This document shows positions 1 to 64,000 of a stretch of DNA of 64,000 nucleotides, piece by piece. How positions within the stretch are numbered: position 1 is the stretch's first letter; every line of letters begins with the position of its first letter. The translations under genes were made by a program, and so were the position numbers. A model generated the notes under the pieces. The model had not been told where the DNA came from. It searched no databases and saw only the letters and a program-made list of their open reading frames with translations. This DNA comes from an uncultured Gammaproteobacteria bacterium (GTDB taxonomy: Bacteria; Patescibacteriota; Patescibacteriia; Magasanikbacterales; UBA922). Where the stretch lies: contig CAYMVY010000001.1 in NCBI GenBank assembly GCA_964394405.1, positions 428,585-492,584 of the forward strand, written 5' to 3'.

Positions 1-432
1 TCGGTCAAGAATACGTCGCGCTTGCTGTGCATCGACAAGCTTCAGATCGATCGTACGGGGATTTTTGATAGCCTCTTCAATCGCATGTTTGGTAATTTCA
101 TGGAATACAATACGCTCAGCTTTTTTTGGGTCGATTTCGAATAGTTCTGCCAAATGCCAGGATATAGCTTCTCCTTCACGGTCTTCGTCAGTCGCAAATA
201 TGATCCGGTCATTTGCTTTTGCAAGCTTCTTTAATTTATCTGCCTGAGGTTTCCGATCTTTTGAAACGATGTAATGGGGCATGAAGGTTCCCCCGTCGAT
301 ATCAATACCCATTTTGCTTTTTGGCAGATCACGAACATGGCCGAACGATGATTCGACAATATATCCTTTTCCCAAAAAACGGGAAATTGTTTTAGCCTTT
401 GTTGGGGACTCGACGATTACTAATACTCCCAT
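1..432 (-). CDS. topA: DNA topoisomerase I, N-terminal Toprim region (5' partial gene; continues past window start)
   Basis: Manual minus-strand translation from ATG (complement 430-432): MGVLVIVESPTKAKTISRFLGKGYIVESSFGHVRDLPKS...IIFATDEDREGEAISWHLAELF. Toprim motifs match TopA. The ORF runs off the window, so it is absent from the ORF track. Confidence 0.8.
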   Translation of the reverse strand, partial: MGVLVIVESPTKAKTISRFLGKGYIVESSFGHVRDLPKSKMGIDIDGGTFMPHYIVSKDRKPQADKLKKLAKANDRIIFATDEDREGEAISWHLAELFEIDPKKAERIVFHEITKHAIEEAIKNPRTIDLKLVDAQQARRILDR

Positions 433-490
433 AGAAGAGGTAGTTGGAATTGATTTTGAGCCGTGAGCATACGTGAATATGCTCTAATTG

Positions 491-1816
491 TCAACCAACA
501 AGATGTCCACGTAATTCTCCTGACATGAAAATAGAGCCTGTCGCAAGAATACAATCATGTGGTTTCGCGATCCCCTTAGTATACTCGTATGCGTCTTTTG
601 GATCAAGGAATAACTGTATTTTGCACGCAGGCAATTCACGTCGTATATGAGTACGAATGACGTCCATGTCAGCAACTTTGCGGAACGGATTAACACTGTT
701 TCGTGTAATGGAAATGCTCGCGGGTTTTAAACTGAGTAATTGTTTGAGCATGCCCGGAACATCTTTATCTCCTGAGAAACTGATAATCAGGTGAAGTTTT
801 TTGATTCCAAAGAGCGGAAGTAAGGCGGCAGTGGTCTCGGTGGTAGATCGTATTTTATCTCTATTATGCGCACCATCAAGTATGGTAAGAGGTGTGGTCG
901 AGATTACCTCCATTCGAAGAGGTTGGGTAGTAGAGGCGAGTCCTTTGATGATGTGTGCTAGATCAATGCCTAGTTTTTTTGCAGCTTCAATACAAAGTAC
1001 TGCATTATGAATTTGATGTACTCCATATGCAGTGAGAGTAAACACGGTGCTATCGTAGGTAAAGGACACTCCTTTTTTGGTAGTCGAAACATCAGTGATA
1101 AGTGGTTTGGTGATTCTGGTGTAGGGGACATGTTGTTTGCGTGCCTCTGCTTCGATAATCCGTGCAATACGAGTATTTTTTTCAGAAGTTATAGCACACT
1201 TGGTTTTCTTGGTAATAATTCCCGCTTTTTCATATGCGATTTCTGATTTATTATTTCCAATAATTCCCACATGATCGAGTCCAATATTAGTAATAATGGC
1301 AATATCTTTGTGTGGAATAATATTACTTGAGTCGTATCTTCCACCACACGCAACTTCCATGACTGCATGTGTCACGCGGTGTCGTGTGAAAAATATAAGA
1401 CCAATTGCCTCAGTGAGTTCGAAAAAAGAAATCATGTCGTATGTTGTAGTTCTCATGTATTCATCAAGCTTTGGTTTGAGGTATTCTACGATTGACACAA
1501 ATTCATCCTCAGTCATGTAGGCATCTCCGATCTTCCATCGCTCAATAATACTACTCGGATGTGGAGAATAGGTAGAGCCGACTCGGTATCCTGCTGCATG
1601 AAGAATAGTATGCATGTATGCAGTGGTAGAGCCTTTGCCACTGGTGCCGGTTACATGGATATAGTGCTTTATTTTTTTCTCTGGGTTCCCGAGAACATCA
1701 AGAAAAGCTTGGAGACGATTCAAATACCATCCGCATTCACGAGGGTTTGCCATGTATTCTTTTCTCGGAATGTTCGAAAGCGATAGAATCCAATTGTATG
1801 CTTCATCAAAATTCAT
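491..1816 (-). CDS. folC: Mur-ligase family folylpolyglutamate synthase / dihydrofolate synthase-like protein
   Basis: 441 aa. P-loop VTGTSGKGST, DHxG and ILDGAHN motifs are typical of FolC/Mur ligases. Confidence 0.75.
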   Translation of the reverse strand: MNFDEAYNWILSLSNIPRKEYMANPRECGWYLNRLQAFLDVLGNPEKKIKHYIHVTGTSGKGSTTAYMHTILHAAGYRVGSTYSPHPSSIIERWKIGDAYMTEDEFVSIVEYLKPKLDEYMRTTTYDMISFFELTEAIGLIFFTRHRVTHAVMEVACGGRYDSSNIIPHKDIAIITNIGLDHVGIIGNNKSEIAYEKAGIITKKTKCAITSEKNTRIARIIEAEARKQHVPYTRITKPLITDVSTTKKGVSFTYDSTVFTLTAYGVHQIHNAVLCIEAAKKLGIDLAHIIKGLASTTQPLRMEVISTTPLTILDGAHNRDKIRSTTETTAALLPLFGIKKLHLIISFSGDKDVPGMLKQLLSLKPASISITRNSVNPFRKVADMDVIRTHIRRELPACKIQLFLDPKDAYEYTKGIAKPHDCILATGSIFMSGELRGHLVG

Positions 1817-1905
1817 AACTCAAAATTTAAAACTCAAAGCTCAAAACTATAACTTAAATCTAAAAACTTTTTTAATTGTAGTTTTGCGTTTTGACATTTG
1901 AGTTT
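1817..1905. repeat. AT-rich imperfect palindromic intergenic repeat (family copy 1: aaaactcaaagctcaaaactataactTaaa...gttttgacatttgagtttttag)
   Basis: Shares 20-30 nt blocks with copies at 11212, 24505, 30665 and 53109. Left arm aaaactNaaa..., right arm ...tttgagtttttag. Confidence 0.6.
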
Positions 1906-3009
1906 TTAGTTTTTTATAATGTACATCATATTCCCCACATTTTGTATCCGACCCTTCATCTCAAGTACTGTAAGCATGGCAATCACTGTGGGTCCGGGGA
2001 GGGTGGATTTTCGTGTAATTTCGTCAATATGGAGTGGTTCTCGACTAAGTAACTGGATTAACTGTCCTTCGTCATCCGTGTCTGGAATAGTTTCCTGTAC
2101 CCTGACGTGCCGTTCAAATGCATTGAGGTTCAGATTTTCAAGTATATCATCAGCACTTCGCACGAGGTATGCTCCATCACGAATAAGCTTGTGTGGCCCA
2201 GCACCTGTAGGAGATGTGAGTGGATGAGGCACCGCATATACATCACGCCCATATTCGAGAGAACACGAGGCAGTGATGAGCGCACCTGATTTTTCTGGAG
2301 CTTCGATAACGAGTGTTGCAAGAGAGATTCCTGCGACAATCCGGTTGCGTTTTGGAAAGCTGTAGGTGGTAGGAATTGCTCCTGGGGGGTATTCTCCAAT
2401 AAGAGCACCATTCCTGTCAATGATAGTCTCTCCGAGATCATAATGTGCACGAGGGTACACTGATTGTCGATCAATGCCTGAGCCGAGCACTCCGATCGTG
2501 GTGCCACGAGCATCAATTGTAGCTTTGTGTGCAACGCCATCAATACCAAGTGCTAATCCACTGATAATTTCAACGCCATGCACCGCAAGCTCACCGACGA
2601 TTTCTTCAGTCATTTGTTTTCCATATGTTGTCATTTTTCGAGTGCCGACAACGGCGATTCGAGGGCGGGAATTATCAATAATTCCACGGACAAAGAGTGC
2701 AACGGGCGGATCAAAGATTTCTTTGAGTAGTGGAGGATATTGGGAGTCTTCAATTGAAATAATTCGTATCTCGTCTCGCTCAAGTATATTTTGATACTCT
2801 TCTTCTCTAAATGAATTTCTCCAATGGAGAAATTCATTTGCGCTATTCTCATCAAATCCTGCTTTGATAAGTTCTTCAAATTCAGCAACCCAAACAAACT
2901 CAAAATTACTAAAAGCATTTTTGAGTATACGATATTTAGAAAGAGTGAATTTTGGATACAGACACAAACGATACAGAGCCTCCATGTAACGTGCTAAATC
3001 AATGTCCAA
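1906..3009 (-). CDS. dprA: DNA processing protein DprA (Smf)
   Basis: 367 aa. Rossmann-like DprA core (IAVVGTR...GLALGIDGVAH...SGALITA) plus a C-terminal winged-helix-like tail. Confidence 0.85.
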   Translation of the reverse strand: MDIDLARYMEALYRLCLYPKFTLSKYRILKNAFSNFEFVWVAEFEELIKAGFDENSANEFLHWRNSFREEEYQNILERDEIRIISIEDSQYPPLLKEIFDPPVALFVRGIIDNSRPRIAVVGTRKMTTYGKQMTEEIVGELAVHGVEIISGLALGIDGVAHKATIDARGTTIGVLGSGIDRQSVYPRAHYDLGETIIDRNGALIGEYPPGAIPTTYSFPKRNRIVAGISLATLVIEAPEKSGALITASCSLEYGRDVYAVPHPLTSPTGAGPHKLIRDGAYLVRSADDILENLNLNAFERHVRVQETIPDTDDEGQLIQLLSREPLHIDEITRKSTLPGPTVIAMLTVLEMKGRIQNVGNMMYIIKN

Positions 3010-3541
3010 TAAACGAAAGTAATATTCGTGCGCTTTCAGTAAGCATTGTCTCTAATTTTTTCTTTTCAAATAATCCAAATTTTTTCAAAACGAATGCTGC
3101 AACATCCTCCATTTTTTTGGGGTCTGCGATTCCTAGGCGTACTCGGGCGAATTCTTTGGTGGACAGAAGCTCAATAATTGATTTCACTCCATTATGTCCG
3201 GCATGTCCACGATCTTCTTGCATCCTAATCTCACCGAGGGGTAAATCTTTGTCATCATGAATGACAATCAAATCACGAGCGGACATTTTATAAAAATGCA
3301 TAATCATTGCAACTGATTCACCAGAGTGATTCATATAGGTGGTCGGTTTTGCAAGAATGATTTTTTCTCCATTGATCGTAGTACCGGAGACGTATGCATT
3401 GAATTTGGTACTCAACTCCCAATTATTAATTCCAGTATTTTTTAGCGCGATGTGCAATCGGTCAATCGCCATAAATCCTGCGTTATGGCGGGTTTTTTCA
3501 TATTTTTTTCCTGGATTGCCGAGTCCGACGATTAATTTCAT
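2999..3541 (-). CDS. pth: peptidyl-tRNA hydrolase
   Basis: 180 aa. LIVGLGNPG...YxxTRHNAGF motif. Confidence 0.9.
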   Translation of the reverse strand: MKLIVGLGNPGKKYEKTRHNAGFMAIDRLHIALKNTGINNWELSTKFNAYVSGTTINGEKIILAKPTTYMNHSGESVAMIMHFYKMSARDLIVIHDDKDLPLGEIRMQEDRGHAGHNGVKSIIELLSTKEFARVRLGIADPKKMEDVAAFVLKKFGLFEKKKLETMLTESARILLSFIGH

Positions 3542-3631
3542 AACATTGATTTAAACAGATTAACATAGATTACGCAGAAAATACTATCAATTCTTTCAGT
3601 CTAAATCAGTATCAATCTGTGTAATCAATGT

Positions 3632-5026
3632 TTAGATACGCTTCATTTTGGTCATTTTGATTACAATCGGAGTTCCCTCAAAACTGAATTCTTCACGTAA
3701 TTTACGTTCCAGATATTGTAAGTATGAACGATGAAGGGATGTGCGATATTTAATAAAAGCTTCGAATACGGGTGGGTCAGTGTTAATTTGACGGAAACGA
3801 GTAATGGAAGGTTGTCTAGTTCCTTTTCCGCGCGCAGGTTTGTGTTCCCAGGTAACTCGCTTGATAAAGAGATCTAATTTTCGTTGATCAACTTCTGTTT
3901 TTCGTGCTTCGGAAATCGTGGCTAATAGCGGAAATACCTGCTGTACGCGGTACCCACTTTTTCCACTAACAAATAAGATTGAAGCAAAATCAAGGTGTGG
4001 GAAATGAGCGTAGATCATCTGCTTCACCTCATTTCGGTGTGCGTCACTGTTGTCTTCCGCAAGATCCCATTTGTTCACCAGAATCACAACACTCTTGCTG
4101 CGTTTTTCGATAAGTCCTGCAAGTTGCATATCCTGTACGGAAATTGGCTCACTTCCATCAATGATCATGAGGATAATATCTGAGTGTTCAATCGTTTTAA
4201 TACTTTTGCTGATACCTTGTCGTTCTAGGACACCTGACACTTTTGCCTTTCTTCTAATACCCGCAGTATCAATAAAGGTGATTAAATATTTTTTTCCATC
4301 CATTTCGTAATCAACGGTAGTATCAAATGGTTCACGAGTGGTGTGTGCGATCGGGGATACAATTACTTTTTCGTCATCAATCAATTTATTAAACAAACTT
4401 GATTTTCCCGCGTTTGGTTTACCGATAAGGGCTACGTGGATGGTCTGTACTTGTTCCAAACTTTTTACTTTTGGTTTTTTTGATGCGAGATCAAGTGATT
4501 GATATATAAGATCAAGTAAATCTCCAACACCTCGTCCAGTTGCGGCTGAAATCATGTGGGGTTCTCCCATAGCAAGAGATGCCCAATCTGAAATAAGAAA
4601 TCCTTGTTCAATTTTTTTACTATCAGCTTTGTTTGCAACGAGAAATATATCTGCATTTTTTTTGTACGTGCGCACAATCATACGAGCGAGCTCCTTGTCC
4701 TGTGGGAGAACTCCTTCTTGTGAGTCAATGACAAATAGGATGATGTCCGCCTCTTTGAGAGCTTTACTCGATTGTTCGAGAATCTCATCGGCAAATAATT
4801 CGTTTTCCTTTGAATCAATTCCGCCGGTATCAATCAGTCGCACGTATTGTCCGCGCCAGAGGATATTACCCTCGTTATTAGTGCGAGTGGTGCCTGCGAT
4901 GTCAGAAACAAGTGCTTTGTTTTCTTCAATAAGCGCGTTAAACAACGTCGATTTACCTGCATTTGCTCGGCCGACGATAACCACGACTGGTAGTTGTTCT
5001 TTTAAGGCTACTCCAGGAATTGCCAT
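3632..5026 (-). CDS. der: ribosome-associated GTPase Der (EngA), tandem GTPase domains + KH-like C-terminus
   Basis: 464 aa. Two P-loops (GRANAGKST and GKPNAGKSS), two DTAG motifs, NKxD motifs. Confidence 0.9.
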   Translation of the reverse strand: MAIPGVALKEQLPVVVIVGRANAGKSTLFNALIEENKALVSDIAGTTRTNNEGNILWRGQYVRLIDTGGIDSKENELFADEILEQSSKALKEADIILFVIDSQEGVLPQDKELARMIVRTYKKNADIFLVANKADSKKIEQGFLISDWASLAMGEPHMISAATGRGVGDLLDLIYQSLDLASKKPKVKSLEQVQTIHVALIGKPNAGKSSLFNKLIDDEKVIVSPIAHTTREPFDTTVDYEMDGKKYLITFIDTAGIRRKAKVSGVLERQGISKSIKTIEHSDIILMIIDGSEPISVQDMQLAGLIEKRSKSVVILVNKWDLAEDNSDAHRNEVKQMIYAHFPHLDFASILFVSGKSGYRVQQVFPLLATISEARKTEVDQRKLDLFIKRVTWEHKPARGKGTRQPSITRFRQINTDPPVFEAFIKYRTSLHRSYLQYLERKLREEFSFEGTPIVIKMTKMKRI

Positions 5027-5053
5027 AGTAGTTCTAGTATATAGGATGATGAG

Positions 5054-6532
5054 TTATTCAACAAAGTCGTTGCCCAGTAATACCACAATATTCGTACTTG
5101 ACGCAAGGGGCACCAAGTTTTGAGGCAAGGTGGTTTTGAGTGGAATATTGAGTTCATCTGCAATATGTTGTCCCATCACCTGAACCGCAGGATCAAGGAT
5201 ATATACAGCGCTCAACGCAATTGGCTTCAAATTTGGGTCTACATTGCCTACTTTTTCAGCATATATTTGTTTTGCCTTGAGGCGGGCCTCTACTCGGGCA
5301 GCGAGTCCTGCACCCCAGGTACCGTTCTCGATTTCGATTATAGGTTCAATGGTTGCTTCAACTATAGAATCTTTAGTCGTTGCTTCTATTGGTGCATGCA
5401 CAGACTGTTGTATTCCTAGTACTCGAGGAGTGCTGGTAGAAGTAAAGATATTTTCAATTGCAGAATTAATATGAGCAAACGATCCACCTTTCGGACTCAG
5501 AATAAATGCTCCTCCGGGCGCAGATGAGTTGTAGAGAAAACCATTGGGGCTATCATCAAGCACCAGACTAGTCATGTCTGTGGTATTAAGCTCTCGCCCG
5601 AGTCGGACCAATTCAATAATTTCATCAAACTGCATATTGGTCGTCATATTTTTTTCCAGGGCATCGATAATTTTTTTTATTCGAAGAGGGTTGGTCAAAG
5701 TGCTGAAAGATAAAACTTTTTCTTTGAGCGCAAGCAATATTTGTTGCTGTCGTCGTGCTCTCGCAAAATCAGAACCTTCGCCATTATTACCATGACGTGA
5801 ACGAGCATACTTGAGGGCAGTAGCCCCGTCCATGGTTTGTGGTCCAGCAGTGAATGATATGGTTTGATAACTTTCACGTGGGCCAGGGTATTGATAATCG
5901 GTGAAACTAGTGGGTACATCAATTCGAACACCACCAACCTCGTCGATAATTTCTTCAAAGGCGGTGAAATCAAGACGAAGGTAATAGGGGATATCAATGT
6001 CGAATGTATCTGCGATTACTTCAGTTGCATATGCACCACCCCATCCGGTTTTTTCACTTTCACCAAATGCAGAGGCACTATTAATCTTGTATATACCCTT
6101 TCCTTTGATATTCACCCCAAGATCGCGTGGTATGGAAATAAGGGCGACCTGATGTGTTGAGGGTTGAATACTTGCGATGATAATCGTATCAGTAAGATAG
6201 GGACCATCGTGACCCGGTCCTCCCATACCAAGGAGTAATACATTGATCCGATCTCTCTTCTCACCTTCGAGATCGATATTTTTTTTGAATACAAGATAAC
6301 TTAATTTTTTCAAAAATCCATCTGGTTTTTTTGGCTCAAGTGTCAGTAGGTCATATTCGAGCTGACTATCGTTGCTACGCGCAATCAAGATTCCGCCACC
6401 GACAAGAATAAGTATAATAATTCCGAGTAACAAAAAAATTCGCCCTCGTCTGTTCGGAGGGGGTGGGGGTAATTGAGAATTATGAAAACCTGAGTGCTTT
6501 CGGAGTAGATTGATATGAGGTTCTTCAACCAT
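5054..6532 (-). CDS. LytR-CpsA-Psr (LCP) family cell-envelope phosphotransferase, membrane-anchored with long C-terminal extension
   Basis: 492 aa. N-terminal TM helix; LCP core (NVLLLGMGG...DTIIIASI...ISIPRDL). Confidence 0.75.
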   Translation of the reverse strand: MVEEPHINLLRKHSGFHNSQLPPPPPNRRGRIFLLLGIIILILVGGGILIARSNDSQLEYDLLTLEPKKPDGFLKKLSYLVFKKNIDLEGEKRDRINVLLLGMGGPGHDGPYLTDTIIIASIQPSTHQVALISIPRDLGVNIKGKGIYKINSASAFGESEKTGWGGAYATEVIADTFDIDIPYYLRLDFTAFEEIIDEVGGVRIDVPTSFTDYQYPGPRESYQTISFTAGPQTMDGATALKYARSRHGNNGEGSDFARARRQQQILLALKEKVLSFSTLTNPLRIKKIIDALEKNMTTNMQFDEIIELVRLGRELNTTDMTSLVLDDSPNGFLYNSSAPGGAFILSPKGGSFAHINSAIENIFTSTSTPRVLGIQQSVHAPIEATTKDSIVEATIEPIIEIENGTWGAGLAARVEARLKAKQIYAEKVGNVDPNLKPIALSAVYILDPAVQVMGQHIADELNIPLKTTLPQNLVPLASSTNIVVLLGNDFVE

Positions 6533-6648
6533 AGTACAGAAAAGTATATCTTAAATAGTTGTTTTTTGCAATTTAAAAACCCAGTGTGGTGTTGAATAAA
6601 AAGTATGGTATACTATATCAGTCCTTATTTTCCTATATGTGAATAGGT

Positions 6649-7152
6649 ATGCCCAAAGTTATAGACAACTCAACGGTAGTGGGGAATACACTGCTCGAAT
6701 GGAGTGTGGCAGAATATGAACAGCATATTCGTCCTCTCGCGTGGTACACAATCATGACGATTATAGGAGCGCTTCTGGTGGGGTATGCGATTTTTACTGA
6801 CAACTTCATGTTTGCAATCATTATAGTATTGTTTGCAATCATTATTTTTTTACAGTCACATCAGGAGCCTATTGTCGTCCCATTTCGAATAACAGAACTG
6901 GGGCTCGTTATTAATAATCGGCTATATATATACTCTGAGTTGAAGGATTTTTATATCATTTACGAACCACCAGAGATCAAAATGCTTTTTATTGAAACTA
7001 ATAGTACTATTCGCCCCCGTCTGAGAATTCCTCTAATGGATATGAATCCGAATGAGGTGAGGAGCTTATTGCTTGAATTTCTTGAAGAGAATTTACAAAA
7101 AGAAGAAGAGCCGTTTAGCGACAAGATTGCGAGAGAGTGGAGGATACATTAG
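6649..7152 (+). CDS. hypothetical membrane protein (2 TM helices)
   Basis: 167 aa ORF with hydrophobic helices. No recognisable family. Confidence 0.5.
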   Translation: MPKVIDNSTVVGNTLLEWSVAEYEQHIRPLAWYTIMTIIGALLVGYAIFTDNFMFAIIIVLFAIIIFLQSHQEPIVVPFRITELGLVINNRLYIYSELKDFYIIYEPPEIKMLFIETNSTIRPRLRIPLMDMNPNEVRSLLLEFLEENLQKEEEPFSDKIAREWRIH

Positions 7153-7255
7153 TCGAAAGTAAAAAGTCATAAAGTTCAAAAGTCAAATTCTCTCACTGTA
7201 TTTACTTTTCGATTTTAAGGACTTTATGACTTTTAGACTAGTCCTTGCATTATTC

Positions 7256-7285
7256 TTGACTTTTAACTGTTTTTCGGGGTATACT
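7256..7285 (+). promoter_or_regulatory. sigma70-like promoter (TTGACT-N18-TATACT) likely driving partial-tRNA / GIY-YIG / tRNA-Arg transcript
   Basis: ttgact at 7256-7261, tatact at 7280-7285. Sits downstream of a 14-bp inverted repeat (aaaagtcataaagt / actttatgactttt). Confidence 0.4.
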
Positions 7286-7309
7286 TCGCCTCGTTGTTTT
7301 TATATTTAC

Positions 7310-7369
7310 GCACTCGTCGTTTAACCCCGACGATTAGTCGGGGCTCCGACTTTACGTCGGAGTGGATAG
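7310..7369 (+). other. partial copy of tRNA-Arg(GCG) 5' end (22 nt) interrupted in the D-loop by a 38-nt double perfect hairpin insert
   Basis: 7310-7324 gcactcgtcgtttaa is identical to tRNA 7646-7660. Next come two perfect 7-bp hairpins (ccccgac-gatta-gtcgggg, ctccgac-tttac-gtcggag). Then tggatag (7363-7369) continues the tRNA sequence before diverging. Confidence 0.5.
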
Positions 7370-7381
7370 TACTATACAAGT

Positions 7382-7645
7382 ATGGAGGGATTTGTATATA
7401 TTCTAGAAGATGATCAGGGTAAATTCTATATCGGTAGTACTACAGATATAGAACGAAGATTTGCTCAACATACGTCTGGTCATACTCAAACTACACGAAG
7501 AATGGGAAGGTTAACTTTGCGTTTAGTACAGAAATACGATACCTTAGAGCAAGCTCGTTCAGTTGAAAAATCGATTAAAAAATTAAAGAGAAAGGATTAT
7601 ATAAAAAAGATGGTAGATGAACAGTACATTAAAATCAAACCTTAA
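7382..7645 (+). CDS. GIY-YIG nuclease family protein, YhbQ/UPF0213-like
   Basis: 87 aa. FVYILEDDQGKFYIGSTTDIERRFAQHTSG aligns with E. coli YhbQ ([30 protein letters not shown]). Its stop codon directly abuts the tRNA-Arg 5' end. Confidence 0.8.
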   Translation: MEGFVYILEDDQGKFYIGSTTDIERRFAQHTSGHTQTTRRMGRLTLRLVQKYDTLEQARSVEKSIKKLKRKDYIKKMVDEQYIKIKP

Positions 7646-7717
7646 GCACTCGTCGTTTAATGGATAGGACACTAGCTTGCGGAGCTGGTAATCGTGGTTC
7701 GATTCCACGCGAGTGCA
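7646..7717 (+). tRNA. tRNA-Arg (anticodon GCG as read)
   Basis: Manual cloverleaf: acceptor GCACTCG/CGAGTGC, D-arm GTTT-AATGGATA-GGAC, anticodon stem CTAGC/GCTGG with loop TTGCGGA, T-arm CGTGG-TTCGATT-CCACG, discriminator A. No encoded CCA. Confidence 0.8.
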
Positions 7718-7721
7718 CAAA

Positions 7722-7755
7722 TAAAAACACTGACCCAGGTCAGTGTTTTTATTTG
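7722..7755 (+). terminator. rho-independent terminator after tRNA-Arg
   Basis: aaacactgacc / caggtcagtgttt hairpin followed by T-run. Confidence 0.6.
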
Positions 7756-7794
7756 GTGAGCCTCACCTGTAAATTCTCTAAAAGTTGTGGTAGG

Positions 7795-8376
7795 ATGTAT
7801 ACATATATGAGTAATAAGAAAATTTGGAAAACAATTCTTCAAGGGATATTTCTTTTAGTAATTATTAGTGTTGCTCTGTACTTTGGTCATATTGCTCGGG
7901 AAAATGAAAGTATCCGAAGTGTGATCGGAAACTACGGATACATAGGTATATTCATTGTTTCAATAATCAGTGGATTCAATTTTGTCGTGCCTATACCAGC
8001 TGCATCATTTCTTCCGTTATTTCTCGAATCAGGACTCAATTATTGGACCACGCTCGTGATAATTAGTCTGGGAATGACGACCGCCGATAGCTTTGCATAT
8101 TTTCTAGGGAATTTGGGAACCAAGATGGTTTCAACTCCATTTGCAAAAAAATTGGAACGTAAAATTAAAATTATTCATGAGAAGTATAATTGGGCACCGT
8201 TAATCATTTTATTTTTATTTGCTGCATTTGCTCCGTTGCCAAATGAAGTGTTGTTAGTTCCTTTTGCGTTTCTTAGATATCGTTTTGTGTATCTGATTCC
8301 AATTTTGTTTGCAGGAAATATGCTTTTCAATTTTTTATTTTCCAAAGGAATTCTCAATATTTTTATGATTTTTTAA
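7795..8376 (+). CDS. DedA/VTT-domain (YqaA-like) membrane protein
   Basis: The ORF-track start (7660) overlaps the tRNA. The plausible start is MYTYMSNKK (7795) or MSNKK (7807). Polytopic, with FVVPIPAASFLPLF...GMTTADSFAYFLG. Confidence 0.6.
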   Translation: MYTYMSNKKIWKTILQGIFLLVIISVALYFGHIARENESIRSVIGNYGYIGIFIVSIISGFNFVVPIPAASFLPLFLESGLNYWTTLVIISLGMTTADSFAYFLGNLGTKMVSTPFAKKLERKIKIIHEKYNWAPLIILFLFAAFAPLPNEVLLVPFAFLRYRFVYLIPILFAGNMLFNFLFSKGILNIFMIF

Positions 8377-8434
8377 AGTATTGAGGATAATTGACTTTTT
8401 ATTTTTTCGACTATATCATATCTGCACATCAATT

Positions 8435-8506
8435 GTCCTCGTAGGTTAATGGATAGACCGTTGGCCTCCGAAGCCGAAAATTCAGGTTCGATTCCTGACG
8501 AGGGCA
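8435..8506 (+). tRNA. tRNA-Arg (anticodon CCG)
   Basis: Manual cloverleaf: acceptor GTCCTCG/CGAGGGC (one G-U), anticodon loop CTCCGAA, T-loop TTCGATT. Preceded by TTGACT-N17-TATCAT (8393-8421) and followed by the hairpin atatggcgtacgccatat. Confidence 0.85.
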
Positions 8507-8572
8507 CGAATATGGCGTACGCCATATTTTTGTTTTGAAAAGTTACTACTCCATGTTACTATACTACATACT

Positions 8573-9091
8573 ATGTTATTTTGGATTAGTCTTGTAGCGC
8601 TTTTTTTTCTCATGTCTTTGTTATTCACCTACGCATATGGTGGGCTTAAGGCGGCGCCATGGGTTCCCATGCGCGCGCGGGATTTATCTCGACTTGATCG
8701 TTTGGTCCCTGTGCGTCCAGAAGATAGTGTCTACGATCTCGGATGTGGAGATGCTCGGACGCTTATTCATGCGCTGGAAAAAGGTGCTAGAGAAGTGGTG
8801 GGGTATGAAGTCTCTTTGATTCCGTATTTTTTGGCAAAAATAAAAGGGCGAAAATATGGGGAAAAGTTTAAAATTTTGTATCGGGATTTTTATAAAGCGG
8901 ACATATCAGGAGCAACCATTATTTTTTTGTTTTTGAGCTACAACGCGCATGCAAAATTAGGAAAAAAGTTTATGAAAGAATTAAAACCGGGTACTCGGAT
9001 TGCGACCTATGTATGGCCTATCGAAGGGTGGGTACCGCAAATAGTTGATAAGACTGAGAAAGATCTTTCTATCTTTATCTATGAGAGGTAG
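8573..9091 (+). CDS. class I SAM-dependent methyltransferase with N-terminal TM helix
   Basis: 172 aa. VYDLGCGDARTL motif I. Confidence 0.7.
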   Translation: MLFWISLVALFFLMSLLFTYAYGGLKAAPWVPMRARDLSRLDRLVPVRPEDSVYDLGCGDARTLIHALEKGAREVVGYEVSLIPYFLAKIKGRKYGEKFKILYRDFYKADISGATIIFLFLSYNAHAKLGKKFMKELKPGTRIATYVWPIEGWVPQIVDKTEKDLSIFIYER

Positions 9092-9096
9092 GGTAT

Positions 9097-11211
9097 ATGT
9101 CTACGATTCATCTCACCACTCCAGTCGCTGCGCTTCATCGGGTTGGTAAAAGTCTTGAAAAAAAATTGACTCAGCTTGGAATACACAGCGCGCGTGATGT
9201 ATTATTTCATTTTCCGTTTCGATATGAAGACTATCGTTCAGTTGTTCCAATTGAGGGGGTAATGCCAGGAGTTGATCTCACGATCAAGGGCACCGTTGAA
9301 CTCATTGCAAACAAACGTAGTCCACGTAAACGCACCATGATCACCGAAGCTGTGGTACGTGATGATACTGAACAAATTCGGGTGATTTGGTTTGGGCAAC
9401 CATTTATTGCCAAAGTATTGCACGTGGGAGATGAGGTATATCTCTCAGGATCAGTAAAGGAGGATATGTTTGGAGTCCATATGATGGGTCCGGCATATGA
9501 AAAAGTTCGTGAAGACAAAGAATCAACACATACAGCGCGAATCGTACCCATGTACCCGCTGACTTCCGGAGTGACGCAGAAACAAATGCGTTTTTTAGTG
9601 GAACAAATACTACCGCTTGCTGCTAATATTAAGGAATGGATTCCGAAGAGTATTCTCACTGCTAATCAGCTGATACCACTGAATGAAGCAATTCGTTTGA
9701 TCCATTTTCCAGGATCGCATGAAGAGCGGATTGCTGCAGAGCGTCGACTCAAGTTTGGAGAACTATTTGTATTGCAATTGCGTGCTGAGCTGATTCGGCA
9801 GTCAAATCTTCTTCATGCAGCGCCAAAAATTGAATTCAAGGAAAAAGAGATTAGGGAGTTGGTCCAATCCTTGCCATTTCAATTAACCGTTGATCAAAAA
9901 AAATCAGCTTGGGAAATTTTTCAAGACATTGGTCGGGGAACCCCAATGAACCGGCTTCTACAGGGTGATGTAGGTTCGGGGAAAACAATTGTTGCAGGTA
10001 TGGGTGCGTATGCGAGTTTTCTGAATGGATTCCAGACCGCCATTATGGCACCGACGGAAATTTTGGCGACACAGCACTATGAGACTCTAACAAAACTATT
10101 TGGTGATACGATAAGTATTGGACTTCTCACAGGTTCTCAAGTCGAAAATCGAAAGTCGAAAGTTGATACAGTCGAAAGCAGATCGAGAAAGTTAGAGAAA
10201 CAAGAAGTAAAAAAACAGATTAATGAAGGGGTAATTGATTTAGTTATCGGTACTCACGCATTATTGACTGAGGATACACAGTTTCACCAATTAGGATTGG
10301 TGGTGATCGATGAACAACATCGATTTGGAGTGGAGCAACGAAAAAAAATTCGTGATAAATCTGGTATGGAAGGAATGTACCCTCATTTTCTCTCCATGAC
10401 CGCAACACCTATTCCACGATCATACGCGCTCACATTATATGGAGACCTCGATGTTTCGTATATCAGGACAAAGCCAGCAGGGAGAAAGGATATTATTACA
10501 AGGCTGGTTGAGCCAAGCAAACGAGATAAGGCATATCAATTTATTCGAGAACAGGTTCAGAAGGGGAGGCAGATATTTGTTGTCTGTCCTTTGATTCAGG
10601 AGAAAACAAAAGAAGGCGAAAATATAAGTATAGTATCAGAAAAGAAAACAGTATTGTCTGAGTACGAAAAGTTATCAACGAAAATTTTTCCTGATTTACG
10701 AGTCGGCTACCTGCATGGAAAAATGAAGTCAAAAGAAAAAGAAGGAATCATGAAAAAATTTATAGCAGGAGAAATTGATATACTCGTCTCAACTTCAGTA
10801 ATTGAAGTCGGAGTCAATATTCCCAATGCATCGATTATGATGATTGAGGGAGCTGAGAGATTTGGATTAGCACAGCTACATCAATTTCGTGGTCGTGTAG
10901 GTCGAGCAGAACATCAGTCATACTGTATTTTGTTCACTGAGAACGATAGTGTGAAATCACAAGAGCGATTACAATATTTTACCAAGACACTTGATGGATT
11001 TGCGCTTGCAGAATATGACCTTGAAACCAGGGGTCCGGGAGAAGTATATGGCACAGCACAGAGTGGAATGGAAGAGCTACGTCTGGCAACCATGCGTGAT
11101 CAGGATCTGATTCGAGCTGCACGAGATTCTGCTCGAGGCATTGATTTTATACAATATCCAGAATTGAAAGAGCGAGTAAAAGAGTGGGAGGAGAGAGTGC
11201 ATATGGAATAA
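9097..11211 (+). CDS. recG: ATP-dependent DNA helicase RecG
   Basis: 704 aa. Wedge domain plus helicase motifs (LLQGDVGSGKT, DEQHRFGV, QLHQFRGRVGR). Confidence 0.9.
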   Translation: MSTIHLTTPVAALHRVGKSLEKKLTQLGIHSARDVLFHFPFRYEDYRSVVPIEGVMPGVDLTIKGTVELIANKRSPRKRTMITEAVVRDDTEQIRVIWFGQPFIAKVLHVGDEVYLSGSVKEDMFGVHMMGPAYEKVREDKESTHTARIVPMYPLTSGVTQKQMRFLVEQILPLAANIKEWIPKSILTANQLIPLNEAIRLIHFPGSHEERIAAERRLKFGELFVLQLRAELIRQSNLLHAAPKIEFKEKEIRELVQSLPFQLTVDQKKSAWEIFQDIGRGTPMNRLLQGDVGSGKTIVAGMGAYASFLNGFQTAIMAPTEILATQHYETLTKLFGDTISIGLLTGSQVENRKSKVDTVESRSRKLEKQEVKKQINEGVIDLVIGTHALLTEDTQFHQLGLVVIDEQHRFGVEQRKKIRDKSGMEGMYPHFLSMTATPIPRSYALTLYGDLDVSYIRTKPAGRKDIITRLVEPSKRDKAYQFIREQVQKGRQIFVVCPLIQEKTKEGENISIVSEKKTVLSEYEKLSTKIFPDLRVGYLHGKMKSKEKEGIMKKFIAGEIDILVSTSVIEVGVNIPNASIMMIEGAERFGLAQLHQFRGRVGRAEHQSYCILFTENDSVKSQERLQYFTKTLDGFALAEYDLETRGPGEVYGTAQSGMEELRLATMRDQDLIRAARDSARGIDFIQYPELKERVKEWEERVHME

Positions 11212-11312
11212 AAACGCAAAACTTAAAGTTCAAAACTTAAAACTATAACTAAAAATTCAAAACTAGCTGTTGAATTTAAAGTTTTTAGTTTTGAACTTCA
11301 CGCTTTTCCCCA
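11212..11312. repeat. AT-rich palindromic intergenic repeat (family copy 2)
   Basis: aaagttcaaaacttaaaactataactaaaaa is near-identical to a 31-nt block at 24517-24547. Confidence 0.6.
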
Positions 11313-11341
11313 GTTTGCATTGACAAATTGGGGTTTTTTGT
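11313..11341 (+). promoter_or_regulatory. consensus sigma70 promoter TTGACA-N17-TATACT in front of high-GC ORF A
   Basis: ttgaca 11313-11318, tatact 11336-11341. Confidence 0.5.
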
Positions 11342-11425
11342 ATATACTCTCGCGCATACCTGTATCCTAGATAGGAAAGGTATGTACCGTCAACACGCGA
11401 AAGCGTTTACATAATCGGGGAACCC

Positions 11426-11677
11426 ATGCCTTCTTTCCATATTCCCAAGAATGCCCGCATCCTGCCGAATGGTAGGACCGAGATCGCCAAGCACGTCGAG
11501 TACGGCCAGGACCAGCGCGGTCGAGACCGCATCTTCGTGGGGTCGACTTCCTTCACGGTCGCCGAGGCCCTCAAGTCCGGCTTCATCTCGTCGGAGCGCG
11601 ACCGCAACGCCACGGGTGGTGGACTCCACTACCACCCGAACAGCGGGGTCGCGCGGGGCCGTGTGTCCACGGTCTGA
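11426..11677 (+). CDS. hypothetical protein, high-GC cassette ORF A (83 aa)
   Basis: Codons almost all end in G/C, in stark contrast to neighbours. Preceded by a 5' UTR with small hairpins (catacct...aggtatg; acgc-gaaa-gcgt). Confidence 0.55.
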   Translation: MPSFHIPKNARILPNGRTEIAKHVEYGQDQRGRDRIFVGSTSFTVAEALKSGFISSERDRNATGGGLHYHPNSGVARGRVSTV

Positions 11678-11914
11678 GTCTGGCTTCTAGCCGACGCCCA
11701 TCGGCTCTGTGCCAGGAGACGCAGGCAGCCGCCTATCGCGACTGTCCTGCGTCTCAACAAATTCAAAAAACCTCTCGAATCACGCGATGAATCTCATCTT
11801 ATATAGATATGGGAGATATCGCGAGGAGGACGAGAGGTTTTTTGTTTTCAGACTTGATTTTTCCCTCATTTTAGGTTAGTGTAGCTATTACACCTGGTTC
11901 AGGGAGGACCATCA

Positions 11915-12124
11915 ATGACCATTTTAGCGTGGAATGCTGAGAAGAAGTGCTGGAACATTGTTCCTGAAGCGGCCAAATCGACCACTTCGATCGAGACAAG
12001 TGCCGACATCAGGCCGGCCATGGAGAAACTGTTCCGGAATCCGGACGAGCGGCAACGAGCCGTGATCAAACTGTTCGCCGAATTCGCCAAAACGGAGAGT
12101 CTGCCGATCCAGCTCGCCGTATAG
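11915..12124 (+). CDS. hypothetical protein, high-GC cassette ORF B (69 aa)
   Basis: GGGAGG RBS 6 nt upstream of ATG. GC-rich coding. Followed by the hairpin aaactacctgc-aaatca-gcaggtagttt. Confidence 0.5.
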   Translation: MTILAWNAEKKCWNIVPEAAKSTTSIETSADIRPAMEKLFRNPDERQRAVIKLFAEFAKTESLPIQLAV

Positions 12125-12234
12125 CGGGTCATATGGGAAGTGACAATCCCAGCGCCAGGTTTGGTTGGAGATACTTCGGTATCTCTGGCCCTACCCCTAC
12201 CCCAAACTACCTGCAAATCAGCAGGTAGTTTTAA

Positions 12235-13566
12235 TTAGGTCTTTCGTATCAATTCCTCAATATTTTTGACTTCAATTAATCGAACTTGGGAATATTCAGT
12301 AGATTTTTTTCCTGGAGGAGTGATAATCCGCTTCATGCCCAATTCAATTGTTTCTTTTATTCTCTTTTCCTGATGCTGTACTGATCGTACTTCACCGCCC
12401 AGACCGACTTCACCAAATACAATGGTATCAGTACCGAGAGATTTATCTTTGAACGAGCTCGCAATTGCAAGGCATATTGCAAGATCAGCTGCAGGTTCTT
12501 GAATTTTGATCCCCCCGACAATATTAAGGTGGATATCATATTGGGCTAGGGTGAGGCCTGCACGTTTTTCAAGTACGGCGATAAGTACATGCAATCGATT
12601 GAGGTCAAACCCGCTTGCTTTGCGCACCGGATAACCAAACGTCGTTTTATGAACGAGTGCCTGTACTTCGACCAAGAGTGGGCGAGTACCCTCCATGATA
12701 CAAGTTACTACATTACCGGGCATGTCTTCGCCACGTTCACGAAGTAAAGACGCTGAGGGGTTAAGAACGGATATAAGACCTACTCCTTCCATTTCAAAAA
12801 TGCCCACTTCATCTGTTGCACCAAACCTATTTTTCACTGCGCGTAAAATTCGATAGGTGTGGTACTGGTCTCCTTCAAGATAGAGTACTGTATCAACAAG
12901 GTGTTCAAGTGTTTTTGGTCCGGCAACTACCCCGTCTTTGGTAACATGTCCAATAAGAACAATAGGAATTCCAGATTGTTTTGCCGTATCGAGTAGTAGT
13001 GTGGTACATGCTCGGACTTGGGATACTGATCCTGCCTCACCTTGGACTTGTTCGCTTGAAATAGTCTGTATTGAATCAATTACTGCCAGTTGGGGCTTAT
13101 GTGTCTGAATAGTTGCAATGATTGCCTCAACAGATGTTTCATTCACGAGCGAAAGAGTATTCGAAGTAATGTGCAATCGGTCTGCACGCATTTTCACCTG
13201 CCCGACTGATTCCTCTCCCGAGATATAGAGCGAGGAGGGGATTGCGGATGCGAGCTGGAGTGCAAGTGTAGATTTTCCAATGCCAGGCTCTCCTCCGATC
13301 AATATCAAGCTACCAGGCACAATTCCGCCACCAAGCACGCGATCAAATTCTGGAATTTTTGTTTTGGCACGTGTAGTGCTATCTGAGGCAATACTCGAAA
13401 GTGTTTGGATAGATGCGGGTAGAACCTTGGTCTGGTCAGATTTTTTTTCTTGTGTGGCAAGGGTTTCGCCAACAGTACCCCATGATCCGCACTCGAGGCA
13501 TCTGCCAACCCACTTCTGGTATTGCGCGTCACATTTTGAACAAACGAATAAGAGGTGGTTTTTCAT
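12235..13566 (-). CDS. radA: DNA repair protein RadA (Sms)
   Basis: 443 aa. N-terminal zinc ribbon CxxC...CxxC, Walker A GGEPGIGKST, KNRFG motif, Lon-like C-terminal domain. Confidence 0.9.
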   Translation of the reverse strand: MKNHLLFVCSKCDAQYQKWVGRCLECGSWGTVGETLATQEKKSDQTKVLPASIQTLSSIASDSTTRAKTKIPEFDRVLGGGIVPGSLILIGGEPGIGKSTLALQLASAIPSSLYISGEESVGQVKMRADRLHITSNTLSLVNETSVEAIIATIQTHKPQLAVIDSIQTISSEQVQGEAGSVSQVRACTTLLLDTAKQSGIPIVLIGHVTKDGVVAGPKTLEHLVDTVLYLEGDQYHTYRILRAVKNRFGATDEVGIFEMEGVGLISVLNPSASLLRERGEDMPGNVVTCIMEGTRPLLVEVQALVHKTTFGYPVRKASGFDLNRLHVLIAVLEKRAGLTLAQYDIHLNIVGGIKIQEPAADLAICLAIASSFKDKSLGTDTIVFGEVGLGGEVRSVQHQEKRIKETIELGMKRIITPPGKKSTEYSQVRLIEVKNIEELIRKT

Positions 13567-13683
13567 AAGTTTTTTGTTTACGCGTAGTACATCTGATTAC
13601 TACACATCATACTAGCGTATAATACAAAAACAATCAAAACAGCTAAGCTTGTTAATTAGGTGAAAACAGAGAGAGTGTTATCC

Positions 13684-15747
13684 TTATTTTTTAGAACCAA
13701 ATGGAGGGGTGGTGGGAATTGACCCTAATTCAAAGCCTGGGACATAGAGACACTTACCACGTTTGTGCGTTGCATTACTTTCTCCAATTCTACTCCAATC
13801 GAACATGCGCGGATCAGTATGATCCTTGGGGTTAGTTGGGTCTCCAACATCGCAATGACCAAGTATTGTTGCGTCGCCTATTCTACCTTCAATATCGTCG
13901 ATAAGTCGGTTAAGTGAAACATATTGTGCCTCGGTGTAATTACATGATAGAGAAGTTTCTCTTGAAGAATTGGCGCTACTGCATCCAGCATCAAGATCAA
14001 TTCCAATTGCGGTACGATTTTTGACACCATGCCAGATCGTGAATTTCTCATCCATCACCTGGTGAATATCTCCATCGCGAGTAATAAAGTAGTGGCTACC
14101 GATAGGTAGTTGTCCGACAGCGATTAATCCGAGCCAATGAGGAAGAGCGCCTACAGGAGAGCCTTCATGAATAGCAATGGTATTAATTGAGGCAAGAGAG
14201 CGCGTTCCCTGGGCACTACAGTCGAGATAGCCAAGATACTTGTCATTATAAGAGGTATCTACCAATTTACTTTTCTCTGCCTCTGATAATTGTTGTATGC
14301 AAGCTTTTCTACATTCTTCTCGGGCGCGAGCTCCGATCCGTTCAGGATCTTGCGTCTTTCCACGTAATTGATAGTTGGGGAAAGCACTACAATCCATCAG
14401 ATATGAGGCATTACTATTTTTGGGAGCTTTATACCGGATACTTCCAGTCATGTTTGCAGTGTTTGGAGAGGATGGTGCTGATGTATTGTTTGATGGAGAA
14501 GTACCAAGATCTTGGTCGGTAAGCAATCCATACCCTCCATCTTCATTATCATGCTGGTCAGCAACAAGTGGGGAATTGGTTCCTGGGGCCATGAGTATCT
14601 GCAAATTTCGTAGGTTCACCAATTCTGGATTAATCGTATAGAGAATAGTATAGGAGCCTGCAGTGAGGGCTATCGCAATAACCGATGAGACAATTCTGTG
14701 TTTTGCACCGCTAATTGCCTCCGTATTTCCAGCTGACGTTATAATCTGTATTCCCGATATGATTAATACGAGAACAGCAATAAATGAAATCAATCCAACG
14801 CTGTATTTGTAAATTGCTGAAATATATTCGCCCAAAAAAGGAACATTGAGCCAGGCAGCACCGCTTTCATCAGTCGTGATATTACTTTCTTTTGAAATAC
14901 TTGAAAAAACTACACCAGGTATGCGAATTTTTGTTGCAGGTGATACCAGCTTAACTTCAGGAAGTGTTACATCAATACCAAAAAAATCGGTTTGGGTTCC
15001 TCCGCCAGTAGTATTATTCTGCGCAGGTCCAGTGATTTTTCGCATTTCAGCAAGAGTGGACATAATGACACCTCCTGCTTTTTGACATACACGTATTCCT
15101 GCGAGCTCATTTCCACCGTCAGCAGCAGTCCATGACCCTGATCCATACTGATGCGCGCATTGGAGTTGTGCGCTCACCACACCACCGAGACGTACAACTC
15201 CGCAAATTTTTAATTTTTTTCCGCTCGTGTACCATGGGTCATAGTATGGGTCGCTCGGAACCTGAGAACTGGCAAGAGTAGTCTGCTGGCAACTACCAGA
15301 CGTACCGCTAGGATCCCAGCATCCGTCATCGTCATCACAGGGAAAACCAAGAAGCGCTTTTTGTGCTACAGGATAGCGCACTTCGTCAGTGGATTGTGGG
15401 GGATAGCTACTTGAAAAATCATTTTTTTTGCAAAAATTCCATTCATCGCGAAATTGGTCAGGATCATATTCTTCTTTTATGCATGTCCACTTGTCCGCGT
15501 CTAATGAAGAATTCCCATACGTGGCAGCGCAACTTGCGCTCGGAGTACTGCTTTCTCCGCAGGTGCAGAACGAATCATCGCATGTCGCTCCATCAATACA
15601 TTCAGAGGGGGCTGCGCCGGTATTACATGCCTCACCAATTTTTTTGGTCCCCGCAGACACCTCTCTTGAGGTGAGTATACCGACAGCACACAAAAAAATA
15701 ATAAAAAAGAAGGTAAGGGAAGGGTGATAAAAATTGTTTTTTTTCAT
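13684..15747 (-). CDS. secreted Cys-rich membrane protein with VirB2/TrbC-like double-TM hairpin and C-terminal Amidase_2 (N-acetylmuramoyl-L-alanine amidase / PGRP-like) domain
   Basis: Probable start MKKNNFYH (15747), which forms an ATGA overlap with the upstream dsbA-like stop. Signal peptide, then about 25 Cys in the N-terminal domain. Two adjacent TM helices separated by the short loop GNTEAISGAKHR. C-terminus matches Amidase_2 signatures (AIHEGSPVG...YHYFITRDGDIHQ...TAIGIDL...GHCDVG). Confidence 0.7.
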   Translation of the reverse strand: MKKNNFYHPSLTFFFIIFLCAVGILTSREVSAGTKKIGEACNTGAAPSECIDGATCDDSFCTCGESSTPSASCAATYGNSSLDADKWTCIKEEYDPDQFRDEWNFCKKNDFSSSYPPQSTDEVRYPVAQKALLGFPCDDDDGCWDPSGTSGSCQQTTLASSQVPSDPYYDPWYTSGKKLKICGVVRLGGVVSAQLQCAHQYGSGSWTAADGGNELAGIRVCQKAGGVIMSTLAEMRKITGPAQNNTTGGGTQTDFFGIDVTLPEVKLVSPATKIRIPGVVFSSISKESNITTDESGAAWLNVPFLGEYISAIYKYSVGLISFIAVLVLIISGIQIITSAGNTEAISGAKHRIVSSVIAIALTAGSYTILYTINPELVNLRNLQILMAPGTNSPLVADQHDNEDGGYGLLTDQDLGTSPSNNTSAPSSPNTANMTGSIRYKAPKNSNASYLMDCSAFPNYQLRGKTQDPERIGARAREECRKACIQQLSEAEKSKLVDTSYNDKYLGYLDCSAQGTRSLASINTIAIHEGSPVGALPHWLGLIAVGQLPIGSHYFITRDGDIHQVMDEKFTIWHGVKNRTAIGIDLDAGCSSANSSRETSLSCNYTEAQYVSLNRLIDDIEGRIGDATILGHCDVGDPTNPKDHTDPRMFDWSRIGESNATHKRGKCLYVPGFELGSIPTTPPFGSKK

Positions 15748-16400
15748 AACCCAAGAATTTGTTTCCATGCATCGAGTGATTGAGGAGTTTGTATTTGGGT
15801 GTTATTGATAAAGAATGTTGGCACTGATTGTAGATTGAGCGTGCGCGCAATTTCTTTGGTCAACTCAATTTGTTTGGCAGGGCGCTCGGAAGAGAGACAG
15901 GAGTCTAGGTCAGAGCGATCAAGTTGGATCTCGTCAGCAATTTGCGAAAGAGTGCCCGGTGACAGGTTGGTAGCATTGGCATATGCGTATGATGCAAATT
16001 CGTCAAATTTTTTTTGCTCATGTGCACATATTCCGTACTTGAGTGCATCAGATGAAGGGTAGGGGAAATCATTTACCGGGAGTCCCTTCCACACCATCTT
16101 TACTTTATCAGGATATTGATTTTGTAATTCCAAAAAAAGTTCATGCTGCGCCTTGCACCCTCCACAGGAAAAATCTTCAAAAGCAACCACGGTCACGGGA
16201 GATTTTTTGTTACCAATAATAGGATCGGTTGGGAGAATCGGAATAATAAATTTCGAAGATTGCTCATCTTTTTTTTGTTCATCCATCTTTGGTATGAGTG
16301 GTTCGTAGCGTACAATCTGAATAAATAATGCGAGGGCACAGAGTAGGATTGCGGGGATGAAGACTTTATATATTTTTTTGCGGGTTAATTCGGGAGCCAT
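15744..16400 (-). CDS. DsbA-family thiol:disulfide oxidoreductase (CGGC active site), membrane-anchored
   Basis: 218 aa. N-terminal TM helix; thioredoxin fold with FEDFSCGGCK. Confidence 0.7.
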   Translation of the reverse strand: MAPELTRKKIYKVFIPAILLCALALFIQIVRYEPLIPKMDEQKKDEQSSKFIIPILPTDPIIGNKKSPVTVVAFEDFSCGGCKAQHELFLELQNQYPDKVKMVWKGLPVNDFPYPSSDALKYGICAHEQKKFDEFASYAYANATNLSPGTLSQIADEIQLDRSDLDSCLSSERPAKQIELTKEIARTLNLQSVPTFFINNTQIQTPQSLDAWKQILGL

Positions 16401-16401
16401 A

Positions 16402-17664
16402 TTATTTGAGAGGGATTTGGAAGAGCCCTGACTGGTTTTTATCAGTAAAGTTCAAGGTAGAACCATCTTGACTGACAAACATGGTATCTACGACATACGA
16501 TCCATCGACTTCGAGCTCAGTCCTGATGCCAGTAACGGTATCAATTTGATAGAAAATATCAGGAGTAAAATTGGCAACCTCAGGTGCAAATCCAGCTCCA
16601 CTCTCGAGCCGTTCGGGTACACCGCAAAAAACAGTGCGTTCATCAGCCATGGCACATTTGGATGCCCAGGTCTGTACTCCGAGCGGTTTTCTATTCTCGC
16701 CCGCAGTATCAGGAGTGGCATCTACAATCCATAATTCTGGTTTATAGTCATTTCTCGAACTATACACGCTATGGAGCAGTTTGGATCCATTGGGTGACCA
16801 CTGTGTCTGTAGCCCACGTCCCTCCACTTCAATTGATCTAAAATTTTCTTGGTATTGTCCTACTAATAATACTTCTTGACGGAGTCCACCAATCGGGTCA
16901 CCAGTCAGAGAAAGAGCTAGTACTTGTCGATTGGGTGACCAGTCTACGATAACTCTCGATGCATTATTTCCTAGTGGTTCAACGAGGTTGATATTTTTCC
17001 CCGTGGGGTCAGCAGTGATAAGCCATTTGCTTTCAGGAGAAAGTCCAATACTTTTTGCAGAGATTTCAGATCCTTCTTTTGAGAAAGAAAATGACTCCCA
17101 ATGTTTGGGAAGAGTCACCTGTTCATCAGTATTAAAATTATAATAAATATTTACACCATCAGGATATTCAATAATTGATTCATCTGCGCGAGGTGACCAC
17201 GTGACTTTGTCTACGTTATAAAAAACAGTGTTACTGAGAGCCTGGACATTTCCATTTCGATCAAGTGTATAAAATTTTCCATCACTTTTGTTATAGAATC
17301 GCGCAGTACTACCCTGTCCTGCAGAAGGATTAGCAATATCAACATTCACCACTTTGGTAATTAGTGATGGTGGCTGAGAAGGGGTAGTGATATTTGAGGG
17401 AGTAGTTGGAGTGGTTGGCGTTCCTCCTCCGCCTGTAGTTCCTGTGTCGGTGGGTAATGTAGTCCCACCACCATCTGTCCCTACTATATCTTCACGTTCG
17501 CCTATAGTAGGAAATGTACCACCACCATCCGTCGTGGTTTGAGTATCTGAAAGTGTGGGAACCTGCGGTCGAACAAAAAATACACGATAGATTGCATACC
17601 CAAGTAGGATACAAAGGGCTACAAAACCGAGAATCAAGAAAATACGTTTTTTATCCATACACAA
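16402..17664 (-). CDS. TolB-like beta-propeller (PD40/WD40-like) protein with TM anchor and Thr/Gly/Pro-rich linker
   Basis: 420 aa. Repeated ...WSPNxxxL... blades (WSPRADES, WSPNRQVL, WSPNGSKL). Confidence 0.65.
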   Translation of the reverse strand: MCMDKKRIFLILGFVALCILLGYAIYRVFFVRPQVPTLSDTQTTTDGGGTFPTIGEREDIVGTDGGGTTLPTDTGTTGGGGTPTTPTTPSNITTPSQPPSLITKVVNVDIANPSAGQGSTARFYNKSDGKFYTLDRNGNVQALSNTVFYNVDKVTWSPRADESIIEYPDGVNIYYNFNTDEQVTLPKHWESFSFSKEGSEISAKSIGLSPESKWLITADPTGKNINLVEPLGNNASRVIVDWSPNRQVLALSLTGDPIGGLRQEVLLVGQYQENFRSIEVEGRGLQTQWSPNGSKLLHSVYSSRNDYKPELWIVDATPDTAGENRKPLGVQTWASKCAMADERTVFCGVPERLESGAGFAPEVANFTPDIFYQIDTVTGIRTELEVDGSYVVDTMFVSQDGSTLNFTDKNQSGLFQIPLK

Positions 17665-17710
17665 GGTATAGGGGAATTACAAATAGTGAATTGTGGAGTA
17701 CACAGGGGGT

Positions 17711-18850
17711 TCATGCTTGTTGTGGCATGGGATATTTTTGAGGAGGCCTCTTTTGTCCAGTCCTCATTTTTCGCTGTATAGATTTTATCACAGCTACAGC
17801 ATTTTGTTGAGTTTTTTCTGTTTTGTCGATATCTTTTTTAATCGAATCAATTCTTTTTTGAAGAATTGTTATCATTGATAATAGGGCACCTTTGGGAATC
17901 CACAGTAAACCGTAGATGAGATAGAGTATAACGCCGATGATTGCAAGAACGATTGTCCATGCAAGACTCATACAGACACCTGCAAGCCATTTGACGCCCG
18001 CCTGCACCACATCAACGATTGCTTTGAGGATTTTGGCACTGTATAGAGCGAAGGTGAGTACCCTTTTTTCATTTTTTAGTCTGGAGAGCCTTCTGTCTAG
18101 TCGTTGTTTTGTTTGAATTGCTTTCATGAGTTCCTTCGTCAATGGGTTGACGGATGCTGCTTGTGCTTGTCTTGCCTGCAGAGCAGCCTGTACTTGTGCC
18201 ACTCCTTCTTTTTGCACTTGATTTTTTTGGTCTAATTTTTTTTGAGCATCAGCATTGAGTGTGGCTTGTTCTAACTCCGCTTCAGCGCGCATGCCTTCTT
18301 CGAGCATCTGCCCCATATTTTCTTCCTTAGCTTCACCCTCCTTTGATTCTTCAATAGTAGAATTGGTATTTTCATCAACCGTATTAGAGAATGGTTTAGT
18401 ATCATCTGCCAGGAGATTTGCCTCATCTGGTTTGGAGTCAATTGTTGAGGCAGAAGTAACATCTCTGTTTGGTGACGCGGGTTTTGTGGGTCTCTGCTGA
18501 GTGTTTGGTGTGGTCTTGTTTTCTGTAGCAGTTGAAATAGAAGACATTTCATCTGTCGGGATTGGTGCTTCAAATTCGAGTGCAACAGTGACACCACGAT
18601 TACCATTCTGCTTTACTGATAATGAAGAGCTCCCACCGCCATCTGATTGTGTTACGCGATTTGTAATACCATCAAGCTCAATCTGATCCGCCTCGTTGGG
18701 GTTTTTAGAATTTTGTCGCGCCTGATTCCGTGCAACACTTTGGTCATAATGCAATTGTGATGCTTGGCTGGGTGCGGCAGCACCAATCGCAGCGCCGAGG
18801 ATAGCTGCCTTTGTAGTCCTCGCCCACCATGGCCCCTTCGTTTTTGCCAT
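17711..18850 (-). CDS. hypothetical secreted/membrane coiled-coil protein with C-terminal TM helices
   Basis: 379 aa. N-terminal Ala-rich signal, low-complexity acidic/Thr-rich region, coiled coil, two C-terminal hydrophobic helices. Confidence 0.5.
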   Translation of the reverse strand: MAKTKGPWWARTTKAAILGAAIGAAAPSQASQLHYDQSVARNQARQNSKNPNEADQIELDGITNRVTQSDGGGSSSLSVKQNGNRGVTVALEFEAPIPTDEMSSISTATENKTTPNTQQRPTKPASPNRDVTSASTIDSKPDEANLLADDTKPFSNTVDENTNSTIEESKEGEAKEENMGQMLEEGMRAEAELEQATLNADAQKKLDQKNQVQKEGVAQVQAALQARQAQAASVNPLTKELMKAIQTKQRLDRRLSRLKNEKRVLTFALYSAKILKAIVDVVQAGVKWLAGVCMSLAWTIVLAIIGVILYLIYGLLWIPKGALLSMITILQKRIDSIKKDIDKTEKTQQNAVAVIKSIQRKMRTGQKRPPQKYPMPQQA

Positions 18851-18851
18851 A

Positions 18852-28389: not shown

Positions 28390-29559
28390 ATGATAACTAT
28401 TCTCTTGTTTATTGTCATTCTCGGTATTTTGGTAGTAGTACACGAATGGGGTCATTATTACACTGCAAAAAAGTTTGGAATCAAAGTGCATGAATTTGGA
28501 TTCGGGTATCCACCCCGAGCTTTTGGGTGGTATCGTGATCCGAATACAAAGAAATTGAAATGGGTATGGGGAAATGGAAAGAGTAGTTTGAAAAAAACTG
28601 TTGCAGGAGATGAGCAGCAAAAAGAATTTCCAAACATGTTGTGGTCAGTGAATTGGCTCCCGCTCGGTGGATTTGTTCGAATCAAAGGGGAAAATGGTGA
28701 GCGCGCAGAGGAGCGGAATAGTTTTGGTCATCATAAGGCGTGGAAACGAATAACAGTGCTTGCTGCAGGTGTGATTATGAATATTATTCTCGCGGCCGTC
28801 GTCCTCTCCTTTGGGTTTATGATTGGACTTCCTGCTGACCTGTCACAGGGGGTAGATGCGCATGCTGAGATTGTCGAGAAACCAAGCGTAGTTATTCAAT
28901 CAGTTGAAAAAGATTCTCCAGCAGATACTGCAGGTATTATGTTCGGAGATAAAATTATTGCGATTGATGAGGTTTCAGTCACCAACTCCAAAGAATTGAT
29001 TGAATATGTGGCAGCACATGGTGAGGAGAGGGTGAAGTTGCAGGTGGTACGTGGAAGTGAAGAACTGGTACTCTATGCTACACCAGCTGTGTTGGAGGGA
29101 ATTCCAGAAGCTCGTCTTGGAGTGAGTATTGCTGAAGCCGGAATTATCCGGTATCCGTGGTATATTGCTATATATAAGGGATTTGTTGCGGCAGGGTTTG
29201 GGCTTGTTACTATCTTTGTTTCATTTTATTATCTGATCCTCAATCTGATTGCAGGTAAGGGGCTTGTATTTGACATCGCAGGTCCGGTAGGAATCGCTCA
29301 GGTGGTTGGTCAAAGCGCGCGTCTAGGTTTTCAATATGTACTCAATGTGACTGCGATGCTTTCGCTTAGCTTGGCTGCAATAAACATACTTCCGATTCCC
29401 GCACTTGATGGTGGACGCATATTGTTTGTTCTTCTGGAAAAGATAAAAGGTAAACCCGTCTCAATGAAATATGAACAGCTCGCGCACACCATTGGATTCG
29501 TACTGCTTATGACACTGGTTGTCGTGGTGACGTGGAGAGATATCGCAAAATTATTTTAA
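28390..29559 (+). CDS. rseP: RIP site-2 metalloprotease RseP (M50) with PDZ domain
   Basis: 389 aa. HEWGH zinc motif, PDZ, C-terminal LPIPALDGG. Confidence 0.85.
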   Translation: MITILLFIVILGILVVVHEWGHYYTAKKFGIKVHEFGFGYPPRAFGWYRDPNTKKLKWVWGNGKSSLKKTVAGDEQQKEFPNMLWSVNWLPLGGFVRIKGENGERAEERNSFGHHKAWKRITVLAAGVIMNIILAAVVLSFGFMIGLPADLSQGVDAHAEIVEKPSVVIQSVEKDSPADTAGIMFGDKIIAIDEVSVTNSKELIEYVAAHGEERVKLQVVRGSEELVLYATPAVLEGIPEARLGVSIAEAGIIRYPWYIAIYKGFVAAGFGLVTIFVSFYYLILNLIAGKGLVFDIAGPVGIAQVVGQSARLGFQYVLNVTAMLSLSLAAINILPIPALDGGRILFVLLEKIKGKPVSMKYEQLAHTIGFVLLMTLVVVVTWRDIAKLF

Positions 29560-29617
29560 TCTATTAGTTCGTAGCCAATAGGAATTGAAAGTTCTATGAA
29601 CTATTGGCTATCTCGCT

Positions 29618-30664
29618 ATGAACTTGAAAAGTATGATTGAAAAATTAGAAAGCATAAAAAAAGAAGCGACTGAAGCAATTAAAAAAGTTGTGTCATTAGA
29701 ACAACTCGAGGCAGTGCGTGAAAAATTTTTTAGTCGAAAATCAGGAGAATTTACAAATCTTTCAAAACAGATGAAAGATTTTTCAGACAGCGAACGGAAA
29801 AAAGTGGGACAAAAAATGAATGAAGTAAAAATAGGAATTGAGAATGGGATCGAAAAAAAGAAGCGTGAATTTGAAAATAAAATGTGGGATAGCATCAGAG
29901 AAACAGAAATGATTGACGTGACCGCGCCAAAAATTCAAGAGAAAAAGTCAGGACATCTTCATCCGATGACCATCACTCATACTGAATTGGAAGATCTATT
30001 TACCTCAATGGGTTTTATGGTGTTGGATGGCCCGGAACTTGAGAGCGAATATTATAATTTTGACGCGCTTAATATTCCTGAGAATCATCCTGCCCGTGAT
30101 TCACAAGATACGTTTTTTATCAAAGATCATCCAGAGTGGGTCATGCGCACTCACACGAGCCCGGTCCAGATCCGCGCGATGCAGAAATATGGTGCACCAC
30201 TTCGAGCAGTAGTATCTGGTCGCTGTTTTAGAAATGAAGCGACTGATGCGAGCCATGAACACACCTTTTATCAGATGGAAGGAATTGTAATTGATACAAA
30301 TATTTCGATTAGCAATCTTATTGGAGTTATGCGGGAACTCTTAAGAGGAGTACTCCGAAAAGATGTCGAGGTCCGGCTTCGTCCGGGATATTTCCCATTT
30401 GTTGAGCCAGGATTTGAACTTGATATGAAATGTCTTGTCTGTGGCGGAACCGGATGTGGCGCATGTAAACACAGTGGCTGGATTGAGACATTGCCCTGCG
30501 GACTGGTTCATCCGAGAGTTATTGAAGCCGGTGGTCTTGATCCAAAAGTGTGGTCTGGTTTTGCGTTTGGTCTCGGATCTATGCGTCTCTGTATGCAGAA
30601 ATATGGAATTGAAGATATTCGCCAATTGCATGGAGGAGACTTGAAGTTTTTAGAACAATTTTAA
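29618..30664 (+). CDS. pheS: phenylalanine--tRNA ligase alpha subunit (with Cys4 zinc-ribbon-like insertion)
   Basis: 348 aa. Class II motifs (HPARD, FRNE, GxGxGxER-like GFAFGLGSMRL). Insertion CLVCGGTGCGACKH. Confidence 0.9.
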   Translation: MNLKSMIEKLESIKKEATEAIKKVVSLEQLEAVREKFFSRKSGEFTNLSKQMKDFSDSERKKVGQKMNEVKIGIENGIEKKKREFENKMWDSIRETEMIDVTAPKIQEKKSGHLHPMTITHTELEDLFTSMGFMVLDGPELESEYYNFDALNIPENHPARDSQDTFFIKDHPEWVMRTHTSPVQIRAMQKYGAPLRAVVSGRCFRNEATDASHEHTFYQMEGIVIDTNISISNLIGVMRELLRGVLRKDVEVRLRPGYFPFVEPGFELDMKCLVCGGTGCGACKHSGWIETLPCGLVHPRVIEAGGLDPKVWSGFAFGLGSMRLCMQKYGIEDIRQLHGGDLKFLEQF

Positions 30665-30787
30665 GTAATATGGTTAAACTCAAAACTCAAATGTCAAAAC
30701 TAAAAACTATGACTAAAAACTTAAAAGTTTTGAAATTTAAGTTTCAATTTTACGTTTTGAGTTTTTAGCTTTGAGATTTAATAAAGT
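30665..30787. repeat. AT-rich palindromic intergenic repeat (family copy 4) inserted between pheS and pheT
   Basis: Left arm aaactcaaaactcaaatgtcaaaactaaaaactatgactaaaaa, right arm gttttgag tttttagctttgag. Separates the normally coupled pheS and pheT by 123 nt. Confidence 0.6.
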
Positions 30788-33250
30788 ATGTTAATTTCGT
30801 ACAAGTGGCTCAAACAATACGTTGATTTACCAGATTCACTCAGCCCCGAAGAATTGGGAAATGCGCTTACACTCTCAACTGTTGAGGTTGAGGGAATTCA
30901 CCATCAGGCAAAAGCGTTTGATGGGATTGTAGTTGGTGTTGTCAAAAAAGTAAAAAAACACGAAAATGCAGATACACTTAAAGTATGTGAAGTAGATGTG
31001 GGCACAGAAATACTTCAAATTGTGTGTGGCGGATCAAATGTGCGTGAGGGCATGAAAGTCATACTAGCAAAAGTGGGTGCTAAGGTACTGTGGCATGGTG
31101 AAGGAGAATTGGTGGAACTTACTCCAACCAAAATCCGCGGAGTCGAGTCACATGGAATGATTTGTGGTGCAGATGAAGTAGGGCTTCTTGACCTGTTTCC
31201 AAAGAGTGAAGAAAAAGAAATTGCTGATTTGTCAAAAATAAAAGCAAAGGCTGGGACACCGATCGCAACTGCTCTTGGCTATGATGATGTGGTAATTGAA
31301 ATTGACAATAAGTCTATCAATCATCGTCCGGATTTGTGGGGCCACTATGGAATGGTCAGAGAAGTTGCTGCCAAGTACCATAAAAAGTTAGCTCCCTATA
31401 AGGTAGCTGAGATAAAAGAAGGTAGTGAACAAAAAATTAAAGTTTCAATTGAAAATGCAGTAGATTCAATGAAATATAGCGCAATTGTAATGGATGGAGT
31501 AGTAGTCGGACCATCGCCTGAGAAATTACAACAACGTCTTCGCGCCGTGGGTATTAAGCCGATTAACAATATTGTTGATATTACTAATTATGTCATGTGT
31601 GATTTGGGACAGCCGATGCATGCTTTTGATAAGGAAAAAGTAAAAGGTCAAAAGGAAAAAGTAGAAATACAGGTGAGAAGAGCGAAGGTAGGAGAAAAAT
31701 TAGTTACTATTGATGGGAAGGAGAGAGAGTTGAGTGAAGAAATGCTCGTGATTGCAGATAGTGAAAAGCCACTTGCAATAGCGGGAGTGATGGGTGGTAA
31801 AGAAACGGAGATTACCAATGCAACAACTTCAATTATTTTTGAGTCAGCTCATTTTAATGCAGCGTTGATAAGAAAAACTACTACCAAATTGGGACTTCGG
31901 ACCGATGCGTCTGCACGATTCGAGAAAAGTTTGGATCCGAATAATTGTGCATATGCGCTCAAGCGCGCGGTAGAATTGGTTTTAGAAGTTTGCCCGAATG
32001 CGCGTGTGGTGAGTGGTATTGCTGAAAAAGGAAAGATAGAGACATTCAGAGGTCCGATAGTAGTACCAAAAGAATATATCAATAAAAAAATTGGAATGGA
32101 GATTGGAACCAAAGAATGCGTGCGAATTTTGGAAAATTTAGGATTCGGTGTTACGGTTTTTGGAAAAAAAGAAGGGGAAACGCTTAAAGTCGAAGTACCC
32201 AGTTGGCGCGGAACCAAAGATATTTCAATTCCTGAAGATATTGTTGAGGAAATCGCTCGAATGTATGGGTATGGGAATATTGAGACCACGCTCCCAATGT
32301 TTTCGATTACTCCGCCGGAGCGAAATGAAATAAGAATGACTGAGCGAAAAATTCGCACCACACTCTCAGGTCCGCTTGGCTTTACTGAAACTTTGAACTA
32401 CTCATTTGTCTCTCCGCAACTAGTAGAGATGCTTGAGCTCGATCTCTCGAACCATATCGAACTCGATAATCCGATTGCAAGTGATCGTCCACTGTTACGT
32501 CGCTCGTTGCTTCCAAATTTGATTGAAGTTATTGAAAAAAATAACCACCGACAAGAAGATATTTGTATCTATGAAATTGGAAAAGTGTACATAGTAGAAG
32601 AGCCGGGACATCGAGTGGCTGAAAAAAGTGACGAATTATTGCCCCGTCAGGATTCCATGCTAGGTATTATGTATTCTAGTAAGAATGAGACAAAACCATT
32701 TTTTACCGTTGCAGAAGCAGTACGAGAAATTGGTCCCAAGCTAGGAATTGATATCGTAATTGAGCCAGGTATTACTGAAGCCCCACATATACATAGTGGT
32801 AGGTATGGAAAAGTGATGGTGGGGAGCGATCAGGTGGGAGAAGTATATGAGATACATCCGAGAATTCAGGAAAAACTTGGGTTGGCGAATCGTGTAAGTT
32901 ATGCGGAGATAAATCTTCGAATACTTTCTGAGTACGCCACGATTCGATCTTCGTACAAATCGCTTTCACCATACCCGGCAGTCGCGCGAGATATTGCATG
33001 TGTAGTGTCTACCACCGCACTGCATCGAGATATTCATGCAGCGCTTAGCGGGGCGCATCCGCTCATCACCTCAGTGGTATTATTTGATGTGTATGAAGGA
33101 AAAAATGTTGGTGAAAAAAAGAAAAGTGTTGCATATCACATCACCTATCAATCATATGACCATACGCTTGAGACCGCAGAAATCGATGCAGCTCACGCCA
33201 CAGTAGAAAAAATTCTCAAAGAAAAATTCAAAGCTGAAATTCGGAAGTAA
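30788..33250 (+). CDS. pheT: phenylalanine--tRNA ligase beta subunit
   Basis: 820 aa. tRNA-binding OB domain, B3/B4, B5 and anticodon-binding FDX-like C-terminus. Confidence 0.9.
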   Translation: MLISYKWLKQYVDLPDSLSPEELGNALTLSTVEVEGIHHQAKAFDGIVVGVVKKVKKHENADTLKVCEVDVGTEILQIVCGGSNVREGMKVILAKVGAKVLWHGEGELVELTPTKIRGVESHGMICGADEVGLLDLFPKSEEKEIADLSKIKAKAGTPIATALGYDDVVIEIDNKSINHRPDLWGHYGMVREVAAKYHKKLAPYKVAEIKEGSEQKIKVSIENAVDSMKYSAIVMDGVVVGPSPEKLQQRLRAVGIKPINNIVDITNYVMCDLGQPMHAFDKEKVKGQKEKVEIQVRRAKVGEKLVTIDGKERELSEEMLVIADSEKPLAIAGVMGGKETEITNATTSIIFESAHFNAALIRKTTTKLGLRTDASARFEKSLDPNNCAYALKRAVELVLEVCPNARVVSGIAEKGKIETFRGPIVVPKEYINKKIGMEIGTKECVRILENLGFGVTVFGKKEGETLKVEVPSWRGTKDISIPEDIVEEIARMYGYGNIETTLPMFSITPPERNEIRMTERKIRTTLSGPLGFTETLNYSFVSPQLVEMLELDLSNHIELDNPIASDRPLLRRSLLPNLIEVIEKNNHRQEDICIYEIGKVYIVEEPGHRVAEKSDELLPRQDSMLGIMYSSKNETKPFFTVAEAVREIGPKLGIDIVIEPGITEAPHIHSGRYGKVMVGSDQVGEVYEIHPRIQEKLGLANRVSYAEINLRILSEYATIRSSYKSLSPYPAVARDIACVVSTTALHRDIHAALSGAHPLITSVVLFDVYEGKNVGEKKKSVAYHITYQSYDHTLETAEIDAAHATVEKILKEKFKAEIRK

Positions 33251-33274
33251 TTAATTCCTAATTAGGAGCCTGTT

Positions 33275-34462
33275 ATGAAAATTATTAAAGTGTTCGTGTG
33301 GTCAATTATCGTCACGCTTACTTTTGTATGCGCATTTTTTCTTCAATTTCTAATTATTAATCCTACAACAGGTCACAAAAATACAGTCGTTGTCACCGAT
33401 TCAGTGTCTGTAGAGGCGGATGAAAAGAAATCAGGGATATGGGCTCTACAATGGAAAGATGTTGATGGAAATACGACAGTACTCGCGACTTCGACAGAAA
33501 AAAATCTTCTTGGGTATAGCGAGACAGTGCAGTATCAAAAAAATGATAAAAATTACATTTTTTTCTATGCAGGTGCATATGGAGCAGATAATTTTAAGCT
33601 CTATTTGTTTGATGTTAATACTAAAACATTGAGTACTATTCTTGATCCAGGTAAAGGAGGTATGGAGCCTGATCAGATTGAGATAATCAACGATACTTTA
33701 TATTTCTCTTTTCTATCATATGGACCGGAGGATGCAGGAGGTCTCTATTACATAGATCTTCTTGACCCAACTTTGAAAATCAATAAAATAATTACTTCTT
33801 ATAGTGTTGATTACTATGTAGTGCATAAATGGGGACACTACTGGGTAAGAGAATCATACGCAAGTGGAGGAAGTGGTTATGAAAGTTACCGTTTGTTTGA
33901 TACTTCTTCAAAAGAAATTGGCAATACTACGTACGGAGATACTAATGGTGAAAGTTTGATCGGGGTTACCAAAGATAATAGGGCCATCTTGTTTTCTGCA
34001 GGATGGGATATATTGATGCGTCCGTTGGGTGAGGAAAAAAATGACATCCTACTTTTTGATTCAGAAGATCTACTTGCTGGCACCACTCCATTCTATAGAG
34101 AAGACGACAATGATTTGTATTTGATTGGAAAAGAAGTCTGGATCTATGATTTTGATACCAAAGAGACTAAAAAAATACAGCCAGTAAATTTTTATGCTGA
34201 AGGAGAATTGTCAGGTTTTAGGGTATTGGAATTTTTGAAAGGAAATAAAATTTGTTTATTTAATGCAATGGATATGCGACGACCCACGTTCTATGCTATC
34301 TTGGATATGAATAATACTCCCGGGATCATTGATCAAGGTCATCGCAGGGTAGATTTTAGTGAAGAAACATGCCAGTCAGAGGAGGGGCAGTTACGAAGAA
34401 ATCAAGCAGAGAAACCCTCGCAAGAGCTGTCGCCAAATGTACAAATTGTGCACATACCGTAA
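33275..34462 (+). CDS. hypothetical membrane-anchored extracytoplasmic protein
   Basis: 395 aa. N-terminal TM helix, then beta-rich sequence. No family recognised. Confidence 0.5.
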   Translation: MKIIKVFVWSIIVTLTFVCAFFLQFLIINPTTGHKNTVVVTDSVSVEADEKKSGIWALQWKDVDGNTTVLATSTEKNLLGYSETVQYQKNDKNYIFFYAGAYGADNFKLYLFDVNTKTLSTILDPGKGGMEPDQIEIINDTLYFSFLSYGPEDAGGLYYIDLLDPTLKINKIITSYSVDYYVVHKWGHYWVRESYASGGSGYESYRLFDTSSKEIGNTTYGDTNGESLIGVTKDNRAILFSAGWDILMRPLGEEKNDILLFDSEDLLAGTTPFYREDDNDLYLIGKEVWIYDFDTKETKKIQPVNFYAEGELSGFRVLEFLKGNKICLFNAMDMRRPTFYAILDMNNTPGIIDQGHRRVDFSEETCQSEEGQLRRNQAEKPSQELSPNVQIVHIP

Positions 34463-34465
34463 ACT

Positions 34466-34498
34466 AAAATCGCCCTCCAATTCAGAGGGCGATTTTTA
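34466..34498 (+). terminator. rho-independent terminator
   Basis: aaaatcgccctc-caattca-gagggcgatttttaattt. Confidence 0.6.
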
Positions 34499-34606
34499 AT
34501 TTATATAATTGTTGAATGGGCGAAGGGGCGGGCTTGTGTAGCGCCGTGCAACACTCTCGTGCTGTAGCACGTGGATGATACTAAAAGTAGCCTATTTGTC
34601 AATGCA

Positions 34607-34635
34607 TTGACATTTAGGCATTTTTATGCTAACGT
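34607..34635 (+). promoter_or_regulatory. candidate promoter TTGACA-N17-(TGc)TAACGT for Ig-like surface protein gene, preceded by a GC-rich leader element
   Basis: ttgaca 34607-34612. Same ttatgcTAnnnT extended -10 architecture as other promoters in the window. Confidence 0.35.
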
Positions 34636-34663
34636 TCCCTTATAAATACATAACCAAACGTAT

Positions 34664-35860
34664 ATGAAAAAACCTCTTATTTTAGCCATTTTTGCTCTAT
34701 CTGTGGGGGCAGGATTCGGTATGTCTGTGCCTGCACACGCTGCTGACAACGTGAATTTTATTACCGTATCTTCATGCGAACAGGTAGGAAGTGATATTCG
34801 TATCAGTAGAAATAATGGCCCAAAGCACATCCTCACCAGCTCATGTCGGGATGCAGGGCATGGAAAACGTCTCTATAAGATGACGTGTATTTCAAGTAAA
34901 CAATATAAAGTAGAATGGACAACACCAACAGCATGTACCGGAGGATCTACGACCTCAGATACGATAGCGCCAAGTGTTTCTATGAGCGCAAACAAATCAA
35001 CGGTGAGCAACAATGAGAGTGTTACACTTACAGTCACTGCATCTGATGCAAAAGGTGTGACAAAGATTGAAATCCGCGAAGGATCGACTGTGGTAAAGAC
35101 CTGCTCAGGTTCTAATCTTACTTCATGCGCGCATACCTTCGTAGCAGTTGGGCAACAGAATACAGAGAGAGCTCAGACTTTTACCGCAAAGGCATATGAT
35201 GCTGCGGGGAATGTGGGCACCTCTTCATCAGTCATTATCCGCACACGCGCAACGAATGTCGATACTACAAGACCAGAAGTAACTATTTCTGCGAATAAGG
35301 CTACTATACAAACAGGCGAGAAAGTGACTATTACGACACATGCAACTGATACGAGTGGTATCTCAAAACTTGAAATCTATCAAAACGGAGTCAAAGTAAA
35401 GACATGTGAGAATAGAAAAAGTTGTTCGTATACTACTGAATTCAGCCAGTCTACGGTGCCCAATTCAGCGACCTATTCATTCTATGCAAAGGCTATTGAT
35501 ATGAAGGGTAATGTGCAGCAGTCAAATACCGTACAAGTGACTGTTACCAATGTGTATACCCTGACCGCGAGTTTGTCTCAAGTCAATTATACGGTTAATT
35601 CTATCCCCTGGGTACGAGCACGAGCTCATGCAAACGCATCTGAAGGTATTGCTCGTATAGAAATTTATGGAATCAAAAATGGAACTACACACCTAGGGAA
35701 GCGATGTAGCTGGAATACTAAGCCAAAGAGTCAATCATGTGCTGTAGAATATCCACGAAGTACTGTCGAAGCATATCTTCCATTCGCTGTATATGCAAAA
35801 GTGACTGATGTGAAGGGTCATACGTATATCACACCAGTTACCACCGTGACCACACTTTAA
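34664..35860 (+). CDS. secreted surface protein with 3-4 tandem Ig-like (bacterial Ig / Cys-pair) domains
   Basis: 398 aa. Signal peptide ending AHA-AD. About 95-aa repeats (TxxPxVxISANKxT...TxTATDxxGxxKIEI..NG..VKTC...C..T). Confidence 0.65.
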   Translation: MKKPLILAIFALSVGAGFGMSVPAHAADNVNFITVSSCEQVGSDIRISRNNGPKHILTSSCRDAGHGKRLYKMTCISSKQYKVEWTTPTACTGGSTTSDTIAPSVSMSANKSTVSNNESVTLTVTASDAKGVTKIEIREGSTVVKTCSGSNLTSCAHTFVAVGQQNTERAQTFTAKAYDAAGNVGTSSSVIIRTRATNVDTTRPEVTISANKATIQTGEKVTITTHATDTSGISKLEIYQNGVKVKTCENRKSCSYTTEFSQSTVPNSATYSFYAKAIDMKGNVQQSNTVQVTVTNVYTLTASLSQVNYTVNSIPWVRARAHANASEGIARIEIYGIKNGTTHLGKRCSWNTKPKSQSCAVEYPRSTVEAYLPFAVYAKVTDVKGHTYITPVTTVTTL

Positions 35861-35882
35861 TTTTATTTGAACATCAACTTAT

Positions 35883-35912
35883 ACACACCCGTCTTCGGGT
35901 GTGTTATTTTTG
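35883..35912 (+). terminator. rho-independent terminator
   Basis: acacacccg-tctt-cgggtgtgt then T-run. Confidence 0.6.
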
Positions 35913-36006
35913 CAATACAAAATTATGGTATACTAAACCTGTTAAAGTAATAGTTATTCTTTTTTGACTTTTTACTTTTACCTTTTAACTTTGTTCCACC
36001 TGTTAT

Positions 36007-36333
36007 ATGTTTGAAACAAGTCGCGACTTATTATATGTAGTACTCTCACTTGCGATTATCTGGTTTACCGTATTTTTGTGCTGGCTTATGTATCAGGCAG
36101 GACGCACACTTCGAAATGTGAACAGAATCGTCGAGGCGGCGCTAGAAAAAATGGAAATGATTTCTACTGCAGTGGAATTTATACGAAAAAAAGTAGATAA
36201 TATGTCGAGTCATCTAGGAGCGGTTTCAGGAATTGCATCAGGGTTATTTGAAAAATTTGTGGTAAGTAAATTGTCTGACAAGCTCGATGAGAAGCTCGCG
36301 GGAAGGAAAGTGAAGTCGAGGAAAGAAGATTAA
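36007..36333 (+). CDS. small hypothetical membrane protein
   Basis: 108 aa. One N-terminal TM helix, coiled-coil C-terminus. Confidence 0.45.
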   Translation: MFETSRDLLYVVLSLAIIWFTVFLCWLMYQAGRTLRNVNRIVEAALEKMEMISTAVEFIRKKVDNMSSHLGAVSGIASGLFEKFVVSKLSDKLDEKLAGRKVKSRKED

Positions 36334-36372
36334 TTTTACCATCCTGTTTAGGGAGGGATTAAAAAAATTCAT

Positions 36373-36927
36373 ATGAGGAGGGGAACAGCAATCTTTATTT
36401 TTATTGGATTGTTTTTTGTTTGTGCAATTAGTGGAGTAGCGTATTTTTTAAGTCTCGAAAATACGCGCACTTCTGAAAGGAATGAGGTGCCGATTGTTTT
36501 AGGAGTACTTCCCGAGGGAGTAAGTGTTATTGAAAAAGAGGGAAATAGAATATTGAGAGACGAGCGAGTGGGATATGAGATGGAAATTCCTGATGATACA
36601 CGTTTGAAAACAGAGGGGAGTAGAATACTATTGTATAGTTCAGAGTCCGATGTGCCGGTTTTGGGTGGAATAAACATTTTCAAAAGCAATAATAATTTGT
36701 CATTGGAAGAGTGGGTAGAAGCGCTCCATCAGGAGATCGGATTTTTGTATTATGACGAAAGAGAAAAAATAACCATTAATGAAGTCGAAGTAATCAAAAT
36801 AAAAGTTGAGGGTGAGATTGAAACATTTGAATATTATTTCAAAAAAGATAATGCAATTGTTGGTATCAGTTTACCAGCACATGCTGATTTTAATCACTAT
36901 ATACAAAGTATTCGAATACTTAGATAA
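36373..36927 (+). CDS. hypothetical membrane-anchored protein
   Basis: 184 aa. N-terminal TM helix. Confidence 0.45.
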   Translation: MRRGTAIFIFIGLFFVCAISGVAYFLSLENTRTSERNEVPIVLGVLPEGVSVIEKEGNRILRDERVGYEMEIPDDTRLKTEGSRILLYSSESDVPVLGGINIFKSNNNLSLEEWVEALHQEIGFLYYDEREKITINEVEVIKIKVEGEIETFEYYFKKDNAIVGISLPAHADFNHYIQSIRILR

Positions 36928-36944
36928 CTTTTAGTTTAAAACAT

Positions 36945-39900
36945 ATGAAAAGGAGGGGGCTAAGGGTTTTTTGGTATATTATTTTTTGTGCAGTGTTGAG
37001 CTGTGGAGGTAAAAGTATAAGCGTAGCGGCCAACAACACGGATCAGTTTTTGCAGTTGCCGATCGCGTCAAGTATAAAGGTATTACAAGGCTGGATCTAC
37101 ACCATGCCAGTGAATGGAAATCTCAATCATGGAGCCATGGATTATGACTGTGAGCCGGGTGAGTCTATTTTTGCTGCATCAGATGGAATTGCAATGTCCT
37201 CAAGACAAGTGAGTGCAGTTTCGGGATTTGGATATGGAAATTTTGTTTTTATAAAACATGATAATGAATACGCGACGCTATACGGGCATCTACACAAGCC
37301 AAGCGAAAAGATTATCGTGTATCCAAGTAATCAAAAATCAAATACACATTATTCCGAATGGGTTAGGGTACAGAAAGGAGACTACATTGGCGAGTGTGGC
37401 ACTTCAGGGGCGGATAATGTACATCTTCATTTTGAAGTGACAACTGGGAAATACGCAGTAGGTCGTGTTGATAGCTACGACCTCTACAAAACCAAACAAT
37501 TTTACCCGCCCAATGCTTCATATACTGCGTTGGGAGAAAAACATCTGTGGATGAGTGATCCTCCACAATATCTGGAAACAAAAATTGTTGAAAATCAAGT
37601 AAACGAGATGGTCACAGAAAAGAAAAGTATTTTGGATACGATCAAAGATTGGTTTGCACCAAGAGAAGTAATATCACCAGAGAGCAAAGAACGGGATACC
37701 TTAGTCACAGAAGAACTAGACTTATCTTTTGTAGATAAAAAAATATCCTTACGTGCACATCCTACGGAGAATATGCATGTAATAGTACAAGCAAAAAATA
37801 TTGGTTCTAGAGTCTGGAAAAAACAGGAAATCTCGCTCAATGTGATTGGTGGGCGAGAAGCAAATTCGATCTTCCGTCATCCTACCTGGGTTACTGATCT
37901 ACGTCCTGCATTGTTGGATAATACAGAAGTAAAACCAGGTGAAATTGGTACCTTCAGCGTACGTATCAAAAGTTTGAGTGAAGGGTCGTACACAGTGCGA
38001 CTAATGGCTGTAGAAGTAGGTACCTGGAAACAGATTGGAGCGGAAAGTATTGAGATCTCTATTGGTATAAGCGAAGAACCGCAAGAAACGATTGGGGAAA
38101 CACCAACATCTACGTCTAAAACAGAAAAAGGTAATCCTTTTGAAGGAATCGTTCGGGGAATAAAAGAGTTTACAGAAACGGTAGTAGATAAAGTGGTAGA
38201 TGTAATTAAATCAGTGCCAAGATTTTTGGGGGGTGGTGGAGGGGGATATTCTTCATCAAATGAACATAGTCAGTCTGTAGTAGAAAATCCTGTTGCAGAT
38301 CCGATTGTAATAGAGGAGCAGAATGTAGCAGAGGAAAATACAGAAGTTGAAAGTGTTCCTGAAATACAGAAAGAAGTCATACTCAATGAAATCGCATGGT
38401 CTGGATCAAGTGGTGCATGCTCGGATCATGAATGGATTGAGTTATATAATACATCGAGTACTGAGCAATCGCTTGAGAATTGGGTACTCGATATTCATAC
38501 GATAGACTCTACGAGCACAGTTATGTTAACTGGATCGATTGGAGGAAACGGATACTATCTGATCTCGCATGCAGGTGTATTTCCACCGTCTACTATCCCA
38601 GATCTGGTTATACTCCCGAATGTACAGATTCCAGATAATGGTGCAAGGCTCGTATTAAAAAATCAAGATGGAGAAATTGTTGATGAAATAGATCAAAGGG
38701 AGGGATGGCTCGGTGGAGATACGGGACGATTTCCGCGCACGCTGGAACGTGCATCATCGCATCTGTTGGATGGGGTAAATACTCGTTGGGAAACCAGTGA
38801 TTCAGTACGATACGGAGTTGCTTCGGGAGTGTGTGGGCAAATTACGGGAAGTCCAGGTATGGCAAATGAGGGATATGCATATGTATCAGACAATACCCTC
38901 GGATTTTATACTGATCAAGCTGGTGAAATTGTATTATCTTCAGAAGAAAATCCATATTTATTTTCAACGTTCAGCATACCTCAGGGAGAAAAAGTGAGTA
39001 TTAGTCGAGGAACAGTTTTCGCGGGTATTAGCTCTGACGCACGTATAGATGTAGGAGGGGAGTTGGTAGTACAAGGAAGTGAGAGTGAACCTGTAATTAT
39101 TACTTCTCGAAATGATACAGAATACATTACTTCGACTTCGTTGTGGAATAATTTATTTACCGGACAGACACCGCAAGCTGGGGATTGGCAACATATTACG
39201 ATTCATAGTGAAGGAAAACTCACTATTACTCATGCACAGATTCGGTATGGGGGGAATAGATATGGTGCAAGTATCGCATGCCTTGCATGTGCAAGATCGC
39301 AAGTGATTTCTAATCACGGTGGAAGCATATTATTATCGCATGTGGAGATAAGTAATGGATATGAATCGGGTAGTAGTGGCAAACCTGATTCTTTGATTTA
39401 CTCAGACGGCGGGAGTGTAGTGCTTGATCAATTGCATCTGCATCACGGTAAACGCGCATTGCATAGTGAGGGAAATGCAGAAATTAGCACCCGATCACTT
39501 ACCATGCATGATTTTGATTTGACTGATAAAGTTGTATTTTTTCAAGACAGAATGCCGACTGTGTGGGAGGATATTATATTTGGGGAAAATTCTCCGACAT
39601 ACGCGTACAGCCCTGCGTTAGTAGTCACTAGTTCATATATATTTAGCACCGGCACTCAGTTTCAATTTAGTACCGTGTCTGTGAGTCGGGGCGCAACGCT
39701 TACGATTAATGAAGGAAATTTGTATGCAACAGAAATAAAAATTCATGGAAATTTGAATATGCAGGGTGGAGCAACAAAAAATGAAATATCAGGCGGACCG
39801 TCTTCTTCAAGTGTATTTTCGTATATTTTGTTTTCACCTAGTTCGACGGGTGTATTATCACAGGTACGGTTGCGAGGTGGTGGGTATAGTTCTGCAAATC

Positions 39901-40289
39901 CCTTTACATCCACGCGCCCATATATGCTCTGGATTGATGGAGCATCTGTCACGATTTCCAATTCTGAATTAATAGATTCCCGGCGTCCAGGTGGAATTAT
40001 GGTTGTGAGAAACGGGAACGTAGTAGTACGAGATTCTGAGTTAGGGTGGTACACAAATTATAATAAATTATCTAGCTGGAAAGAGTATGGAATTGTAGGA
40101 ACTACTCAATCAAAAATTCATATTGAAAACCTAGATTTTCGAAAAATGGATTATGTTATAGAACTTAGTCAGGGGGCTACGACGACCTATGCTCGTATGA
40201 GCAAAGACAATTTTATTGAGCTATATAAACCTGAATTAAATCAGAAAAATTGGTTTCCACAGAATATGTTTCCATTTCAGTTGTGGTGA
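36945..40289 (+). CDS. giant secreted protein: N-terminal M23 (LytM-type) peptidase + lamin-tail domain (LTD) + long parallel beta-helix-like repeats
   Basis: 1114 aa. Signal peptide. M23 motifs (HxAxD...GECGTSGADNVHLHFEV). LTD signature (EIAWSGSSG...EWIELYNTS...NWVL). C-terminal Gly/Ser/Thr/Asn-rich beta-helix-like repeats. Confidence 0.75.
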   Translation: MKRRGLRVFWYIIFCAVLSCGGKSISVAANNTDQFLQLPIASSIKVLQGWIYTMPVNGNLNHGAMDYDCEPGESIFAASDGIAMSSRQVSAVSGFGYGNFVFIKHDNEYATLYGHLHKPSEKIIVYPSNQKSNTHYSEWVRVQKGDYIGECGTSGADNVHLHFEVTTGKYAVGRVDSYDLYKTKQFYPPNASYTALGEKHLWMSDPPQYLETKIVENQVNEMVTEKKSILDTIKDWFAPREVISPESKERDTLVTEELDLSFVDKKISLRAHPTENMHVIVQAKNIGSRVWKKQEISLNVIGGREANSIFRHPTWVTDLRPALLDNTEVKPGEIGTFSVRIKSLSEGSYTVRLMAVEVGTWKQIGAESIEISIGISEEPQETIGETPTSTSKTEKGNPFEGIVRGIKEFTETVVDKVVDVIKSVPRFLGGGGGGYSSSNEHSQSVVENPVADPIVIEEQNVAEENTEVESVPEIQKEVILNEIAWSGSSGACSDHEWIELYNTSSTEQSLENWVLDIHTIDSTSTVMLTGSIGGNGYYLISHAGVFPPSTIPDLVILPNVQIPDNGARLVLKNQDGEIVDEIDQREGWLGGDTGRFPRTLERASSHLLDGVNTRWETSDSVRYGVASGVCGQITGSPGMANEGYAYVSDNTLGFYTDQAGEIVLSSEENPYLFSTFSIPQGEKVSISRGTVFAGISSDARIDVGGELVVQGSESEPVIITSRNDTEYITSTSLWNNLFTGQTPQAGDWQHITIHSEGKLTITHAQIRYGGNRYGASIACLACARSQVISNHGGSILLSHVEISNGYESGSSGKPDSLIYSDGGSVVLDQLHLHHGKRALHSEGNAEISTRSLTMHDFDLTDKVVFFQDRMPTVWEDIIFGENSPTYAYSPALVVTSSYIFSTGTQFQFSTVSVSRGATLTINEGNLYATEIKIHGNLNMQGGATKNEISGGPSSSSVFSYILFSPSSTGVLSQVRLRGGGYSSANPFTSTRPYMLWIDGASVTISNSELIDSRRPGGIMVVRNGNVVVRDSELGWYTNYNKLSSWKEYGIVGTTQSKIHIENLDFRKMDYVIELSQGATTTYARMSKDNFIELYKPELNQKNWFPQNMFPFQLW

Positions 40290-40307
40290 AGATTGATACA
40301 ATCAAAA

Positions 40308-40380
40308 AAACCGTTCGCTATTCCTCCATACATGTTTCCAAAATATGTTAGAAACATATGTGGTGTGCGAACGGTTTTTT
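40308..40380. terminator. long bidirectional terminator hairpin between convergent genes
   Basis: aaaaaaccgttcgc ... gcgaacggtttttt with an inner palindrome acatgtttc...gaaacatatgt. Confidence 0.5.
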
Positions 40381-40445
40381 GTTACGCAGACCACGCTCAT
40401 GTGGGGGTCCGCGAATAGAAATCATGTCTCCTCCAGTATTGTTGA

Positions 40446-41135
40446 TCAGCCGATCTGCATGGCGATGAGGGCCTTGGCACGCTGTCGGTCGACGAACTGC
40501 TTGCCGTGTCCGATCTCGGTGTTGACGGGGACACCATCCTTGCAGAATGGACACTCATCCTCGGTCCAGTTGTTGAGGTCGAGATCGTAGAGTGTCGCGA
40601 GGAAGGGCACGCCGAGTGTATCAGCGGTGACCTTGCTCATGCTCCGATTCACGATCGCAGCGACACCGAGGACCGTGCCACCGAGGGCGCGCACTGCATC
40701 GATGACTTTCTTGACCGACTGCCCAGTCGTGATGACGTCTTCTGCCACGAGAACGTCGTTGCCAGAGACGAGGGACTGGTAGCCGCGATTGAACACGAAC
40801 GACCCATCTGCCGTCTTCTCAGCGAAGACGGAATGAATCGGGAGATTCGTGCGGATGTACTGGCGCAGGTGAAACCCGAGCCAGGGGGAGAGGATCGCTC
40901 CTCCCATGGCAGGGCCGAGCACGACCTGGGGAACCTGCTTCAGTTGGGTGGTTGTGGCGAGGTGTCTGATGCACTCCTCGGAGAGCGCCTGACCCATGAG
41001 AGTCAGGAGGTCTGGCCTGGTGAAGAGTTTGTTCTTATCGACGTAGATGTCACCATGGCCACCCGCCGCATAGACGAAGTGTCCGGTGGTGATGGCGCCG
41101 ATCGCCTGGATTCTCTCTTGAGCACTCTGTCTCAT
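40446..41135 (-). CDS. type I phosphoribosyltransferase, orotate-PRTase-like (high-GC cassette)
   Basis: 229 aa. PRPP-binding VLVAEDVITTGQS. C-terminal WTEDECPFCKDGVP resembles PyrE-like proteins of high-GC lineages. GC-rich codons. Confidence 0.7.
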   Translation of the reverse strand: MRQSAQERIQAIGAITTGHFVYAAGGHGDIYVDKNKLFTRPDLLTLMGQALSEECIRHLATTTQLKQVPQVVLGPAMGGAILSPWLGFHLRQYIRTNLPIHSVFAEKTADGSFVFNRGYQSLVSGNDVLVAEDVITTGQSVKKVIDAVRALGGTVLGVAAIVNRSMSKVTADTLGVPFLATLYDLDLNNWTEDECPFCKDGVPVNTEIGHGKQFVDRQRAKALIAMQIG

Positions 41136-41269
41136 GTGTATCTCCCTATTGTGTGTGGAGGCATGGATGCCCGCCTTCTATATACGTTATTTTGTACTAT
41201 TCGTCAATATATATACCAGCTATGGTATACGTTTTTAGTTATAAATTAGCCAAATTTACTCAGTTAGGA

Positions 41270-41298
41270 TTGACATTTCTATAAAAATATGCTACACT
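41270..41298 (+). promoter_or_regulatory. consensus sigma70 promoter TTGACA-N17-(TGc)TACACT
   Basis: ttgaca 41270-41275, tacact 41293-41298. AAGGGGG RBS precedes ATG 41366. Confidence 0.5.
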
Positions 41299-41365
41299 GT
41301 TCCGTTCTAAGTAGCTGGGCAACGAGCCTTCCTACCTCTAGGACATCAACCTTAAGGGGGTGTTC

Positions 41366-41731
41366 ATGACTGCACTGAAGGCGAAGACCTATTTCGTTCC
41401 GTTCGCCATCTCGCACTATCTCGAGTTCTACGAGCGCGTGTTTGCGGGTCAGATGATCCGCGTCTACATCTACAGCCTCGGACTTCGCTGGGTGCTCCCG
41501 AGAGAGCCCAGGAACAACGAGAAGGAGAAGAAGCTCGAGTTCGAGTTCCAACTCGTTCCCGAGCCCGGAGAGACGACCCGAGCTCGGAACCGGTGGTTCG
41601 AGGGCGAGTTCCTGTGGGAGACCTGTGACGGTTTCCTGAAGGTGGAAGCCGAGCTACTCCGCCCTCTCGGGAAGGTCGAGCTCGCTCCGTGGATCGCCAA
41701 AGAGGCGACCGTGGAGCACAGACACGTCTGA
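41366..41731 (+). CDS. hypothetical protein, high-GC cassette ORF C (121 aa from MTALKAK)
   Basis: GC3-saturated codons (AAG GCG AAG ACC TAT TTC GTT CCG ...). No family recognised. Confidence 0.55.
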   Translation: MTALKAKTYFVPFAISHYLEFYERVFAGQMIRVYIYSLGLRWVLPREPRNNEKEKKLEFEFQLVPEPGETTRARNRWFEGEFLWETCDGFLKVEAELLRPLGKVELAPWIAKEATVEHRHV

Positions 41732-41809
41732 GAGCTCCAGCTCTCTCTGACCCGACGCGTGCGACATTGTCCCTGGACAATCGATCGCACACGCGTCGGG
41801 GACAATCTA

Positions 41810-41846
41810 CCCCGCCTTTCGCGAAAGGCGGGGTTTTTGTTTTTTC
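41810..41846 (+). terminator. rho-independent terminator after ORF C (preceded by a ~50-nt palindrome cgacgcgtgcga...tcgcacacgcgtcg)
   Basis: ccccgcctttcgcgaaaggcggggtttttgtttttt. Confidence 0.6.
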
Positions 41847-41954
41847 AAATAAAAAATCCTTTATTTCAAGGATGCTATATGTATCTGGAATGTGGGACAC
41901 GGTGCAACACACAGCACTCTCGAGCGAGCGTGTGGGTTGCACCGTGGTACGGCG

Positions 41955-42297
41955 TCAGTGGCTCGGGGTAGAGGAATTCGAACCTTTCCTGCTCCACACG
42001 ATGTTGTGGTACCCGGTGCAGTATCCGTGGCAGACCACCCTCGGCCCGCCTACCCTAGGTTGGGCGCTGGCCTTTTTGTGGTACACCACCTCACCCGTGA
42101 GCGCACCAGGACAGAGCTCCCAATCGGGATGGTAGGTCCCGTCGGGAGAAATCGTGGCGAGACCAGAGATGGTGCGTCCGTTCTCCTGGAAGAGAACTGC
42201 ATTGTGCAGACCCTCCCTGAAGTGGCCAGTGATCATGAGATGGTCGTCCTTTCCGGCGACACTAGTCTCGGGCTGGATCATGAACTTGTTTGTCATG
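41955..42297 (-). CDS. hypothetical protein, high-GC cassette ORF D (start at MTNKF inferred from codon-usage break)
   Basis: From MTNKF downstream the codons are C/G-ending, while the upstream 36 codons of the ORF-track ORF are AT-rich. Competing + strand ORF 41892..42410 is Arg/Ser-rich, suggesting antisense artefact. Confidence 0.4.
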
Positions 42298-42461
42298 TTG
42301 ACGGTATCCCTCCTATGTGTGTTTCCGCCTCCCAGACGGATGTTGAGCTGATAACCTTGGGCAAGGTCAGGGAGATAAAAACGACAACTAGTATCGTCTC
42401 TACTCACTGATCTGTTATATACCAGGAAACATGAACGCCCTCCACAAGGAGGGCGTAATAA

Positions 42462-42537
42462 TGGTGACCCCGGTGGGGATCGAACCCACGACCATTGGCT
42501 TAAAAGGCCACTGCTCTACCAGCTGAGCTACAGGGTC
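42462..42537 (-). tRNA. tRNA-Lys (anticodon TTT), CCA encoded
   Basis: Reverse complement GACCCTGTAGCTCAGCTGGTAGAGCAGTGGCCTTTTAAGCCAATGGTCGTGGGTTCGATCCCCACCGGGGTCACCA. Followed (3') by hairpin cgccctcc-acaa-ggagggcg. Confidence 0.85.
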
Positions 42538-42581
42538 ATTAAATTGGTTTGTCACTTACTCTTCTATTATAAGTCGATAAG

Positions 42582-42634
42582 ACCAGCTGCCCGCCCGCCG
42601 AAGCTTTAGCGTAGGCGGGAGCTACAGGGTCATT
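42582..42634 (-). other. partial copy of tRNA-Lys 5' end (13+7 nt) interrupted at the D-loop by a 30-nt GC-rich hairpin insert
   Basis: Minus strand AAT-GACCCTGTAGCTC-[CCGCCTACGCTAAAGCTTCGGCGGGCGGGC]-AGCTGGT-cttatcg versus tRNA AAT-GACCCTGTAGCTC-AGCTGGT-agagcag. Confidence 0.5.
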
Positions 42635-42893
42635 TGTAATGAGTCAATGACGAATATACTAACCTAAGAATATAAAAAAGTCAAGCAAACTATAGCATAA
42701 AAAAGGAAAGTATAGTGAAGCTTCGAATTTTTGTTGTGAGAATGAAAATTGTATCAGTTCTGGCTACGAGAGGGGTGTCTCATTGTAGTTTGGGTAAGTG
42801 AGCATATATCAGTTCTATGTTTGGAATTTTGTGTGTCATGTACGTGAGTATGTTGCTCGTTTTTCTTTTTCACGATACACTATAGACATAGTA

Positions 42894-44339
42894 TATATGT
42901 CAAAACAGGTAAAACAAACCAAAATAGTTGCAACAATCGGTCCATCATGTGAGTCAGTAAAAACTCTCGAACGCATGGTGCATGCAGGGATGAATGTTGC
43001 ACGATTGAATTTTTCACACGGCACACATGAAAATCATGCGCTTCTTATTGAGCGTATTCGAGAAGTTGAAAAAAAGACGCATGAGCCAGTAGCAATATTG
43101 CAGGATCTTCAGGGACCAAAATTACGATTGGGTGAAATAGAAAAAAAGGGTATCGAACTGATCAAAGATACTGAAGTTGTATTTACTCATCGTCCCGAGA
43201 CTTCTCTCGAAATACCACTGGGTTACGAACGATTATACGAATATGTAAAACCAGGAGAACGAATGTTATTGGATGATGGTCGTCTCGAAGTAAAAATAAT
43301 AAGAGTCGAACAAGAAAAAATAATTGCACATGTCATTGTCGGAGGTGTGTTGATGTCGCACAAGGGGATTAATGTACCTGATTCTAATTTGAAAGGATTG
43401 AAAGTATTGACTGAAAAAGATCGAGAGGATTTGAAATTTGGAGTTGAACACGGTATTGATTTTGTTGCCATGTCTTTTGTCATGGATCCGCAAGACATTC
43501 TTGATGTAAAATTTTTTATCAAACAGATCGAGCAGGGAATTGGAGAGACAAGACTTGACCCAATTCGCATTATTGCAAAAATTGAAAAACACGAAGCCGT
43601 TCAGAAGATTGAAAAAATTATTGAAGTGGCGGATGGAATTATGATTGCGCGAGGTGATCTAGGAATTGAAATTCCAGCTGAAAAAGTGCCTTTGATTCAA
43701 AAGAAAATTATTGATCTAGCGCGCACGCATGCAAAGCCAGTTATTGTCGCAACACAAATGCTTGACTCTATGCAGCATAGCCCGCGTCCTACACGTGCCG
43801 AAGTCTCTGATGTGTCAAATGCGGTAATCGATCATACAGATGCAGTCATGCTTTCCAATGAGACTGCAAGCGGTGAATACCCAGTCGAGACTGTCGAGAC
43901 TATGAAATCAATTATTCTGTCAACCGAAGATTCTGTGTATGACGACGTATTAGCTAGAGAAACGAGGTCTAAGGTTAAAAGCATTGATACTACAATCAGT
44001 AGTCTTTCAAAAATTGTTGCAGAAGAAGTGGATGCTCAATTAATTCTCGCGGCGTCTCTATCAGGAGACACAGGGCGACTCATTTCACAGTACAGACCTG
44101 AGCTGCAAATCGCAGTTGCAACAAGCTCGGTGAGGGTCTGTCGTCAACTCAATTTGTCATGGGGCGTGCGACCATTTATTCTCGGGGAATGTAAGACGAT
44201 TGAGGAATTGATCGAGCGTTCAATTCTCGAACTTAAGAATAAAAAATTTATTTCATCAGGAGATCGATTGATTATCGTAGCAGGAGAACCAGTGGGCCAG
44301 GCAGGCCATGTAAATTTGCTTGAAGTGAGAGAAGTCTAA
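42894..44339 (+). CDS. pyk: pyruvate kinase
   Basis: Start at MSKQVKQTKIVATIGP. The ORF-track N-terminal extension is AT-rich and non-conserved. NFSHG and MIARGDLG motifs. Confidence 0.9.
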   Translation, partial: YMSKQVKQTKIVATIGPSCESVKTLERMVHAGMNVARLNFSHGTHENHALLIERIREVEKKTHEPVAILQDLQGPKLRLGEIEKKGIELIKDTEVVFTHRPETSLEIPLGYERLYEYVKPGERMLLDDGRLEVKIIRVEQEKIIAHVIVGGVLMSHKGINVPDSNLKGLKVLTEKDREDLKFGVEHGIDFVAMSFVMDPQDILDVKFFIKQIEQGIGETRLDPIRIIAKIEKHEAVQKIEKIIEVADGIMIARGDLGIEIPAEKVPLIQKKIIDLARTHAKPVIVATQMLDSMQHSPRPTRAEVSDVSNAVIDHTDAVMLSNETASGEYPVETVETMKSIILSTEDSVYDDVLARETRSKVKSIDTTISSLSKIVAEEVDAQLILAASLSGDTGRLISQYRPELQIAVATSSVRVCRQLNLSWGVRPFILGECKTIEELIERSILELKNKKFISSGDRLIIVAGEPVGQAGHVNLLEVREV

Positions 44340-44431
44340 AGAGAGAGGTTCGGGTAGTTGTAAGCGTACTATCTAATGATGTTACAATAATTTAGAAGTT
44401 TTGTGCATTGTATGTTATACTTCTATCACTT

Positions 44432-47400
44432 ATGAAAGTGAACGGAAGAAAAAAAATAGAAAAAAATAAGAGTGCGAGAGAAAGTGCGCATATTTTGTGG
44501 TTTGATGAAATTCATATTACTGATATTCCACTAGTCGGGGGAAAAAATGCGTCTCTCGGGGAAATGTACACCGGACTTCAGAGTAAAGGGATTTCTGTTC
44601 CAAATGGTTTTGCGATTACTGCTCGTGCATATTGGGATTTTTTTCAGGCACATGAACTCTCAAAGGCGATCAAGCGCGAGCTCAAAGGGTTGAATGTACT
44701 TGATATGCGTTCGCTCAGTAGCGCAGGAAAGCGAGTGCGCAGCCTAATCCTCAATGCGGAATTTCCACAAGATCTACAAAATGAAATTTTTGAGGCATAT
44801 CAGACTCTTCAGAAAAAAGAGGGTGTAAAAGCTCTATCAGTCGCAGTCCGCTCGAGTGCAACAGCAGAGGATCTGCCTGACGCATCGTTTGCAGGTCAGC
44901 AAGAAACCTATCTCAATGTACAAGGAAAAAAAGAATTACTGTTTGCAGTAAAAAAATGTATTGCCTCGTTGTTCACTGATCGCGCAATCTCATATCGTGA
45001 AACCAAAGGGTTTGATCACCTCGCAGTGGCGCTCTCGGTCACGGTACAGACCATGGTTAGATCAGACCTCGGCACTTCTGGGGTTATGTTTACCATTGAT
45101 ACTGAATCTGGATTTCCTGGGGTAGTATTGATTAATGCATCATATGGGCTCGGGGAATATGTGGTCAAAGGACGCGTTACCCCGGACCAATTTTACGTGT
45201 TCAAAGAAGGAATAAAGAAAGGAAAGAAAGCGATTATTAGTAAAATTGTAGGATCAAAAGAAGTAAAGTTGATATATGGAAATTCTGGCACTACGCAGAA
45301 AATAGTCCCGGCAAAAGAGCGGCGTACTATCTGTATTTCTGATGAGGATGTACTTACCCTCGCCAAGTGGGGCATGGAAATTGAAAAATTTTATAACAAA
45401 TCTCAGGATATTGAATGGGCAAAAGACGGGGCTACGGGAAAACTCTATATTGTGCAAGCTCGTCCCGAGACTGTGAAGTCGCAAGCAGATCATTCGATTA
45501 TTGAATCATATGAGTTGAAAGAGAAAGGAACTATTGTTGCTCGGGGAATTTCTATTGGGCAAAAAATAGGTGCCGGAGCTGTCCGAGTGATCAATGATCC
45601 TCGTGACATGAAATTATTTAAAAAAGGTGAAGTACTCGTGACGCGTATCACCGACCCTGATTGGGAGCCGATTATGCGGCTTGCATCAGCAATCGTGACT
45701 GAGCAGGGAGGGAAGACTAGTCATGCGGCAATTGTATCTCGAGAATTGGGTGTACCCTGTGTAGTCGGCTGTAGACAAGCGCGAACAGTTATTAAAACCG
45801 GACACAAAGTCACAGTATCCTGCGCAGATGGTGAGGAAGGGCATATTTATAAGGGCATTCTTCCTTTTGAAGTAAAAAAGACTCAAATAAAAACTACAGC
45901 AAAGACAAAAACGAAAATAATGATGAATCTAGGTGATCCTGATCATGCATTCTCTTTGTCGTACTTACCGAATGATGGTGTAGGTCTTGCACGTGAAGAA
46001 TTTATTTTTTCCAACTTCATTCGCATTCATCCGCTTGCATTACTTAATTACGCAAAACTTACAGATAAAAAAGTAAAAAGAAAAATTGCTGATCTTACGA
46101 TAGGTTATACTGACAAGCGCCAATATGGTGTAGATAAACTTGCAGACGGCATCGCGCGGATTGCTGCAGCTTTTTATCCACGAGACGTGATTGTACGACT
46201 CTCTGATTTCAAGACCAATGAGTATGCGACCTTGATTGGAGGGCATGAATTTGAGCCCAAAGAAGAGAATCCTATGCTTGGGTGGCGGGGTGCTTCACGG
46301 TATTATTCCAAAGAGTACAAAGCAGCATTTGGAATTGAATGTGAGGCTTTGAAAAAAGTGAGAAATGACTGGGGACTTGATAATGTGATTGTCATGGTTC
46401 CATTTTGTCGCACGCCCGAAGAAGGAAAACAAGTATTAGAAACCATGTCATCTTTTGGACTCAAGCAAGGGGAGAATAAACTCAAGGTCTATGTCATGTG
46501 CGAAATTCCTTCAAATGTGATTCTTGCTGAAGAATTTGCGAAAATTTTTGATGGATTTAGTATTGGATCAAATGATCTGACTCAATTAACACTCGGTGTT
46601 GATCGTGATTCCGCGTTGGTAAGTCATGTATATGATGAGAAAAATACAGCAGTCACCACACTGATCAGGCAAGTTATCAAGGTTGCGCATAAGTATAAGA
46701 GGAAGATTGGAATTTGCGGACAGGCACCAAGTGATTATCCAGAATTCGCGGAGTTTTTGGTACGCGAGGGGATTGATAGTATTTCTCTCAATCCTGATAC
46801 GGTATTATCTACTCGGGAACGTATTGCGAAGACAGAAAAACATGTGGGAAAAAATCCAGGAAAAACCAATCATACATTTTTGGCGCTCATCGGTGTGTTG
46901 GGAGTTCTAGCTGGTAGTATGATTCTTCTTGGTGGAGGATGTAGAGCGCTTGCACCAGAGTCCGAGGGAGGAGCACAGGTAGAAGATCTTACTCCTGCTC
47001 AGGTACGCACACGGGTGGAAGAAAAAAATAAAGCAGAGCTCGAGGCAAAACGCACTACATTGTCAGTCTCAACTCTTGCATCATTCAAGGTATCCTATCC
47101 TCAATTGTGGAAAATGAGAGAGCTGGGAGATAGAAGTGGATTTGTGTTTACCGGAGATAAAAAAGGAGAATCAGTACAAATTATAAAGCAGAAAAAAGTA
47201 CCTGCTGTGGTTGTTGGGGGTGTAGCGAGCGGTGGTCAGGTAAACACACAAACGGGAAGCGGCACGAATTCAGTAGTGCCATCTGAAATTGTGGTCAATG
47301 GACAGACACTGAATATTGAGCAGACACAGAATGAGAGTGGAGTGACCACCTACTCAGTACATATTCCTTTAGACAACGAAGATGAAGAAGAATTATTGGT

Positions 47401-47572
47401 TTCAGGTACAGCACCTATTGAAGAGTTTGTTGACATTGTATCAAGTATTACCTTCACACCCCCAAGTCCTGAAATCGCTCCTCCGATGGAACTCACTCCA
47501 GAACAGGCAGGAGAAAACTGTATTTACGTGCTTTCAGAGACACAAGGCGAGACGACTATGCAGTGCTATTAA
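44432..47572 (+). CDS. ppsA: phosphoenolpyruvate synthase (pyruvate, water dikinase) with in-frame ~250-aa C-terminal extension containing a lipoprotein-like signal/TM segment
   Basis: VGGKNASLGEM, phosphohistidine domain (GGKTSHAAIVSRELGVPCVVG), C-terminal PEP-utilising TIM barrel ending ...ISLNPDTVLSTRERIAKTEK. The ORF then continues through KTNHTFLALIGVLGVLAGSMILLGGGC and about 230 more residues. Confidence 0.8.
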   Translation: MKVNGRKKIEKNKSARESAHILWFDEIHITDIPLVGGKNASLGEMYTGLQSKGISVPNGFAITARAYWDFFQAHELSKAIKRELKGLNVLDMRSLSSAGKRVRSLILNAEFPQDLQNEIFEAYQTLQKKEGVKALSVAVRSSATAEDLPDASFAGQQETYLNVQGKKELLFAVKKCIASLFTDRAISYRETKGFDHLAVALSVTVQTMVRSDLGTSGVMFTIDTESGFPGVVLINASYGLGEYVVKGRVTPDQFYVFKEGIKKGKKAIISKIVGSKEVKLIYGNSGTTQKIVPAKERRTICISDEDVLTLAKWGMEIEKFYNKSQDIEWAKDGATGKLYIVQARPETVKSQADHSIIESYELKEKGTIVARGISIGQKIGAGAVRVINDPRDMKLFKKGEVLVTRITDPDWEPIMRLASAIVTEQGGKTSHAAIVSRELGVPCVVGCRQARTVIKTGHKVTVSCADGEEGHIYKGILPFEVKKTQIKTTAKTKTKIMMNLGDPDHAFSLSYLPNDGVGLAREEFIFSNFIRIHPLALLNYAKLTDKKVKRKIADLTIGYTDKRQYGVDKLADGIARIAAAFYPRDVIVRLSDFKTNEYATLIGGHEFEPKEENPMLGWRGASRYYSKEYKAAFGIECEALKKVRNDWGLDNVIVMVPFCRTPEEGKQVLETMSSFGLKQGENKLKVYVMCEIPSNVILAEEFAKIFDGFSIGSNDLTQLTLGVDRDSALVSHVYDEKNTAVTTLIRQVIKVAHKYKRKIGICGQAPSDYPEFAEFLVREGIDSISLNPDTVLSTRERIAKTEKHVGKNPGKTNHTFLALIGVLGVLAGSMILLGGGCRALAPESEGGAQVEDLTPAQVRTRVEEKNKAELEAKRTTLSVSTLASFKVSYPQLWKMRELGDRSGFVFTGDKKGESVQIIKQKKVPAVVVGGVASGGQVNTQTGSGTNSVVPSEIVVNGQTLNIEQTQNESGVTTYSVHIPLDNEDEEELLVSGTAPIEEFVDIVSSITFTPPSPEIAPPMELTPEQAGENCIYVLSETQGETTMQCY

Positions 47573-47627
47573 CGATAGAGTTTGTAAGCAGAGTATAAAA
47601 AATTCCGCATGAACTGCGGTTTTTTGA

Positions 47628-47656
47628 TTGAAAAAAACACTAAAAAATGCTACTCT
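47628..47656 (+). promoter_or_regulatory. promoter TTGAAA-N17-(TGc)TACTCT
   Basis: Follows terminator aaaaaattccgcatgaactgcggtttttt (47603-47632). Confidence 0.4.
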
Positions 47657-47670
47657 ACAGAGAGTAGTCT

Positions 47671-48996
47671 ATGAAATTATTGCATAAAAAAATAGTCATT
47701 GGCGTCGTGCTGCTATTAGGTGCGTTTTTTTTGGTTTCTCACAATACAGTCTATGGTTCAATTGAAGAGCAGGAACAACTACAGACAGAACTCAAAAATA
47801 TTGAAGCAGAAATTAGCAAACTGGAAAAAGAGCTTTCGACCACTAAGGGTGAGAAAAAAACCCTGAGTAATAAAATATATCAGCTGAAACAAGAGCAGAA
47901 TAAAATTAAACTCCAGATACAATCAACCACGATTCGTATCAAGACTCTAGAAGAGAAATTGGCTATTACTGCTGATGAGATTAAAAATGCTGAAGATAAA
48001 ATAGCAGAACTCAAAGGACAATTGAGTACCTTTATACGTCTACTTTATCAAAAGAATCATGAAGCACTAGTATTCCGTTTAATTTTACAAGGACAACTGA
48101 GTGACGCAGTAGTAGAAGTTCGTAATCTTGAACGATTGTCTGATTCAATTGGTGAACTGGTAAGCGAGGTAAAAAAATTAAGAGAAGAATTGGAAAATAA
48201 AAAAGAGGTATATCAGGCAGATCAGGAAGATGCCAACGAACTTTTGAAAATCACTAAAATTCAAAACACGGCATTGGGCGGAAAACTACAGGAACAGAGC
48301 CAGCTTCTCAAAGATACGCAGGGTAAAGAAGAAAATTATCAAAATCTAATCCAAGGAAACAAAAAGCGTGCAGCAGAAATAAAAAGCAGGATTTATGAAT
48401 TACTTGATGTAGGCACACAGATTACATTCGGCGAGGCAGTAACCATTGCAGAGTGGGTAGGTGGACAAACTGGCGTGCAACCATCTCTACTCCTTGCAAT
48501 TTTGACCCAAGAATCCAATCTAGGAAAAAATGTGGGAACCTGTAATCGTCTAGGTGATCCGCCAGAAAAAAGCTGGAAAGTAATTATGAAGCCAGAGCGT
48601 GATCAAGAACCATTTAAGACAATTACTGCAGAACTTGAAAAAGATCCGGATATCACACCAGTGTCTTGTCCAATGAAAAATAAAGATGGGAGTCAACTCG
48701 GCTGGGGAGGTGCAATGGGGCCCGCACAGTTTATTCCATCGACATGGGTGAGGTATAAGGCAAAAGTTTCAGCTATAACTGGTAAAACTCCTGCAGACCC
48801 ATGGGATATTCGAGATGCATTCCTTGCCTCAGCACTACTGCTCAAAGCAAATGGTGCAGACGGTACGCGTAACGGAAATTGGAAAGCAGCGATGCGATAT
48901 TTTTCAGGAGGAACCAATCCCAAATACAGTTTTTACGGGGACAATGTGTTGGCGCTTGCTGATAAGTATGAAGAAGATATCAAAGCGTTGAAATAG
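47671..48996 (+). CDS. secreted coiled-coil protein with C-terminal MltB-like lytic transglycosylase domain
   Basis: 441 aa. Signal/TM, about 230 aa of coiled coil. C-terminal ILTQESNLG and GAMGPAQFIPSTW are hallmarks of MltB/SLT_2. Confidence 0.7.
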   Translation: MKLLHKKIVIGVVLLLGAFFLVSHNTVYGSIEEQEQLQTELKNIEAEISKLEKELSTTKGEKKTLSNKIYQLKQEQNKIKLQIQSTTIRIKTLEEKLAITADEIKNAEDKIAELKGQLSTFIRLLYQKNHEALVFRLILQGQLSDAVVEVRNLERLSDSIGELVSEVKKLREELENKKEVYQADQEDANELLKITKIQNTALGGKLQEQSQLLKDTQGKEENYQNLIQGNKKRAAEIKSRIYELLDVGTQITFGEAVTIAEWVGGQTGVQPSLLLAILTQESNLGKNVGTCNRLGDPPEKSWKVIMKPERDQEPFKTITAELEKDPDITPVSCPMKNKDGSQLGWGGAMGPAQFIPSTWVRYKAKVSAITGKTPADPWDIRDAFLASALLLKANGADGTRNGNWKAAMRYFSGGTNPKYSFYGDNVLALADKYEEDIKALK

Positions 48997-49047
48997 TTCA
49001 CCCCGACTTAGTCGGGATTGGCTTTCCCACTTTCCCCCTATGAACTA

Positions 49048-49689
49048 CTAAAACTGTCTCATGATCCACATAACCTCTTTCGGATAACTCGGAATCACGG
49101 TGCCATTGTAGTAGTATAATTTTTTTTGGATTGAAGGAGTTGAATAGTATCGAGCAGTTTTTGGATTATCACCACAGAGATTCCTTCCCACCTCTGATAT
49201 CGCGTGATCAATGTCTTCAAAAGGAATGCGAGCACCTCCCCATCCAAAGGGATTATTGAATTGCATACGTTTGCCTCCACTTGATTCACGTATGGCGATT
49301 GCGGGGAGTAGTCGCCAATCAAGACCGCATCCATCTGCAACAGACACAAAACTTGCGCCATATCCCTCAAGCGGCATGTTATATTTTTTGAAATATGCAT
49401 CAATTCGCTCGGCGCGATCGTCAATAGATGGAGAAGAGTTGAGGTTGTGAACCATGAGGTAGGCGATAATCACGACAATCGAGATAAAGATGATGAGCAT
49501 ACTCATGGCATGTCTCCGGTAATGGAGAAAGCCTGCAGGGGTCAGCAAGTTTTTTCTCGCAGGGGTATGTGCACCTTTACCGGGCGCTGTATATTTTTTT
49601 GGTCGTGGCATAGAAGCTGTTCGAGAAAAATCCAGAATACTAGTAAGAATATGTAGTATATCAAAAAAACATTTATTAACATAAAACAC
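49048..49689 (-). CDS. membrane-anchored GH73-like glucosaminidase-family peptidoglycan hydrolase (start possibly at MPRPKKY, 49611)
   Basis: AIAIRESSGGKRMQFNNPFGWGG resembles the glucosaminidase (FlgJ/AcmA-type) motif AIlESgwG...NNlFG. N-terminal TM helix. Confidence 0.5.
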   Translation of the reverse strand: MFYVNKCFFDILHILTSILDFSRTASMPRPKKYTAPGKGAHTPARKNLLTPAGFLHYRRHAMSMLIIFISIVVIIAYLMVHNLNSSPSIDDRAERIDAYFKKYNMPLEGYGASFVSVADGCGLDWRLLPAIAIRESSGGKRMQFNNPFGWGGARIPFEDIDHAISEVGRNLCGDNPKTARYYSTPSIQKKLYYYNGTVIPSYPKEVMWIMRQF

Positions 49690-49724
49690 CCTGGTTTAAT
49701 CAGGGTGTTTGTATAATTTCTTGT

Positions 49725-51200
49725 TTACAGTTTGCCCAAATTCAATTCCTCCGTAATACGAATTTGCTCCACAAACTCAGGCATATGAGAAACGAGGATA
49801 ATCGTTCCTTCGTATTCATTGATTGCTTGCGCGATCACAGGGATATGTCTGAAATTAATGTGATTGGTAGGTTCGTCGAGAATAAGAAGTCCCGGTTTTT
49901 GCAATACAAATCGGGCATAGCAGAGCAGTCCTTTCTGCCCCTCTGACAGTGAACCCACGGTATTTTTCATGATATCAGAGGTCAAAAGAAATTGTGCACC
50001 TGTTGCATAAATTTCCTGGTTATCAGGTATATCCATCATTTCAGCGAGAGAATCATATACTGTAGCTTCAAAATCAAGTCCAGAGAAGTCCTGTCGGTAA
50101 TACCCGATTTTTATCCCAGGAGCAATAGTCGCGTGGTCGGCTGGATCAATTGCAAGTTCTTTTAGAAGGGTGCTTTTTCCAACACCGTTAGGCCCTACAA
50201 TCTGAAGTCGATTTCCTTTCCATAGCTTAATATCTACTTTCTTGTGCACACGTTCATGATTGATGATCGCTCCAACGCTTGAGATAGTTACGACAACCTC
50301 AGACCAGGGTTGTGCAGGAATGGTAAATGGGCGGATTGTCTTGTCATCGCGTTTTACATCGACCATGTTTTCTTCATCTTCTTCTACCTGGTCTTTCAGC
50401 TTACTCGCAAGTTTTCGCATCTTACCTCCTTTGTGCGCAAAGAAATTTACTTTATCTTTTTTATCCTGAATATTTTTTCTGAGCTGTGCATTTTTTCGTT
50501 CTTCACGTTCAATTTGTGCTTTGATTTCCTCGATTACATCAAAATAATTTCCCACGTATTGTTCAACTTTTTTGGTGTGAAAATCCACGTTCAAGACTCC
50601 GTCAGTAAATGAGTTCAAGAATGTTGCGTCATGTGAAATAACAATAACCGTCCCTTCGTACATCATGAGGAACCCAGTCAAATGCGCGATGCCGTCAGCA
50701 TCCAGATTGTTTGTAGGTTCATCGAGTAGTAGAATGTCAGGCTTTTGAATGAGTGCGTATGCGAGGAGTAGTCGTGCGTGTTGTCCACCCGAGAGTTCTT
50801 TTATTTTCTTTTGAAGAGGTATTGAAAGATCTACTACAGTTAATACATCATTAACCAATTTTTCGAGATTATATAGATGTTCAGAAAATGCTGTGGCAAA
50901 GTATTCAAGAATGGTTAGTTCAAAAAATTCTTTGGGCATGACCTGTAGACCGATCGCAATAGTCGCATTGTCGGTGATGTGGATACTACCGGAGGTAGGT
51001 TTGAGCACGTCTGGTTTTGTCGAACCAGACGCACCTAGAATAAGTTTGAATATAGTGCTTTTGCCTACACCATTTTGACCCATGATGGTGATTTTTGCAT
51101 TTTCACGAACCGAAAAAGAAGCCTCTTCAAGAATAGGTTTATCATCAGTATAGGAGAACGATACATTGTCAAAGCGAACAATAACATTACCGTGGTTCAT
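49725..51200 (-). CDS. ABC-F family ATPase (two ABC cassettes, no TM domain)
   Basis: 491 aa. Two Walker A (GQNGVGKST, GPNGVGKST) and two signature motifs (LSGGQ, LSEGQ). Confidence 0.85.
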   Translation of the reverse strand: MNHGNVIVRFDNVSFSYTDDKPILEEASFSVRENAKITIMGQNGVGKSTIFKLILGASGSTKPDVLKPTSGSIHITDNATIAIGLQVMPKEFFELTILEYFATAFSEHLYNLEKLVNDVLTVVDLSIPLQKKIKELSGGQHARLLLAYALIQKPDILLLDEPTNNLDADGIAHLTGFLMMYEGTVIVISHDATFLNSFTDGVLNVDFHTKKVEQYVGNYFDVIEEIKAQIEREERKNAQLRKNIQDKKDKVNFFAHKGGKMRKLASKLKDQVEEDEENMVDVKRDDKTIRPFTIPAQPWSEVVVTISSVGAIINHERVHKKVDIKLWKGNRLQIVGPNGVGKSTLLKELAIDPADHATIAPGIKIGYYRQDFSGLDFEATVYDSLAEMMDIPDNQEIYATGAQFLLTSDIMKNTVGSLSEGQKGLLCYARFVLQKPGLLILDEPTNHINFRHIPVIAQAINEYEGTIILVSHMPEFVEQIRITEELNLGKL

Positions 51201-51374
51201 AGTGTGGAAGTAGTTCTAAAATAAATAACTCGCACGTAGGAGTTATTCTGGTGGACAGGTTTTCAGTTAAACAATTAGGCGTACTTGATCAACACATGTC
51301 AGGAGAACTTCTGCCCGGTCACTCATCGCATTCTTTGTTGGACAGGTAGGACTGTGTTGTTGTAAAAAATCAAG

Positions 51375-51448
51375 CGGGCTGGACGGGACTCGAACCCGCA
51401 ACTTCTGCCGTGACAGGGCAGTGCTCTAACCAGTTGAACTACCAGCCC
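51375..51448 (-). tRNA. tRNA-Asp (anticodon GTC)
   Basis: Reverse complement GGGCTGGTAGTTCAACTGGTTAGAGCACTGCCCTGTCACGGCAGAAGTTGCGGGTTCGAGTCCCGTCCAGCCCG. Anticodon loop CTGTCAC. Confidence 0.85.
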
Positions 51449-51704
51449 GTATATGTCAGTCACAGACTGACATGGGTACGGAAATTTACTTTGAATTTTT
51501 CTGTGCCGCAGCTTTTCGAACACGCTTCAGCTTTTTCTTGTCGCGTGTAATTTTGTCCATTTTCCACTGTGCTTTCATTTTATTTCTCATTTTTTTACGC
51601 ATTCCCATAGGAAGTAAAGATAGTCGATTAAATATTCTAGTGAATGAAATATATGATACGTGTTTTTAACAGTTTTGTCAATATGTAGGGGGTTCGCTAT
51701 ATAA

Positions 51705-51795
51705 CAAAAGACCCTTGGTGTGTCCGGCGCGGCAAGGGAGCGAAGGAGGGGGCGCTCCCGCCATCGCCAAACACACGAAAGGTCTTTGGTACAGT
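51705..51795. other. GC-rich nested-hairpin element of unknown function (possible small structured RNA)
   Basis: aaagaccc-ttggtgtgt...acacac-gaaa-ggtcttt outer stem. Inner gggagcg-aaggaggggg-cgctccc hairpin. GC island in AT-rich intergenic DNA between rplT terminator and tRNA-Asp. Confidence 0.25.
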
Positions 51796-51848
51796 GACAA
51801 CTAATACTAGCAAAATGGAATTTGTGTGTCAAGCTTTCTGTGGCTATA

Positions 51849-51877
51849 AAAAAATCTCCATTATGGAGATTTTTTTA
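51849..51877. terminator. bidirectional rho-independent terminator after rplT
   Basis: aaaaaaatctccattatggagattttttt. Confidence 0.55.
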
Positions 51878-51883
51878 TATTTT

Positions 51884-52234
51884 CTAATTTTTTGTCATTG
51901 CTTGGGCAATTGCAGCAAATACCTTTGGATGTTTTTCTGCGATCTGTGAAAGTACTTTTCGGTCAAGAGCAATACCGTGCTTTTTGAGTGATCCCATGAA
52001 TGCGCTATAGGACATTCCATGTTTACGAATCTCAGCATTAATTTTTACCTGCCACAGATTTCGTGTCGTACGTTTTTTGTTTCGTCGATCGCGATATGCG
52101 TGCGCTCCGGCTTTGGTATCGGCAGTTTTTGCAAGTTTCAAGAGTTTTTTGCGTCCACCCTCAAATCCTTTTACTCGTTTGAGAATGTTTGAGCGTCGTT
52201 TTGCATGGCGCATTCCTCGTTTTACTCGTGGCAT
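51884..52234 (-). CDS. rplT: 50S ribosomal protein L20
   Basis: 116 aa. MPRVKRGMRHAKRR... Confidence 0.9.
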   Translation of the reverse strand: MPRVKRGMRHAKRRSNILKRVKGFEGGRKKLLKLAKTADTKAGAHAYRDRRNKKRTTRNLWQVKINAEIRKHGMSYSAFMGSLKKHGIALDRKVLSQIAEKHPKVFAAIAQAMTKN

Positions 52235-52256
52235 ACAATAATACTAATCATTAAAA

Positions 52257-52472
52257 TTATTTTGAAGCGTAGGGAAGAGCATTGAGCACTGTTCGCTTCA
52301 TTGGGGTTGAGGCTCTCTGATCTCGACGTTTGTTGCGTCGAGTATTCCCTGATTCTCGGGAATTAAAATGGTCTTGGCCATCCATGCGTTTGAGCACCTT
52401 CATTCCATGTTTTTTTGATTTCTTTACTTGAAATCTTTTTGCTGTCGCTTTGTGAGTTTTGAGTTTAGACAT
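52257..52472 (-). CDS. rpmI: 50S ribosomal protein L35
   Basis: 71 aa. MSKLKTHKATAKRF... Confidence 0.9.
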   Translation of the reverse strand: MSKLKTHKATAKRFQVKKSKKHGMKVLKRMDGQDHFNSRESGNTRRNKRRDQRASTPMKRTVLNALPYASK

Positions 52473-52559
52473 ATAAATTCATTACGTGGGTTCGAGTATA
52501 TCGCATATGTGTCCTCTCGTCAAGAGGGGAAATGTGAATAGAAATAAGGAAAAATAGTA

Positions 52560-53108
52560 CTATTTTCGTACAATTACTGCGGTTACTTTCTTGCCCTGTC
52601 GTGTAATTTCTTGCTCAAATTTGACTGGAACCGCAGGTTCGAGCTTTTTGAGCATCGTTTCGATTACTTCATTCGCTAGATCTCCCCGAGCGTTTTCTCG
52701 GCCTTTGAGGACGACTTCGAGACGTACTTTGTCTCCGCGCAAGAGAAATTTTTCTGCTTGGTCAGCCTTGATACCAAGATCGTGGTCGCTGATGCGGATG
52801 GAGAGGCGCACCCCTTTGATTTCACTCACGTGTGAGTGTGCTTTCTGTTTGCGTGCTTCTTTCTCTTTTTGATACTTAAATTCAGTGAAATCTATGAGTT
52901 TGACAACCGGCGGAGTACTCTTTGGGTTAATTTCGACCAAATCAAGCTCGCGTTCCTCTGCGAGTGCTCGCGCCTCTACTGAGGTCATGATATTGATACG
53001 TTGACCTTCTTCATCGAGTACCAAAACTTCAGGAGAGTCTATTTCCTGATTTTTTCGGTAATGCGCAATAAGAGGTTTATCTGGTCTTTTTTTACGGGAG
53101 ATTCGCAT
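52560..53108 (-). CDS. infC: translation initiation factor IF-3
   Basis: 182 aa. IF3 N- and C-domains. Standard infC-rpmI-rplT order. Confidence 0.9.
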   Translation of the reverse strand: MRISRKKRPDKPLIAHYRKNQEIDSPEVLVLDEEGQRINIMTSVEARALAEERELDLVEINPKSTPPVVKLIDFTEFKYQKEKEARKQKAHSHVSEIKGVRLSIRISDHDLGIKADQAEKFLLRGDKVRLEVVLKGRENARGDLANEVIETMLKKLEPAVPVKFEQEITRQGKKVTAVIVRK

Positions 53109-53160
53109 ATTTCAAAGTAAAAACTAAAAAGTCAAAAGTAAAAAGAATTTAATTTCACAT
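53109..53160. repeat. short member of the AT-rich intergenic repeat family (aaagtaaaaactaaaaagtcaaaagtaaaaag)
   Basis: Motif similarity to copies 1-4 and to 7150-7190. Confidence 0.35.
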
Positions 53161-53190
53161 GGAGTTTACCATGAGCGAGTCCGAGTCGAA

Positions 53191-53594
53191 TGGTGGAGAT
53201 GCCGGGAATTGAACCCGGGTCTAGACGGGTTACCCCTACAGTCTACATGTGTGTCGATATTTGGGGTAGTAACATGCGATTAAAAAATATCGCAAAATGT
53301 CGCATGCACTCATATGCTAGGTTTCAACAAACTGCGGATATGATACACAGCTTGTCTACACTCGAGCGTGGGTTGGCACCGCGAGCCCGCTATCGAGTAT
53401 CGCGGGTGCGATGGCATGTAGGTTTTAAGCTACAGCAGGAGCAAAGCTAGATACACTGAAAGCTTTCGCTACAGCGCTCTTAGCTCGCTCTAACAAGTTT
53501 GCACTTGTAGGTTTGCCTGAGAGTATACAGAGATCAGGCACTCTGACATGCATATAAAAGATAACGAGTCCGCCTATCGAACCCTGTCATCCCC
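53191..53594 (-). ncRNA. ssrA: tmRNA (ssrA)
   Basis: Minus-strand 5' end GGGGATGACAGGGTTCGATAGGCGGAC matches the tmRNA 5' consensus. 3' end ...CCCGGGTTCAATTCCCGGCATCTCCACCA is the tRNA-like T-arm plus acceptor plus CCA. Internal ORF-like tag ends ...AKAFSVSSFAPAVA-TAA. Immediately downstream of smpB. Confidence 0.75.
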
Positions 53595-53612
53595 ATAAAT
53601 TGTAACGATCAA

Positions 53613-54065
53613 CTACTCATCTCTCCCATATTTCACTGCCCGTTGGAGAGTGCGTTTGTGCTCTTTTTCCTTGATACTTCGGCGTTTATCATAATTCTTT
53701 TTTCCCTTAGCAATGCCGATTTCCATTTTGATCCGAGCGCCCTTAGTATAGAGGGAAAGTGGCACGATTGTCAAGCCGTTCTCCTCGCTTTTTCCGCGTA
53801 AATAACTGATTTCTTTGGCTTTGAGCAGAAGTTTTCTCGTAGCGTCAGGGATATAGTTTTCTCTGCGGGCATATCGATAGGGTCCGATATGCATATTGAC
53901 AACACTCGCTTGTGTTCCCCGGACGATAACAAAACTACCATCCAGTTTGGCACTACCCTGGCGTACAGCCTTGACCTCTCCGCCAGTCAATACCAAGCCA
54001 GCCTCGAGTACTTCGAGGATGTCATAGTCAAATCGAGCTTTTTTGTTTGATGCAAGTGTTGCCAT
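53613..54065 (-). CDS. smpB: SsrA-binding protein SmpB
   Basis: Start at MATLASNKKARFDYDILE. Conserved SmpB core (GGEVKAVRQG...GTQASVVNMHIGPY). Confidence 0.85.
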   Translation of the reverse strand: MATLASNKKARFDYDILEVLEAGLVLTGGEVKAVRQGSAKLDGSFVIVRGTQASVVNMHIGPYRYARRENYIPDATRKLLLKAKEISYLRGKSEENGLTIVPLSLYTKGARIKMEIGIAKGKKNYDKRRSIKEKEHKRTLQRAVKYGRDE

Positions 54066-54104
54066 ATAGAGCAGAGTATAGCGGATTTTTGCTATTTTGC
54101 AAGA

Positions 54105-54587
54105 TTGGAACATAGCGTGTATACTTATACTTATTTGATTATGAATACTATGGAAGAAAATGGAGAGAAAAAAATGAGTATGCCGGCAGTCACAAGTATT
54201 GTGATAGTGGTGGTAATTATCATCGGCACTACTTTTCTCGGTGTATGGCTATATCAGAAATCACAAAAAACAAATACTCAGCCTCAATCTGAAATACCTG
54301 CAGTTGAAACTCCAGTAGAACCAGCACTTTCAGCAGAAGAATTGCGCGAGAATTTTGTACACGCGGTGGATACCTTGATAGAAGAAGTTGCTACGCTAAA
54401 TACACAAACATCTACCGAGCTTATCTCGTATGTTGAGGATCGTCTGATGACTATTCGTGTTCCGAGCGAAGAGAAGGACACCTATCTCAATGTATTCCTC
54501 GCTATAGAAAATTTGAAAAAAACTGAATCAGAATCCGTCGATAGTGTAAAAACAAAAATGATTGAACTAATTTCATCACTACGTTAA
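54105..54587 (+). CDS. hypothetical membrane-anchored acidic protein
   Basis: 160 aa. One TM helix, acidic helical C-terminus. Probably starts at an internal Met. Confidence 0.45.
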   Translation: MEHSVYTYTYLIMNTMEENGEKKMSMPAVTSIVIVVVIIIGTTFLGVWLYQKSQKTNTQPQSEIPAVETPVEPALSAEELRENFVHAVDTLIEEVATLNTQTSTELISYVEDRLMTIRVPSEEKDTYLNVFLAIENLKKTESESVDSVKTKMIELISSLR

Positions 54588-54625
54588 GAGGGTGTGTGTG
54601 AAATGTATTCGGTCTCTGATTTTTA

Positions 54626-55396
54626 GTGGCGTATTATTGTATGAGTCAATCGTTTGTAATAAAAATCTTCTCGTGGATTCTCCCATTTGTTGTCTTATTG
54701 GGAATTCTTATTTTCCCAAAGCCGTTGATTGCCGCAGGACTTTTTTCTTTGTGGATTATGTATCAGAGCTATGTGGCCATCATGTATCGGAGTCGCATAT
54801 ATGAAATCGTGACACAACTCTTCACCATGTTTTCTTTTCTGTGGTTACTCGTATTGGTAGAATCGGTATTGTTGCGGTGGTTTATTGTCATCATGGCGCT
54901 ACCTGTTTTTTTCTTTTTGGTATGGATGAATTCAGAATTTACCGGGAGGCTCGTACATATCAAAGAAAAACCACTTCGTCGTATGCGTATGATGATACAT
55001 GTGTTCAATATGTATGCAGGGGGTATTTCATTTTTTGCACTTGATGTATATTTCCCTTCGATTCCAGCGATAGTGCTTATTGCAGCAGGAGGAGTGTATG
55101 CTGCGATAATCTCTCTACTCATCTGGAAATTATATTTCAAATCGAGCACCACTAGATTCATGATACCACTTGCAGTAGTATTGGTCGGGGTTGCAGAATG
55201 CATATGGGCGATACGATTATCACCATTTGGATATCTGGCGCAAGGATTACTGATAGTATGGATATGGTATGTGATGCAGTTGTTGATACGCTTCCACCTG
55301 AGTCCTCGGGGGATTGTCTGGAGAGAGCAGACAGCATTTTTATCCACGAATGCACTGCTATTCGTACTCATGCTGTGGTTTGTCAGATGGGTGTAG
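54626..55396 (+). CDS. hypothetical polytopic membrane protein (7-8 TM)
   Basis: 256 aa. Highly hydrophobic. Confidence 0.5.
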   Translation: MAYYCMSQSFVIKIFSWILPFVVLLGILIFPKPLIAAGLFSLWIMYQSYVAIMYRSRIYEIVTQLFTMFSFLWLLVLVESVLLRWFIVIMALPVFFFLVWMNSEFTGRLVHIKEKPLRRMRMMIHVFNMYAGGISFFALDVYFPSIPAIVLIAAGGVYAAIISLLIWKLYFKSSTTRFMIPLAVVLVGVAECIWAIRLSPFGYLAQGLLIVWIWYVMQLLIRFHLSPRGIVWREQTAFLSTNALLFVLMLWFVRWV

Positions 55397-55446
55397 AATT
55401 ATTTTTTGTTCAATATTAAATTAGCTCAATTTTAGAATAATGTAGT

Positions 55447-56499
55447 ATGTCCTATCCTCCACATTTACCCGCACATATTTCTCCCGAACAACAGGCGACT
55501 GCATGGGCGCGAATTAGAATTATTGGAATCAGTGTCATCGTGTCTCTCGGAACAGGAATTGTAGGTTCTCTCATTGCATTTGCCTGGATTATTCCAGGAG
55601 GATATACCGGAGACGGCACCTGGGTATCCCGAAGTCAAAATCTGAATGCAGGATCACCCTATAGTGAGCCTGATACGTCAGTTATTCGTAAGGTAAAAAA
55701 TGTCACTGTCGAAGTATTTTTTGATTCGAAAATTCTGGCCAATGGTTTGTACAGTGAAGATGCACGCATTGGAGAGGGTGTGATGCTTACCTCAAATGGG
55801 TGGGGAGTGGTGTATGCGCCAGAACTCAGCATACTCACATCAATTCCAAAGATGAGGGTGCGAGACATGCAGAATATATGGTACACACCAAACCTAGTTG
55901 TTCCTGATAAAGAAAATGGATTAGTATATTTCAAATTATTGGGTACGGAATTTTATGTTACTTCATTTCCCGATTGGAGAACGATTGCTTCTGGTGTCGG
56001 AGTGTGGGCGTTCAATCGGGGTGAGTGGAGACGTGAGACTATCGGCAATCAGGAACATAGTGCGACAGAGCAGGTATTTGTCGCATCAGACGAGCGCATG
56101 CGGTATACATTATTTCCCGAAGGGTTATTATCACGAGGTTTAGTATTCAGTGATGCGGGGAATCTGCTCGGATTCATTGATGAGTCGGGCGCCTTGCGAG
56201 ACGCGTGGATTGTGGAATATTCAATTCCAGAATTACTACAGTCGAGTTCAATACTATCTTCTACCGTAGAGTGGAGAGGTTCGATGGTCGAAGGAGTGGA
56301 GGCAGGAAAAGTAGTGAAGGGATTTCTGATTGATTCAGTTGGCAAGACTGGTGCGACTGTGTTGAGAAGATTTGATGTACTTCGGATGATTAATGGTGTC
56401 GCAGTGACCGAAGCAAATCTGTACCGACTCGTGCGTGAAAAGCCATTAACGGTGACGGTGTGGAGGGAAGGTGAATTATTTGATATACTTATTCCATAA
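55447..56499 (+). CDS. hypothetical membrane-anchored extracytoplasmic protein
   Basis: 350 aa. N-terminal TM helix, then beta-rich. Confidence 0.5.
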   Translation: MSYPPHLPAHISPEQQATAWARIRIIGISVIVSLGTGIVGSLIAFAWIIPGGYTGDGTWVSRSQNLNAGSPYSEPDTSVIRKVKNVTVEVFFDSKILANGLYSEDARIGEGVMLTSNGWGVVYAPELSILTSIPKMRVRDMQNIWYTPNLVVPDKENGLVYFKLLGTEFYVTSFPDWRTIASGVGVWAFNRGEWRRETIGNQEHSATEQVFVASDERMRYTLFPEGLLSRGLVFSDAGNLLGFIDESGALRDAWIVEYSIPELLQSSSILSSTVEWRGSMVEGVEAGKVVKGFLIDSVGKTGATVLRRFDVLRMINGVAVTEANLYRLVREKPLTVTVWREGELFDILIP

Positions 56500-56540
56500 T
56501 AATTATTCTTCACATTTTTCACCTTTAATACTGTCATAGT

Positions 56541-57152
56541 ATGATGGAAACTACGTCTCAATCTCCGCTACGCCGTCTTGCTCGATCAAAAAATTTACTC
56601 GTCGCTGTCGGAGTATTGTCGGGACTCATTGCAGGAGGTGCTACATTACTCTTCCCGCTCAAATATCGCGCAGACGCGGAAGTTTTTATTCTTTCTCAAG
56701 CGCGATTTGGTGTCGATCCATATACTGTTGCAAAATCGGGTGAACGTATTGCAGAAAATCTGGCACAGGTCATGGGCACTGAAGATTTTTATGAAAAAGT
56801 AAAATCAGAAACTGGATACCCCGTGGATTGGTCGAGCTTTGAAAAATTTCAATTGCGTGAAAAATTAAAATTGTGGCAGAAGACCATTTCCCCTGCAGTA
56901 GTATATGGTACAAGTATCTTGACGATCAGCGCATACCATAGAGATACGATGCAGGCGAGCGCGATTGCAGGAGCTGCTGCCAATGCACTCGTTACCAAAT
57001 CAAGTGAATATGTGGGAGGAGATGTATCAATTCGTCTGGTCAGCAGACCGACCGTGACCAAAATTCCGGTAAAACCGAATCCACTGGTAAACGCACTCGG
57101 AGGCGCATTTGTTGGGGCGCTGTTTACTGCATTGATGATTGTAAAGAAATAA
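56541..57152 (+). CDS. Wzz/CpsC-like polysaccharide chain-length-determinant family protein (2 TM, periplasmic loop)
   Basis: 203 aa. TM helices at both ends. N-terminal region resembles the Wzz domain (LLFPLKYRADAEVFI). Confidence 0.5.
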   Translation: MMETTSQSPLRRLARSKNLLVAVGVLSGLIAGGATLLFPLKYRADAEVFILSQARFGVDPYTVAKSGERIAENLAQVMGTEDFYEKVKSETGYPVDWSSFEKFQLREKLKLWQKTISPAVVYGTSILTISAYHRDTMQASAIAGAAANALVTKSSEYVGGDVSIRLVSRPTVTKIPVKPNPLVNALGGAFVGALFTALMIVKK

Positions 57153-57173
57153 ATTTATTCCTGTCTTTTATAT

Positions 57174-64000: not shown

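Follow-up and report, generated by a model that had tools for sequence, protein, structure and literature searches.

Probable homing-type insertion of a small GIY-YIG nuclease gene and a double-hairpin element into tRNA genes of Patescibacteria

In T4-like phages, free-standing GIY-YIG homing endonucleases are encoded outside introns, among or in tRNA genes, and alleles with and without the nuclease gene occur. Double-strand-break repair favours their inheritance and co-converts markers on either side. The Seg enzymes are several-fold larger than the 87-aa protein described here, have DNA-binding domains and are encoded by phage genes lying between other genes. We know of no Seg gene that carries a double hairpin or has left split or duplicated tRNA pieces behind. 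SegB of T4 is a site-specific GIY-YIG homing endonuclease in a tRNA gene cluster (PMC2330249). The locus examined here, in a 64,000-nt stretch of Patescibacteria DNA (the window), resembles these genes, and segB especially, in the position of the nuclease gene and in having alleles with and without it. Preferential inheritance by the same kind of repair is proposed for it.

Mitochondrial DNA of Allomyces provides a further parallel. A mobile GIY-YIG ORF reportedly entered atp6 there with a replacement gene segment, as Paquin et al. are said to have described in 1994. In that case, as here, the mobile ORF brings a functional copy of the gene part that it interrupts and the displaced part stays as a fragment; the Allomyces case is organellar, however, and its target is protein-coding. 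Allomyces mitochondrial DNA also contains double-hairpin elements (DHEs; Paquin, Laforest and Lang 2000, cited in PMC7218506), which are short, G+C-rich, built of two adjacent stem-loops and optional between close relatives. The hairpins described below share these properties, including optional copies (window versus locus L083; locus L062 versus L070), and are called DHEs for this resemblance only; homology is not claimed. Unlike those found here, Allomyces DHEs are scattered in intergenic regions, introns and rRNA.

UPF0213, YhbQ and the prokaryotic stand-alone Slx1-like proteins (1zg2, 1ywl; PMC1564403) resemble the cassette protein in length (about 90-100 aa), in their single minimal GIY-YIG domain and in their catalytic residues, whereas the UPF0213/YhbQ family has no reported tRNA linkage, hairpin module or mobility. 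tRNA genes are also the targets of integrative elements (phages, ICEs, archaeal viruses), and there too displaced fragments accumulate as fossils of successive invasions. Integrative elements and cassette alike supply what the invaded tRNA gene has lost, which keeps the gene functional. Integrative elements use tyrosine or serine integrases, duplicate the tRNA 3′ part and are kilobases long; the cassette, in contrast, is about 0.3 kb, encodes a nuclease without an integrase, and either repeats the 5′ portion or delivers an entire tRNA. Group I introns in Patescibacteria tRNA genes share with it the host phylum, the class of target, the selfish character and a tRNA that stays usable (PMC13011429). 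They lie at site 35/36 and a ribozyme excises them from the RNA (PMC13011429), whereas the cassette has no ribozyme and preserves function in the DNA itself, through duplication or replacement. The 2026 survey of tRNA introns in Patescibacteria contains no mention of GIY-YIG or of hairpins (PMC13011429), and a literature search found no account of GIY-YIG genes wedged into tRNA genes with hairpins.

An earlier note on this DNA had described, within one promoter-to-terminator unit, a copy of the tRNA-Arg(GCG) 5′ end split by two perfect 7-bp GC hairpins, with a YhbQ-like GIY-YIG gene between copy and tRNA. Promoter scanning, folding, domain searches and tRNA prediction recovered all of these features, at the following window coordinates.

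7256 to 7285, plus strand: promoter-like site of the resident tRNA, TTGACT-18-TATACT (promoter scan)
7310 to 7324, plus strand: tRNA-Arg(GCG) nt 1-15, GCACTCGTCGTTTAA, left junction (15/15 identical to 7646-7660)
7325 to 7362, plus strand: DHE, 38 nt, two abutting 7-bp stems with CCGAC/GTCGG cores (folding)
7325 to 7343, plus strand: HP1, perfect 7-bp hairpin CCCCGAC GATTA GTCGGGG (in MFE and centroid folds)
7344 to 7362, plus strand: HP2, perfect 7-bp hairpin CTCCGAC TTTAC GTCGGAG (in MFE and centroid folds)
7363 to 7369, plus strand: tRNA nt 16-22, TGGATAG, the D-loop resumed right after the DHE (sequence)
7370 to 7381, plus strand: 12-nt A/T-rich spacer ahead of the start codon (sequence)
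7382 to 7645, plus strand: gene for an 87-aa minimal GIY-YIG nuclease (UPF0213/YhbQ/Slx1-like), stop codon included (PF01541 match)
7646 to 7718, plus strand: intact tRNA-Arg(GCG) (ARAGORN, anticodon GCG; Rfam tRNA 57 bits)
7718 to 7755, plus strand: terminator hairpin closing the unit, perfect 18-bp stem and T-run (inverted repeat)
7325 to 7660, equivalently 7310 to 7645, plus strand: whole 336-nt insertion relative to empty alleles (window versus L083)

The TAA stop codon of the ORF (7643-7645) abuts tRNA position +1, and the 38-nt insert folded alone gives -24.6 kcal/mol. The 15-mer GCACTCGTCGTTTAA occurs exactly twice in the window and none of 100 shuffles yielded any match. The identity of the supposed copy stands, including TGGATAG as nt 16-22. 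Its description as a copy placed upstream does not, as these 15 nt are the 5′ end of the resident tRNA itself, which has not moved relative to its promoter: 7310-7324 aligns column for column with the tRNA start in L083-L086, and the promoter and leader of the window are nearly identical over about 95 nt to those before the uninterrupted tRNA in L083. The duplicated part is instead nt 1-15 at 7646-7660, which forms the right end of the insertion when this is placed at 15/16. The tRNA promoter would now drive leader, hairpins, ORF and tRNA as a single transcription unit.

Empty sites were found at nine loci from relatives (L083-L091, seven distinct sequences), in which the flanking 167-aa gene is 79-85% identical. 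In 9/9 this promoter and leader lead directly into a tRNA-Arg(GCG) that has no interruption, the DHE is absent, and the tRNA is 73/73 identical to that of the window in three sequence types (L083, L087/L088, L090/L091). Window and L083 have identical flanks and tRNA and differ solely by a 336-nt block that consists of the double hairpin, tRNA nt 16-22, the 12-nt spacer, the 87-aa ORF and a second tRNA nt 1-15. Because of the 15-nt repeat the exact breakpoint is ambiguous. The DHE junction adds no duplicated base (TTTAA-DHE-TGGATAG, compared with TTTAATGGATAG in L083). Two other samples hold the same insertion, one identical (L001) and one with 2 SNPs (L002), so that close relatives are polymorphic for the insertion at one exact position of a conserved host gene. 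Samples SRR12404947 and DRR736411 are occupied at this site. None of the nine relatives' loci is an intermediate form. A right boundary was also sought by alignment downstream of the tRNA, where terminators and spacers could not be aligned among relatives, and the window locus has no tRNA 3′ remnant downstream. These comparisons show that the insertion is real and that the window holds a tRNA-Arg(GCG) allele which was invaded recently.

tRNA genes are classic integration targets in which a duplicated segment restores the gene, and Patescibacteria tRNA genes do hold group I introns with endonuclease genes (PMC13011429). We wondered whether the locus could be an att-site scar left by an island or prophage whose integrase had used the tRNA gene, or a self-splicing D-loop intron with a homing endonuclease gene; one of the weak sub-threshold NCBIfam matches of the protein is indeed named "group I intron endonuclease". 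The anatomy contradicts both, and we regard them as scarcely credible. The whole 336-nt insertion encodes a GIY-YIG ORF only and no integrase, and it is the tRNA 5′ end, not the 3′ end, that has been duplicated. About 75 nt are non-coding, and since an intact tRNA follows the ORF no splicing is needed. Rfam, searched at the gathering threshold over the whole window and at E<10 over 7230-7760, finds the tRNA alone in the region, and an intron, ribozyme or riboswitch at the locus was rejected on this basis. Close homologues of the protein are also missing from 2.9 million viral contigs, where the GIY-YIG matches obtained were all distant and incomplete (30-55% across part of the protein), none of them a family member; a phage vector for the cassette is thus unsupported.

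The 87-aa protein matches PF01541 with E = 1.1e-14 and 54.8 bits (cut-off 22.6), residues 3-71 aligning with model positions 2-74 of 78. It has no second Pfam domain and no separate DNA-binding domain. Y16, G18, R26, H30 and E62 do not vary among 49 homologues of 44-67% identity, and Y6 scarcely does, a set that covers the catalytic residues (the tyrosines of GIY and YIG, the Arg, the His and the Glu that binds metal). With dN/dS of 0.13-0.6 for the ORF, this conservation points to a nuclease gene that is maintained. In a profile search of the PDB the best solved relatives were the UPF0213 proteins 1zg2 (1.8e-10) and 1ywl (2.2e-9), followed by SLX1 (3e-4), I-TevI (4e-3) and UvrC (3e-2). The label YhbQ-like was thus apt, and profile comparison places the protein closest to the UPF0213/Slx1 branch rather than to I-TevI or UvrC. 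None of the NCBIfam models reaches its cut-off, and PADLOC and PHROGs return nothing beyond weak generic "homing endonuclease" matches.

For a view of the family, 80 Patescibacteria loci were collected by protein pattern alone. The ORF lies just upstream of a same-strand tRNA in 74/80, with ten amino-acid identities represented: the tRNA is within 30 nt of the ORF end in 64 loci, within 170 nt in 5 more, and in 5 further loci it had been missed by ARAGORN. An intact tRNA just upstream of the ORF in 4 further loci brings the tRNA-adjacent total to 78/80. Together with the empty sites L083-L091 this association supports the earlier suggestion of a D-loop insertion scar or a mobile GIY-YIG cassette at tRNA genes. 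The host tRNA is preserved after insertion, as an intact tRNA follows the ORF in the window and in 74/80 related loci. At three of the loci (L061, L066, L077) group I introns are present in tRNA-Asn genes beside the cassettes.

The tRNA is split at position 15/16 (D-loop), 10/11 or 34/35 (anticodon loop), the 10/11 class covering six tRNA identities. A 5′ tRNA copy of at least 9 nt is present in 38/71 loci, with both segments in 27, and older split copies have diverged. The segment resumed after the DHE runs from tRNA nt 16 to 21-29 in related loci, and the spacer before the ORF is 3-24 nt in most and up to 38 nt. Protein identity is 58% within an insertion-site class and 53% between classes, a gap reached in 0/2000 permutations, which indicates that protein lineages track insertion site. 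In 21 related loci the ORF stop codon lies inside the tRNA (U8-A9-G10), and RNase P cleavage there would strip the stop codon from the mRNA.

Fuller forms elsewhere carry a whole replacement tRNA, and downstream of it the resident 3′ part follows a second DHE that is nearly identical to the first. At some loci the displaced resident 3′ part is kept downstream, which shows that the cassette arrived with a tRNA of its own. In L018 the upstream GCCCTCG pairs with CGAGGGC of the downstream remnant, while the intact tRNA has GCGCTCG/CGAGCGC. Foreign tRNA 3′ remnants are also retained in L020, L024 (two remnants), L030 and L038. The upstream fragment matches the intact tRNA and not the remnant in L020 and L038, so histories are mixed. 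Taken together, the loci point to a widespread family of small selfish elements that invade many Patescibacteria tRNA genes.

The hairpin insert also extends beyond the window as a conserved module: about 60 of the 80 related loci have the same double hairpin inside a disabled partial tRNA copy. Its consensus, NNCCGAC-G…GTCGGNN followed directly by NNCCGAC…C-GTCGGNN, is unchanged by reverse complementation. In 76/76 DHEs the two stems abut; the first CCGAC is followed by G in 74/76, and a C stands before the last GTCGG in 65/76. Stems are conserved and loops vary. Watson-Crick pairing holds for the outer stem pairs in 204/218 and 195/218 hairpins, across 3-4 pair types, and these pairs covary; G·T and C·A exceptions are too few to favour an RNA or a DNA function. 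Strict DHEs lie within 150 nt of an ORF or tRNA in 70/74 cases, a zone that makes up 15.7% of the sequence; DHEs are almost confined to disabled tRNA fragments. The left and right DHEs of one locus reach 87-94% identity, and no cross-locus pair is that high. At some loci hairpins are nested within hairpin loops, and L062 differs from L070 by a 40-nt double hairpin inside HP2, showing that a DHE can also insert alone. Two origins for the palindromes were rejected. P-nucleotide footprints of hairpin-ended breaks do not fit CCGAC/GTCGG stems that are conserved and unrelated to the flanks, and a MITE or insertion sequence does not fit the lack of target-site duplication or palindromes that are internal rather than terminal inverted repeats of a longer unit.

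The arrangement inside the tRNA gene (resident 5′ piece on its promoter, DHE, a few tRNA nt, ORF, complete tRNA) is probably that of a homing-type selfish element in which a stand-alone 87-aa GIY-YIG gene and a roughly 38-nt DHE invade tRNA genes. The nuclease would break tRNA-gene DNA at a short conserved motif (TCAR/YGGNAG, TAG/CTCA or CTCTG/TGGCAG, the slash marking the break). Repair from an occupied allele would then copy DHE, ORF and tRNA, as in intron-less homing with co-conversion, and the DHE would destroy the target in the leftover fragment. The window form may be the simple product or may have been resolved by recombination between the two tRNA copies. Having no promoter of its own, the ORF would be transcribed from the tRNA promoter, and RNase P would free the tRNA from the co-transcript; the earlier prediction that this processing defines the mRNA 3′ end is a reasonable one. 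Cleavage activity, cleavage target and RNA processing of the element are all deduced from its arrangement. Known GIY-YIG homing enzymes (I-TevI, the Seg enzymes) have a separate DNA-binding domain, and an 87-aa protein that is a catalytic domain only argues against the homing reading. Furthermore, the occupied allele regenerates an intact D-arm, so immunity through destruction of the target fails to explain why the new tRNA is spared.

The same signature had been claimed at the tRNA-Lys gene of the window, where the following features were found.

42684 to 42656, minus strand: promoter of the tRNA-Lys unit
42582 to 42631, minus strand: ORF-less relative at tRNA-Lys (tRNA nt 1-13, hairpin, nt 13-20)
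42631 to 42619, minus strand: tRNA-Lys nt 1-13 (sequence match)
42618 to 42590, minus strand: single 29-nt GC-rich hairpin with CCGCC/GGCGG core (folding)
42589 to 42582, minus strand: tRNA-Lys nt 13-20 (sequence match)
42537 to 42462, minus strand: tRNA-Lys, after a 44-nt spacer

A 5′ copy split around a GC hairpin is indeed present, but the ORF and the CCGAC/GTCGG double hairpin are not, their places being taken by a single CCGCC/GGCGG hairpin and the 44-nt spacer. The tRNA-Lys example is an ORF-less form, related to the cassette but diverged from it. Similar split copies that lack the ORF precede tRNAs in L029, L036, L054, L063 and L069. Those at the window tRNA-Lys, L029, L036 and L063 suggest that the duplication may not need the ORF in cis. 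A tRNA-Lys upstream of pyruvate kinase was absent in the 17 closest of 80 metagenome loci (pyruvate kinase 50-65% identical); because synteny with pyruvate kinase is not kept, the empty-site comparison gave no counterpart.

Such ORF-less copies, including that at tRNA-Lys, the lone DHE insertion and the nested hairpins could mean that the DHE is a self-sufficient miniature palindromic mobile unit for tRNA-like loops. The GIY-YIG protein would then be an Slx1-like structure-specific nuclease servicing hairpins or cruciforms, or a mere passenger, and not a sequence-specific homing enzyme. Its likeness to Slx1/UPF0213, its lack of a DNA-binding domain and the reverse-complement symmetry of the motif, as expected of a DNA structure or dimer site, fit this alternative. 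We consider it unlikely, since DHE and ORF are nearly always together and arrived jointly at the window, protein clades follow insertion site, DHEs are essentially missing away from tRNA fragments and purifying selection acts on the ORF wherever a DHE occurs. The best explanation is a homing-type selfish element whose hairpin module is itself mobile.

The leader (tRNA nt 1-15, double hairpin, nt 16-22) might also act as RNA, either as a protein-binding scaffold with a bipartite guide leading the nuclease to the matching tRNA gene or as a cis-regulatory tRNA mimic for processing or translation of the ORF-tRNA transcript. It would be transcribed ahead of the ORF, its stem sequences are conserved with variable loops, its flanks match the local tRNA at many loci of different identity, and the protein has no DNA-binding domain of its own. 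In about half of the loci, however, the flanking segments have decayed or derive from a tRNA other than the downstream one (L004, L006, L010, L016), and the variation of the insertion point between lineages (15/16, 10/11, 34/35) means that no common RNA fold is kept. The DHE moreover lies downstream of the ORF in an arrangement termed V2, matches no Rfam family, and has a reverse-complement symmetry with no obvious RNA rationale. An RNA-level role is therefore quite improbable. Slightly more so is the specific version in which the DHE binds the 87-aa protein, the flanking tRNA segments pair with the template strand of the uninterrupted tRNA gene and the cut falls at the guide discontinuity 15/16. 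If true, this would be a minimal nucleic-acid-guided homing system whose target is re-written on each entry into a new tRNA gene.

A homing-type element of this kind would account for the many small "GIY-YIG nuclease family protein" genes beside tRNAs in very small Patescibacteria genomes, and for the nearby tRNA fragments and GC-rich palindromes, a possible source of error in tRNA annotation and in assembly. It would represent an unusual invasion of a short, essential, non-coding gene without an intron, in which the gene is rebuilt or replaced in DNA and the disabled piece is marked by a 38-nt hairpin module. The finding also suggests a role for the stand-alone UPF0213/YhbQ/Slx1-like family, to which none has so far been assigned, and the 87-aa enzyme, if sequence- or structure-specific, would be among the smallest site-selective nucleases known. 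Because it carries whole tRNA genes between lineages, the element might drive the replacement of such genes in a phylum whose tRNA sets are minimal.

The tRNA-Arg(GCG) locus has the layout that the earlier note had read from the sequence, with promoter, split copy of the tRNA 5' end, hairpins, ORF, tRNA and terminator all recovered at the same coordinates.

7256-7285: promoter-like site TTGACT-18-TATACT (promoter scan)
7310-7324: GCACTCGTCGTTTAA, identical to nt 1-15 of tRNA-Arg(GCG)
7325-7343: hairpin 1, perfect 7-bp stem (present in MFE and centroid folds)
7344-7362: hairpin 2, perfect 7-bp stem (present in MFE and centroid folds)
7363-7369: TGGATAG, nt 16-22 of the tRNA
7370-7381: 12-nt spacer
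7382-7645: 87-aa ORF, its TAA abutting tRNA +1
7646-7718: tRNA-Arg(GCG) (ARAGORN; Rfam, 57 bits)
7718-7755: terminator hairpin, 18 bp

The 15-mer GCACTCGTCGTTTAA occurs at exactly two sites in the window (7310 and 7646), and shuffles gave 0 matches. An integrase scar and a self-splicing intron are both contradicted by the anatomy of the locus.

The upstream neighbor, at 6649-7149, encodes a 167-aa protein whose orthologues form a graded series in Magasanikbacteria-like genomes. Nine loci in relatives (L083-L091, seven distinct sequences), whose neighbor protein is 79–85% identical to that of the window, were compared as empty sites. All nine have an uninterrupted tRNA-Arg(GCG) directly after the promoter, so the window's tRNA gene has received an insertion, as the earlier note had proposed. 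The tRNA is identical to that of the window (73/73) in L083, L087/L088 and L090/L091. The promoter and leader of L083 are near-identical to those of the window over ~95 nt, and relative to L083 the window carries exactly 336 additional nt (7325-7660, or equivalently 7310-7645 because of the 15-nt repeat). The upstream 15 nt are thus the resident tRNA's own 5' end, left in place behind its promoter, and not an added copy. The same insertion was found in two further samples, one identical over 13.4 kb (L001) and one with 2 SNPs (L002). A single gain in the window's lineage is more parsimonious than several precise losses.

Two other features of these sites were noted. The leader GTTTTTATATTTAC, just ahead of the upstream tRNA fragment, and the post-tRNA trailer ACAAATAAAAAC are complementary (window 7296-7316 and 7710-7730), which extends a potential acceptor-stem pairing to 21 nt (81% complementary). 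L083 has the same leader, which therefore does not belong to the insertion. Soon after the tRNA-Arg(GCG) terminator, empty-site relatives have a conserved block of 170–220 nt (L084:3660-3880, L086:3720-3960, L087:3150-3400) that is absent from the window. The block contains …GGAATCGAACCAGGGAAGGGTGAAACCGTAAGGTTTCAC…CTGAGGAAAG…, has its own terminator and ends with a copy of the tRNA T-arm 3' strand and acceptor 3' strand, TTCCACGCGAGTGCAC, a second and different kind of tRNA-end duplication.

The 87-aa ORF encodes a GIY-YIG domain (PF01541, 1.1e-14). Among solved structures its closest relatives are the UPF0213 proteins 1zg2 and 1ywl, followed by SLX1, so the label "YhbQ-like" used previously is fair. 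It belongs to the GIY-YIG superfamily and, within it, to the minimal UPF0213/Slx1-like branch. Alignment of 49 homologues revealed that the catalytic residues are maintained, and the ORF is under purifying selection (dN/dS 0.13 for the closest pair, median 0.34).

Homologues were sought by protein alone, in one genome per GTDB species. The protein scan confirmed 123 loci, nearly all in Patescibacteria and a few with other bin labels, and 80 were kept for arrangement counts. The ORF ends ≤30 nt from a same-strand tRNA in 64/80. The tRNA follows within 170 nt, sometimes with another split copy between, in 5; it is present but missed by ARAGORN in 5; in 4 an intact tRNA directly precedes the ORF and a hairpin-split remnant follows it; and 2 are cut by contig ends. 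The arrangement is therefore no one-off, as the earlier note had held. The downstream tRNAs are Arg, Thr, Phe, His, Val, Ile, Met, Lys and Asn, to which the four loci with an upstream tRNA add Ala. The ORF extends exactly 10 nt into the tRNA in 21 loci (L004, L006, L008, L009, L019-L021, L023, L031, L033, L035, L037, L039, L047, L055, L059, L063, L068, L072, L076, L079). Its TAG stop there is the conserved U8-A9-G10, so RNase P cleavage would yield a stop-less mRNA. The tRNAs missed by ARAGORN are one tRNA-His, one at a contig end and three tRNA-Asn, the last because of an anticodon-loop insertion (L061:3318-3360, L066:3270-3310, L077:470-510). These insertions are consistent with the group I introns reported at 35/36 in Patescibacteria (PMC13011429).

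The same double-hairpin element (DHE) precedes the ORF in about 60 loci. Its consensus is NNCCGAC-G…R-GTCGGNN followed directly by NNCCGAC…C-GTCGGNN. The two 7-bp stems abut in 76/76, loops range from 5 to 45 nt, and the motif is symmetric under reverse complementation. The outer two base pairs covary, showing three to four pair types, and are Watson-Crick in 204 and 195 of 218 hairpins, respectively. DHE matched no Rfam family. Strict matches lie within 150 nt of an ORF or tRNA in 70/74 cases, a zone making up 15.7% of the sampled sequence, and tRNA-like fragments flank two of the remaining four. The core strands CCGAC/GTCGG are also the T-stem pentamers of some tRNA-Thr genes (GTCGG-TTCAAGC-CCGAC; L009:3258-3331, L054:3325-3398), which may hint at where DHE came from or be a coincidence.

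DHE splits the partial tRNA copy at one of three points: D-loop 15/16 (…TCAR/YGGNAG…), D-stem 10/11 (…TAG/CTCA…) or, in tRNA-His, anticodon loop 34/35 (…CTCTG/TGGCAG…). Protein lineages follow the insertion-site class (identity 58% within and 53% between classes, a gap reached in 0/2000 permutations), and six tRNA identities are represented in the 10/11 class alone. The leader could instead act at the RNA level, as a guide or regulatory mimic. This explanation is disfavored: the tRNA flanks are decayed or mismatched, the three insertion points differ, in some arrangements the hairpins follow the ORF, and the motif has a DNA-like symmetry.

L062 and L070 differ solely by a 40-nt double hairpin within hairpin 2 (L062:2933-2972, in the CCGA/C core), and nested hairpins are common (L010, L021, L025, L051, L067, L079). 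The module is therefore able to move by itself, L062 versus L070 being a clean example. Repeated units were also seen in L045:2904-2991, where the anticodon loop of a tRNA-His fragment holds a tandem pair of identical double hairpins, and in L050:3270-3351, where the first ORF is followed by a second split copy with hairpins and the start of another ORF.

Many loci have a fuller form. After the intact tRNA and a few unrelated bases comes a 5'-truncated D-arm piece (from about nt 7–11). Next stands a second DHE, identically placed, and then the remainder of a tRNA that differs from the intact one but belongs to the same isoacceptor. The left and right DHE of one locus are 87–94% identical including loops (L020, L021, L038, L080), above every cross-locus pair. 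In L018 the remnant has its own T-arm, and its 3' strand CGAGGGC pairs with the upstream fragment GCCCTCG, while the intact tRNA between the two has GCGCTCG/CGAGCGC. The resident was therefore split at 15/16 and the complete tRNA supplied by the element. L024 retains two successive remnants. In L010 and L016 the upstream fragment derives from a tRNA variant other than the downstream tRNA; in L020 and L038, by contrast, it agrees with the intact tRNA. Conversion tracts are thus variable.

Split copies lacking the ORF stand upstream of tRNAs in L029, L036, L054, L063 and L069, like the tRNA-Lys locus of the window. The signature claimed there holds in part: a split copy (nt 1–13, 13–20) surrounds a hairpin, but there is no ORF and the hairpin is single and divergent (CCGCC/GGCGG core). 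Directly downstream of tRNA-Lys lie two islands of ~60% G+C (window 40400-41100, 41300-42400) in a genome of ~37%, with Arg/Pro/Gly-rich ORFs in all frames and a 48-nt perfect-looking palindrome (41752-41799). Rfam gave no match in either island at E<1; they may be foreign DNA or encode a large structured RNA that has escaped annotation.

We observed insertion polymorphism, tRNA-gene specificity, replacement tRNAs, displaced remnants and the confinement of DHE to disabled tRNA pieces. We propose that the nuclease breaks tRNA-gene DNA at a short loop motif and that an occupied allele serves as the repair template, as in the intron-less homing described for phage Seg enzymes (PMC2330249). Both broken ends would copy the hairpin-bearing template, and imprecise joining would leave the tRNA-plus-remnant form with two near-identical DHEs. 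Recombination between the two tRNA copies could then produce the compact form of the window. DHE would interrupt the target in the leftover tRNA piece. The ORF, presumably without a promoter of its own in this arrangement, would be transcribed from the tRNA promoter, and mRNA and tRNA would be separated by RNase P. A serious alternative is that DHE is the true mobile agent and the protein a structure-specific Slx1-like nuclease. Most of the evidence is shared by both explanations, which differ solely in what the enzyme cuts; we consider this one rather improbable.

In its behavior the element resembles a free-standing homing endonuclease gene, although the usual DNA-binding domain is absent from the 87-aa protein. 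Like integrative elements it restores the tRNA gene it enters; unlike it, those use integrases and the tRNA 3' end. In Allomyces mitochondria, a mobile GIY-YIG ORF reportedly entered atp6 along with a replacement gene segment. With the double-hairpin elements of those mitochondria it forms the closest analogy known to us. The Allomyces elements are themselves described as mobile (Paquin et al. 2000, as cited in PMC7218506). A literature search, including a 2026 survey of Patescibacteria tRNA introns, found no description of the GIY-YIG/hairpin arrangement in tRNA genes. The cassette family is widespread, occurring in at least 123 species-level genomes.

Follow-up and report, generated by a model that had tools for sequence, protein, structure and literature searches.

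The recG and radA genes of an uncultured, ultra-small member of Candidatus Magasanikbacteria (Patescibacteria) converge on an intergenic region that holds two small GC-rich open reading frames, ORF A and ORF B (Table 1). Coordinates refer to the window, which is the whole 64,000-nucleotide stretch of DNA that was analyzed. The neighbors at the locus are a methyltransferase-like ORF, recG, radA, and a 694-aa ORF, and the convergence of recG and radA is kept across the Magasanikbacteria, in more than 60 related loci. The competence protein DprA is encoded on the same contig. No tRNA, integrase, or att repeats were found at 11.2-12.3 kb, which led to the rejection of a classical integrated genomic island.

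The whole genome has a GC content of 42% and a GC3 of 0.34±0.03. The GC content of the window is 0.42, and its 34 ORFs of at least 200 aa have a mean GC3 of 0.367 (range for native ORFs, 0.29-0.45). Across the island at 11376-12225 the GC content is 0.55, with a maximum of 0.63; the individual segments are at 0.47 (leader), 0.64 (ORF A), 0.65 (3' UTR with hairpin 1), 0.40 (hairpin 2), 0.41 (spacer), and 0.54 (ORF B). An earlier sequence-only reading had reported a GC-rich switch between recG and radA and a compositionally foreign look. Both are borne out by the computed values, as the GC3 of ORF A (0.82) and of ORF B (0.70) lies far above the native range. Two more GC-rich modules, also announced in that reading, were located at 40401-42275 and from 63426 to the window end.

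Table 1. Features of the recG-radA region and of the sister modules near 40-42 kb.
Feature	Coordinates	Strand	Details
recG	9097..11211	+	Left flank; Pfam RecG_wedge, DEAD, Helicase_C
AT-rich palindromic dispersed repeat, REP/MITE-like	11209..11306	.	Outside the cassette; long hairpin, z = -4.1
recG terminator hairpin and T-run overlapping promoter	11308..11348	+	-35 box 11320-11325; -10 box 11343-11348
5' leader	11355..11425	+	P1 stem-loop 11355-11384; CCGTCAA 11387-11393
5' leader, distal part	within 11355..11425	+	GAAA-tetraloop hairpin 11395-11406; weak RBS GGGG
ORF A	11426..11677	+	83 aa; GC-rich ORFan, variable payload; GC1/2/3 = 0.60/0.51/0.82
Hairpin 1	11716..11755	+	GAGACGCAGG...CCTGCGTCTC; 10-bp stem; fold z = -6.9
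Hairpin 2	11764..11844	.	13-bp stem; bidirectional terminator-like (A-run, stem, T-run); z = -7.6
AT-rich spacer	11845..11914	+	RBS GGGAGG 11902-11907, 7 nt before ORF B ATG
ORF B	11915..12124	+	69 aa; GC-rich ORFan; GC1/2/3 = 0.50/0.43/0.70
ORF B 3' end	12163..12231	.	UUCG-tetraloop hairpin 12163-12190; hairpin 12204-12231
radA	12235..13566	-	Right flank; Pfam matches; 318 relatives
pyrE-like phosphoribosyltransferase (PRTase) and SD-bulge hairpin	40310..41135	-	PRTase 40446-41135; hairpin 40310-40375; GC3 0.76
Second sister module	41270..41838	+	Promoter TTGACA-N17-TACACT; 123-aa GC-rich ORF 41360-41731; two 3' hairpins

The promoter upstream of ORF A, TTGACA-N17-TATACT at 11320-11348, lies where the sequence-only reading had placed it but is not perfect, matching 11 of the 12 consensus positions. 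That reading missed that a recG hairpin resembling an intrinsic terminator (11308-11339, CCCCAGTTTG-CATTGA-CAAATTGGGG, followed by a T-run) includes the -35 box in its loop and 3' arm. Both stems it had noted downstream of ORF A are real, the GGGAGG ribosome-binding site of ORF B is present, and the terminator said to be shared with radA corresponds to the hairpin at 12204-12231, a candidate terminator for both ORF B and radA. The 3' end of ORF B (12163-12231) has a z of -5.6 on the plus strand and -4.9 on the minus strand. No convincing promoter for ORF B was found in 11845-11914, where inspection by eye gave only a weak TTGATT-N17-TAGTGT. The full predicted transcript folds with a z of -7.8. 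Rfam gave no match for the island at the gathering threshold, and at E<=5 only spurious miRNA-type hairpin matches were obtained.

The organization is self-contained, as had been proposed, in the sense of separate predicted transcription units; it is not a single two-ORF cassette. Between ORF A and ORF B lies a 237-nt spacer with a terminator, ORF B is missing in the related species L005, where a homolog of ORF A occurs, and the two are never found together in relatives. The spacer with its terminator, the absence of ORF B from L005, and the empty Pfam and PADLOC searches also led to the rejection of a type II toxin-antitoxin pair.

Neither protein had been recognizable from the sequence, and homology searches agree. 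Pfam, PHROGs, NCBIfam, and PADLOC gave no match for ORF A, ORF B, ORFs in alternative frames, or five cassette proteins of relatives, and no homolog was found outside the lineage. A word-indexed protein search returned nothing for ORF A and only ORF B itself for ORF B. Exhaustive phmmer comparison of ORF A with 1.84 billion cluster representatives gave one match, P0004, which is encoded at the same site in L005, has 53% amino acid identity and a GC3 of 0.81, and is the sole homolog among about 15 billion proteins. Scans of IMG/VR with ORF A, ORF B, the PRTase, the 123-aa ORF, a 180-aa ORF, and alignments of payload families X and Y (see below) gave no match, nor did blastn and tblastn searches against phages and plasmids. 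The AlphaFold2 model of ORF A has a pLDDT of 61 and no fold match in Foldseek; that of ORF B consists of helices (pLDDT 59). ORF A was not called by gene finding in L001, an independent Logan assembly, and its scarcity in protein databases is partly due to this kind of annotation bias in AT-rich genomes, as gene finders miss such ORFs.

ORF B was found in the same species only, in L001 and in L002, a 98%-identical strain in which it has one silent difference. The ORF B module may have spread recently within the species; between two strains it has 3 differences in 428 nt, versus 32 in 1332 nt for radA (Poisson P = 0.008). ORF B is a second GC-rich, species-specific gene, at a position that in relatives holds small nuclease-like genes, AT-rich, on the opposite strand, and DUF559-like or GIY-YIG-like according to motifs read by eye rather than a family search.

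The promoter, leader, and hairpins can be aligned among nine units, those of the window, L003-L008, L059, and L102. The hairpin-promoter block is near-invariant in eight species, including TTGACA, and TATACT is invariant; L102 has a recognizable version. A P1 stem of altered sequence and the motif CCGTCA[AC] are present in all nine homologous units (pairings drawn by eye, unscored). Hairpin 1 has a conserved base and a covarying apex, with compensatory changes over the nine sequences. The sequence of hairpin 2 is conserved in the nine units; its interior is conserved, and its 3' arm has an SD-like AGGAGGA bulge. Taken together, 9 of the 31 pairs of the two hairpins show compensatory changes. 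These elements, a sigma-70-type promoter placed in the recG terminator, a leader, and hairpins 1 and 2, constitute a conserved frame that holds one small gene.

This frame is conserved at the recG-radA site in seven related species, and the ORF inside it comes from at least four unrelated families: A (window and L005), X (L004 and L008), Y (L003, L007, L059, and L102), and a singleton in L006. Profile comparison of A, X, and Y with hhalign revealed no relationship among the families and ruled out a single hyper-diverged family. A C-terminal motif considered as a tie between family Y and ORFs of L030, L025, and L035 was unsupported by HMM search. The payload families are thus unrelated to one another, all payloads are rich in GC3, fast-evolving, and without homologs outside the lineage, and ORF A is one payload allele, common to one other species.

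The L003 and L004 flanks are alignable at about 83-91% identity, and no part of the interval that begins just past the -10 box and ends at hairpin 1 can be aligned. The sister taxa L003 and L008 carry different families (Y and X, respectively), and the RecG tree is discordant with the cassette families. Alignable flanks around an unalignable interior in L003 and L004, together with the RecG discordance, indicate replacement and not divergence. Leader types and ORF families combine as a mosaic. No recombinase or flanking direct repeats were found among the neighbors of the recG-radA slot. Exchange is deduced from two strain pairs and otherwise from a single genome for each species; look-ups of the exact RecG and RadA proteins found no further strains on record. 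A silent-cassette (pilE/pilS-like) model was rejected, as no silent cassette copies are present in the window or in the related loci examined.

Judging from their sequence patterns, the payload ORFs are real protein-coding genes. GC content by codon position follows the order GC3 >> GC1 > GC2, the third codon position is the least conserved within payload families, and four of five within-family pairs have a dN/dS of about 0.35-0.44, the most diverged pair (L007-L059) being at 0.97. For ORF A and its L005 homolog, dN/dS is about 0.4, the third codon position is again the least conserved, and the start codon and ribosome-binding site are kept.

The slot occurs widely, and its content varies greatly. 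A census of 49 gaps gave 80 candidate ORFs, some of them probably spurious, that fall into 67 sequence families; the mean GC3 of the gap ORFs is 0.60, versus 0.39 for housekeeping genes (r = 0.16). Values for housekeeping genes and gap ORFs were 0.20 and 0.73 in L063, 0.26 and 0.80 in L043, and 0.24 and 0.87 in L028. Arrays of two or three units occur in some relatives. In L102 the whole unit is found in another genomic context, adjoining an rmuC-like gene (read by eye), which shows that the unit can move as a whole, a behavior unforeseen by a model of fixed slots. When metagenomes were scanned for the hairpin 2 motif, 25 matches were obtained, 24 of them due to chance and one a true unit, that of L102.

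The modules at 40-42 kb have a comparable organization. The PRTase scores 126.7 bits against TIGR01367, under the cut-off of 150. In L110, a 66% homolog of the PRTase is followed by the same hairpin and has AT-rich flanks, so that the hairpin 2 design recurs 3' of both genes. The nearest outside relatives of the PRTase are in pyrF-pyrE operons, one of them on a 60% GC contig. In strain L111 the payload of the second sister module (41313-41750) is swapped for an unrelated 110-aa ORF with a GC3 of 0.75, in flanks that are 98.7-99.6% identical, and the swap boundaries run exactly from the promoter-proximal leader to the 3' hairpin. A tRNA-Lys gene adjoins the 40-42 kb module only.

Unrelated cassettes within conserved flanks mean that the locus behaves like a minimal mobile element, or replacement islet. 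On balance, the recG-radA intergenic region of the Magasanikbacteria lineage is probably a replacement hot spot of this kind with regulatory flanks. Magasanikbacteria would trade cassettes with one another through DNA uptake, followed by homologous recombination within the conserved frame, and the cassettes may encode dispensable accessory proteins, either of a conflict type or under relaxed selection. A 5' stem-loop, a GC-rich body, and 3' hairpins could give a stable, autonomously expressed mRNA. Recombination in the flanks alone does not explain how an unrelated ORF first arrived exactly inside the frame. GC-richness is probably a lasting property of the cassette pool, not the leftover of a recent import from a GC-rich source. 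The arrangement is apparently an undescribed form of gene-cassette replacement and not a one-off foreign insertion; literature searches turned up no account of cassettes of high GC content or of anomalous codon usage in these bacteria.

Another possibility, which we regard as doubtful, has the same anatomy and differs in the cause of the composition: the genes would be long-term residents whose GC content is kept at the locus by selection on mRNA (for instance for resistance to A/U-directed RNases, for high stability, or for a lack of internal T-runs and promoters) or by gene conversion with a GC bias at a hot spot of recombination, instead of being inherited from a gene pool of its own. With a cassette dS of about 0.7-1.6, like that of recG and radA in the same genome pairs, GC3 is near 0.8 in both copies; the values for window-L005, L004-L008, and L012-L013 fit plain vertical descent too. 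The PRTase and its L110 homolog both keep a GC3 of 0.70-0.76 inside AT-rich flanks, and polarized PRTase changes are balanced, with 6 from GC to AT versus 5 from AT to GC (11 sites, distant outgroup, P = 0.01-0.12). The cassettes favor CTC over CTG and GTC over GTG, as native genes do and Chloroflexi-type GC-rich controls do not. Stem-loops at the 5' terminus and 3' hairpins, both present here, are typical of stabilized mRNAs, the fold z is negative in all 13 cassette ORFs, and raised dN/dS and a usage of Arg over Lys are as expected from biased conversion. Against this, the folding excess is small, with a mean z of -2.0 versus -1.2 for ordinary genes of GC-rich genomes, and strong RNA-structure selection on the coding bodies was rejected on account of it. 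The 45-point shift in GC3 far exceeds the effects of biased gene conversion reported for bacteria, the metabolic pyrE-like gene is equally GC-rich without an obvious cause for selection at the mRNA level, and unrelated cassettes between near-identical flanks would still need import from outside.

A single recent horizontal gain of a two-gene module from a GC-rich donor, the view taken in the sequence-only reading, is improbable. The composition is as in a genome of 60-65% GC, ORF B is limited to one species and its module has diverged less than radA between strains, and the PRTase has an outside relative on a GC-rich contig. Recent acquisition is nevertheless contradicted by the 53% homolog in the L005 slot, which has the same GC3 and a dS near the species divergence, and by a promoter, leader, and hairpins that are ancestral at the site; a homolog at the same site with the same composition exists for ORF A in L005 only. 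The terminator between ORF A and ORF B, their lack of co-occurrence, and the host-like choice of Leu and Val codons also argue against such a gain, and searches of about 15 billion proteins and of phages, plasmids, and viral contigs turned up no donor of high GC content.

Integrons consist of the integrase IntI, an attI site, a Pc promoter, and cassettes with attC hairpins. The slots resemble them in having a resident promoter for an exchangeable promoterless ORF and a long imperfect 3' hairpin. Capture by a remote recombinase, inserting promoterless ORFs between an attI-like promoter and an attC-like hairpin, would account for the sharp payload edges just past the promoter and just before the hairpin in two independent slots, for the single hairpin design (with SD-like bulge) 3' of GC-rich genes in both, and for the short arrays in some relatives. 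It is nonetheless quite unlikely. No integrase or other recombinase adjoins either slot, and the hairpin stays with the site while the ORF changes, whereas attC would travel with the cassette. By eye there is no attC core of the RYYYAAC/GTTRRRY type and no repeated junction motif, the hairpin ending instead in an A-run and a T-run. The junctions fit homologous and not site-specific exchange, and the mosaic of leader types and ORF families is expected of the former.

There is very little probability that the region is non-coding, a structured RNA or long UTRs in which the ORFs are a by-product of the few stop codons in GC-rich DNA. Four frames are open over 11390-11690, the whole transcript is strongly folded, and the ORFs have no homologs and low-confidence structure predictions. 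The strong three-base periodicity (GC3 of 0.82 versus GC2 of 0.51 in ORF A), the substitution pattern within families, the retained start codon and ribosome-binding site, and the empty Rfam search argue otherwise, and the body of ORF A alone has a z of only -1.5, the transcript signal stemming from the hairpins. An assembly chimera or GC-rich contaminant reads, suggested by the abrupt change in composition and by the end of the L002 contig within hairpin 2, can be practically dismissed, as recG-A-B-radA is 100% identical in L001, the ORF B-radA junction is also present in L002, the GC-rich ORFs run without a break into a promoter and hairpins of native style, and the same architecture with analogous GC-rich inserts is found in seven other species.

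The closest parallel to a replacement hot spot with regulatory flanks is the minimal mobile elements (MMEs) of Neisseria. As in these, conserved flanking genes (here recG and radA) enclose unrelated whole-gene cassettes in different species, a module (here the sister module) differs between strains with about 99% identical flanks, and mobility genes and terminal repeats are absent; competence is represented here by dprA on the contig. Unlike in MMEs, the homology arms are regulatory RNA or DNA elements and not flanking genes only, the cassettes are single small ORFans that are GC3-rich at any host composition, and the pattern spans a candidate phylum-level group instead of the strains of one species. 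Exchange through transformation is a proposal here, with indirect support from the mosaic of leaders and ORFs, from dprA on the contig, and from the lower divergence of the ORF B module between strains.

Phage morons are independent transcription units that have spread horizontally among phage genomes (PMC3594210). The cassettes are like morons in comprising one ORF with a sigma-70-type promoter and an intrinsic terminator, in their deviant composition, and in their accessory character. They differ in having recG and radA as neighbors, with no prophage, no PHROG match, and no viral relatives, and in that the promoter and terminator are resident and remain when the ORF is swapped. Replacement-type flexible islands, or hypervariable regions, of marine bacteria measure many kb, usually have a lower GC content, and carry surface-structure genes. 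The recG-radA slots share with them non-homologous genes at one position in close relatives, an atypical composition, and a presumed role of the content in conflict, but contain a single gene of 70-170 codons with a higher GC content in a fixed UTR frame. Gram-positive bacteria have mRNA stabilizers made up of a 5' stem-loop and an SD-like sequence ('STAB-SD'). Here, too, a stem-loop is predicted at the extreme 5' end of the transcript, and SD-like sequences that would not serve in initiation are present in the G-rich P1 arm and, as the AGGAGGA bulge, in hairpin 2; the bulge lies in a 3' terminator hairpin, however, and the resemblance is one of design only.

The genomes of bacteria of the candidate phyla radiation are tiny and streamlined, and these organisms presumably live on other cells. 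The locus may represent a compact, apparently widespread route to accessory variation in such genomes, with fixed regulatory frames at chromosomal positions that are conserved and with fast-exchanged single-gene payloads. Some cassette genes, at the least, escape gene finders, so that current catalogs probably lack a share of the variable genes of these organisms. Should the cassettes turn out to be factors in host interaction or defense, such factors could be sought at the slots. The stable compositional disequilibrium also provides a handle on what sets and maintains bacterial base composition, since turnover at synonymous sites has left GC3 at about 0.8 in genomes whose own values are 0.2-0.45; this could be due to mutation bias, to biased gene conversion, or to mRNA-level selection.

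A wider reading can be put forward only tentatively: Patescibacteria of the Magasanikbacteria group could possess dedicated expression slots, each with a fixed promoter, leader, and terminator hairpins around small unrelated genes that are swapped in and out. The swapped genes would form a separate compositional compartment, with a GC3 of 0.7-0.9 whether the host GC3 is 0.2 or 0.77, invisible to standard gene finders and without relatives elsewhere. If so, there may be a hidden GC-rich mobile gene pool (an unrecognized episome or virus), or the cassettes may be adapted to expression inside a GC-rich host cell or against one; alternatively, an active mechanism may keep their mRNAs or DNAs GC-rich.

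The AT-rich palindromic repeat next to recG is dispersed, with copies at 1813, 11209, 24507, and 30673 of the window. At the recG-radA site it is not found in L003, L005, L007, or L008, and it is present in L004.

GC content climbs to 0.55-0.63 between recG and radA, compared with 42% in the window as a whole, and the GC3 of the two small ORFs located there, ORF A and ORF B, exceeds the 0.29-0.45 of native ORFs (mean 0.367 over 34 large ORFs of the window). Only two segments are GC-rich: ORF B (0.54), and ORF A together with its 3' UTR and hairpin 1 (0.64-0.65). Composition is native-like in the spacer and hairpin 2, as it is in the promoter and leader. The sequence-only reading had described a GC-rich block in an AT-rich window, with a promoter, a folded leader, 10-bp and 13-bp stems, a GGGAGG motif and a 3' hairpin shared with radA. 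All of these are present, as are the two additional GC-rich modules that it placed elsewhere in the window (at 40.4-42.3 kb and from 63.4 kb). Absent from its list is an intrinsic-terminator-like hairpin of recG, which is followed by a T-run and contains the -35 box.

Features of the recG-radA interval and of the other GC-rich units in the window.
Feature	Position	Strand	Remarks
recG	9097-11211	+	Pfam
recG terminator-like hairpin	11308-11333		
Promoter	11320-11348		TTGACA-N17-TATACT
ORF A	11426-11677		83 aa; GC1/2/3 = 0.60/0.51/0.82
Hairpin 1	11716-11755		10-bp stem; fold z = -6.9
Hairpin 2	11764-11844		13-bp stem; fold z = -7.6
RBS			GGGAGG, 7 nt upstream of ORF B
ORF B	11915-12124		69 aa; GC1/2/3 = 0.50/0.43/0.70
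Terminator-type hairpin	12204-12231		could serve both ORF B and radA
radA	12235-13566	-	Pfam
Hairpin 3' of PRTase gene	40310-40375		hairpin 2 design
pyrE-like phosphoribosyltransferase (PRTase)	40446-41135	-	TIGR01367, 126.7 bits (under cut-off of 150)
GC-rich ORFan	41955-42407	-	listed as 150 aa; GC3 0.66; directly adjoins tRNA-Lys (42462-42537)
Region upstream of third GC-rich gene	63109-63458		TTGACA-N17-TATTAT promoter; unusually long leader, ~320 nt
Third GC-rich gene	63459-64000		cut by window end; coiled-coil, C-terminal hydrophobic segment; GC 0.64

An assembly artefact is all but ruled out. Through 4.9 kb that take in recG, ORF A, ORF B and radA, the same-species Logan assembly L001 matches the window at 100% identity, and ORF B also adjoins radA in strain L002 (98% identical). 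The L002 contig starts at window position 11807, in the loop of hairpin 2, as would be expected either from alternative upstream cassettes in the population or from a drop in coverage at the hairpin.

A RadA scan with one genome per species returned 80 loci, the closest from Candidatus Magasanikbacteria/Patescibacteria MAGs (75-89% identity), and convergent recG and radA are kept in more than 60 of them. The gap between them can be as short as 9 bp or exceed 4 kb, and it often holds a segment much GC-richer than the genome. Many of these MAGs are titled "uncultured Gammaproteobacteria bacterium" (L003, L005 and L006, for example) and have RadA and RecG 75-84% identical to those of the window genome, in identical gene order; these records appear to be mislabelled.

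The window and the seven closest species (L003-L008 and L059) share a frame around the GC-rich ORF. A near-invariant terminator/promoter block, TCCCCAGTTTGCATTGACAAATTGGGGTTTTTTGTATATACTC, aligns in all, as do a 5' stem-loop followed by the motif CCGTCA[AC], the base of hairpin 1 and the whole of hairpin 2. RNAalifold reveals compensatory changes in 9 of the 31 pairs of the two hairpins. Hairpin 2 is single-copy in the window and occurs once per related locus. The sole true match in a metagenome-wide search with its motif, L102, holds the full unit (promoter, leader, ORF of family Y, both hairpins) in a different genomic neighbourhood, beside a gene that is rmuC-like as read by eye. The plan recurs at the recG-radA site of more distant Magasanikbacteria (L009, L011-L013, L019, L030, L043, L047, L048 and L063), with a strong promoter, a small ORF of higher GC than the genome, and a long hairpin in which an AGGAGGA bulge is often present. 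Some carry tandem arrays of two or three units.

Within the frame each species has one ORF (GC3 0.70-0.87), and these ORFs are unrelated between families. Family A comprises ORF A and an 80-aa ORF of L005 (53% identical); family X, the 139-aa ORFs of L004 and L008 (58% identical); family Y, those of L003, L007 and L059; the ORF of L006 is a singleton. Profile-profile comparison gave no support for common ancestry of families A, X and Y, and a Pfam search matched none of the three. Between L003 and L004 the flanks are ~83-91% identical, and the sequence from just past the -10 box to hairpin 1 cannot be aligned. Given the RecG tree, ((L059,L007),(WIN,(L005,(L004,(L006,(L003,L008)))))), where WIN is the window, the cassette families are discordant with phylogeny. 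The silent divergence of the L003 and L007 cassettes is below that of the host genes, which are saturated; together with the discordance, this fits transfer between lineages. Across 49 gaps, 80 candidate ORFs, some surely spurious, fall into 67 sequence families.

The sharpest evidence for cassette swapping comes from the modules at 40.4-42.3 kb. Strain L111 matches the window at 98.7-99.6% identity in the flanks, and window 41313-41750 is unrelated to L111 238-640. The exchanged segment runs from ~15 nt past the -10 box, still in the leader, through a 123-aa GC-rich ORF and its stop; the replacement encodes a different, GC-rich 110-aa ORF (GC3 0.75), and homology returns exactly at the 3' hairpin. 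As judged from this alignment, the difference is a recent within-species cassette swap with the geometry of the recG-radA slot. The hairpin 3' of the PRTase gene and hairpin 2 are the only ones of their design in the 64 kb (A-run, closing stem, 5-nt 5' internal loop, GGAGGA-type 3' bulge, T-run), and each lies 3' of a GC-rich gene. Read on the opposite strand, both bulges give an anti-SD-like UCCUCC. The PRTase homologue in L110 (66% identical, GC3 0.70) has AT-rich flanks and a hairpin of identical design; remoter homologues (40-46%) are ordinary pyrE genes adjoining pyrF. The PRTase gene itself has no pyrF neighbour and few homologues above 46% identity. Its host group is thought to lack nucleotide synthesis.

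The cassette ORFs are most probably real genes, as supported by codon periodicity, the pattern of divergence within families, start conservation and unexceptional RNA folds. Their codon-position GC periodicity resembles that of genes of a 60-65% GC genome. Conservation inside a family is lowest at third codon positions, and dN/dS is ~0.35-0.44 in four of five pairs (0.97 in the very diverged L007-L059). L005 keeps the ORF A start codon and N-terminus. As RNA structures the ORF bodies are unexceptional: fold z is -1.5 for ORF A and -0.9 for ORF B, and averages -2.0 over 13 cassette ORFs, versus -1.2 for ordinary genes of GC-rich genomes and -0.05 for native genes. The cassettes evolve fast, with dN of 0.30-0.47 versus 0.02-0.18 for recG and radA in the same genome pairs.

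Public gene calls for L001 omit ORF A (L001 9512-9760). GC-rich ORFs of AT-rich contigs are likely under-called and under-represented in protein databases; because the gene finder skipped ORF A, homologues in other AT-rich genomes may be missing from them. The bias would not hide homologues in GC-rich donors. As the sequence-only reading had stated, neither protein is recognizable: ORF A has no Pfam match and a single match among 1.84 billion cluster representatives, the L005 allele, and ORF B retrieved only itself. No cassette relatives were found in viral contigs, phages or plasmids, and these searches thereby revealed no outside source.

The GC-richness has three candidate explanations: the cassettes may circulate as a gene pool apart, with a base composition peculiar to it; selection may act on the mRNA in situ; or gene conversion may be biased. 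Sequence comparison argues that the composition is persistent, not the fading trace of an import. Cassette dS is 0.7-1.6 for WIN-L005, L004-L008 and L012-L013, about equal to that of recG and radA, and both members of each pair keep high GC3 (~0.8 in the first two). The GC3 of a cassette does not follow that of its host (r = 0.16; examples of paired housekeeping and cassette values are 0.20 and 0.73, 0.26 and 0.80, 0.24 and 0.87, and 0.77 and 0.90). In the cassettes CTC is favoured over CTG, and GTC over GTG; native genes share this preference, which Chloroflexi-type GC-rich controls lack. Decaying third-position GC should give ~6:1 GC-to-AT over AT-to-GC changes; the polarised PRTase differences are balanced at 6 and 5, a weak result (n = 11, distant outgroup, P = 0.01-0.12). 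Simple recent import from a GC-rich bacterium is the least likely cause; the sequence-only reading had entertained a recently acquired module.

As for mechanism, accessory gene cassettes, autonomously expressed, would be replaced by way of their flanks, a reading we hold with little more than even confidence. We read the slot as a kind of replacement islet or minimal mobile element; searches of the literature turned up no account of such cassettes in these bacteria. Its unusual features are that promoter, leader and terminator hairpins make up the shared homology, that a cassette holds just one small ORFan, and that the cassettes stand apart as a GC-rich class. Phage morons (PMC3594210) look similar, but the unit is not located in a phage. 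The likeness to integron cassettes is superficial: the hairpin is a property of the site, not of the cassette, and no integrase lies nearby. Fast evolution, frequent replacement and dispensability lead us to infer that ORF A and ORF B may have a conflict-type or host-interaction role.

The interval from hairpin 2 to radA, occupied by ORF B in the window, holds in relatives an AT-rich gene on the opposite strand, by eye DUF559-like in L003, L004, L008 and L013 and GIY-YIG-like in L005 and L006. ORF B has a strong RBS and no good promoter of its own, and transcripts that read through hairpin 2 may be needed for its expression. Two strains differ at 3 positions in the 428 nt of its module and at 32 in the 1332 nt of radA (Poisson P = 0.008), pointing to either recent spread or strong constraint. 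Small nuclease genes, GIY-YIG and DUF559-like, recur beside tRNA genes (window ~7382-7645) and in the variable slot of relatives; the window GIY-YIG gene is Pfam-supported and the relatives' copies were read by eye. These may be homing-endonuclease-like genes, freestanding and promoting turnover of their surroundings.

An AT-rich palindromic dispersed repeat of ~97 nt lies right after stop codons at 1813-1913, 11209-11306, 24507-24607 and 30673-30773. The copy 3' of recG is found in L004 and missing in L003, L005, L007 and L008, and by this distribution the repeat behaves like a REP/MITE-type insertion. A 1016-aa ORF (25236-28286, minus strand) contains degenerate tandem repeats at 27325-28009 with a period of ~87 nt (29 aa), suggesting a repeat-domain protein. 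The tmRNA gene (53191-53594, minus strand; Rfam 102.8 bits; tag peptide ANLLERAKSAVAKAFSVSSFAPAVA) is ordinary.

Follow-up and report, generated by a model that had tools for sequence, protein, structure and literature searches.

The role of the T4SS of Patescibacteria, ultrasmall bacteria that account for much of bacterial diversity and live attached to other microbes, has been described as completely unknown (PMC11665869). In the sole species tested, S. epibionticum, epibiotic growth requires both the T4SS and its VirB2-like pilins. The VirB2-like pilins of the phylum (PF18895; SEML1_0014-0019 in S. epibionticum; Wang et al. 2023, PMC10633639; Quinonero-Coronel et al. 2025, PMC12102498) are stand-alone proteins of 110-200 aa, in which an N-terminal signal peptide precedes a hairpin with a short Gly-Asn...Ala-Lys turn and the chain ends ~10 residues past helix 2; their genes are often found near virB4 and often in arrays. 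VirB1 is missing from most Patescibacteria genomes with VirB2-like pilins (PMC12102498). The VirB1-type and Gram-positive T4SS hydrolases, PrgK (pCF10), TraG (pIP501), CwlT (ICEBs1), TcpG and SEML1_0006/0007 of S. epibionticum, make an opening in the wall for the T4SS. These peptidoglycan hydrolases are modular and anchored in the membrane, with a lytic range of lysozyme/SLT, M15, M23 and CHAP/NlpC types and often with two complementary activities joined. They have a single N-terminal TM helix and a gene inside the T4SS cluster, and an Amidase_2 head is atypical among them. The virB4 and PF18895 pilin genes of S. epibionticum have two kinds of separate genes as neighbours, lysozyme-like and M15B-like, both reported to be essential.

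We describe here a locus in which a hairpin that appears, at the family level, to be homologous to these pilins is fused to an amidase domain. The locus lies in a stretch of 64,000 nt (the window) from an organism named as an uncultured Gammaproteobacteria bacterium and placed by GTDB in the Patescibacteriota, Patescibacteriia, Magasanikbacterales, UBA922 (GCA_964394405.1, contig CAYMVY010000001.1, forward-strand positions 428,585-492,584). The 687-aa protein has five parts: a signal peptide, a Cys-rich domain, a two-helix hairpin, a disordered tether and a domain of the Amidase_2/PGRP fold (Table 1). It shares with the PF18895 pilins the conserved hairpin columns, the signal peptide and the phylum, but adds two juxtamembrane collars, a large Cys-rich domain and a tethered enzyme, and its gene sits in a housekeeping operon with a DsbA-like gene. 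The initial annotation had singled this protein out as an unusual fusion of three domains; the ORF is real and the three-part architecture is correct. The fusion is not due to chance, since we found 17 homologues, the cysteines of the N-terminal domain are invariant in the orthologues and synteny is conserved. The structural statements below refer to an alignment-based AlphaFold2 model, the single-sequence AlphaFold2 model being unusable (pLDDT 37.7).

Table 1. Features of the fusion gene and of the two genes upstream, in window coordinates
Feature	Residues	Coordinates	Strand	Basis
Pilin-hairpin peptidoglycan amidase gene, 687 aa		13684..15747 (stop codon 13684-13686)	(-)	ORF list
Predicted signal peptide (MKKNN, hydrophobic core, VSA then G)	1-32	15652..15747	(-)	Hydropathy
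N-terminal extracytoplasmic Cys-rich domain (predicted location), 14 cysteines	33-276	14920..15651	(-)	Alignment and model
Extended pilin-like hairpin core: collar PxIxIPGxxF, helix 1 (303-337), basic turn (338-351), helix 2 (352-372), collar NPELVNLRNL	277-396	14560..14919	(-)	PF18895 at family level, conservation, model
Disordered S/T/N/P/D-rich tether	391-465	14353..14577	(-)	Model pLDDT, conservation
Amidase_2/PGRP-fold zinc amidase domain (predicted activity) with helical N-terminal extension	466-666	13750..14352	(-)	Pfam, fold
Zinc ligand	H527	14167-14169	(-)	Conservation
Zinc ligand	H631	13855-13857	(-)	Conservation
Zinc ligand	D645	13813-13815	(-)	Conservation
Membrane-anchored DsbA-like thiol-disulfide oxidoreductase gene, 218 aa, CGGC active site		15744..16400	(-)	Pfam; coupled upstream of the amidase gene
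Third module gene, 420 aa: N-terminal TM helix, Thr/Gly-rich linker, PD40/TolB-like beta-propeller		16402..17664	(-)	Synteny

The layout of the fusion is of the pilin type, with a signal peptide ahead of two long hydrophobic helices that a short basic turn connects, but the protein is unlike a small stand-alone pilin subunit (~110-200 aa) in its length of 687 aa, its N-terminal ectodomain of ~245 aa and its C-terminal tail of ~300 aa. The Kyte-Doolittle maximum of the N-terminus falls at residues 6-33, and the VSA-type end of the signal peptide is conserved in two homologues (P0003 and P0005); cleavage is predicted after VSA. The two close TM helices around a short basic loop that had been read from the sequence are borne out both by hydropathy, in which hydrophobic stretches at residues 309-337 and 352-372 flank the loop GNTEAISGAKHR (residues 340-351), and by the model, in which the helices span residues 303-337 and 342-372 (pLDDT 88-93).

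The likeness of this hairpin to VirB2/TrbC pilins, which had also been proposed, stands at the family level through PF18895 but does not extend to PF04956 or to any solved pilin. The T4SS_pilin model (PF18895) matches residues 307-363 of the query weakly (E = 0.009, 16.4 bits, below the cut-off of 26.6); it matches 10 of 10 homologues tested, with P0013 and P0017 exceeding the cut-off, and 69 of 90 relatives at E ≤ 1e-3. Conversely, a profile of the hairpin core retrieves 259 stand-alone Patescibacteria PF18895 pilins (best E 1e-36), some of which also match PF04956. A few small relatives form a bridge by matching both PF18895 and PF04956, as does one of the 90 long relatives. PF04956 (TrbC/VirB2) had no match to the query at E ≤ 1, the hairpin-core profile had none among PDB sequences at E ≤ 10, hence no solved pilin, and Foldseek with the whole model returned no pilin among its matches. 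The profile matches point to homology, at the family level, between the hairpin and the Patescibacteria T4SS pilins. The stand-alone pilins (median length 137 aa) align to core positions ~33-108 and end ~10 residues beyond the hairpin, where the extension of the amidase fusion begins. The hairpin is the best-conserved part of the protein, with 70-82% identity in 11 of 12 orthologues and 50% in P0013, and it has collar residues that stay invariant across 90 clusters with overall identity <50%. Based on this conservation, the highest in the protein, and on the invariant collars, we think that the hairpin is more than an anchor.

The N-terminal domain (~245 aa, pLDDT 80-93) is only 30-57% identical among orthologues, but all 14 of its cysteines are invariant in 13 of 13. 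The motif GFPCDDDDGCWDPSGTSGSC, quoted for this region in the initial annotation, is present, but the count of about 25 cysteines given there was too high: the whole protein has 23, of which the signal peptide contributes 1, the N-terminal domain 14 and the part C-terminal of the hairpin 8. The number of cysteines in the C-terminal tail is even in 17 of 17 proteins (P0001-P0017) and is 19 in P0018. The full N-terminal domain is confined to ~15-20 close orthologues, and its first ~75 aa form a Cys module with a wider distribution. A Pfam scan of the domain gave no match above cut-off, no fold match was found in PDB or BFVD (Foldseek with the whole model matched the amidase domain only), and a profile search, with a tool that seems biased to equal-length targets, found no stand-alone protein of similar size.

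The C-terminal part begins with the tether, in which pLDDT is <50 at residues 391-435 and 438-443 and stays low up to 465; homology between orthologues breaks past the collar that follows the hairpin, and the tether is not conserved. The amidase domain beyond it, modelled with a pLDDT of 84-98 over residues 466-666, is as the initial annotation had assigned it. Amidase_2 (PF01510) matches residues 549-646 (E = 4.3e-10, 40.5 bits against a cut-off of 26), the NCBIfam AmpD model matches the head (E = 8e-8), its PDB sequence matches are AmpDh2, AmpD and T7 lysozyme, and Foldseek matched AmpD (2y28, E = 2.4e-5, TM 0.60), clostridial amidase endolysins, PGRPs and also phage amidases. A check of the zinc ligands, which had been suggested, found an intact His-His-Asp site: of 28 hairpin-amidase proteins, 25-26 share H527, H631 and D645. 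The acid D584, present in 24 of the 28, aligns to the Glu of the AmpDh2/AmpD 'GIE' motif (AmpD Glu116), and the general-base position is thus Asp here rather than the Glu of AmpD; where AmpD has Lys, the three closest amidase orthologues have His. By sequence and model, the head is predicted to be a zinc N-acetylmuramoyl-L-alanine amidase. It has the Amidase_2 fold and the AmpD-type His-His-Asp zinc site in common with AmpD, AmpDh2, AmpDh3, T7 lysozyme, amidase endolysins and PGRPs, but these are soluble or lipid-anchored, without a pilin hairpin, a Cys-rich partner or a set of disulfides.

The DsbA-like protein encoded immediately upstream matches Thioredoxin_4 (E = 7e-27) and DSBA (E = 7e-10), and each of the six DsbA-like examples inspected has both an N-terminal TM helix and a CxxC. 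Whether homologues co-occur with dsbA had been raised as a check, and the association is strong, with a DsbA-like gene directly upstream of the fusion in 52 of 73 testable related loci; a paralogue in the same genome (P0016) also has a DsbA-like gene upstream. The DsbA-like gene is thus genetically linked to a Cys-rich client that is predicted to be exported, and it would form disulfides in that client. Thioredoxin-fold enzymes on which the folding of disulfide-bonded pilus or T4SS proteins depends include MdbA (actinobacterial pilins), BdbD (ComGC) and TrbB/TraF (F-type T4SS). The enzyme here is similar to these membrane-anchored or periplasmic enzymes, but its gene is coupled to one client gene or tandem pair, at two loci in one genome, and we know of no description of an oxidoreductase gene translationally coupled in this way to a single client gene or tandem pair. 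So tight a pairing suggests that these organisms, whose genomes are minimal, have a dedicated route of oxidative folding.

The propeller gene adjoins the DsbA-like gene upstream in 44 related loci, at 35-70% identity. Among 33 propeller orthologues, 17 have PD40 repeats and 13 match SGL; the window protein has no Pfam match, and a PDB search with it gave nothing significant. Synteny suggests a functional link between propeller and amidase. The gene order of the slot, ClpC, beta-propeller protein, DsbA-like protein, fusion and RadA, is preserved in ~45 of 80 GTDB loci, where RadA is 44-84% identical, and this slot is a vertically inherited core housekeeping operon. RadA follows the fusion at a distance of 70-170 nt in the window and at L001-L003 and L005, and no immunity gene is next to the fusion in any locus examined, RadA being found there instead. 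A promoter and terminator scan of the operon gave counts no better than shuffled sequence. We rejected a conjugative-element context, as the window is core genome.

The hairpin belongs to a large family in which the enzyme is exchanged. A hairpin profile matches 56,299 protein clusters, and nearly all of the best 150 of these are long fusions, with Amidase_2, SLT, VanY/M15, M23, NlpC/P60, C39-like, GH18, lysozyme and GDSL-lipase heads. (A word-indexed search with the hairpin core gave only proteins of ≤207 aa; the long fusions were seen through an exhaustive search of representatives.) The family is centred on the ABY1/Magasanikbacteria-Falkowbacteria part of the Patescibacteria; its conserved part is the hairpin with the two juxtamembrane collars, and its lytic head is interchangeable among amidase, lysozyme/transglycosylase, M15, M23 and C39-/NlpC-type peptidases. 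Relatives in a Pfam census also carry GDSL lipase, EEP nuclease/phosphatase and GH18 domains. The same syntenic slot holds at least 10 different lytic heads, even between genomes with 84%-identical RadA, and tandem fusions with complementary heads occur at some loci, as complementary activities are joined in the VirB1-type hydrolases. Homology breaks right after NPELVNL(R/K)NLK, where a core of 50-82% identity gives way to unrelated heads at ~15%, and the head does not follow the phylogeny of the N-terminal domain (P0003 is nearest in that domain and has another head). The initial annotation did not recognise the domain combination as described; our literature search likewise found no paper describing a hairpin-hydrolase family, but the combination is not rare, as hairpin plus Amidase_2 is found in ~20 of the best 150 representative clusters and in 14 of 90 in the Pfam census. 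The free swapping of heads within a fixed slot offers a natural experiment on how enzyme modules are exchanged, and in practical terms the heads provide a varied set of wall-lytic enzymes, probably stabilised by disulfides.

The reading that we prefer, tentatively, is that the protein is an amidase, folded by the DsbA-like enzyme and tethered at the surface, which cuts open the producer's own wall beside a pilin apparatus, in a VirB1-like role. The N-terminus would be exported by the Sec pathway, and the two hydrophobic helices would enter the membrane as a hairpin whose basic turn faces the cytoplasm. Since a hairpin with a cytoplasmic turn leaves both flanking domains outside the membrane, the Cys-rich domain and the amidase would end up there together, as had been proposed; this N-out/C-out topology is supported by the signal peptide and hairpin, the even cysteine counts of the tails and the coupled DsbA-like gene. 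The co-translated, membrane-anchored DsbA-like enzyme would then form the disulfides of both outer domains, and the flexible tether of ~75 residues would let the amidase reach the wall and cut the MurNAc-L-Ala bond. The hairpin would place this cutter beside a pilin-based, T4SS-like apparatus, where the wall would be opened locally to make space. The enzyme classes encoded beside the S. epibionticum T4SS are here fused to a pilin hairpin, and the family is thus a Rosetta-stone case for a functional link. Of these steps, the coupling to a T4SS and the choice of the own wall over a host wall are the most tentative. The family is a concrete candidate for the missing VirB1 function, or else for T4SS effectors, and it offers testable proteins, residues and partners for the T4SS question.

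As in VirB1-type proteins, a lytic domain is present and its location is probably extracytoplasmic, but the gene does not lie inside a T4SS cluster. No virB4, virB6 or prgI or other T4SS gene is found in the 64-kb window, and the large genes that recur around 80 related loci include no T4SS gene either; in this the fusion loci are unlike the small stand-alone pilins. VirB4 is present in two Magasanikbacteria genomes that carry such fusion loci. The absence of nearby T4SS genes, the sub-threshold PF18895 score of the query and the lack of a matching solved pilin run against a VirB1-like role, as do the GDSL lipase, EEP and GH18 heads of relatives, which suit host degradation or scavenging better; moreover, host adaptation would equally yield head swapping at 84%-identical RadA.

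The initial annotation proposed a device for remodelling or attacking the wall of a host. For the head to reach a host wall, the fusion would have to leave the membrane and be built into, or onto the tip of, a T4SS-type pilus, or be cleaved at the conserved collar and set free, which we consider rather unlikely; it is likewise on the improbable side that the purpose is to breach the host wall where the two cells touch, or to gain material from it. The strongly conserved, pilin-homologous hairpin would fit such a device, as would the fact that S. epibionticum cannot grow as an epibiont without its T4SS and pilins, and close relatives differ in their heads as if these tracked host wall chemistry. 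In its favour, too, P-type pilins such as RP4 TrbC undergo C-terminal trimming and F-pilin tolerates C-terminal display. The lipase, nuclease/phosphatase and GH18 heads amount to a scavenging repertoire, which suits organisms without lipid and nucleotide synthesis (PMC11665869). However, ectodomains of ~245 and 300 aa per subunit cannot pack in a VirB2-type helical lattice, so that only sporadic or tip incorporation is possible, and there is no sign of cleavage. As long as the hairpin remains in the producer's membrane, a ~75-residue tether gives the amidase access to no wall but the producer's. This limited reach, the vertically inherited housekeeping operon, and the lack of T4SS genes nearby or of an immunity gene after the fusion, where RadA is found instead, argue against host-wall attack, for which we found no direct evidence. 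In a related reading, which we think quite unlikely, the hairpin is a handle by which the T4SS pulls the fusion from the membrane and mounts it on, or releases it from, the pilus, so that the heads reach the host envelope; if true, this would explain why T4SS and pilins are essential for epibiotic growth and how hosts are breached and fed on. A polymorphic toxin aimed at competitors, with a conserved N-terminal delivery part and variable wall-degrading C-terminal toxins as in CdiA, Rhs and X-T4SS effectors, would account for the conserved N-terminal part, the sharp break after NPELVNL(R/K)NLK and the head of P0003 that does not track its N-terminal domain, but it is very improbable, given that RadA rather than an immunity gene is adjacent (70-170 nt) in the loci examined, that no orphan head or immunity cassettes lie downstream and that the operon is core rather than an island. 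The X-Tfes of Xanthomonas and Stenotrophomonas (PMC6759196, PMC8262851) similarly pair a conserved recognition part with interchangeable, T4SS-linked wall hydrolases and lipases, but they are soluble, have a C-terminal XVIPCD recognised by VirD4, are encoded beside immunity genes and are injected into rivals, and none of these features is found here.

The housekeeping context suits a further explanation, an ordinary autolysin for growth or division whose hairpin is a plain two-pass anchor with no link to a secretion system, which we judge rather unlikely. The slot between ClpC and RadA is core, syntenic and single-copy across a wide clade, its neighbours are housekeeping genes with no T4SS genes near, and a TolB/PD40-like propeller is a conserved partner; in diderms, Tol-Pal is associated with wall processing at the septum, and, across different bacteria, lytic chemistry of any kind can serve cell separation. 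Against this, a merely passive anchor would normally change quickly in evolution, whereas no part of this protein is better conserved than the hairpin with its collars; a division enzyme under tight regulation would not usually swap bond specificity at 84%-identical RadA, the family also has lipase and nuclease heads, which do not fit, and the window already encodes wall hydrolases without the hairpin, of the M23 and SLT_2 types. Two further readings, a recycling amidase of AmpD type in the cytoplasm and a holin-endolysin fusion from a prophage, are largely refuted and have almost no probability in our estimate. Cytoplasmic AmpD and phage endolysins are among the best sequence and fold matches, and an amidase behind two TM helices looks, on the surface, like holin plus endolysin, but the signal peptide and hairpin would put the C-terminal domain outside, where its 8 cysteines, an even number, and the coupling to a DsbA-like gene also place it; topology and cysteines thus led us to reject the AmpD-like role. 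The holin-endolysin was rejected because the hairpin matches pilins rather than holins, no viral-contig relatives were found and the locus is syntenic housekeeping DNA, not prophage. Phage origin was rejected more generally, as a search of 2.9 million viral contigs found no relatives of the fusion.

The start codon that we use for the fusion differs from that in public databases. The longest ORF (13684-15768, minus strand) encodes 694 aa, and the public entry (P0001) starts at 15768 accordingly; the ATG at 15747 gives 687 aa and overlaps the stop codon of the upstream DsbA-like gene (ATGA). This 4-nt overlap of start and stop recurs at the orthologous loci L001-L003, and the 687-aa form is therefore the better call.

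The ORF encoding the fusion protein is 694 aa long, or 687 aa if translation starts at the ATG at 15747, where this start codon and the stop of the upstream gene share the sequence ATGA. An identical 4-nt start/stop overlap is found in the orthologous loci L001-L003, and we therefore accepted the 687-aa form, as in the initial annotation. Hydropathy analysis defined the signal peptide and two hydrophobic stretches, between which lies a basic segment. The protein has 23 cysteines, one in the signal peptide, 14 in the N-domain and eight behind the hairpin; the earlier estimate of about 25 in the N-terminal region was too high. An AlphaFold2 model, built from a 55-sequence alignment, had a mean pLDDT of 77.

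Features of the fusion protein (residues) and of the window (nucleotide positions, strand)
Feature	Position	Length	Remarks
Signal peptide	residues 1-32		
N-domain	residues 33-276		Cys-rich
Hairpin core	residues 277-396		collar, two helices, collar
Hydrophobic stretches	residues 309-337 and 352-372		
Basic segment	residues 340-351		GNTEAISGAKHR
Tether	residues 391-465		predicted disordered in the AlphaFold2 model
Fusion ORF	13684-15768 (-)	694 aa	
Propeller gene	16402-17664 (-)	420 aa	5' of the DsbA-like gene
Neighbour between ClpC and DsbA-like	17711-18850 (-)	379 aa	low-complexity coiled-coil middle, C-terminal TM helices
Very large ORF	25236-28286 (-)	1016 aa	no Pfam match
Peptidase_M23 + Lamin-tail protein	36945-40289 (+)	1114 aa	wall hydrolase without pilin hairpin
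GC island	40400-42600	~2.2 kb	50-63% GC
Phosphoribosyltransferase-like ORF	40446-41135 (-)		in GC island
Overlapping ORFs, both strands	41250-42450		in GC island; no Pfam or Rfam match
tRNA-Lys	42462-42537 (-)		adjoins GC island
SLT_2 protein	47671-48996 (+)		wall hydrolase without pilin hairpin
IF-3	52560-53108		
tmRNA	53191-54113 (-)		tag peptide ANLLERAKSAVAKAFSVSSFAPAVA; adjoins SmpB
Very large ORF	57748-62856 (+)	1702 aa	no Pfam match

The hairpin, which is homologous to pilins, is under the strongest constraint in the protein. In Pfam, T4SS_pilin matches residues 307-363 of the query below the cut-off (E = 0.009), and in NCBIfam a pilin-like family of mycoplasma ICEs is matched below the threshold; PF18895 was matched by 10 of the 10 homologues tested, in two of them above the cut-off. 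A profile built from alignment A1 of the hairpin core finds 259 pilins from Patescibacteria, all stand-alone and 110-207 aa long, with E values down to 1e-36, the majority annotated with PF18895 and a few with PF04956 as well. These small pilins align to core positions ~33-108 and end ~10 residues on; thus, the query is a pilin hairpin lengthened at both ends. Two juxtamembrane collars are present, PxIxIPGxxF ahead of the hairpin and YTILYxxNPELV behind it; the first is unaligned in most small pilins, and the Asn-Pro pair of the second is not conserved among them. The pilin-like reading of the hairpin in the initial annotation holds at the level of the family, through the homologues and the core profile; its tie to VirB2/TrbC proper is indirect, since no solved pilin was found either with the core profile against PDB sequences or with the model in Foldseek.

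The head of the query, already read from the sequence as Amidase_2, is a predicted zinc amidase with a complete metal site. Amidase_2 of Pfam matches residues 549-646 above the cut-off (E = 4.3e-10), the AmpD model of NCBIfam is also matched, and the PDB sequences matched are those of AmpDh2, AmpD and T7 lysozyme. The AmpD-type zinc triad (H527, H631, D645) is kept in 25-26 of 28 hairpin-linked Amidase_2 proteins, and D584, at the position of the AmpD general base, in 24 of the 28. Residues 466-666 were modelled with a pLDDT of 84-98, and with this model Foldseek matched AmpD (E = 2.4e-5, TM 0.60) as well as clostridial amidase endolysins and PGRPs.

Homologues have the N-domain and hairpin in common with the query but differ in the C-terminal domain, which is Amidase_2 in P0001 (the 694-aa database form of the query), P0002 and P0004, VanY/M15 in P0005-8, SLT-like in P0003 and P0009, M15-like in P0010-12 and M23-like in P0013. 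The N-domain is 30-57% identical to that of the query and the hairpin core 50-82%, against ~15% for unrelated heads, and homology ends directly after NPELVNL(R/K)NLK. P0003 is the nearest relative by N-domain, yet its head differs from that of the query. None of the 14 N-domain cysteines varies among the 13 orthologues compared, and the domain is modelled confidently (pLDDT 80-93), with no family or fold match in Pfam or Foldseek. The complete N-domain is limited to close orthologues (~15-20 of them); the first ~75 residues of the domain are also present in other fusions.

When cluster representatives were searched exhaustively, the core profile matched 56,299 clusters at E ≤ 1e-3, of which 236 reached E ≤ 1e-30; our counts rest on the best 150 of the 56,299 representatives and on 80 loci picked by similarity to the subfamily, and describe that subfamily only. 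Among 157 proteins examined for hairpin number (the new representatives and P0001-P0018), 135 have a single hairpin, preceded by a median of 143 aa and followed by a median of 260 aa, and 22 have 2-8 tandem hairpins. In a Pfam census of 90 of the clusters found, matches were to T4SS_pilin (69), Amidase_2 (14), SLT (12), VanY (12), GDSL lipase (8), Peptidase_C39_2 (5), NlpC/P60 (5), Exo_endo_phos (3), M23 (3), GH18 (2) and CHAP (2).

Tandem-hairpin polypeptides (P0139-P0148, P0180 and P0207) include P0143, with eight hairpins in 820 aa, and P0146, P0148 and P0180, with six each; these proteins resemble the pilin gene arrays known from Patescibacteria, but joined covalently into one chain. Enzyme domains lie on both sides of the hairpin in P0014, P0015 and L026:7254-9212; in one such type an SLT-like or VanY C-domain is combined with an N-domain resembling alpha/beta-hydrolases (GHSMGS in P0015), and another has a GDSL lipase at the N-terminus.

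The window and four other genomes have the order PGM / ClpC, unknown gene, propeller, DsbA-like, fusion, RadA ... RecG. Of 80 loci from GTDB species representatives, ~45 keep this slot, with RadA 44-84% identical to that of the window, and at least 10 kinds of head occupy it, based on coarse single-linkage clusters of the tails. The heads in the nearest genomes (RadA 83-84% identical) are of VanY/M15 type, not amidase, and at some loci two fusions stand in tandem, their heads differing. The chromosomal slot is fixed, and the lytic chemistry is freely exchanged. The propeller gene, conserved in 44 related loci, is predicted to encode a membrane-anchored PD40/TolB-like protein. The 379-aa neighbour is confined to close relatives.

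The signal peptide and the hairpin with its basic turn would place both N-domain and amidase outside the membrane, and would do so independently of signal-peptide cleavage. The number of cysteines in the C-terminal tail is even in 17 of 17 proteins (P0001-P0017; P0018 has 19), and the product of the upstream gene is anchored in the membrane and has a thioredoxin fold and a CxxC motif, which together lend independent support to this topology. The co-occurrence with dsbA raised in the initial annotation was borne out: of the 73 genes or arrays that could be tested, 52 have a DsbA-like ORF directly upstream. The DsbA-like protein is probably a dedicated oxidoreductase partner of the fusion. In the same genome, the paralogue P0016 occupies a separate locus (SecG, DsbA-like, P0016, UvrA) on the other contig copy, where the pair (L007:2502-4734) comprises the DsbA-like gene and P0016 itself, a 496-aa hairpin fusion whose C-domain is Cys-rich but unassigned; this second locus type was seen in ~10 of the 80 loci.

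The function of the fusion would require a wall cutter fixed at a particular site, and the hairpin and collars would set that site. We tentatively prefer the possibility that the amidase opens up room in the producer's wall next to a pilin-based T4SS-like apparatus. We prefer this reading because most Patescibacteria that bear VirB2-like pilins are without VirB1 (PMC12102498); because virB4 and the PF18895 pilins of S. epibionticum adjoin lysozyme-like and M15B-like genes that are reported to be essential (PMC12102498), and these enzyme classes are here fused to the pilin hairpin; because a 75-residue tether, with the hairpin in the membrane, would reach the cell's own wall and not the host's; and because VirB4 is present in two Magasanikbacteria genomes that carry such loci. 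Genes for a T4SS ATPase or channel were found neither in the 64-kb window nor among the large genes that recur around the 80 loci.

The rapid swapping of heads, and the lipase and nuclease heads among relatives, would also suit display or release of the head against a host by a pilus, but this needs a hypothetical extraction step and we regard it as rather unlikely. We are equally doubtful of a plain autolysin on a pilin-derived anchor, with which the conservation of the hairpin is at odds, despite the housekeeping gene context and the TolB-like partner gene. A polymorphic toxin is highly improbable, as no immunity gene adjoins the fusion in the loci examined, and a cytoplasmic or phage role is less credible still. 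No relatives were found in the viral contigs searched.

Amidase_2 enzymes, the modular T4SS wall hydrolases of Gram-positives and dedicated oxidoreductases for pilus proteins are already known. The PF18895 pilins of Patescibacteria are also known (PMC10633639, PMC12102498), and a 2025 survey takes VirB2 homologues as small proteins (PMC12102498). The covalent joining of pilin hairpin and hydrolase across a large family, the fixed slot with swapped heads and the tight pairing of hairpin fusions with a DsbA-like gene appear to be undescribed; no publication on any of these was found in the literature searched, a scope that leaves out much subscription literature. Given this scope, and since the architecture is implicit in public domain databases, we do not rate the fusion family as categorically new.

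Elsewhere in the window, the GC island, in a genome of ~41% GC, could represent either acquired DNA or an RNA gene that escaped recognition; the tmRNA with SmpB and IF-3 are ordinary features. Many public MAG records that carry such loci (L010-L014, L016, L025, L027 and others) are titled ‘uncultured Gammaproteobacteria bacterium’; these titles look mislabelled, as the order of genes and their proteins agree with Magasanikbacteria (class ABY1).

What the first reader, a model, noticed from the sequence alone, without database searches (positions are those of the whole stretch)
40380..42461. High-GC three-gene cassette (PRTase-like, two unknown ORFs) inserted directly 3' of tRNA-Lys
**Location.** Between the convergent terminator after the giant M23/LTD gene (40308-40380) and the tRNA-Lys 3' end (42462), about 2 kb is GC-rich with GC3-saturated ORFs.

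**Contents.** The block holds an orotate-PRTase-like phosphoribosyltransferase (229 aa, PRPP motif VLVAEDVITTGQS, CPFC tail). It also holds a 121-aa unknown ORF behind a consensus promoter (41270) and followed by a long palindrome plus terminator. A third unknown ORF (41955-42297) sits at the tRNA-proximal edge.

**Interpretation.** Placement at the 3' side of a tRNA gene is the classic position of integrated genomic islands, but I see no integrase and no convincing direct repeat of the tRNA 3' end at the distal border. CPR-type genomes usually lack de novo nucleotide synthesis, so a foreign-composition PRTase is notable. PRTase domains also occur as effectors in some anti-phage systems, so the function should not be assumed to be pyrE.
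Basis: partly seen in the sequence, partly recalled or inferred. Interest (0 to 1): 0.7.

Follow-up and report, generated by a model that had tools for sequence, protein, structure and literature searches.

The report
Swappable GC-rich gene islet beside tRNA-Lys
A 2-kb stretch of foreign-looking, GC-rich DNA next to a tRNA gene in a tiny symbiotic (CPR) bacterium is a small gene-swapping hot spot that carries a working pyrE-like nucleotide enzyme and two orphan genes; it is a recognisable kind of flexible genomic islet, not a classic integrase-borne island or a defence system.

Summary
Bases 40380-42461 have 56-61% GC against 42% for the window. Three ORFs there have GC3 of 0.73-0.80, against about 0.31 in the flanking genes. 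The genome is a Candidatus Magasanikbacteria (CPR).

The block is not one cassette. It is three separate transcription units, each a GC-rich ORF with AT-rich regulatory signals. They fill an interval between a conserved M23/LTD gene and tRNA-Lys whose content differs in every relative recovered.

- **No island machinery:** there is no integrase, no att repeat, and no recombinase in the 64 kb.
- **The middle gene sits in a conserved slot.** The slot is a promoter, a locus-specific 50-nt hairpin and a terminator. Its coding content is swapped among at least three gene types, even between strains about 99% identical.
- **Sharp identity breakpoints** point to homologous recombination through conserved flanks.
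- **The PRTase** is under purifying selection (dN/dS about 0.2). It belongs to the Thermus-type PyrE clade, and three of the four outside relatives whose context I read are pyrF-linked. PADLOC finds nothing.

One thing is unexplained: orthologues with saturated synonymous divergence keep GC3 at 0.7-0.8 inside AT-rich genomes. My verdict is a new member of a known kind, of moderate interest.

The parts
40305..40380 (.). Long bidirectional terminator hairpin shared by the convergent M23/LTD gene and the PRTase gene
   Evidence: Arms of 14 nt are 100% complementary and an inner palindrome is present (I7 and I2). L093 carries the same element downstream of its PRTase, with most columns identical by eye in the alignment.
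40446..41135 (-). PyrE-like type I phosphoribosyltransferase, 229 aa, GC3 0.76
   Evidence: PF00156 scores 33.6 bits, above its cut-off. TIGR01367 pyrE_Therm scores 126.7 bits over profile positions 4-182 of 187, below the 150.25 cut-off. The best solved structure by sequence is the OPRTase 4paw, E 2e-9. dN/dS is 0.23 and 0.20. The residues invariant across the clade are kept.
41179..41207 (-). Putative PRTase promoter (TTGACG-17-TATATA on the minus strand)
   Evidence: I read this from the sequence. It is conserved as TTGACT-17-TATATA in L093. The consensus scanner did not report it because the last base of the -10 hexamer is A.
41232..41313 (+). Slot promoter region: conserved AAATTAGCCAAATTT box, TTGACA-17-TACACT (41270-41298) and conserved leader ...CGTTCTAAGT
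   Evidence: Promoter scan. The region is identical in L001. It is 81% identical in L005, which has no PRTase. The leader is conserved in L093.
41366..41731 (+). ORF2, 121-aa orphan gene occupying the slot, GC3 0.80
   Evidence: No Pfam, NCBIfam, PHROG or PADLOC family matches. A full HMMER search of 1.84 billion representatives finds one homologue besides itself, P0014 at 49% identity. P0014 occupies the same slot in L098 and L099. L001 has an unrelated 110-aa ORF here instead.
41751..41808 (+). Conserved locus-specific hairpin (CCCGACGCGTG...CACGCGTCGGG with an inner ATTGTCC/GGACAAT stem) plus the linker GACAATCTA
   Evidence: Inverted repeats I23 and I13. The 101-nt stretch that includes the hairpin and the terminator folds with z -7.3 here, -9.4 in L098 and -8.6 in L004. 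Reading the sequences, the first outer-stem pair is C-G here and T-A in L004. The covariance model finds one copy per locus and none elsewhere in 395 kb.
41809..41846 (+). Intrinsic terminator of the slot transcript
   Evidence: Eleven-pair stem followed by a T-run. The stem is replaced by fully compensatory sequence in L098 and L004.
41846..41946 (-). 3' region of ORF3: a 16-nt-arm hairpin (41898-41946) and a terminator-like hairpin (41856-41873) followed by a T-run on the minus strand
   Evidence: Inverted repeat I5 is 94% complementary. The rest I read from the sequence. The segment is 99-100% identical in L001.
41955..42296 (-). ORF3, 113-aa orphan gene at the tRNA-proximal edge, GC3 0.73, GGAGGG 12 nt upstream of the ATG
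   Evidence: The frame is supported by GC3, whereas the overlapping + strand ORF has GC1>GC3. The word-indexed protein search, phages and plasmids give no homologue. L004, L005 and L098 have no similar DNA. The coding status is inferred, not shown.
42435..42456 (-). Hairpin immediately 3' of tRNA-Lys (a weak terminator)
   Evidence: The sequence at this position differs in L004, L005 and L098, so similarity to relatives ends exactly at the tRNA 3' end.
42462..42537 (-). tRNA-Lys(UUU), the conserved right-hand anchor of the variable interval
   Evidence: ARAGORN and Rfam. It is 100% identical in L004, L005 and L098.

Best explanation
The block is a small flexible genomic islet in a Candidatus Magasanikbacteria (CPR) chromosome. 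It lies between two conserved anchors, the 3' end of a giant M23/LTD gene and tRNA-Lys. In that interval, accessory genes with high-GC codon usage are gained, lost and replaced.

**Structure.** It consists of three independent transcription units, not one inserted element.
1. A PyrE-like PRTase with its own promoter and a shared bidirectional terminator.
2. An 'expression slot': promoter, short leader, one small ORF, a conserved 50-nt hairpin and a terminator. The slot's ORF is exchangeable.
3. An orphan ORF next to the tRNA.

**Turnover (inferred).** Alleles move by homologous recombination through the conserved flanks and the conserved slot ends. The likely route is natural transformation, not integrase-mediated insertion at the tRNA.

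**PRTase function (inferred).**
- It is probably a working orotate or nucleobase phosphoribosyltransferase that makes a nucleoside monophosphate from PRPP.
- It would serve as a salvage or auxiliary-metabolism gain for an organism that cannot make nucleotides de novo.
- I do not think it is a defence effector.

**Shown versus inferred.**
- Shown: composition, gene set, variability, breakpoints, purifying selection and family assignment.
- Inferred: the recombination route, the substrate, and expression of ORF2 and ORF3.
For: **Composition and ORFs:**

**Organism and synteny:**

**Variable content of the M23 to tRNA-Lys interval.**
- L005 has the slot only, with a 100-N scaffold gap exactly at the slot ORF.
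- L004 has a different 110-aa slot ORF plus a SnoaL_2 gene.
- L098 and L099 have an ORF2 homologue plus the SnoaL gene.
- L093 has a PRTase (66% aa identity) plus the start of an L001-type slot ORF.

**Same-species swap.** Window against L001 gives:
- M23 end, 100% identical;
- PRTase, 98.0%;
- slot, 45%, i.e. unrelated;
- the rest, 99-100%.

**Recombination breakpoints.**
- Between L098 and L099 the M23 3' end is 85.7% identical. Everything downstream of the M23 stop codon is 99.7-100% identical.
- The window's hairpin and terminator segment is 89% identical to L005 over 110 nt. The M23 C-termini of the same two genomes are only 63% identical in protein.

**No mobility genes or repeats:**. 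DprA, RecG and RadA are present.

**Hairpin.** It is stable, single-copy and specific to this locus.

**PRTase.**
- dN/dS is about 0.2.
- All 13 clade members hit TIGR01367 best.
- Three of the four outside relatives whose context I read are pyrF-linked.
- The conserved catalytic and PRPP residues are retained.
- PADLOC gives nothing.
Against: - No pyrF or any other pyrimidine gene lies in the 64 kb, so OMP would have no visible fate here.
- The PRTase scores below the PyrE equivalog cut-off and has a clade-specific 10-residue insertion.
- The fourth outside relative whose context I read, P0007, is not next to pyrF.
- Homologous recombination explains allele exchange. It does not explain how an unrelated ORF first came to lie precisely between the leader and the hairpin.
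- Persistent GC3 argues against simple recent transfer followed by amelioration. It is 0.70-0.80 in orthologues whose dS is 1.2 to 2.5.
- No donor was found.
- Only short contigs were available for most variants.
- ORF3 has no second, independent full-length copy.
Confidence: 0.6

Rival explanations
1. The block is the decayed remnant of a classic tRNA-targeting integrative island. An integrase-bearing element inserted at the 3' end of tRNA-Lys and later lost its integrase and its distal att repeat.
For: - The block lies at the tRNA 3' side, and similarity to relatives stops exactly at the tRNA 3' end.
- L005 carries a 14-nt direct repeat of the tRNA-Lys 3' end, 177 bp from the tRNA. So this tRNA has been an integration target in the clade.
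- ORF3 is unique to this species and abuts the tRNA.
Against: - No integrase lies anywhere in the 64 kb.
- No tRNA-derived repeat rises above chance.
- The three genes are separately bounded and are present or absent independently in relatives.
- The slot unit is ancestral to the locus, because it is present in L004, L005 and L098, which lack the PRTase and ORF3.
Confidence: 0.15
2. The promoter-ORF-hairpin unit is a site-specific cassette-exchange site resembling an integron. The conserved palindrome would be the recombination site, and the recombinase would be encoded elsewhere.
For: - The swap boundaries are precise. The window and L001 diverge right after ...CGTTCTAAGT and re-converge at the first base of the hairpin.
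- At least three ORF types precede the same hairpin.
- The outer stem keeps a pair through a compensatory change, C-G here and T-A in L004.
Against: - No recombinase lies in the window.
- The hairpin lacks the attC core sites (RYYYAAC...GTTRRRY), as read from the sequence.
- The hairpin is single-copy, not arrayed.
- The cassette has its own promoter.
- The neighbouring PRTase is 2% diverged between the window and L001, while the outer flanks are 100% identical. That fits a longer homologous-recombination tract better.
- The element lies in the transcript and sits directly upstream of the terminator, so an RNA role such as a 3'-end stabiliser or protein-binding site explains its conservation equally well.
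Confidence: 0.1
3. The PRTase and the variable small protein form an anti-phage defence or toxin-antitoxin-like pair in a defence hot spot. The PRTase would be the effector.
For: - The two genes are divergently transcribed in the window, L001 and L093.
- The locus is hypervariable and full of orphan genes, as defence islands are.
- From my own knowledge, PRTase domains occur as effectors in some retron systems.
Against: - PADLOC gives no hit for any of the three proteins.
- No RT, ncRNA family or nuclease partner is present.
- The slot exists without the PRTase in L004, L005 and L098. The PRTase keeps its partner position while the partner is swapped for an unrelated protein.
- The closest outside relatives are mostly housekeeping, pyrF-linked pyrE genes.
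- Purifying selection and retained PyrE-clade residues are consistent with an ordinary enzyme.
Confidence: 0.07
4. The block is an assembly chimera, or contamination from a high-GC organism.
For: The composition jumps abruptly.
Against: - The junctions between GC-rich ORFs and AT-rich host sequence recur in independent assemblies from other runs: L092, L001, L093, L098 and L099.
- GC-rich ORFs alternate with AT-rich promoters and terminators every few hundred bases.
Confidence: 0.01

Closest known systems
Flexible (replacement-type) genomic islands or hypervariable regions next to tRNA genes in streamlined bacteria. Horizontally acquired islands are already reported in Patescibacteria (PMC12455944), and genomic islands are known to be rich in orphan genes (PMC1285063).
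   Same: - Conserved flanking anchors, with one flank a tRNA.
- Different gene content in close strains, atypical composition and many orphan genes.
- Exchange tracts with sharp identity breakpoints.
   Different: - It is very small, at 2 kb and three genes.
- Every gene carries its own host-style promoter and terminator.
- One position is a conserved promoter/hairpin 'slot'.
- GC3 stays high after saturating divergence, so it does not ameliorate.
Thermus-type orotate phosphoribosyltransferase PyrE (NCBIfam TIGR01367). The closest solved structure by sequence is the OPRTase 4paw.
   Same: - Full-length match to the family profile.
- The PRPP motif, the conserved Lys and Arg residues, and the C-terminal CPxC...GVPVNT tail are present.
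- Three of the four nearest outside relatives examined lie next to pyrF.
   Different: - It scores 126.7 bits, below the 150.25 cut-off.
- It has a clade-specific insertion of about 10 residues after residue 55.
- It is not linked to pyrF here.
- It sits in a variable islet of a CPR genome and has foreign codon usage.
tRNA-targeting integrative genomic islands
   Same: It lies directly 3' of a tRNA gene, has foreign composition, and is present or absent among relatives.
   Different: It has no integrase and no att direct repeat, and it is not a single unit.
Integron gene cassettes with attC sites
   Same: A single small ORF followed by an imperfect palindrome, with the ORF exchangeable at fixed boundaries.
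   Different: - No IntI integrase and no attC core sites.
- The cassette has its own promoter.
- The palindrome stays constant while the ORF changes.
- There is one copy per locus.
Defence systems with PRTase effectors (for example retron-associated PRTases; from my own knowledge)
   Same: A PRTase-fold protein in a variable locus beside a small unknown protein.
   Different: No RT or msr-msd RNA, no PADLOC match, and a PyrE-clade sequence under purifying selection.

Membership tests
Type I phosphoribosyltransferase (Pfam PF00156) | Profile match above the gathering score, including the acidic PRPP-binding motif followed by TTG | tested here: met
   33.6 bits against a cut-off of 26.3, over residues 63-167. 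VLVAEDVITTGQS is in the translation.
PyrE, Thermus type (NCBIfam TIGR01367 equivalog) | Whole-protein score at or above the curated cut-off (150.25 bits) | tested here: not met
   126.7 bits, E 8e-37, over profile positions 4-182 of 187. It is the best family for all 13 clade members. The best E-value among them is 5e-44.
PyrE, Thermus type (NCBIfam TIGR01367 equivalog) | Genomic link to the pyrimidine pathway (pyrF, OMP decarboxylase) | tested here: not met
   No OMPdecase or other pyr gene occurs among the roughly 45 ORFs of the window. The relatives P0003, P0004 and P0006 are adjacent to OMPdecase. The rest of the genome was not available.
PyrE, Thermus type (NCBIfam TIGR01367 equivalog) | Orotate-specific phosphoribosyl transfer | not testable with these tools
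   This needs an enzyme assay or complementation. Only conservation of the clade-invariant residues could be shown.
tRNA-targeting integrative genomic island | Integrase (tyrosine or serine recombinase) in or next to the island | tested here: not met
   Pfam scans of all large ORFs of the window found none.
tRNA-targeting integrative genomic island | Direct repeat of the tRNA 3' end at the distal border | tested here: not met
   Pattern searches with up to 3 mismatches find only the tRNA itself. The best local alignment equals the shuffled controls.
tRNA-targeting integrative genomic island | Position at the tRNA 3' side, atypical composition, absence from relatives | tested here: met
Flexible genomic islet / recombination hot spot | Conserved flanks with different gene content among strains and species, and identity breakpoints at the borders | tested here: met
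   Five locus variants were recovered. Breakpoints are quantified.
Integron gene cassette | IntI integrase, and attC with RYYYAAC...GTTRRRY core sites | tested here: not met
   No integrase was found. The ends of the hairpin are CCCGACGC...GCGTCGGG, with no core sites.
Known anti-phage defence systems (PADLOC-DB v2) | Match of any component to a defence-protein HMM | tested here: not met
   No family matches at E<=1 for the PRTase, ORF2 or ORF3.
Known RNA families (Rfam 15) | Covariance-model match for the hairpin or the GC-rich stretches | tested here: not met
   Only tRNA reaches its threshold. All other matches in 40200-42800 fall far below their gathering scores.

The most novel reading that the evidence does not exclude
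Magasanikbacteria may keep a pool of small accessory genes whose GC-rich codon usage (GC3 0.7-0.8) is actively maintained inside AT-rich genomes (GC3 about 0.3). These genes would be plugged into dedicated expression slots and swapped there. Each slot would be delimited by a host-type promoter and a conserved hairpin plus terminator.

This would be a cassette-exchange system without a linked recombinase. The high GC3 would be maintained by GC-biased gene conversion at recombination hot spots, by selection on translation, or by repeated resupply from a GC-rich partner organism or element.
Probability: 0.12. Interest if true: 0.7.

Novelty: new member of a known kind. Interest (0 to 1): 0.42.

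Why it matters
CPR bacteria have tiny genomes and depend on other cells, so how they gain genes is central to their biology.

- **Gene turnover without mobility genes.** The locus shows at base-pair resolution that a Magasanikbacterium turns over small accessory genes at a fixed hot spot. It does so without any mobility gene, apparently by recombination of taken-up DNA.
- **A metabolic gain.** One of the gains is a nucleotide-metabolism enzyme, in a lineage thought unable to make nucleotides.
- **A practical warning.** In the only catalogued copy of the locus, gene calling put wrong-strand ORFs over the PRTase and ORF3. Genes like these may therefore be missing from protein catalogues.
- **A possible larger result.** If the persistent GC3 contrast proves general, it would bear on how base composition is set in bacteria.

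Tried and rejected
- **Metagenome scan for the hairpin.** The pattern GATCGCN{4,5}GCGTCGGRGACAAT gave nine hits. All were chance matches inside high-GC coding DNA with no hairpin. The viral collection gave none.
- **Homologue searches.** The word-indexed search found nothing for ORF3 and only the query itself for ORF2. A full HMMER search found one ORF2 homologue. tblastn of ORF2 and ORF3 against phages and plasmids found nothing. The PRTase found only distant pyrE genes there, at 24-32% identity.
- **Structure prediction.** AlphaFold2 on the single sequences of ORF2 and ORF3 gave mean pLDDT of 36, so I ran no fold search.
- **Family libraries.** Pfam, NCBIfam, PHROG and PADLOC were empty for ORF2 and ORF3.
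- **Known non-coding RNA.** Rfam gave only sub-threshold noise.
- **Dispersed REP-like repeat.** I rejected this. The covariance model finds one copy per locus in 395 kb.
- **Related hairpin at 11.7 kb.** I suspected one, but the model does not support it. Its only match nearby, at 11953-12013, has E 0.12.
- **att repeat.** A sensitive local alignment finds nothing above the shuffled controls.
- **Homology among slot proteins.** Only a weak 20-residue similarity links the L001 and L004 types (E 0.018 in a ten-sequence database). ORF2 is unrelated to both.
- **Literature.** I found nothing specific on GC-rich islets or pyrE in Patescibacteria. PMC12455944 gives general background on horizontal transfer in the phylum.
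Full report

Yes. In 400-nt windows the GC content rises from about 0.36-0.42 to 0.56-0.61 between 40400 and 42400. It falls back at the tRNA. The window mean is 0.42 with sd 0.047.

| ORF | Coordinates | Length | GC1/GC2/GC3 |
|---|---|---|---|
| PRTase | 40446-41135 (-) | 229 aa | 0.62/0.41/0.76 |
| ORF2 | 41366-41731 (+) | 121 aa | 0.61/0.38/0.80 |
| ORF3 | 41955-42296 (-) | 113 aa | 0.54/0.48/0.73 |

The flanking M23/LTD gene and pyk have GC3 of 0.31-0.32, and every other large ORF of the window lies between 0.29 and 0.46. The overlapping antisense ORFs have the GC1>GC3 pattern of shadow frames.

- tRNA-Lys(UUU) at 42462-42537(-);
- the TTGACA-17-TACACT promoter at 41270;
- the palindrome and terminator after ORF2;
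- the long bidirectional terminator at 40305-40380.

The block is not an assembly artefact. A Logan contig from SRR12404947 (L092) is 100% identical over window 31366-42518. A contig from another run, SRR8893623 (L001), carries the same junction between the AT-rich M23 gene and the GC-rich PRTase.

**2. What organism and what locus?**

The closest pyk loci (77-80% protein identity) and a further dozen belong to Candidatus Magasanikbacteria or other CPR MAGs. The rest of the window is housekeeping. It encodes a Mur ligase, DprA, Pth, Der, RecG, RadA, ClpB, PheS/T, RseP, PPDK, IF3, L20, SmpB, tmRNA and others. It holds no integrase, transposase, reverse transcriptase or pyrimidine-pathway gene.

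The order M23/LTD gene, tRNA-Lys(-), pyk is conserved. What lies between the M23 stop codon and the tRNA 3' end differs in every relative recovered.

| Locus | Content of the interval |
|---|---|
| L005 | About 480 bp. Same promoter box (AAATTAGCCAAATTT...TTGAC), then exactly 100 N (a scaffold gap), then the same hairpin and terminator as the window. No PRTase, no ORF3. |
| L004 | About 1.3 kb. Promoter, a different GC-rich 110-aa ORF, a covarying version of the hairpin plus terminator, then a SnoaL_2-domain gene. |
| L098, L099 | Promoter, a 113-aa homologue of ORF2 (49% identity, the only homologue in 1.84 billion representatives), hairpin and terminator, then the SnoaL gene. |
| L093 | A PRTase 66% identical in protein, with the same terminator, the same divergent promoter and leader, and the start of an L001-type slot ORF. 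|
| L001 | Same species as the window. Identical to it except that ORF2 is replaced by an unrelated 110-aa ORF. The two diverge after the leader ...CGTTCTAAGT and re-converge at the first base of the hairpin. |

So the 'three-gene cassette' is really three units with independent histories.

**3. How is it exchanged?**

I found no att repeat. Pattern searches with up to 3 mismatches find only the tRNA. A local alignment of the tRNA against the block scores no better than shuffles. No recombinase lies in the 64 kb.

The identity profiles instead show recombination tracts.
- Between L098 and L099 the last 453 nt of the M23 gene are 85.7% identical. Everything downstream of the M23 stop codon is 99.7-100% identical.
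- Between the window and L001 the M23 end is 100% identical, the PRTase 98.0%, the slot unrelated, and the remainder 99-100%.
- The window's hairpin and terminator segment is 89% identical to L005 over 110 nt. The M23 C-termini of these two genomes share only 63% of residues.

I infer homologous recombination through conserved flanks. The tRNA is 100% identical in all loci. The window encodes DprA, RecG and RadA. From established knowledge, DprA loads RecA onto transforming single-stranded DNA. This fits uptake by natural transformation, but that step is inference.

**4. The slot and its hairpin.**

The hairpin at 41751-41800 has an 11-bp outer stem and an inner ATTGTCC/GGACAAT stem. The linker GACAATCTA and an intrinsic terminator follow it.
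- The 101-nt stretch that contains the hairpin and terminator folds far better than shuffles: z -7.3 here, -9.4 in L098 and -8.6 in L004.
- Reading the sequences, the first outer-stem pair is C-G in the window and T-A in L004, a change on both sides that keeps the pair. The MAFFT alignment used misaligned L004's 5' arm, so its outer-stem counts do not show this.
- The terminator stem is replaced by fully compensatory sequence in L098 and L004.
- A covariance model finds exactly one copy per locus and none elsewhere in 395 kb of Magasanikbacteria DNA.

So the hairpin is not a dispersed REP-like repeat. It belongs to the locus, not to the ORFs.

It has no attC core sites. It lies in the transcript directly upstream of the terminator. 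My preferred reading is therefore a 3'-UTR RNA element (a stabiliser or a protein-binding site) that also provides homology for allele exchange. I cannot exclude a role at the DNA level.

The slot has held at least three gene types: the ORF2 type, the L001/L093 type and the L004 type. The last two are perhaps distantly related, sharing 45% identity over 20 residues.

**5. The PRTase.**

It matches PF00156 above threshold. It aligns end to end with TIGR01367, the Thermus-type PyrE, at 126.7 bits. That is below the 150.25 cut-off. All twelve relatives found also hit TIGR01367 best.

I read the gene neighbourhood of four outside relatives (40-46% identity). Three of them (P0003, P0004, P0006) lie directly next to OMP decarboxylase, one of these inside a purine and pyrimidine gene cluster. 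The fourth, P0007, does not.

The protein keeps every residue that is invariant or nearly invariant in the clade. These include the PRPP motif, K34, K107, R117-G118, R164 and the C-terminal CPxC...GVPVNT tail. So the 'CPFC tail' is a family feature, not a novelty. It has a 10-residue insertion shared only with its two closest relatives.

dN/dS is 0.23 against L001 and 0.20 against L093. The best solved structure by sequence is an OPRTase, 4paw, at E 2e-9. PADLOC finds nothing and PHROGs gives only a weak generic PRTase hit.

I conclude that it is a functional enzyme of PyrE descent. Orotate is the default substrate, but it is unproven. No pyrF is visible, although only 64 kb could be examined.

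**6. ORF2 and ORF3.**

Both are orphans with no family, no usable structure model and no phage or plasmid match. ORF2 is supported as a gene by its homologue in the same slot of another species. ORF3 rests on GC3 periodicity, a GGAGGG box and a downstream terminator-like hairpin only.

The gene caller behind the public catalogue called wrong-strand ORFs of 247 aa and 172 aa over the PRTase and ORF3 in L092. This is why the PRTase itself is missing from that catalogue.

**7. What remains unexplained.**

The GC richness is not a fading trace of a recent transfer.
- The PRTase pair, window against L093, has dS 1.18 yet GC3 of 0.76 and 0.70.
- The ORF2 pair, window against L098, has dS about 2.5. 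This is as saturated as the adjacent M23 gene (dS 2.4), yet GC3 is 0.80 and 0.72 against 0.32 and 0.30.
- The promoters, leaders and terminators between the ORFs are AT-rich, and in the window-L093 alignment they look better conserved than the coding DNA (identity of the non-coding parts was judged by eye).

Similar GC3-rich orphan ORFs, many with signal peptides, are scattered through other Magasanikbacteria loci. Two more sit in this window at 11.3-12.2 kb and 63.3-64.0 kb.

Possible causes are repeated resupply from a GC-rich gene pool or partner, GC-biased gene conversion at recombination hot spots, or selection on codon usage. None could be tested here.

**8. Verdict.**

It is partly wrong: the block is not one cassette, not an integrase island, and not a defence system.

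This is a new member of a known kind, a small flexible genomic islet at a tRNA-flanked hot spot. It has two uncommon traits worth following up: the conserved promoter/hairpin slot and the maintained GC3 contrast. Interest 0.42.

Noticed in passing
window 11310-12220: A second GC-rich patch lies between recG and radA. It has a consensus promoter (ttgaca...tatatact, about 11320-11350). Its ORFs at 11426-11677(+), 83 aa, and 11915-12124(+), 69 aa, have GC3 of 0.82 and 0.70. Palindromes and long terminators follow them. The 83-aa ORF has no Pfam match; the 69-aa ORF was not scanned.
   Followed up: partly
window 62940-64000: A third GC-rich patch. Two near-consensus promoters (about 62949 and 63108) precede a GC-rich ORF from 63460 that runs off the window end. 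It encodes a coiled-coil protein with a C-terminal hydrophobic segment.
   Followed up: partly
window 42620-42634 (and 42526-42540): An exact 15-nt direct repeat of the 5' end of tRNA-Lys (AGCTACAGGGTCATT) lies 94 nt upstream of the tRNA. It sits inside the tRNA's leader, downstream of a TTGACT-17-TAGTAT promoter, next to a GC-rich hairpin. The same arrangement is visible in L005 and, less exactly, in L003. Its origin is unknown.
   Followed up: partly
L005 9493-9506 and 9271-9370: A 14-nt direct repeat of the tRNA-Lys 3' end lies 177 bp from the tRNA and brackets a small structured segment, like the scar of an integrative element. Separately, a 100-N scaffold gap falls exactly where the slot ORF should be.
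   Followed up: no
L098 vs L099 (Logan SRR12762283 / SRR34217543): There is a sharp recombination breakpoint at the M23 stop codon. The sequence is 85.7% identical upstream of it and 99.7-100% identical over the whole islet downstream.
   Followed up: yes
L003 187-2900 and L004 6882-9557: In two close relatives a P-type cation ATPase gene of about 890 aa lies between tRNA-Lys and pyk. It is absent from the window and from L005, so the other side of the tRNA also varies.
   Followed up: no
L092 9141-9884 and 10527-11045 (= window 40506-41249 and 41892-42410): The public gene calls over the PRTase and ORF3 are wrong-strand ORFs of 247 aa and 172 aa. GC-rich genes in this AT-rich genome are mis-called and so are missing from protein catalogues.
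   Followed up: yes
L006 9431-9847; L007 11687-12412 and 19173-19796; L013 17561-18070 and 20007-20372; L021 14494-14964: GC3-rich orphan ORFs (GC3 0.75-0.92), several with signal-peptide or lipoprotein-like N-termini and many cysteines, are scattered through other AT-rich Magasanikbacteria loci, often next to pyk. The phenomenon is clade-wide.
   Followed up: partly
window 40381-40445: The 3' UTR of the PRTase is conserved in L093 and contains GGAGGAG followed by ATG. This opens a 25-codon ORF in the window but only a 7-codon ORF in L093, so it is probably not coding.
   Followed up: no

Follow-up and report, generated by a model that had tools for sequence, protein, structure and literature searches.

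REP elements are GC-rich imperfect palindromes of ~30 nt that are mobilized with RAYT (Y1 HUH) transposases. Both yeast mitochondrial GC clusters and Rickettsia palindromic elements consist of short, GC-rich palindromes that insert into DNA and may do so within genes, RNA genes among them. According to Paquin, Laforest and Lang in 1994, mitochondrial free-standing GIY-YIG ORFs reportedly insert at gene ends together with a replacement segment, as in Allomyces atp6. Genomic islands and prophages are said, in work on integrase sublocation preferences by Williams in 2002, to enter tRNA genes and regenerate the gene. Phage T4 SegB, a free-standing GIY-YIG homing endonuclease, resides in a tRNA gene cluster, has a 27-bp recognition site that holds a conserved tRNA stem-loop motif (TpsiC), and spreads with neighbouring tRNA genes, replacing the tRNA region of the recipient (PMC2330249). 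A 2006 survey treated the standalone Slx1-like/UPF0213 group of GIY-YIG proteins as vertically inherited, cited an earlier prediction that the group acts in DNA repair, and noted for it only a fusion to a TrmH-like tRNA methyltransferase (PMC1564403).

The window analysed here, a stretch of 64,000 nt, carries two tRNA genes, tRNA-Lys(UUU) and tRNA-Arg(GCG), each preceded by a partial copy of its own 5' end that is interrupted by GC-rich hairpin sequence. We consider it likely that the tRNA-Lys structure was left by a small mobile GC hairpin element upon its entry into the D-arm of the resident gene. The system seen at these loci shares with the Allomyces case the reported features of an ORF that brings part of the host gene, a gene that stays intact and a displaced segment that persists as a pseudogene fragment. 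That case, however, is said to concern 3' ends of protein-coding genes in organelles and no hairpins, whereas here the affected genes are those of tRNAs, regeneration usually concerns the 5' part, and the displaced copy has a hairpin precisely where it was broken. Islands that integrate at tRNA genes reportedly resemble our loci in their target, in the continued function of the gene and in a partial tRNA copy at the far end of the element, but they use tyrosine or serine recombinases, duplicate the 3' end and span kilobases; here no recombinase was found in neighbouring ORFs, 13-22 nt of the 5' end are duplicated and 94-336 nt are added. Like REP/RAYT systems, the hairpins are sharply bounded, scattered between genes in either orientation and sometimes arranged in tandem or as inverted pairs, and a small dedicated nuclease gene is flanked by cognate hairpins. 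Unlike those systems, with their HUH transposase and species-specific units, the gene is of the GIY-YIG type, the unit is conserved across contigs of 30-70% GC, and loops of tRNA genes are recurrent targets. GC clusters and Rickettsia palindromic elements are also GC-rich palindromes in an AT-rich genome, but they stay where they insert and are tolerated in the gene product, whereas at our loci the tRNA copy that was interrupted is dead and has been succeeded by a new, intact one, and a nuclease gene is associated. As with SegB, a GIY-YIG nuclease gene lies among tRNA genes (PMC2330249). SegB, however, is a phage enzyme of full size that includes a DNA-binding part, and the abstract of its report describes no hairpin repeats or partial tRNA duplication (PMC2330249). 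The protein found here is an 87-aa bare Slx1/UPF0213-type domain in bacterial chromosomes, flanked by GC hairpins in D-arm or anticodon-loop sequences. By sequence this protein, encoded at tRNA-Arg, is a member of the Slx1-like/UPF0213 group, for which the 2006 survey does not describe a selfish lifestyle linked to tRNA genes and hairpins (PMC1564403). Homing-type presence/absence polymorphism at one site was found among relatives for both the Lys and the Arg locus.

Anatomy of the tRNA-Lys locus

The tRNA-Lys(UUU) gene (42462-42537, minus strand) was called by both ARAGORN and Rfam (70.4 bits in Rfam). Read in the direction of transcription, the locus comprises the following features.

42656-42684, minus strand: sigma-70-like promoter TTGACT-N17-TAGTAT, assigned as native to tRNA-Lys; the sole promoter-like site within 42380-42920
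42635-42655, minus strand: native leader from the -10 box to the original tRNA start, as placed by empty-site comparison
42619-42634, minus strand: left copy, AAT plus tRNA-Lys nt 1-13 (GACCCTGTAGCTC); exact 16-nt direct repeat of 42525-42540
42589-42618, strand not assigned: 30-nt GC hairpin unit CCGCCTACGCTAAAGCTTCGGCGGGCGGGC, an exact copy of a ~31-nt repeat that is found widely
42582-42588, minus strand: AGCTGGT, equal to tRNA-Lys nt 14-20 (D-loop), directly after the hairpin unit (by sequence reading)
42541-42581, minus strand: 41-nt AT-rich filler with no ORF, between the interrupted copy and the start of the intact gene; aligns with the fillers of relatives L089 and L082
42462-42540, minus strand: intact tRNA-Lys(UUU), 42537-42462, plus AAT of the right repeat copy (ARAGORN, Rfam)
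42435-42456, minus strand: terminator-like hairpin downstream of tRNA-Lys, predicted from sequence

The left copy covers the 5' strand of the acceptor stem, nt 8-9 and the 5' strand of the D-stem. The direct repeat is exact over 16 nt with a start-to-start spacing of 94 nt, which corrects the ~85 nt of a first-pass annotation of this DNA. That annotation had reported an upstream copy of the tRNA-Lys 5' end with a 30-nt GC insert, and this is confirmed: taking out the 30 nt gives 23/23 identity from nt -3 to +20 of tRNA-Lys. The tRNA-Lys 13-mer alone has E = 0.05 over the whole window and both strands; chance is excluded at this locus because the copy lies less than 100 nt away on the same strand and a second in-register match follows it.

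The description of the insert as a near-perfect hairpin was overstated. Its fold has two stems, of 5 bp and 3-4 bp, and a large loop, and is not unusually stable relative to shuffles (RNA z = -1.5, DNA z = -0.6). The 57-nt interrupted fragment as a whole folds better than shuffles (z = -3.0). Among the tRNAs of the window and its tmRNA, an upstream partial copy was found only at Lys and Arg(GCG), and at the gathering threshold Rfam matched nothing in the window other than tRNAs and tmRNA. Relaxing the search to E <= 1 over 40200-42900 yielded no match over the tRNA-like fragment and no intron match; weak sub-threshold sRNA/miRNA matches occurred elsewhere, in the GC-rich cassette beside the tRNA. 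A tRNA intron of the group I or bulge-helix-bulge type was rejected, as only 7 nt of tRNA follow the insert and Rfam gave no intron match at E <= 1.

The tRNA-Lys locus in related genomes

Eight Lys loci were compared, namely that of the window and those of relatives L082, L084, L088, L089, L090, L091 and L092. Three of these (L090, L091, L092) are empty sites, with a conserved -10 box and an identical tRNA-Lys without the ~94-105 nt, and the distance from -10 box to tRNA nt 1 is 16-28 nt. The partial copy in the window (42631-42619) begins within this range, 24 nt past the -10 box. The stretch read includes the whole TTGACT-N17-TAGTAT promoter in L090 and L092 and the -10 box in L091; hexamers and spacing of the promoter are kept in L082, L084, L088, L089, L090 and L092. 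Over the stretches read, tRNA-Lys is identical across seven related genomes except for the 3'-terminal CCA, which is absent in several.

The filled state is found in the window, L089 and L082, with alignable fillers of 41 nt in the window and 45 nt in the two relatives. AGCTGGT is unchanged in all three. The left copy is conserved in L089 and decayed in L082, and the hairpin insert is decayed in both orthologues, that of L082 beginning with TCCCGACG. Two other relatives hold an unrelated AT-rich insert in place of the tRNA-like fragment. The region beside tRNA-Lys varies among relatives. The end of the filler (gac aaa cca att taa) was considered as a relic of an ORF 3' end, by comparison with the end of the ORF at tRNA-Arg (aaa cct taa). 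This was rejected because the leader sequence aacYaatttaa also precedes tRNA-Lys in the element-free L084 and L088, and filler-ORF similarity is within the range of shuffles.

Judged from the aligned sequences, the Lys structure is a derived insertion in which the partial copy occupies the ancestral tRNA position. The first-pass annotation had held that absence of the pattern from all other tRNAs of the genome, together with relatives lacking any tRNA-like upstream fragment, would point to chance similarity. The second half applies, as the fragment is indeed missing in some relatives, but the chance reading is not supported; those relatives provide empty-site evidence for insertion instead. 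Pyruvate kinase identities among the relatives are star-like (77-86%), so that a single gain with vertical descent is indistinguishable from repeated gain or loss.

The left copy plus AGCTGGT is 23/23 in both the window and L089, while the leader around them is ~80% identical. Such conservation would be expected of a functional part of the tRNA-Lys leader kept by selection, be it a processing or stability signal, a decoy for RNase P or tRNA-binding proteins, or an attenuator. The fragment sits beyond the sole promoter, within what is predicted to be transcribed as the leader of an essential tRNA; this and its folding score point the same way. We nevertheless regard this explanation, a version of the regulatory tRNA-mimic leader proposed in the first-pass annotation, as decidedly improbable. 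Three relatives have the identical tRNA and promoter without the fragment and two others have unrelated DNA there, decay has affected the hairpin in L089 and the left copy in L082, and Rfam gave no match to the fragment even at E <= 1. Gene conversion from the tRNA 94 nt away explains the conservation of the copy equally well, and recurrence of the same layout at many different tRNAs beside a nuclease gene argues for an origin as mobile DNA. The perfect left copy in the window and L089 could reflect either gene conversion or some function.

The ~31-nt hairpin unit

The Lys insert belongs to a ~31-nt repeat, CCGCCTACGCYAARGCTTCGGCGG, whose exact pattern of 22 specified bases occurs in at least 120 metagenome contigs with 30-70% GC and unrelated flanks. 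The edges of the unit are sharp, with information content falling to ~0 at -2 and +31. The window's 30 nt agree with the unit core at 24/24 positions, and their tail GCGGGC fits the conserved 3' tail RCRRGY. The window core, CCCGCC/GGCGGG, differs by one compensated pair from the CCCGAC/GTCGGG core. Positions 2259-2284 of L011 are 23/25 identical to the Lys insert, a score reached by 0/300 shuffles; this copy is oppositely oriented and embedded in a tRNA fragment resembling a T-loop. A loop motif, GCTAAAGC, was discarded as a link between hairpin types because a lone shared 8-mer is within chance for a hairpin set of this size, and the full-length L011 match was used instead. Only 3 viral contigs contained the unit, and a search for named hosts via plasmids (7.3 Gb) returned chance-level matches only. 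These comparisons show the Lys insert as a predicted mobile repeat unit spread across many uncultivated bacteria.

A tRNA gene lies within 150 nt of the unit in 13/124 copies, where ~2 are expected. The closest parallel to the Lys locus is L179, in which the unit occupies the equivalent place in the D-arm of another tRNA and is accompanied by a 26-nt duplication, a 5-nt filler and an intact tRNA 5' end. A flank match of 10 nt within 600 nt was present in 6/129 unit copies checked. Duplication of the left flank of the tRNA type was restricted to the two tRNA cases among these; the remaining four are explained by low-complexity repetition, by duplication of a larger unit or by matches of the right flank at a distance.

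With most copies of the ~31-nt unit residing in non-tRNA contexts without flank duplication, insertion and duplication are separable in principle. One could accordingly envisage that slippage or error-prone repair, unrelated to any element, spontaneously produced a local tandem copy of nt -3 to +20, that a REP-like hairpin was inserted there later and independently, and that the likeness to tRNA-Arg is coincidental. This sequence of events is very improbable indeed. It demands two coincidences at Lys and again in L179, the same combination occurs with other hairpins upstream of 39/126 tRNAs, the copy that holds the hairpin is without exception the non-functional one nearer the promoter, and a duplication without hairpin was not seen among the eight Lys loci.

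The first-pass annotation had also proposed an integrase-type att duplication and had noted a high-GC cassette on the 3' side of tRNA-Lys. The cassette is borne out as a GC-rich (50-53%) unit of three ORFs that adjoins the tRNA. Together with the variability of the region among relatives and, in L089, another tRNA-Lys 3' end ~190 nt past the tRNA, it is what an element carrying a tyrosine or serine recombinase, such as the DNA at 40.4-42.4 kb, might leave behind. What is duplicated, however, is the first 20 nt of the tRNA, and the duplicate stands on the upstream side of the gene, opposite the cassette; the DNA added between the copies amounts to 94 nt and holds no gene; the insert is a defined 30-nt unit that recurs in hundreds of unrelated surroundings; and the window holds no repeat of the tRNA-Lys 3' end. 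A Pfam scan of five neighbouring cassette ORFs detected no recombinase domain, and PADLOC and PHROGs scans of three cassette ORFs detected no recombinase, integrase or defence-system match. We therefore find att duplication at this site scarcely credible. The only family match within the cassette was a phosphoribosyltransferase domain in one ORF.

The tRNA-Arg locus and its GIY-YIG family

The tRNA-Arg(GCG) locus is the complete form of the pattern, with two CCGAC/GTCGG hairpins and a GIY-YIG gene. Its features are as follows.

7256-7285, plus strand: native promoter TTGACT-N18-TATACT, identical in the empty-site relative L217
7310-7324, plus strand: left copy of tRNA-Arg(GCG) nt 1-15; the intact tRNA of L217 starts at the same leader-relative position
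7325-7362, strand not assigned: two perfect 7-bp hairpins, CCCCGAC-GATTA-GTCGGGG and CTCCGAC-TTTAC-GTCGGAG (folding z = -6.0)
7363-7369, plus strand: TGGATAG, a copy of tRNA-Arg nt 16-22 (by sequence reading)
7382-7645, plus strand: gene for an 87-aa standalone GIY-YIG nuclease (Pfam GIY-YIG, 1.1e-14), ending 0 nt before the intact tRNA
7646-7718, plus strand: intact tRNA-Arg(GCG) (ARAGORN, Rfam)

The site is filled in the window and empty in L217, L216 and L218. Relative to L217 the window has an insertion of 336 nt; the 85 nt of L217 that span promoter, leader and tRNA nt 1-15 agree with the window at 82/85 positions and then run on into an intact tRNA. The first-pass annotation had equated the insert positions at Lys and Arg. 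The layout is indeed the same, but the points of insertion differ, lying after nt 13 at Lys and after nt 15 at Arg. Its account of the Lys locus did not mention the 87-aa GIY-YIG gene in the Arg 'gap'.

The closest solved relatives of the Arg-locus protein are the UPF0213 proteins 1zg2 (E = 9e-11) and 1ywl (E = 1e-9), followed by Slx1, and comparison with Pfam and solved structures revealed no recognizable DNA-binding domain in its 87 aa. We found 52 homologues. Loci L002-L081 served to define a class of hairpin/GIY-YIG elements that invade tRNA genes. In 71/79 further Patescibacteria loci the GIY-YIG gene (ORFs of 85-90 aa in the family) is directly beside a tRNA gene, with a same-strand tRNA right after the ORF in 68/79 and right before it in 3/79. 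Hairpins are clustered upstream of the ORF, no more than 130 nt away, in 69/79. In 22 of these 79 loci the ORF terminates in the tRNA itself, with T8-A9-G10 read as a TAG stop. The Arg-type architecture, complete with the gene for the predicted nuclease, is thereby shown in dozens of Patescibacteria genomes.

A CCGAC/GTCGG core is common to 131 hairpin clusters within 600 nt of a GIY-YIG gene in related loci. The outer 2 bp of the stems covary and the core is invariant. Mismatches in 203 hairpins were G.T in 15 and A.C in 21 cases; selection on RNA was rejected and the palindromes appear to act at the level of DNA, given the lack of a G.T excess over A.C. Insertion in the family occurs in the D-arm after nt 10-17 and rarely in the anticodon loop, after which the tRNA sequence resumes for 5-14 nt. 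Interrupted copies with hairpins other than the ~31-nt unit were present upstream of 39/126 tRNAs in the loci fetched, and invariably the hairpin resided in the promoter-proximal, non-functional tRNA copy. The GIY-YIG family was absent from the viral contigs searched; a phage origin was rejected on this ground and on the 3 viral occurrences of the ~31-nt unit.

The Lys locus has the promoter-proximal 5' copy at native distance from the promoter, the D-arm hairpin and the intact same-strand downstream tRNA that characterize the class, but a single hairpin with a CCGCC/GGCGG core in place of two with CCGAC/GTCGG. Its element lacks an ORF, whereas that at Arg has one. Other units without an ORF are those of L035, L053, L062, L068 and L179. 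CCGCC-type units occur near GIY-YIG ORFs in L137, L203, L136 and L210, and a CCGCC-type variant adjoins a GIY-like ORF in L045.

The Lys unit might accordingly be a full GIY-YIG element that has suffered an internal deletion, its ORF having once lain between AGCTGGT and the regenerated tRNA start. The Lys layout is that of Arg minus the ORF, GIY-YIG elements are present at tRNA-Lys(UUU) in L054 and L080, ORF-less units adjoin ORF-bearing ones in L053 and L068, and L210 contains a GIY-YIG pseudogene. We still think such a history unlikely. The 41-45-nt fillers of the window, L089 and L082 match the DNA of GIY-YIG ORFs no better than shuffles do, and their equal length in three diverged lineages means that the deletion would have to predate the split. 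Hairpin-only units with fillers of 5-21 nt exist (L179, L062), and the CCGCC type of the Lys hairpin is unlike the hairpins beside this GIY-YIG clade.

Proposed mechanism

We favor entry of a small mobile hairpin element into the tRNA-Lys gene as the explanation of the locus. The upstream fragment is, on this reconstruction, the displaced original 5' end of the gene, and an intact start has been regenerated 94 nt downstream. The comparison with empty sites shows an ancestral order of promoter, 16-28-nt leader and tRNA. In the lineage of this genome ~94 nt were gained after tRNA nt 13, namely the 30-nt unit, nt 14-20 once more, the 41-nt filler and nt -3 to +13 once more. The former 5' end is therefore interrupted yet as far from the promoter as in the native state, and the intact tRNA is reconstituted 94 nt downstream and probably still transcribed from the original promoter. 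A recurrent mechanism acting on tRNA genes, as suggested in the first-pass annotation, is strongly supported by the empty sites, by L179 and by the 79 GIY-YIG loci, and its proposal of a small hairpin element that targets D-loops, followed by regeneration of the tRNA, is in essence what these same loci and the relatives display.

In the mechanism that we propose, a stem-loop of the tRNA gene, in most cases the D-arm, would be broken by the nuclease, which would work in cis at Arg and in trans, or at some earlier time, at Lys. Repair would then install the hairpin at the break; an element-bearing allele could be copied, or a staggered break could be filled in with duplication of nt 1 to ~22. 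Survival would be limited to events that restore an intact tRNA, which could account for flank duplication at tRNA genes and not at other copies of the hairpin. Homing with a carried part of the tRNA, a staggered cut with fill-in, and integration of a circle would each fit the duplication of nt 1 to ~22. A target-site duplication of fixed length that includes leader bases, as from a simple staggered cut into the leader, is not supported, because the repeat extends only 0-3 nt to the left of nt +1 in 34/39 family cases; cutting at about +1 and about +22 is possible.

The Lys copy is most likely an inactive relic, as it has no nuclease gene and has decayed in sister lineages. With no nuclease gene at Lys and no trace of one in the filler, involvement of a GIY-YIG enzyme there is suggested by analogy and association only. 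Counting against the proposal are the Lys hairpin, which is single, weakly folding and different in core from the hairpins of the family, and the intact tRNA of the element-bearing allele, which still holds the presumed target.

Implications

No description of the hairpin/GIY-YIG system or of the 31-nt sequence was found in the searchable literature, and this class of tRNA-invading elements is apparently both widespread and undescribed there. We give an even chance to a broader view in which standalone Slx1/UPF0213-type GIY-YIG nucleases and their cognate ~30-nt hairpins constitute a widespread, so far undescribed class of bacterial selfish element. Such elements would break tRNA genes at their stem-loops, insert a hairpin as a plug into the copy so damaged and then restore the tRNA or substitute another for it, leaving the host dependent on the element-linked copy, while disabled older alleles pile up as 'graveyards'. 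Hairpins would also spread alone, in REP-like fashion, across phyla, and the Lys locus would be a fossil of this process.

If this is true, a tiny mobile system repeatedly targets tRNA genes in streamlined Patescibacteria, and apparently in many other uncultivated bacteria, and escapes being lethal because it rebuilds the tRNA gene that it interrupts. Its activity would explain tRNA-like pseudo-fragments and GC hairpins near tRNA genes, contig breaks at such sites and horizontal replacement of tRNA alleles. For annotation, such fragments would be neither tRNA pseudogenes of unknown origin nor regulatory leaders. The analysis also brings to light a 31-nt sequence conserved across very different genomes. 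A concrete role would be provided for the large family of bare Slx1-like GIY-YIG proteins (UPF0213), hitherto without one, and its members may be of practical use as nucleases with possible structure-specific or tRNA-gene-specific cleavage.

Structure of the tRNA-Lys locus and its counterparts in relatives

The first-pass annotation had described a partial copy of the tRNA-Lys 5' end with a GC-rich insert followed by resumed tRNA sequence, and both the minus-strand reading and a repeat finder, which returned a 16-nt exact direct repeat, bear this out. The locus reads as follows.

42684-42656, minus strand: sigma-70-like promoter TTGACT-N17-TAGTAT (promoter search)
Between promoter and left copy, minus strand: 24-nt leader with AAT at its end
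42631-42619, minus strand: left copy (promoter-proximal tRNA 5' fragment) GACCCTGTAGCTC, equal to tRNA-Lys nt 1-13
42618-42589, minus-strand reading: 30-nt insert CCGCCTACGCTAAAGCTTCGGCGGGCGGGC
42588-42582, minus strand: AGCTGGT, equal to tRNA-Lys nt 14-20
After AGCTGGT, minus strand: AT-rich filler of 41 nt, then AAT and the intact tRNA-Lys
42462-42537, minus strand: intact tRNA-Lys(UUU) (ARAGORN, Rfam)

Start to start, the two copies are 94 nt apart, not about 85 nt as originally given. The description of the insert as a near-perfect hairpin was overstated, as its fold is of no more than moderate stability (RNA -13.6 kcal/mol, z = -1.5; DNA z = -0.6). The 13-mer of the left copy has E = 0.05 over the whole window, and chance similarity is excluded by where the copy lies, by its strand and by the 7-mer that resumes in register behind the insert.

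Corresponding loci in relatives were reached via the neighboring pyruvate kinase gene. Three of these (L090, L091 and L092) are empty, with a conserved -10 box and a 16-28 nt leader running into an identical tRNA-Lys, which starts where the window's partial copy stands; L090 and L092 hold the complete promoter within the stretch read. The Lys structure is a derived insertion of ~94 nt in the D-arm of the resident gene, and the interrupted fragment is that gene's original 5' end. L089, which has the window's gene order, is filled: left copy and AGCTGGT are perfect, the filler is alignable, and the insert is longer and degenerate with the same end, CGGCGGGCAGGC. L082 is filled and decayed; its left copy is now GACCtgGTAaCT and its insert starts with TCCCGACG, a motif that forms the core of the GIY-YIG-linked hairpins. 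In L084 and L088 (745-850), the place of the window's hairpin unit in the tRNA-Lys leader is taken by an unrelated insert of ~85 nt, an AT-rich inverted repeat (tagttcatagcc...gctatgaacta). Pyruvate kinase identities among the relatives are star-like (77-86%) and fit a single gain with vertical descent as well as repeated gain or loss at Lys. A proposed function of the fragment as a regulatory, tRNA-mimicking leader is not supported, since three relatives do without it, it has decayed in two and it has no Rfam match; later co-option is possible, as left copy and AGCTGGT are conserved 23/23 in both the window and L089.

The tRNA-Arg(GCG) locus

Sequence comparison within the window confirms that tRNA-Arg(GCG) follows the plan of tRNA-Lys.

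7256-7285, plus strand: promoter
7310-7324, plus strand: left copy, tRNA-Arg nt 1-15
7325-7362: two perfect 7-bp hairpins, CCCCGAC/GTCGGGG and CTCCGAC/GTCGGAG (z = -6.0)
7363-7369, plus strand: tRNA-Arg nt 16-22
7382-7645, plus strand: 87-aa ORF, a bare GIY-YIG domain (Pfam 1.1e-14)
From 7646, immediately after the ORF, plus strand: intact tRNA-Arg(GCG)

The ORF, the single copy of its type in the window, has the UPF0213 proteins 1zg2 and 1ywl as closest solved relatives, with Slx1 next. In the relative L217, an 85-nt stretch covering promoter, leader and the first 15 tRNA nucleotides is 82/85 identical to its window counterpart and runs on without interruption into an intact tRNA-Arg(GCG), whose sequence equals that in the window. 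L217 is thus empty, and tRNA-Arg nt 15 is followed in the window by an insertion of 336 nt that comprises the hairpins, nt 16-22, a 12-nt stretch, the ORF and a further copy of nt 1-15. L216 and L218 are likewise empty on the 5' side. Neither the window's other tRNA genes, including tRNA-Asp (51374-51448), nor its tmRNA gene (53191-53594, Rfam 102.8 bits; predicted tag peptide ANLLERAKSAVAKAFSVSSFAPAVA) has an upstream partial copy. A small isolated hairpin with the family core motif, CCGACTTAGTCGG, lies at 49003-49015.

GIY-YIG loci beside tRNA genes

An alignment of homologues of the Arg ORF served to retrieve 80 loci in GTDB-representative genomes, for the most part labelled as Patescibacteria or as another lineage of the candidate phyla radiation. 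The ORF was re-found in 79, to which all counts refer. A same-strand tRNA gene starts -50 to +200 nt from the ORF stop in 68/79 loci; four further loci have a contig edge there, and in three the tRNA lies directly upstream of the ORF instead. The tRNAs are varied (Arg, Thr, Phe, His, Ile, Met, Lys, Val, Asn, Ala). Upstream of the ORF, 69 loci have a cluster of GC hairpins no more than 130 nt away, and 22 have an additional cluster just 3' of the tRNA. At most loci the hairpins fall within a tRNA 5' copy, after nt 10, 11, 15, 16 or 17, and 5-14 more tRNA nucleotides then resume; the repeat normally starts exactly at nt +1. At L079 the hairpin context is the anticodon loop. Many tRNA genes bear this architecture, then, through elements with a small GIY-YIG nuclease gene. 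In 22/79 loci (including L003, L005, L007 and L008) the ORF stop is the tRNA's own T8-A9-G10 (TAG); these ORFs have no stop codon of their own, and reading continues into the adjoining tRNA.

These hairpins share an invariant CCGAC/GTCGG core with covarying outer two pairs (CC/GG 45, CT/AG 44, AG/CT 27, TC/GA 27). They show no G.T bias and therefore look like DNA-level palindromes. Units of this family stand without an ORF in L035, L053, L062 (in tandem) and L068. Several loci (L019, L020, L023, L037 and L079) have, 3' of the intact tRNA, one or two further tRNA copies that are truncated at the 5' end and interrupted by hairpins; in L019, L023 and L037 compensatory T-stem and anticodon-stem changes set these copies apart from the intact one, and so they were once functional alleles. 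This indicates that such loci were invaded repeatedly and the working copy replaced. In L028 (2230-2842), the 5' fragment of one tRNA, interrupted by a hairpin (GCGCGCATAGCTCAG...), precedes an intact tRNA-Val(GAC) and a GIY-YIG ORF, with another tRNA's hairpin-preceded 3' fragment on the downstream side, which suggests an element variant (hairpin, tRNA, ORF, hairpin) splitting a resident tRNA gene.

The Lys insert is a widespread repeat unit

The sequence interrupting the Lys fragment is a mobile repeat unit. Among the fetched loci its best match lies in L011 (2259-2284; 23/25 identical, a score reached by 0/300 shuffles), oppositely oriented and set in a tRNA 3' fragment, where its surroundings resemble a T-loop. 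A pattern scan found CCGCCTACGCNAANGCTTCGGCGG in at least 120 metagenome contigs; those listed have unrelated flanks and 30 to 70% GC. Across the matches listed, information content is ~0 at -2 and from +31 on, the core is followed by a conserved tail RCRRGY, and the base at -1 complements that at +25 in 104/124 copies. The window's Lys insert is exactly this unit. Positions 11 and 14 covary among the matches listed (C/G in 78 copies, T/A in ~45), giving two subfamilies. Viral contigs seldom carry the unit, and it was not found in plasmids of cultured bacteria. L122 (1494-1579) has three head-to-tail copies of the 31-nt unit, and L137 and L176 have inverted unit pairs right behind the CCA end of tRNA-Ala(GGC).

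A tRNA gene lies within 150 nt of 13/124 copies listed, against ~2 expected. GIY-YIG ORFs fitting the family profile accompany 6/123 unit loci listed, four of them within ~1 kb of the unit; in L137 the order is tRNA-Ala, inverted pair of units, ORF. The contig L179 repeats the Lys architecture at a different tRNA: ATTATTCTGCGATAGCTC, unit, AGTTGGTA, AAAAC, ATTATTCTGCGATAGCTCAGTTGGTAGAGC. Its scarred tRNA (minus strand, downstream of 11847) drew no ARAGORN tRNA call and apparently holds group-I-intron-like sequence (…GGTTCAGAGACTA…) after the anticodon stem. Among 129 unit copies listed, a downstream left-flank copy of the tRNA type occurs only in the two tRNA cases, and the four other flank matches found trace to a low-complexity repeat, to duplication of a larger unit or to right-flank matches lying far away. 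Survivorship would explain why such duplication is confined to tRNA genes: a tRNA gene that was interrupted and not regenerated would presumably cost the cell dearly. The 41-nt Lys filler, compared with GIY-YIG ORF DNA, shows no sign of a former ORF. The Lys locus is most likely an inactive relic.

DNA near the tRNA 3' ends

As had been noted, a GC-rich cassette (40300-42430, 50-53% GC) adjoins tRNA-Lys on its 3' side. It has three ORFs, none with a defense-system or integrase family match.

40446-41135, minus strand: 229-aa phosphoribosyltransferase-like protein
41369-41731, plus strand: ~120-aa protein
41955-42296, minus strand: 113-aa protein

Content at this position varies among relatives, so that the 3' side of the tRNA looks like an insertion hot spot. 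In L082, L084, L088 and L090-L092 a cation-transporting P-type ATPase gene of ~2.7 kb separates tRNA-Lys from the pyruvate kinase gene; the window (compared over 42538-42897) and L089 lack it there and have an M23-peptidase/LTD gene beyond the cassette. At 41752-41831 a 48-nt palindrome (CCGACGCGTGCGAC...GTCGCACACGCGTCGG) adjoins a terminator-like hairpin, CCCCGCCTTTCGCGAAAGGCGGGG, and the pair recurs near-verbatim in L089 (~4290-4490). Second copies of tRNA 3' ends lie downstream of the intact tRNA in L089 (tRNA-Lys, CACCCACCGGGGTCAC; 4540-4720) and L216 (tRNA-Arg, ATTCCACaCGAGTaCA; 3156-3305), ~130-190 nt from it, with similar intervening inserts (...GGATYGRAAYCGRRC...GTGAGTGAGAT) that may represent a separate small element family duplicating tRNA 3' ends.

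Mechanism and relation to known systems

Islands that integrate at tRNA genes regenerate the 3' end of their target by means of an integrase, and gene-regenerating insertions are known for mitochondrial GIY-YIG ORFs. An integrase-type att duplication, one of the origins first considered for the Lys structure, fails: the duplication is on the 5' rather than the 3' side, the insertion size does not fit, and the neighboring ORFs scanned include no recombinase. Empty sites in relatives, the unit and the recurring architecture instead uphold another of those origins, a mobile small hairpin in the tRNA D-arm with regeneration of an intact copy. A GIY-YIG nuclease would break tRNA genes at stem-loops, and repair would install the hairpin and duplicate the 5' segment. 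Duplication might proceed by homing from a filled allele carrying part of the tRNA, by a staggered break at ~+1 and ~+22 with fill-in, or by integration of a circular form.

We class the finding as a selfish element of a homing or REP-like kind. For hairpin units that go with a small nuclease gene, the nearest model is REP/RAYT. T4 SegB is the closest characterized precedent: this GIY-YIG homing endonuclease has a conserved tRNA stem-loop motif within its site and spreads together with tRNA genes (PMC2330249). A 2006 superfamily survey regarded bare bacterial Slx1-like proteins as vertically inherited, cited an earlier prediction of a DNA-repair role and made no mention of tRNA-gene neighbors or hairpins for them (PMC1564403). 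Our literature search, unit sequence included, found no description of the system; its coverage was incomplete, and an earlier description is possible. Where the ORF stop lies inside the tRNA, RNase P processing of a co-transcript would remove the stop codon, which could be a built-in limitation of nuclease expression.
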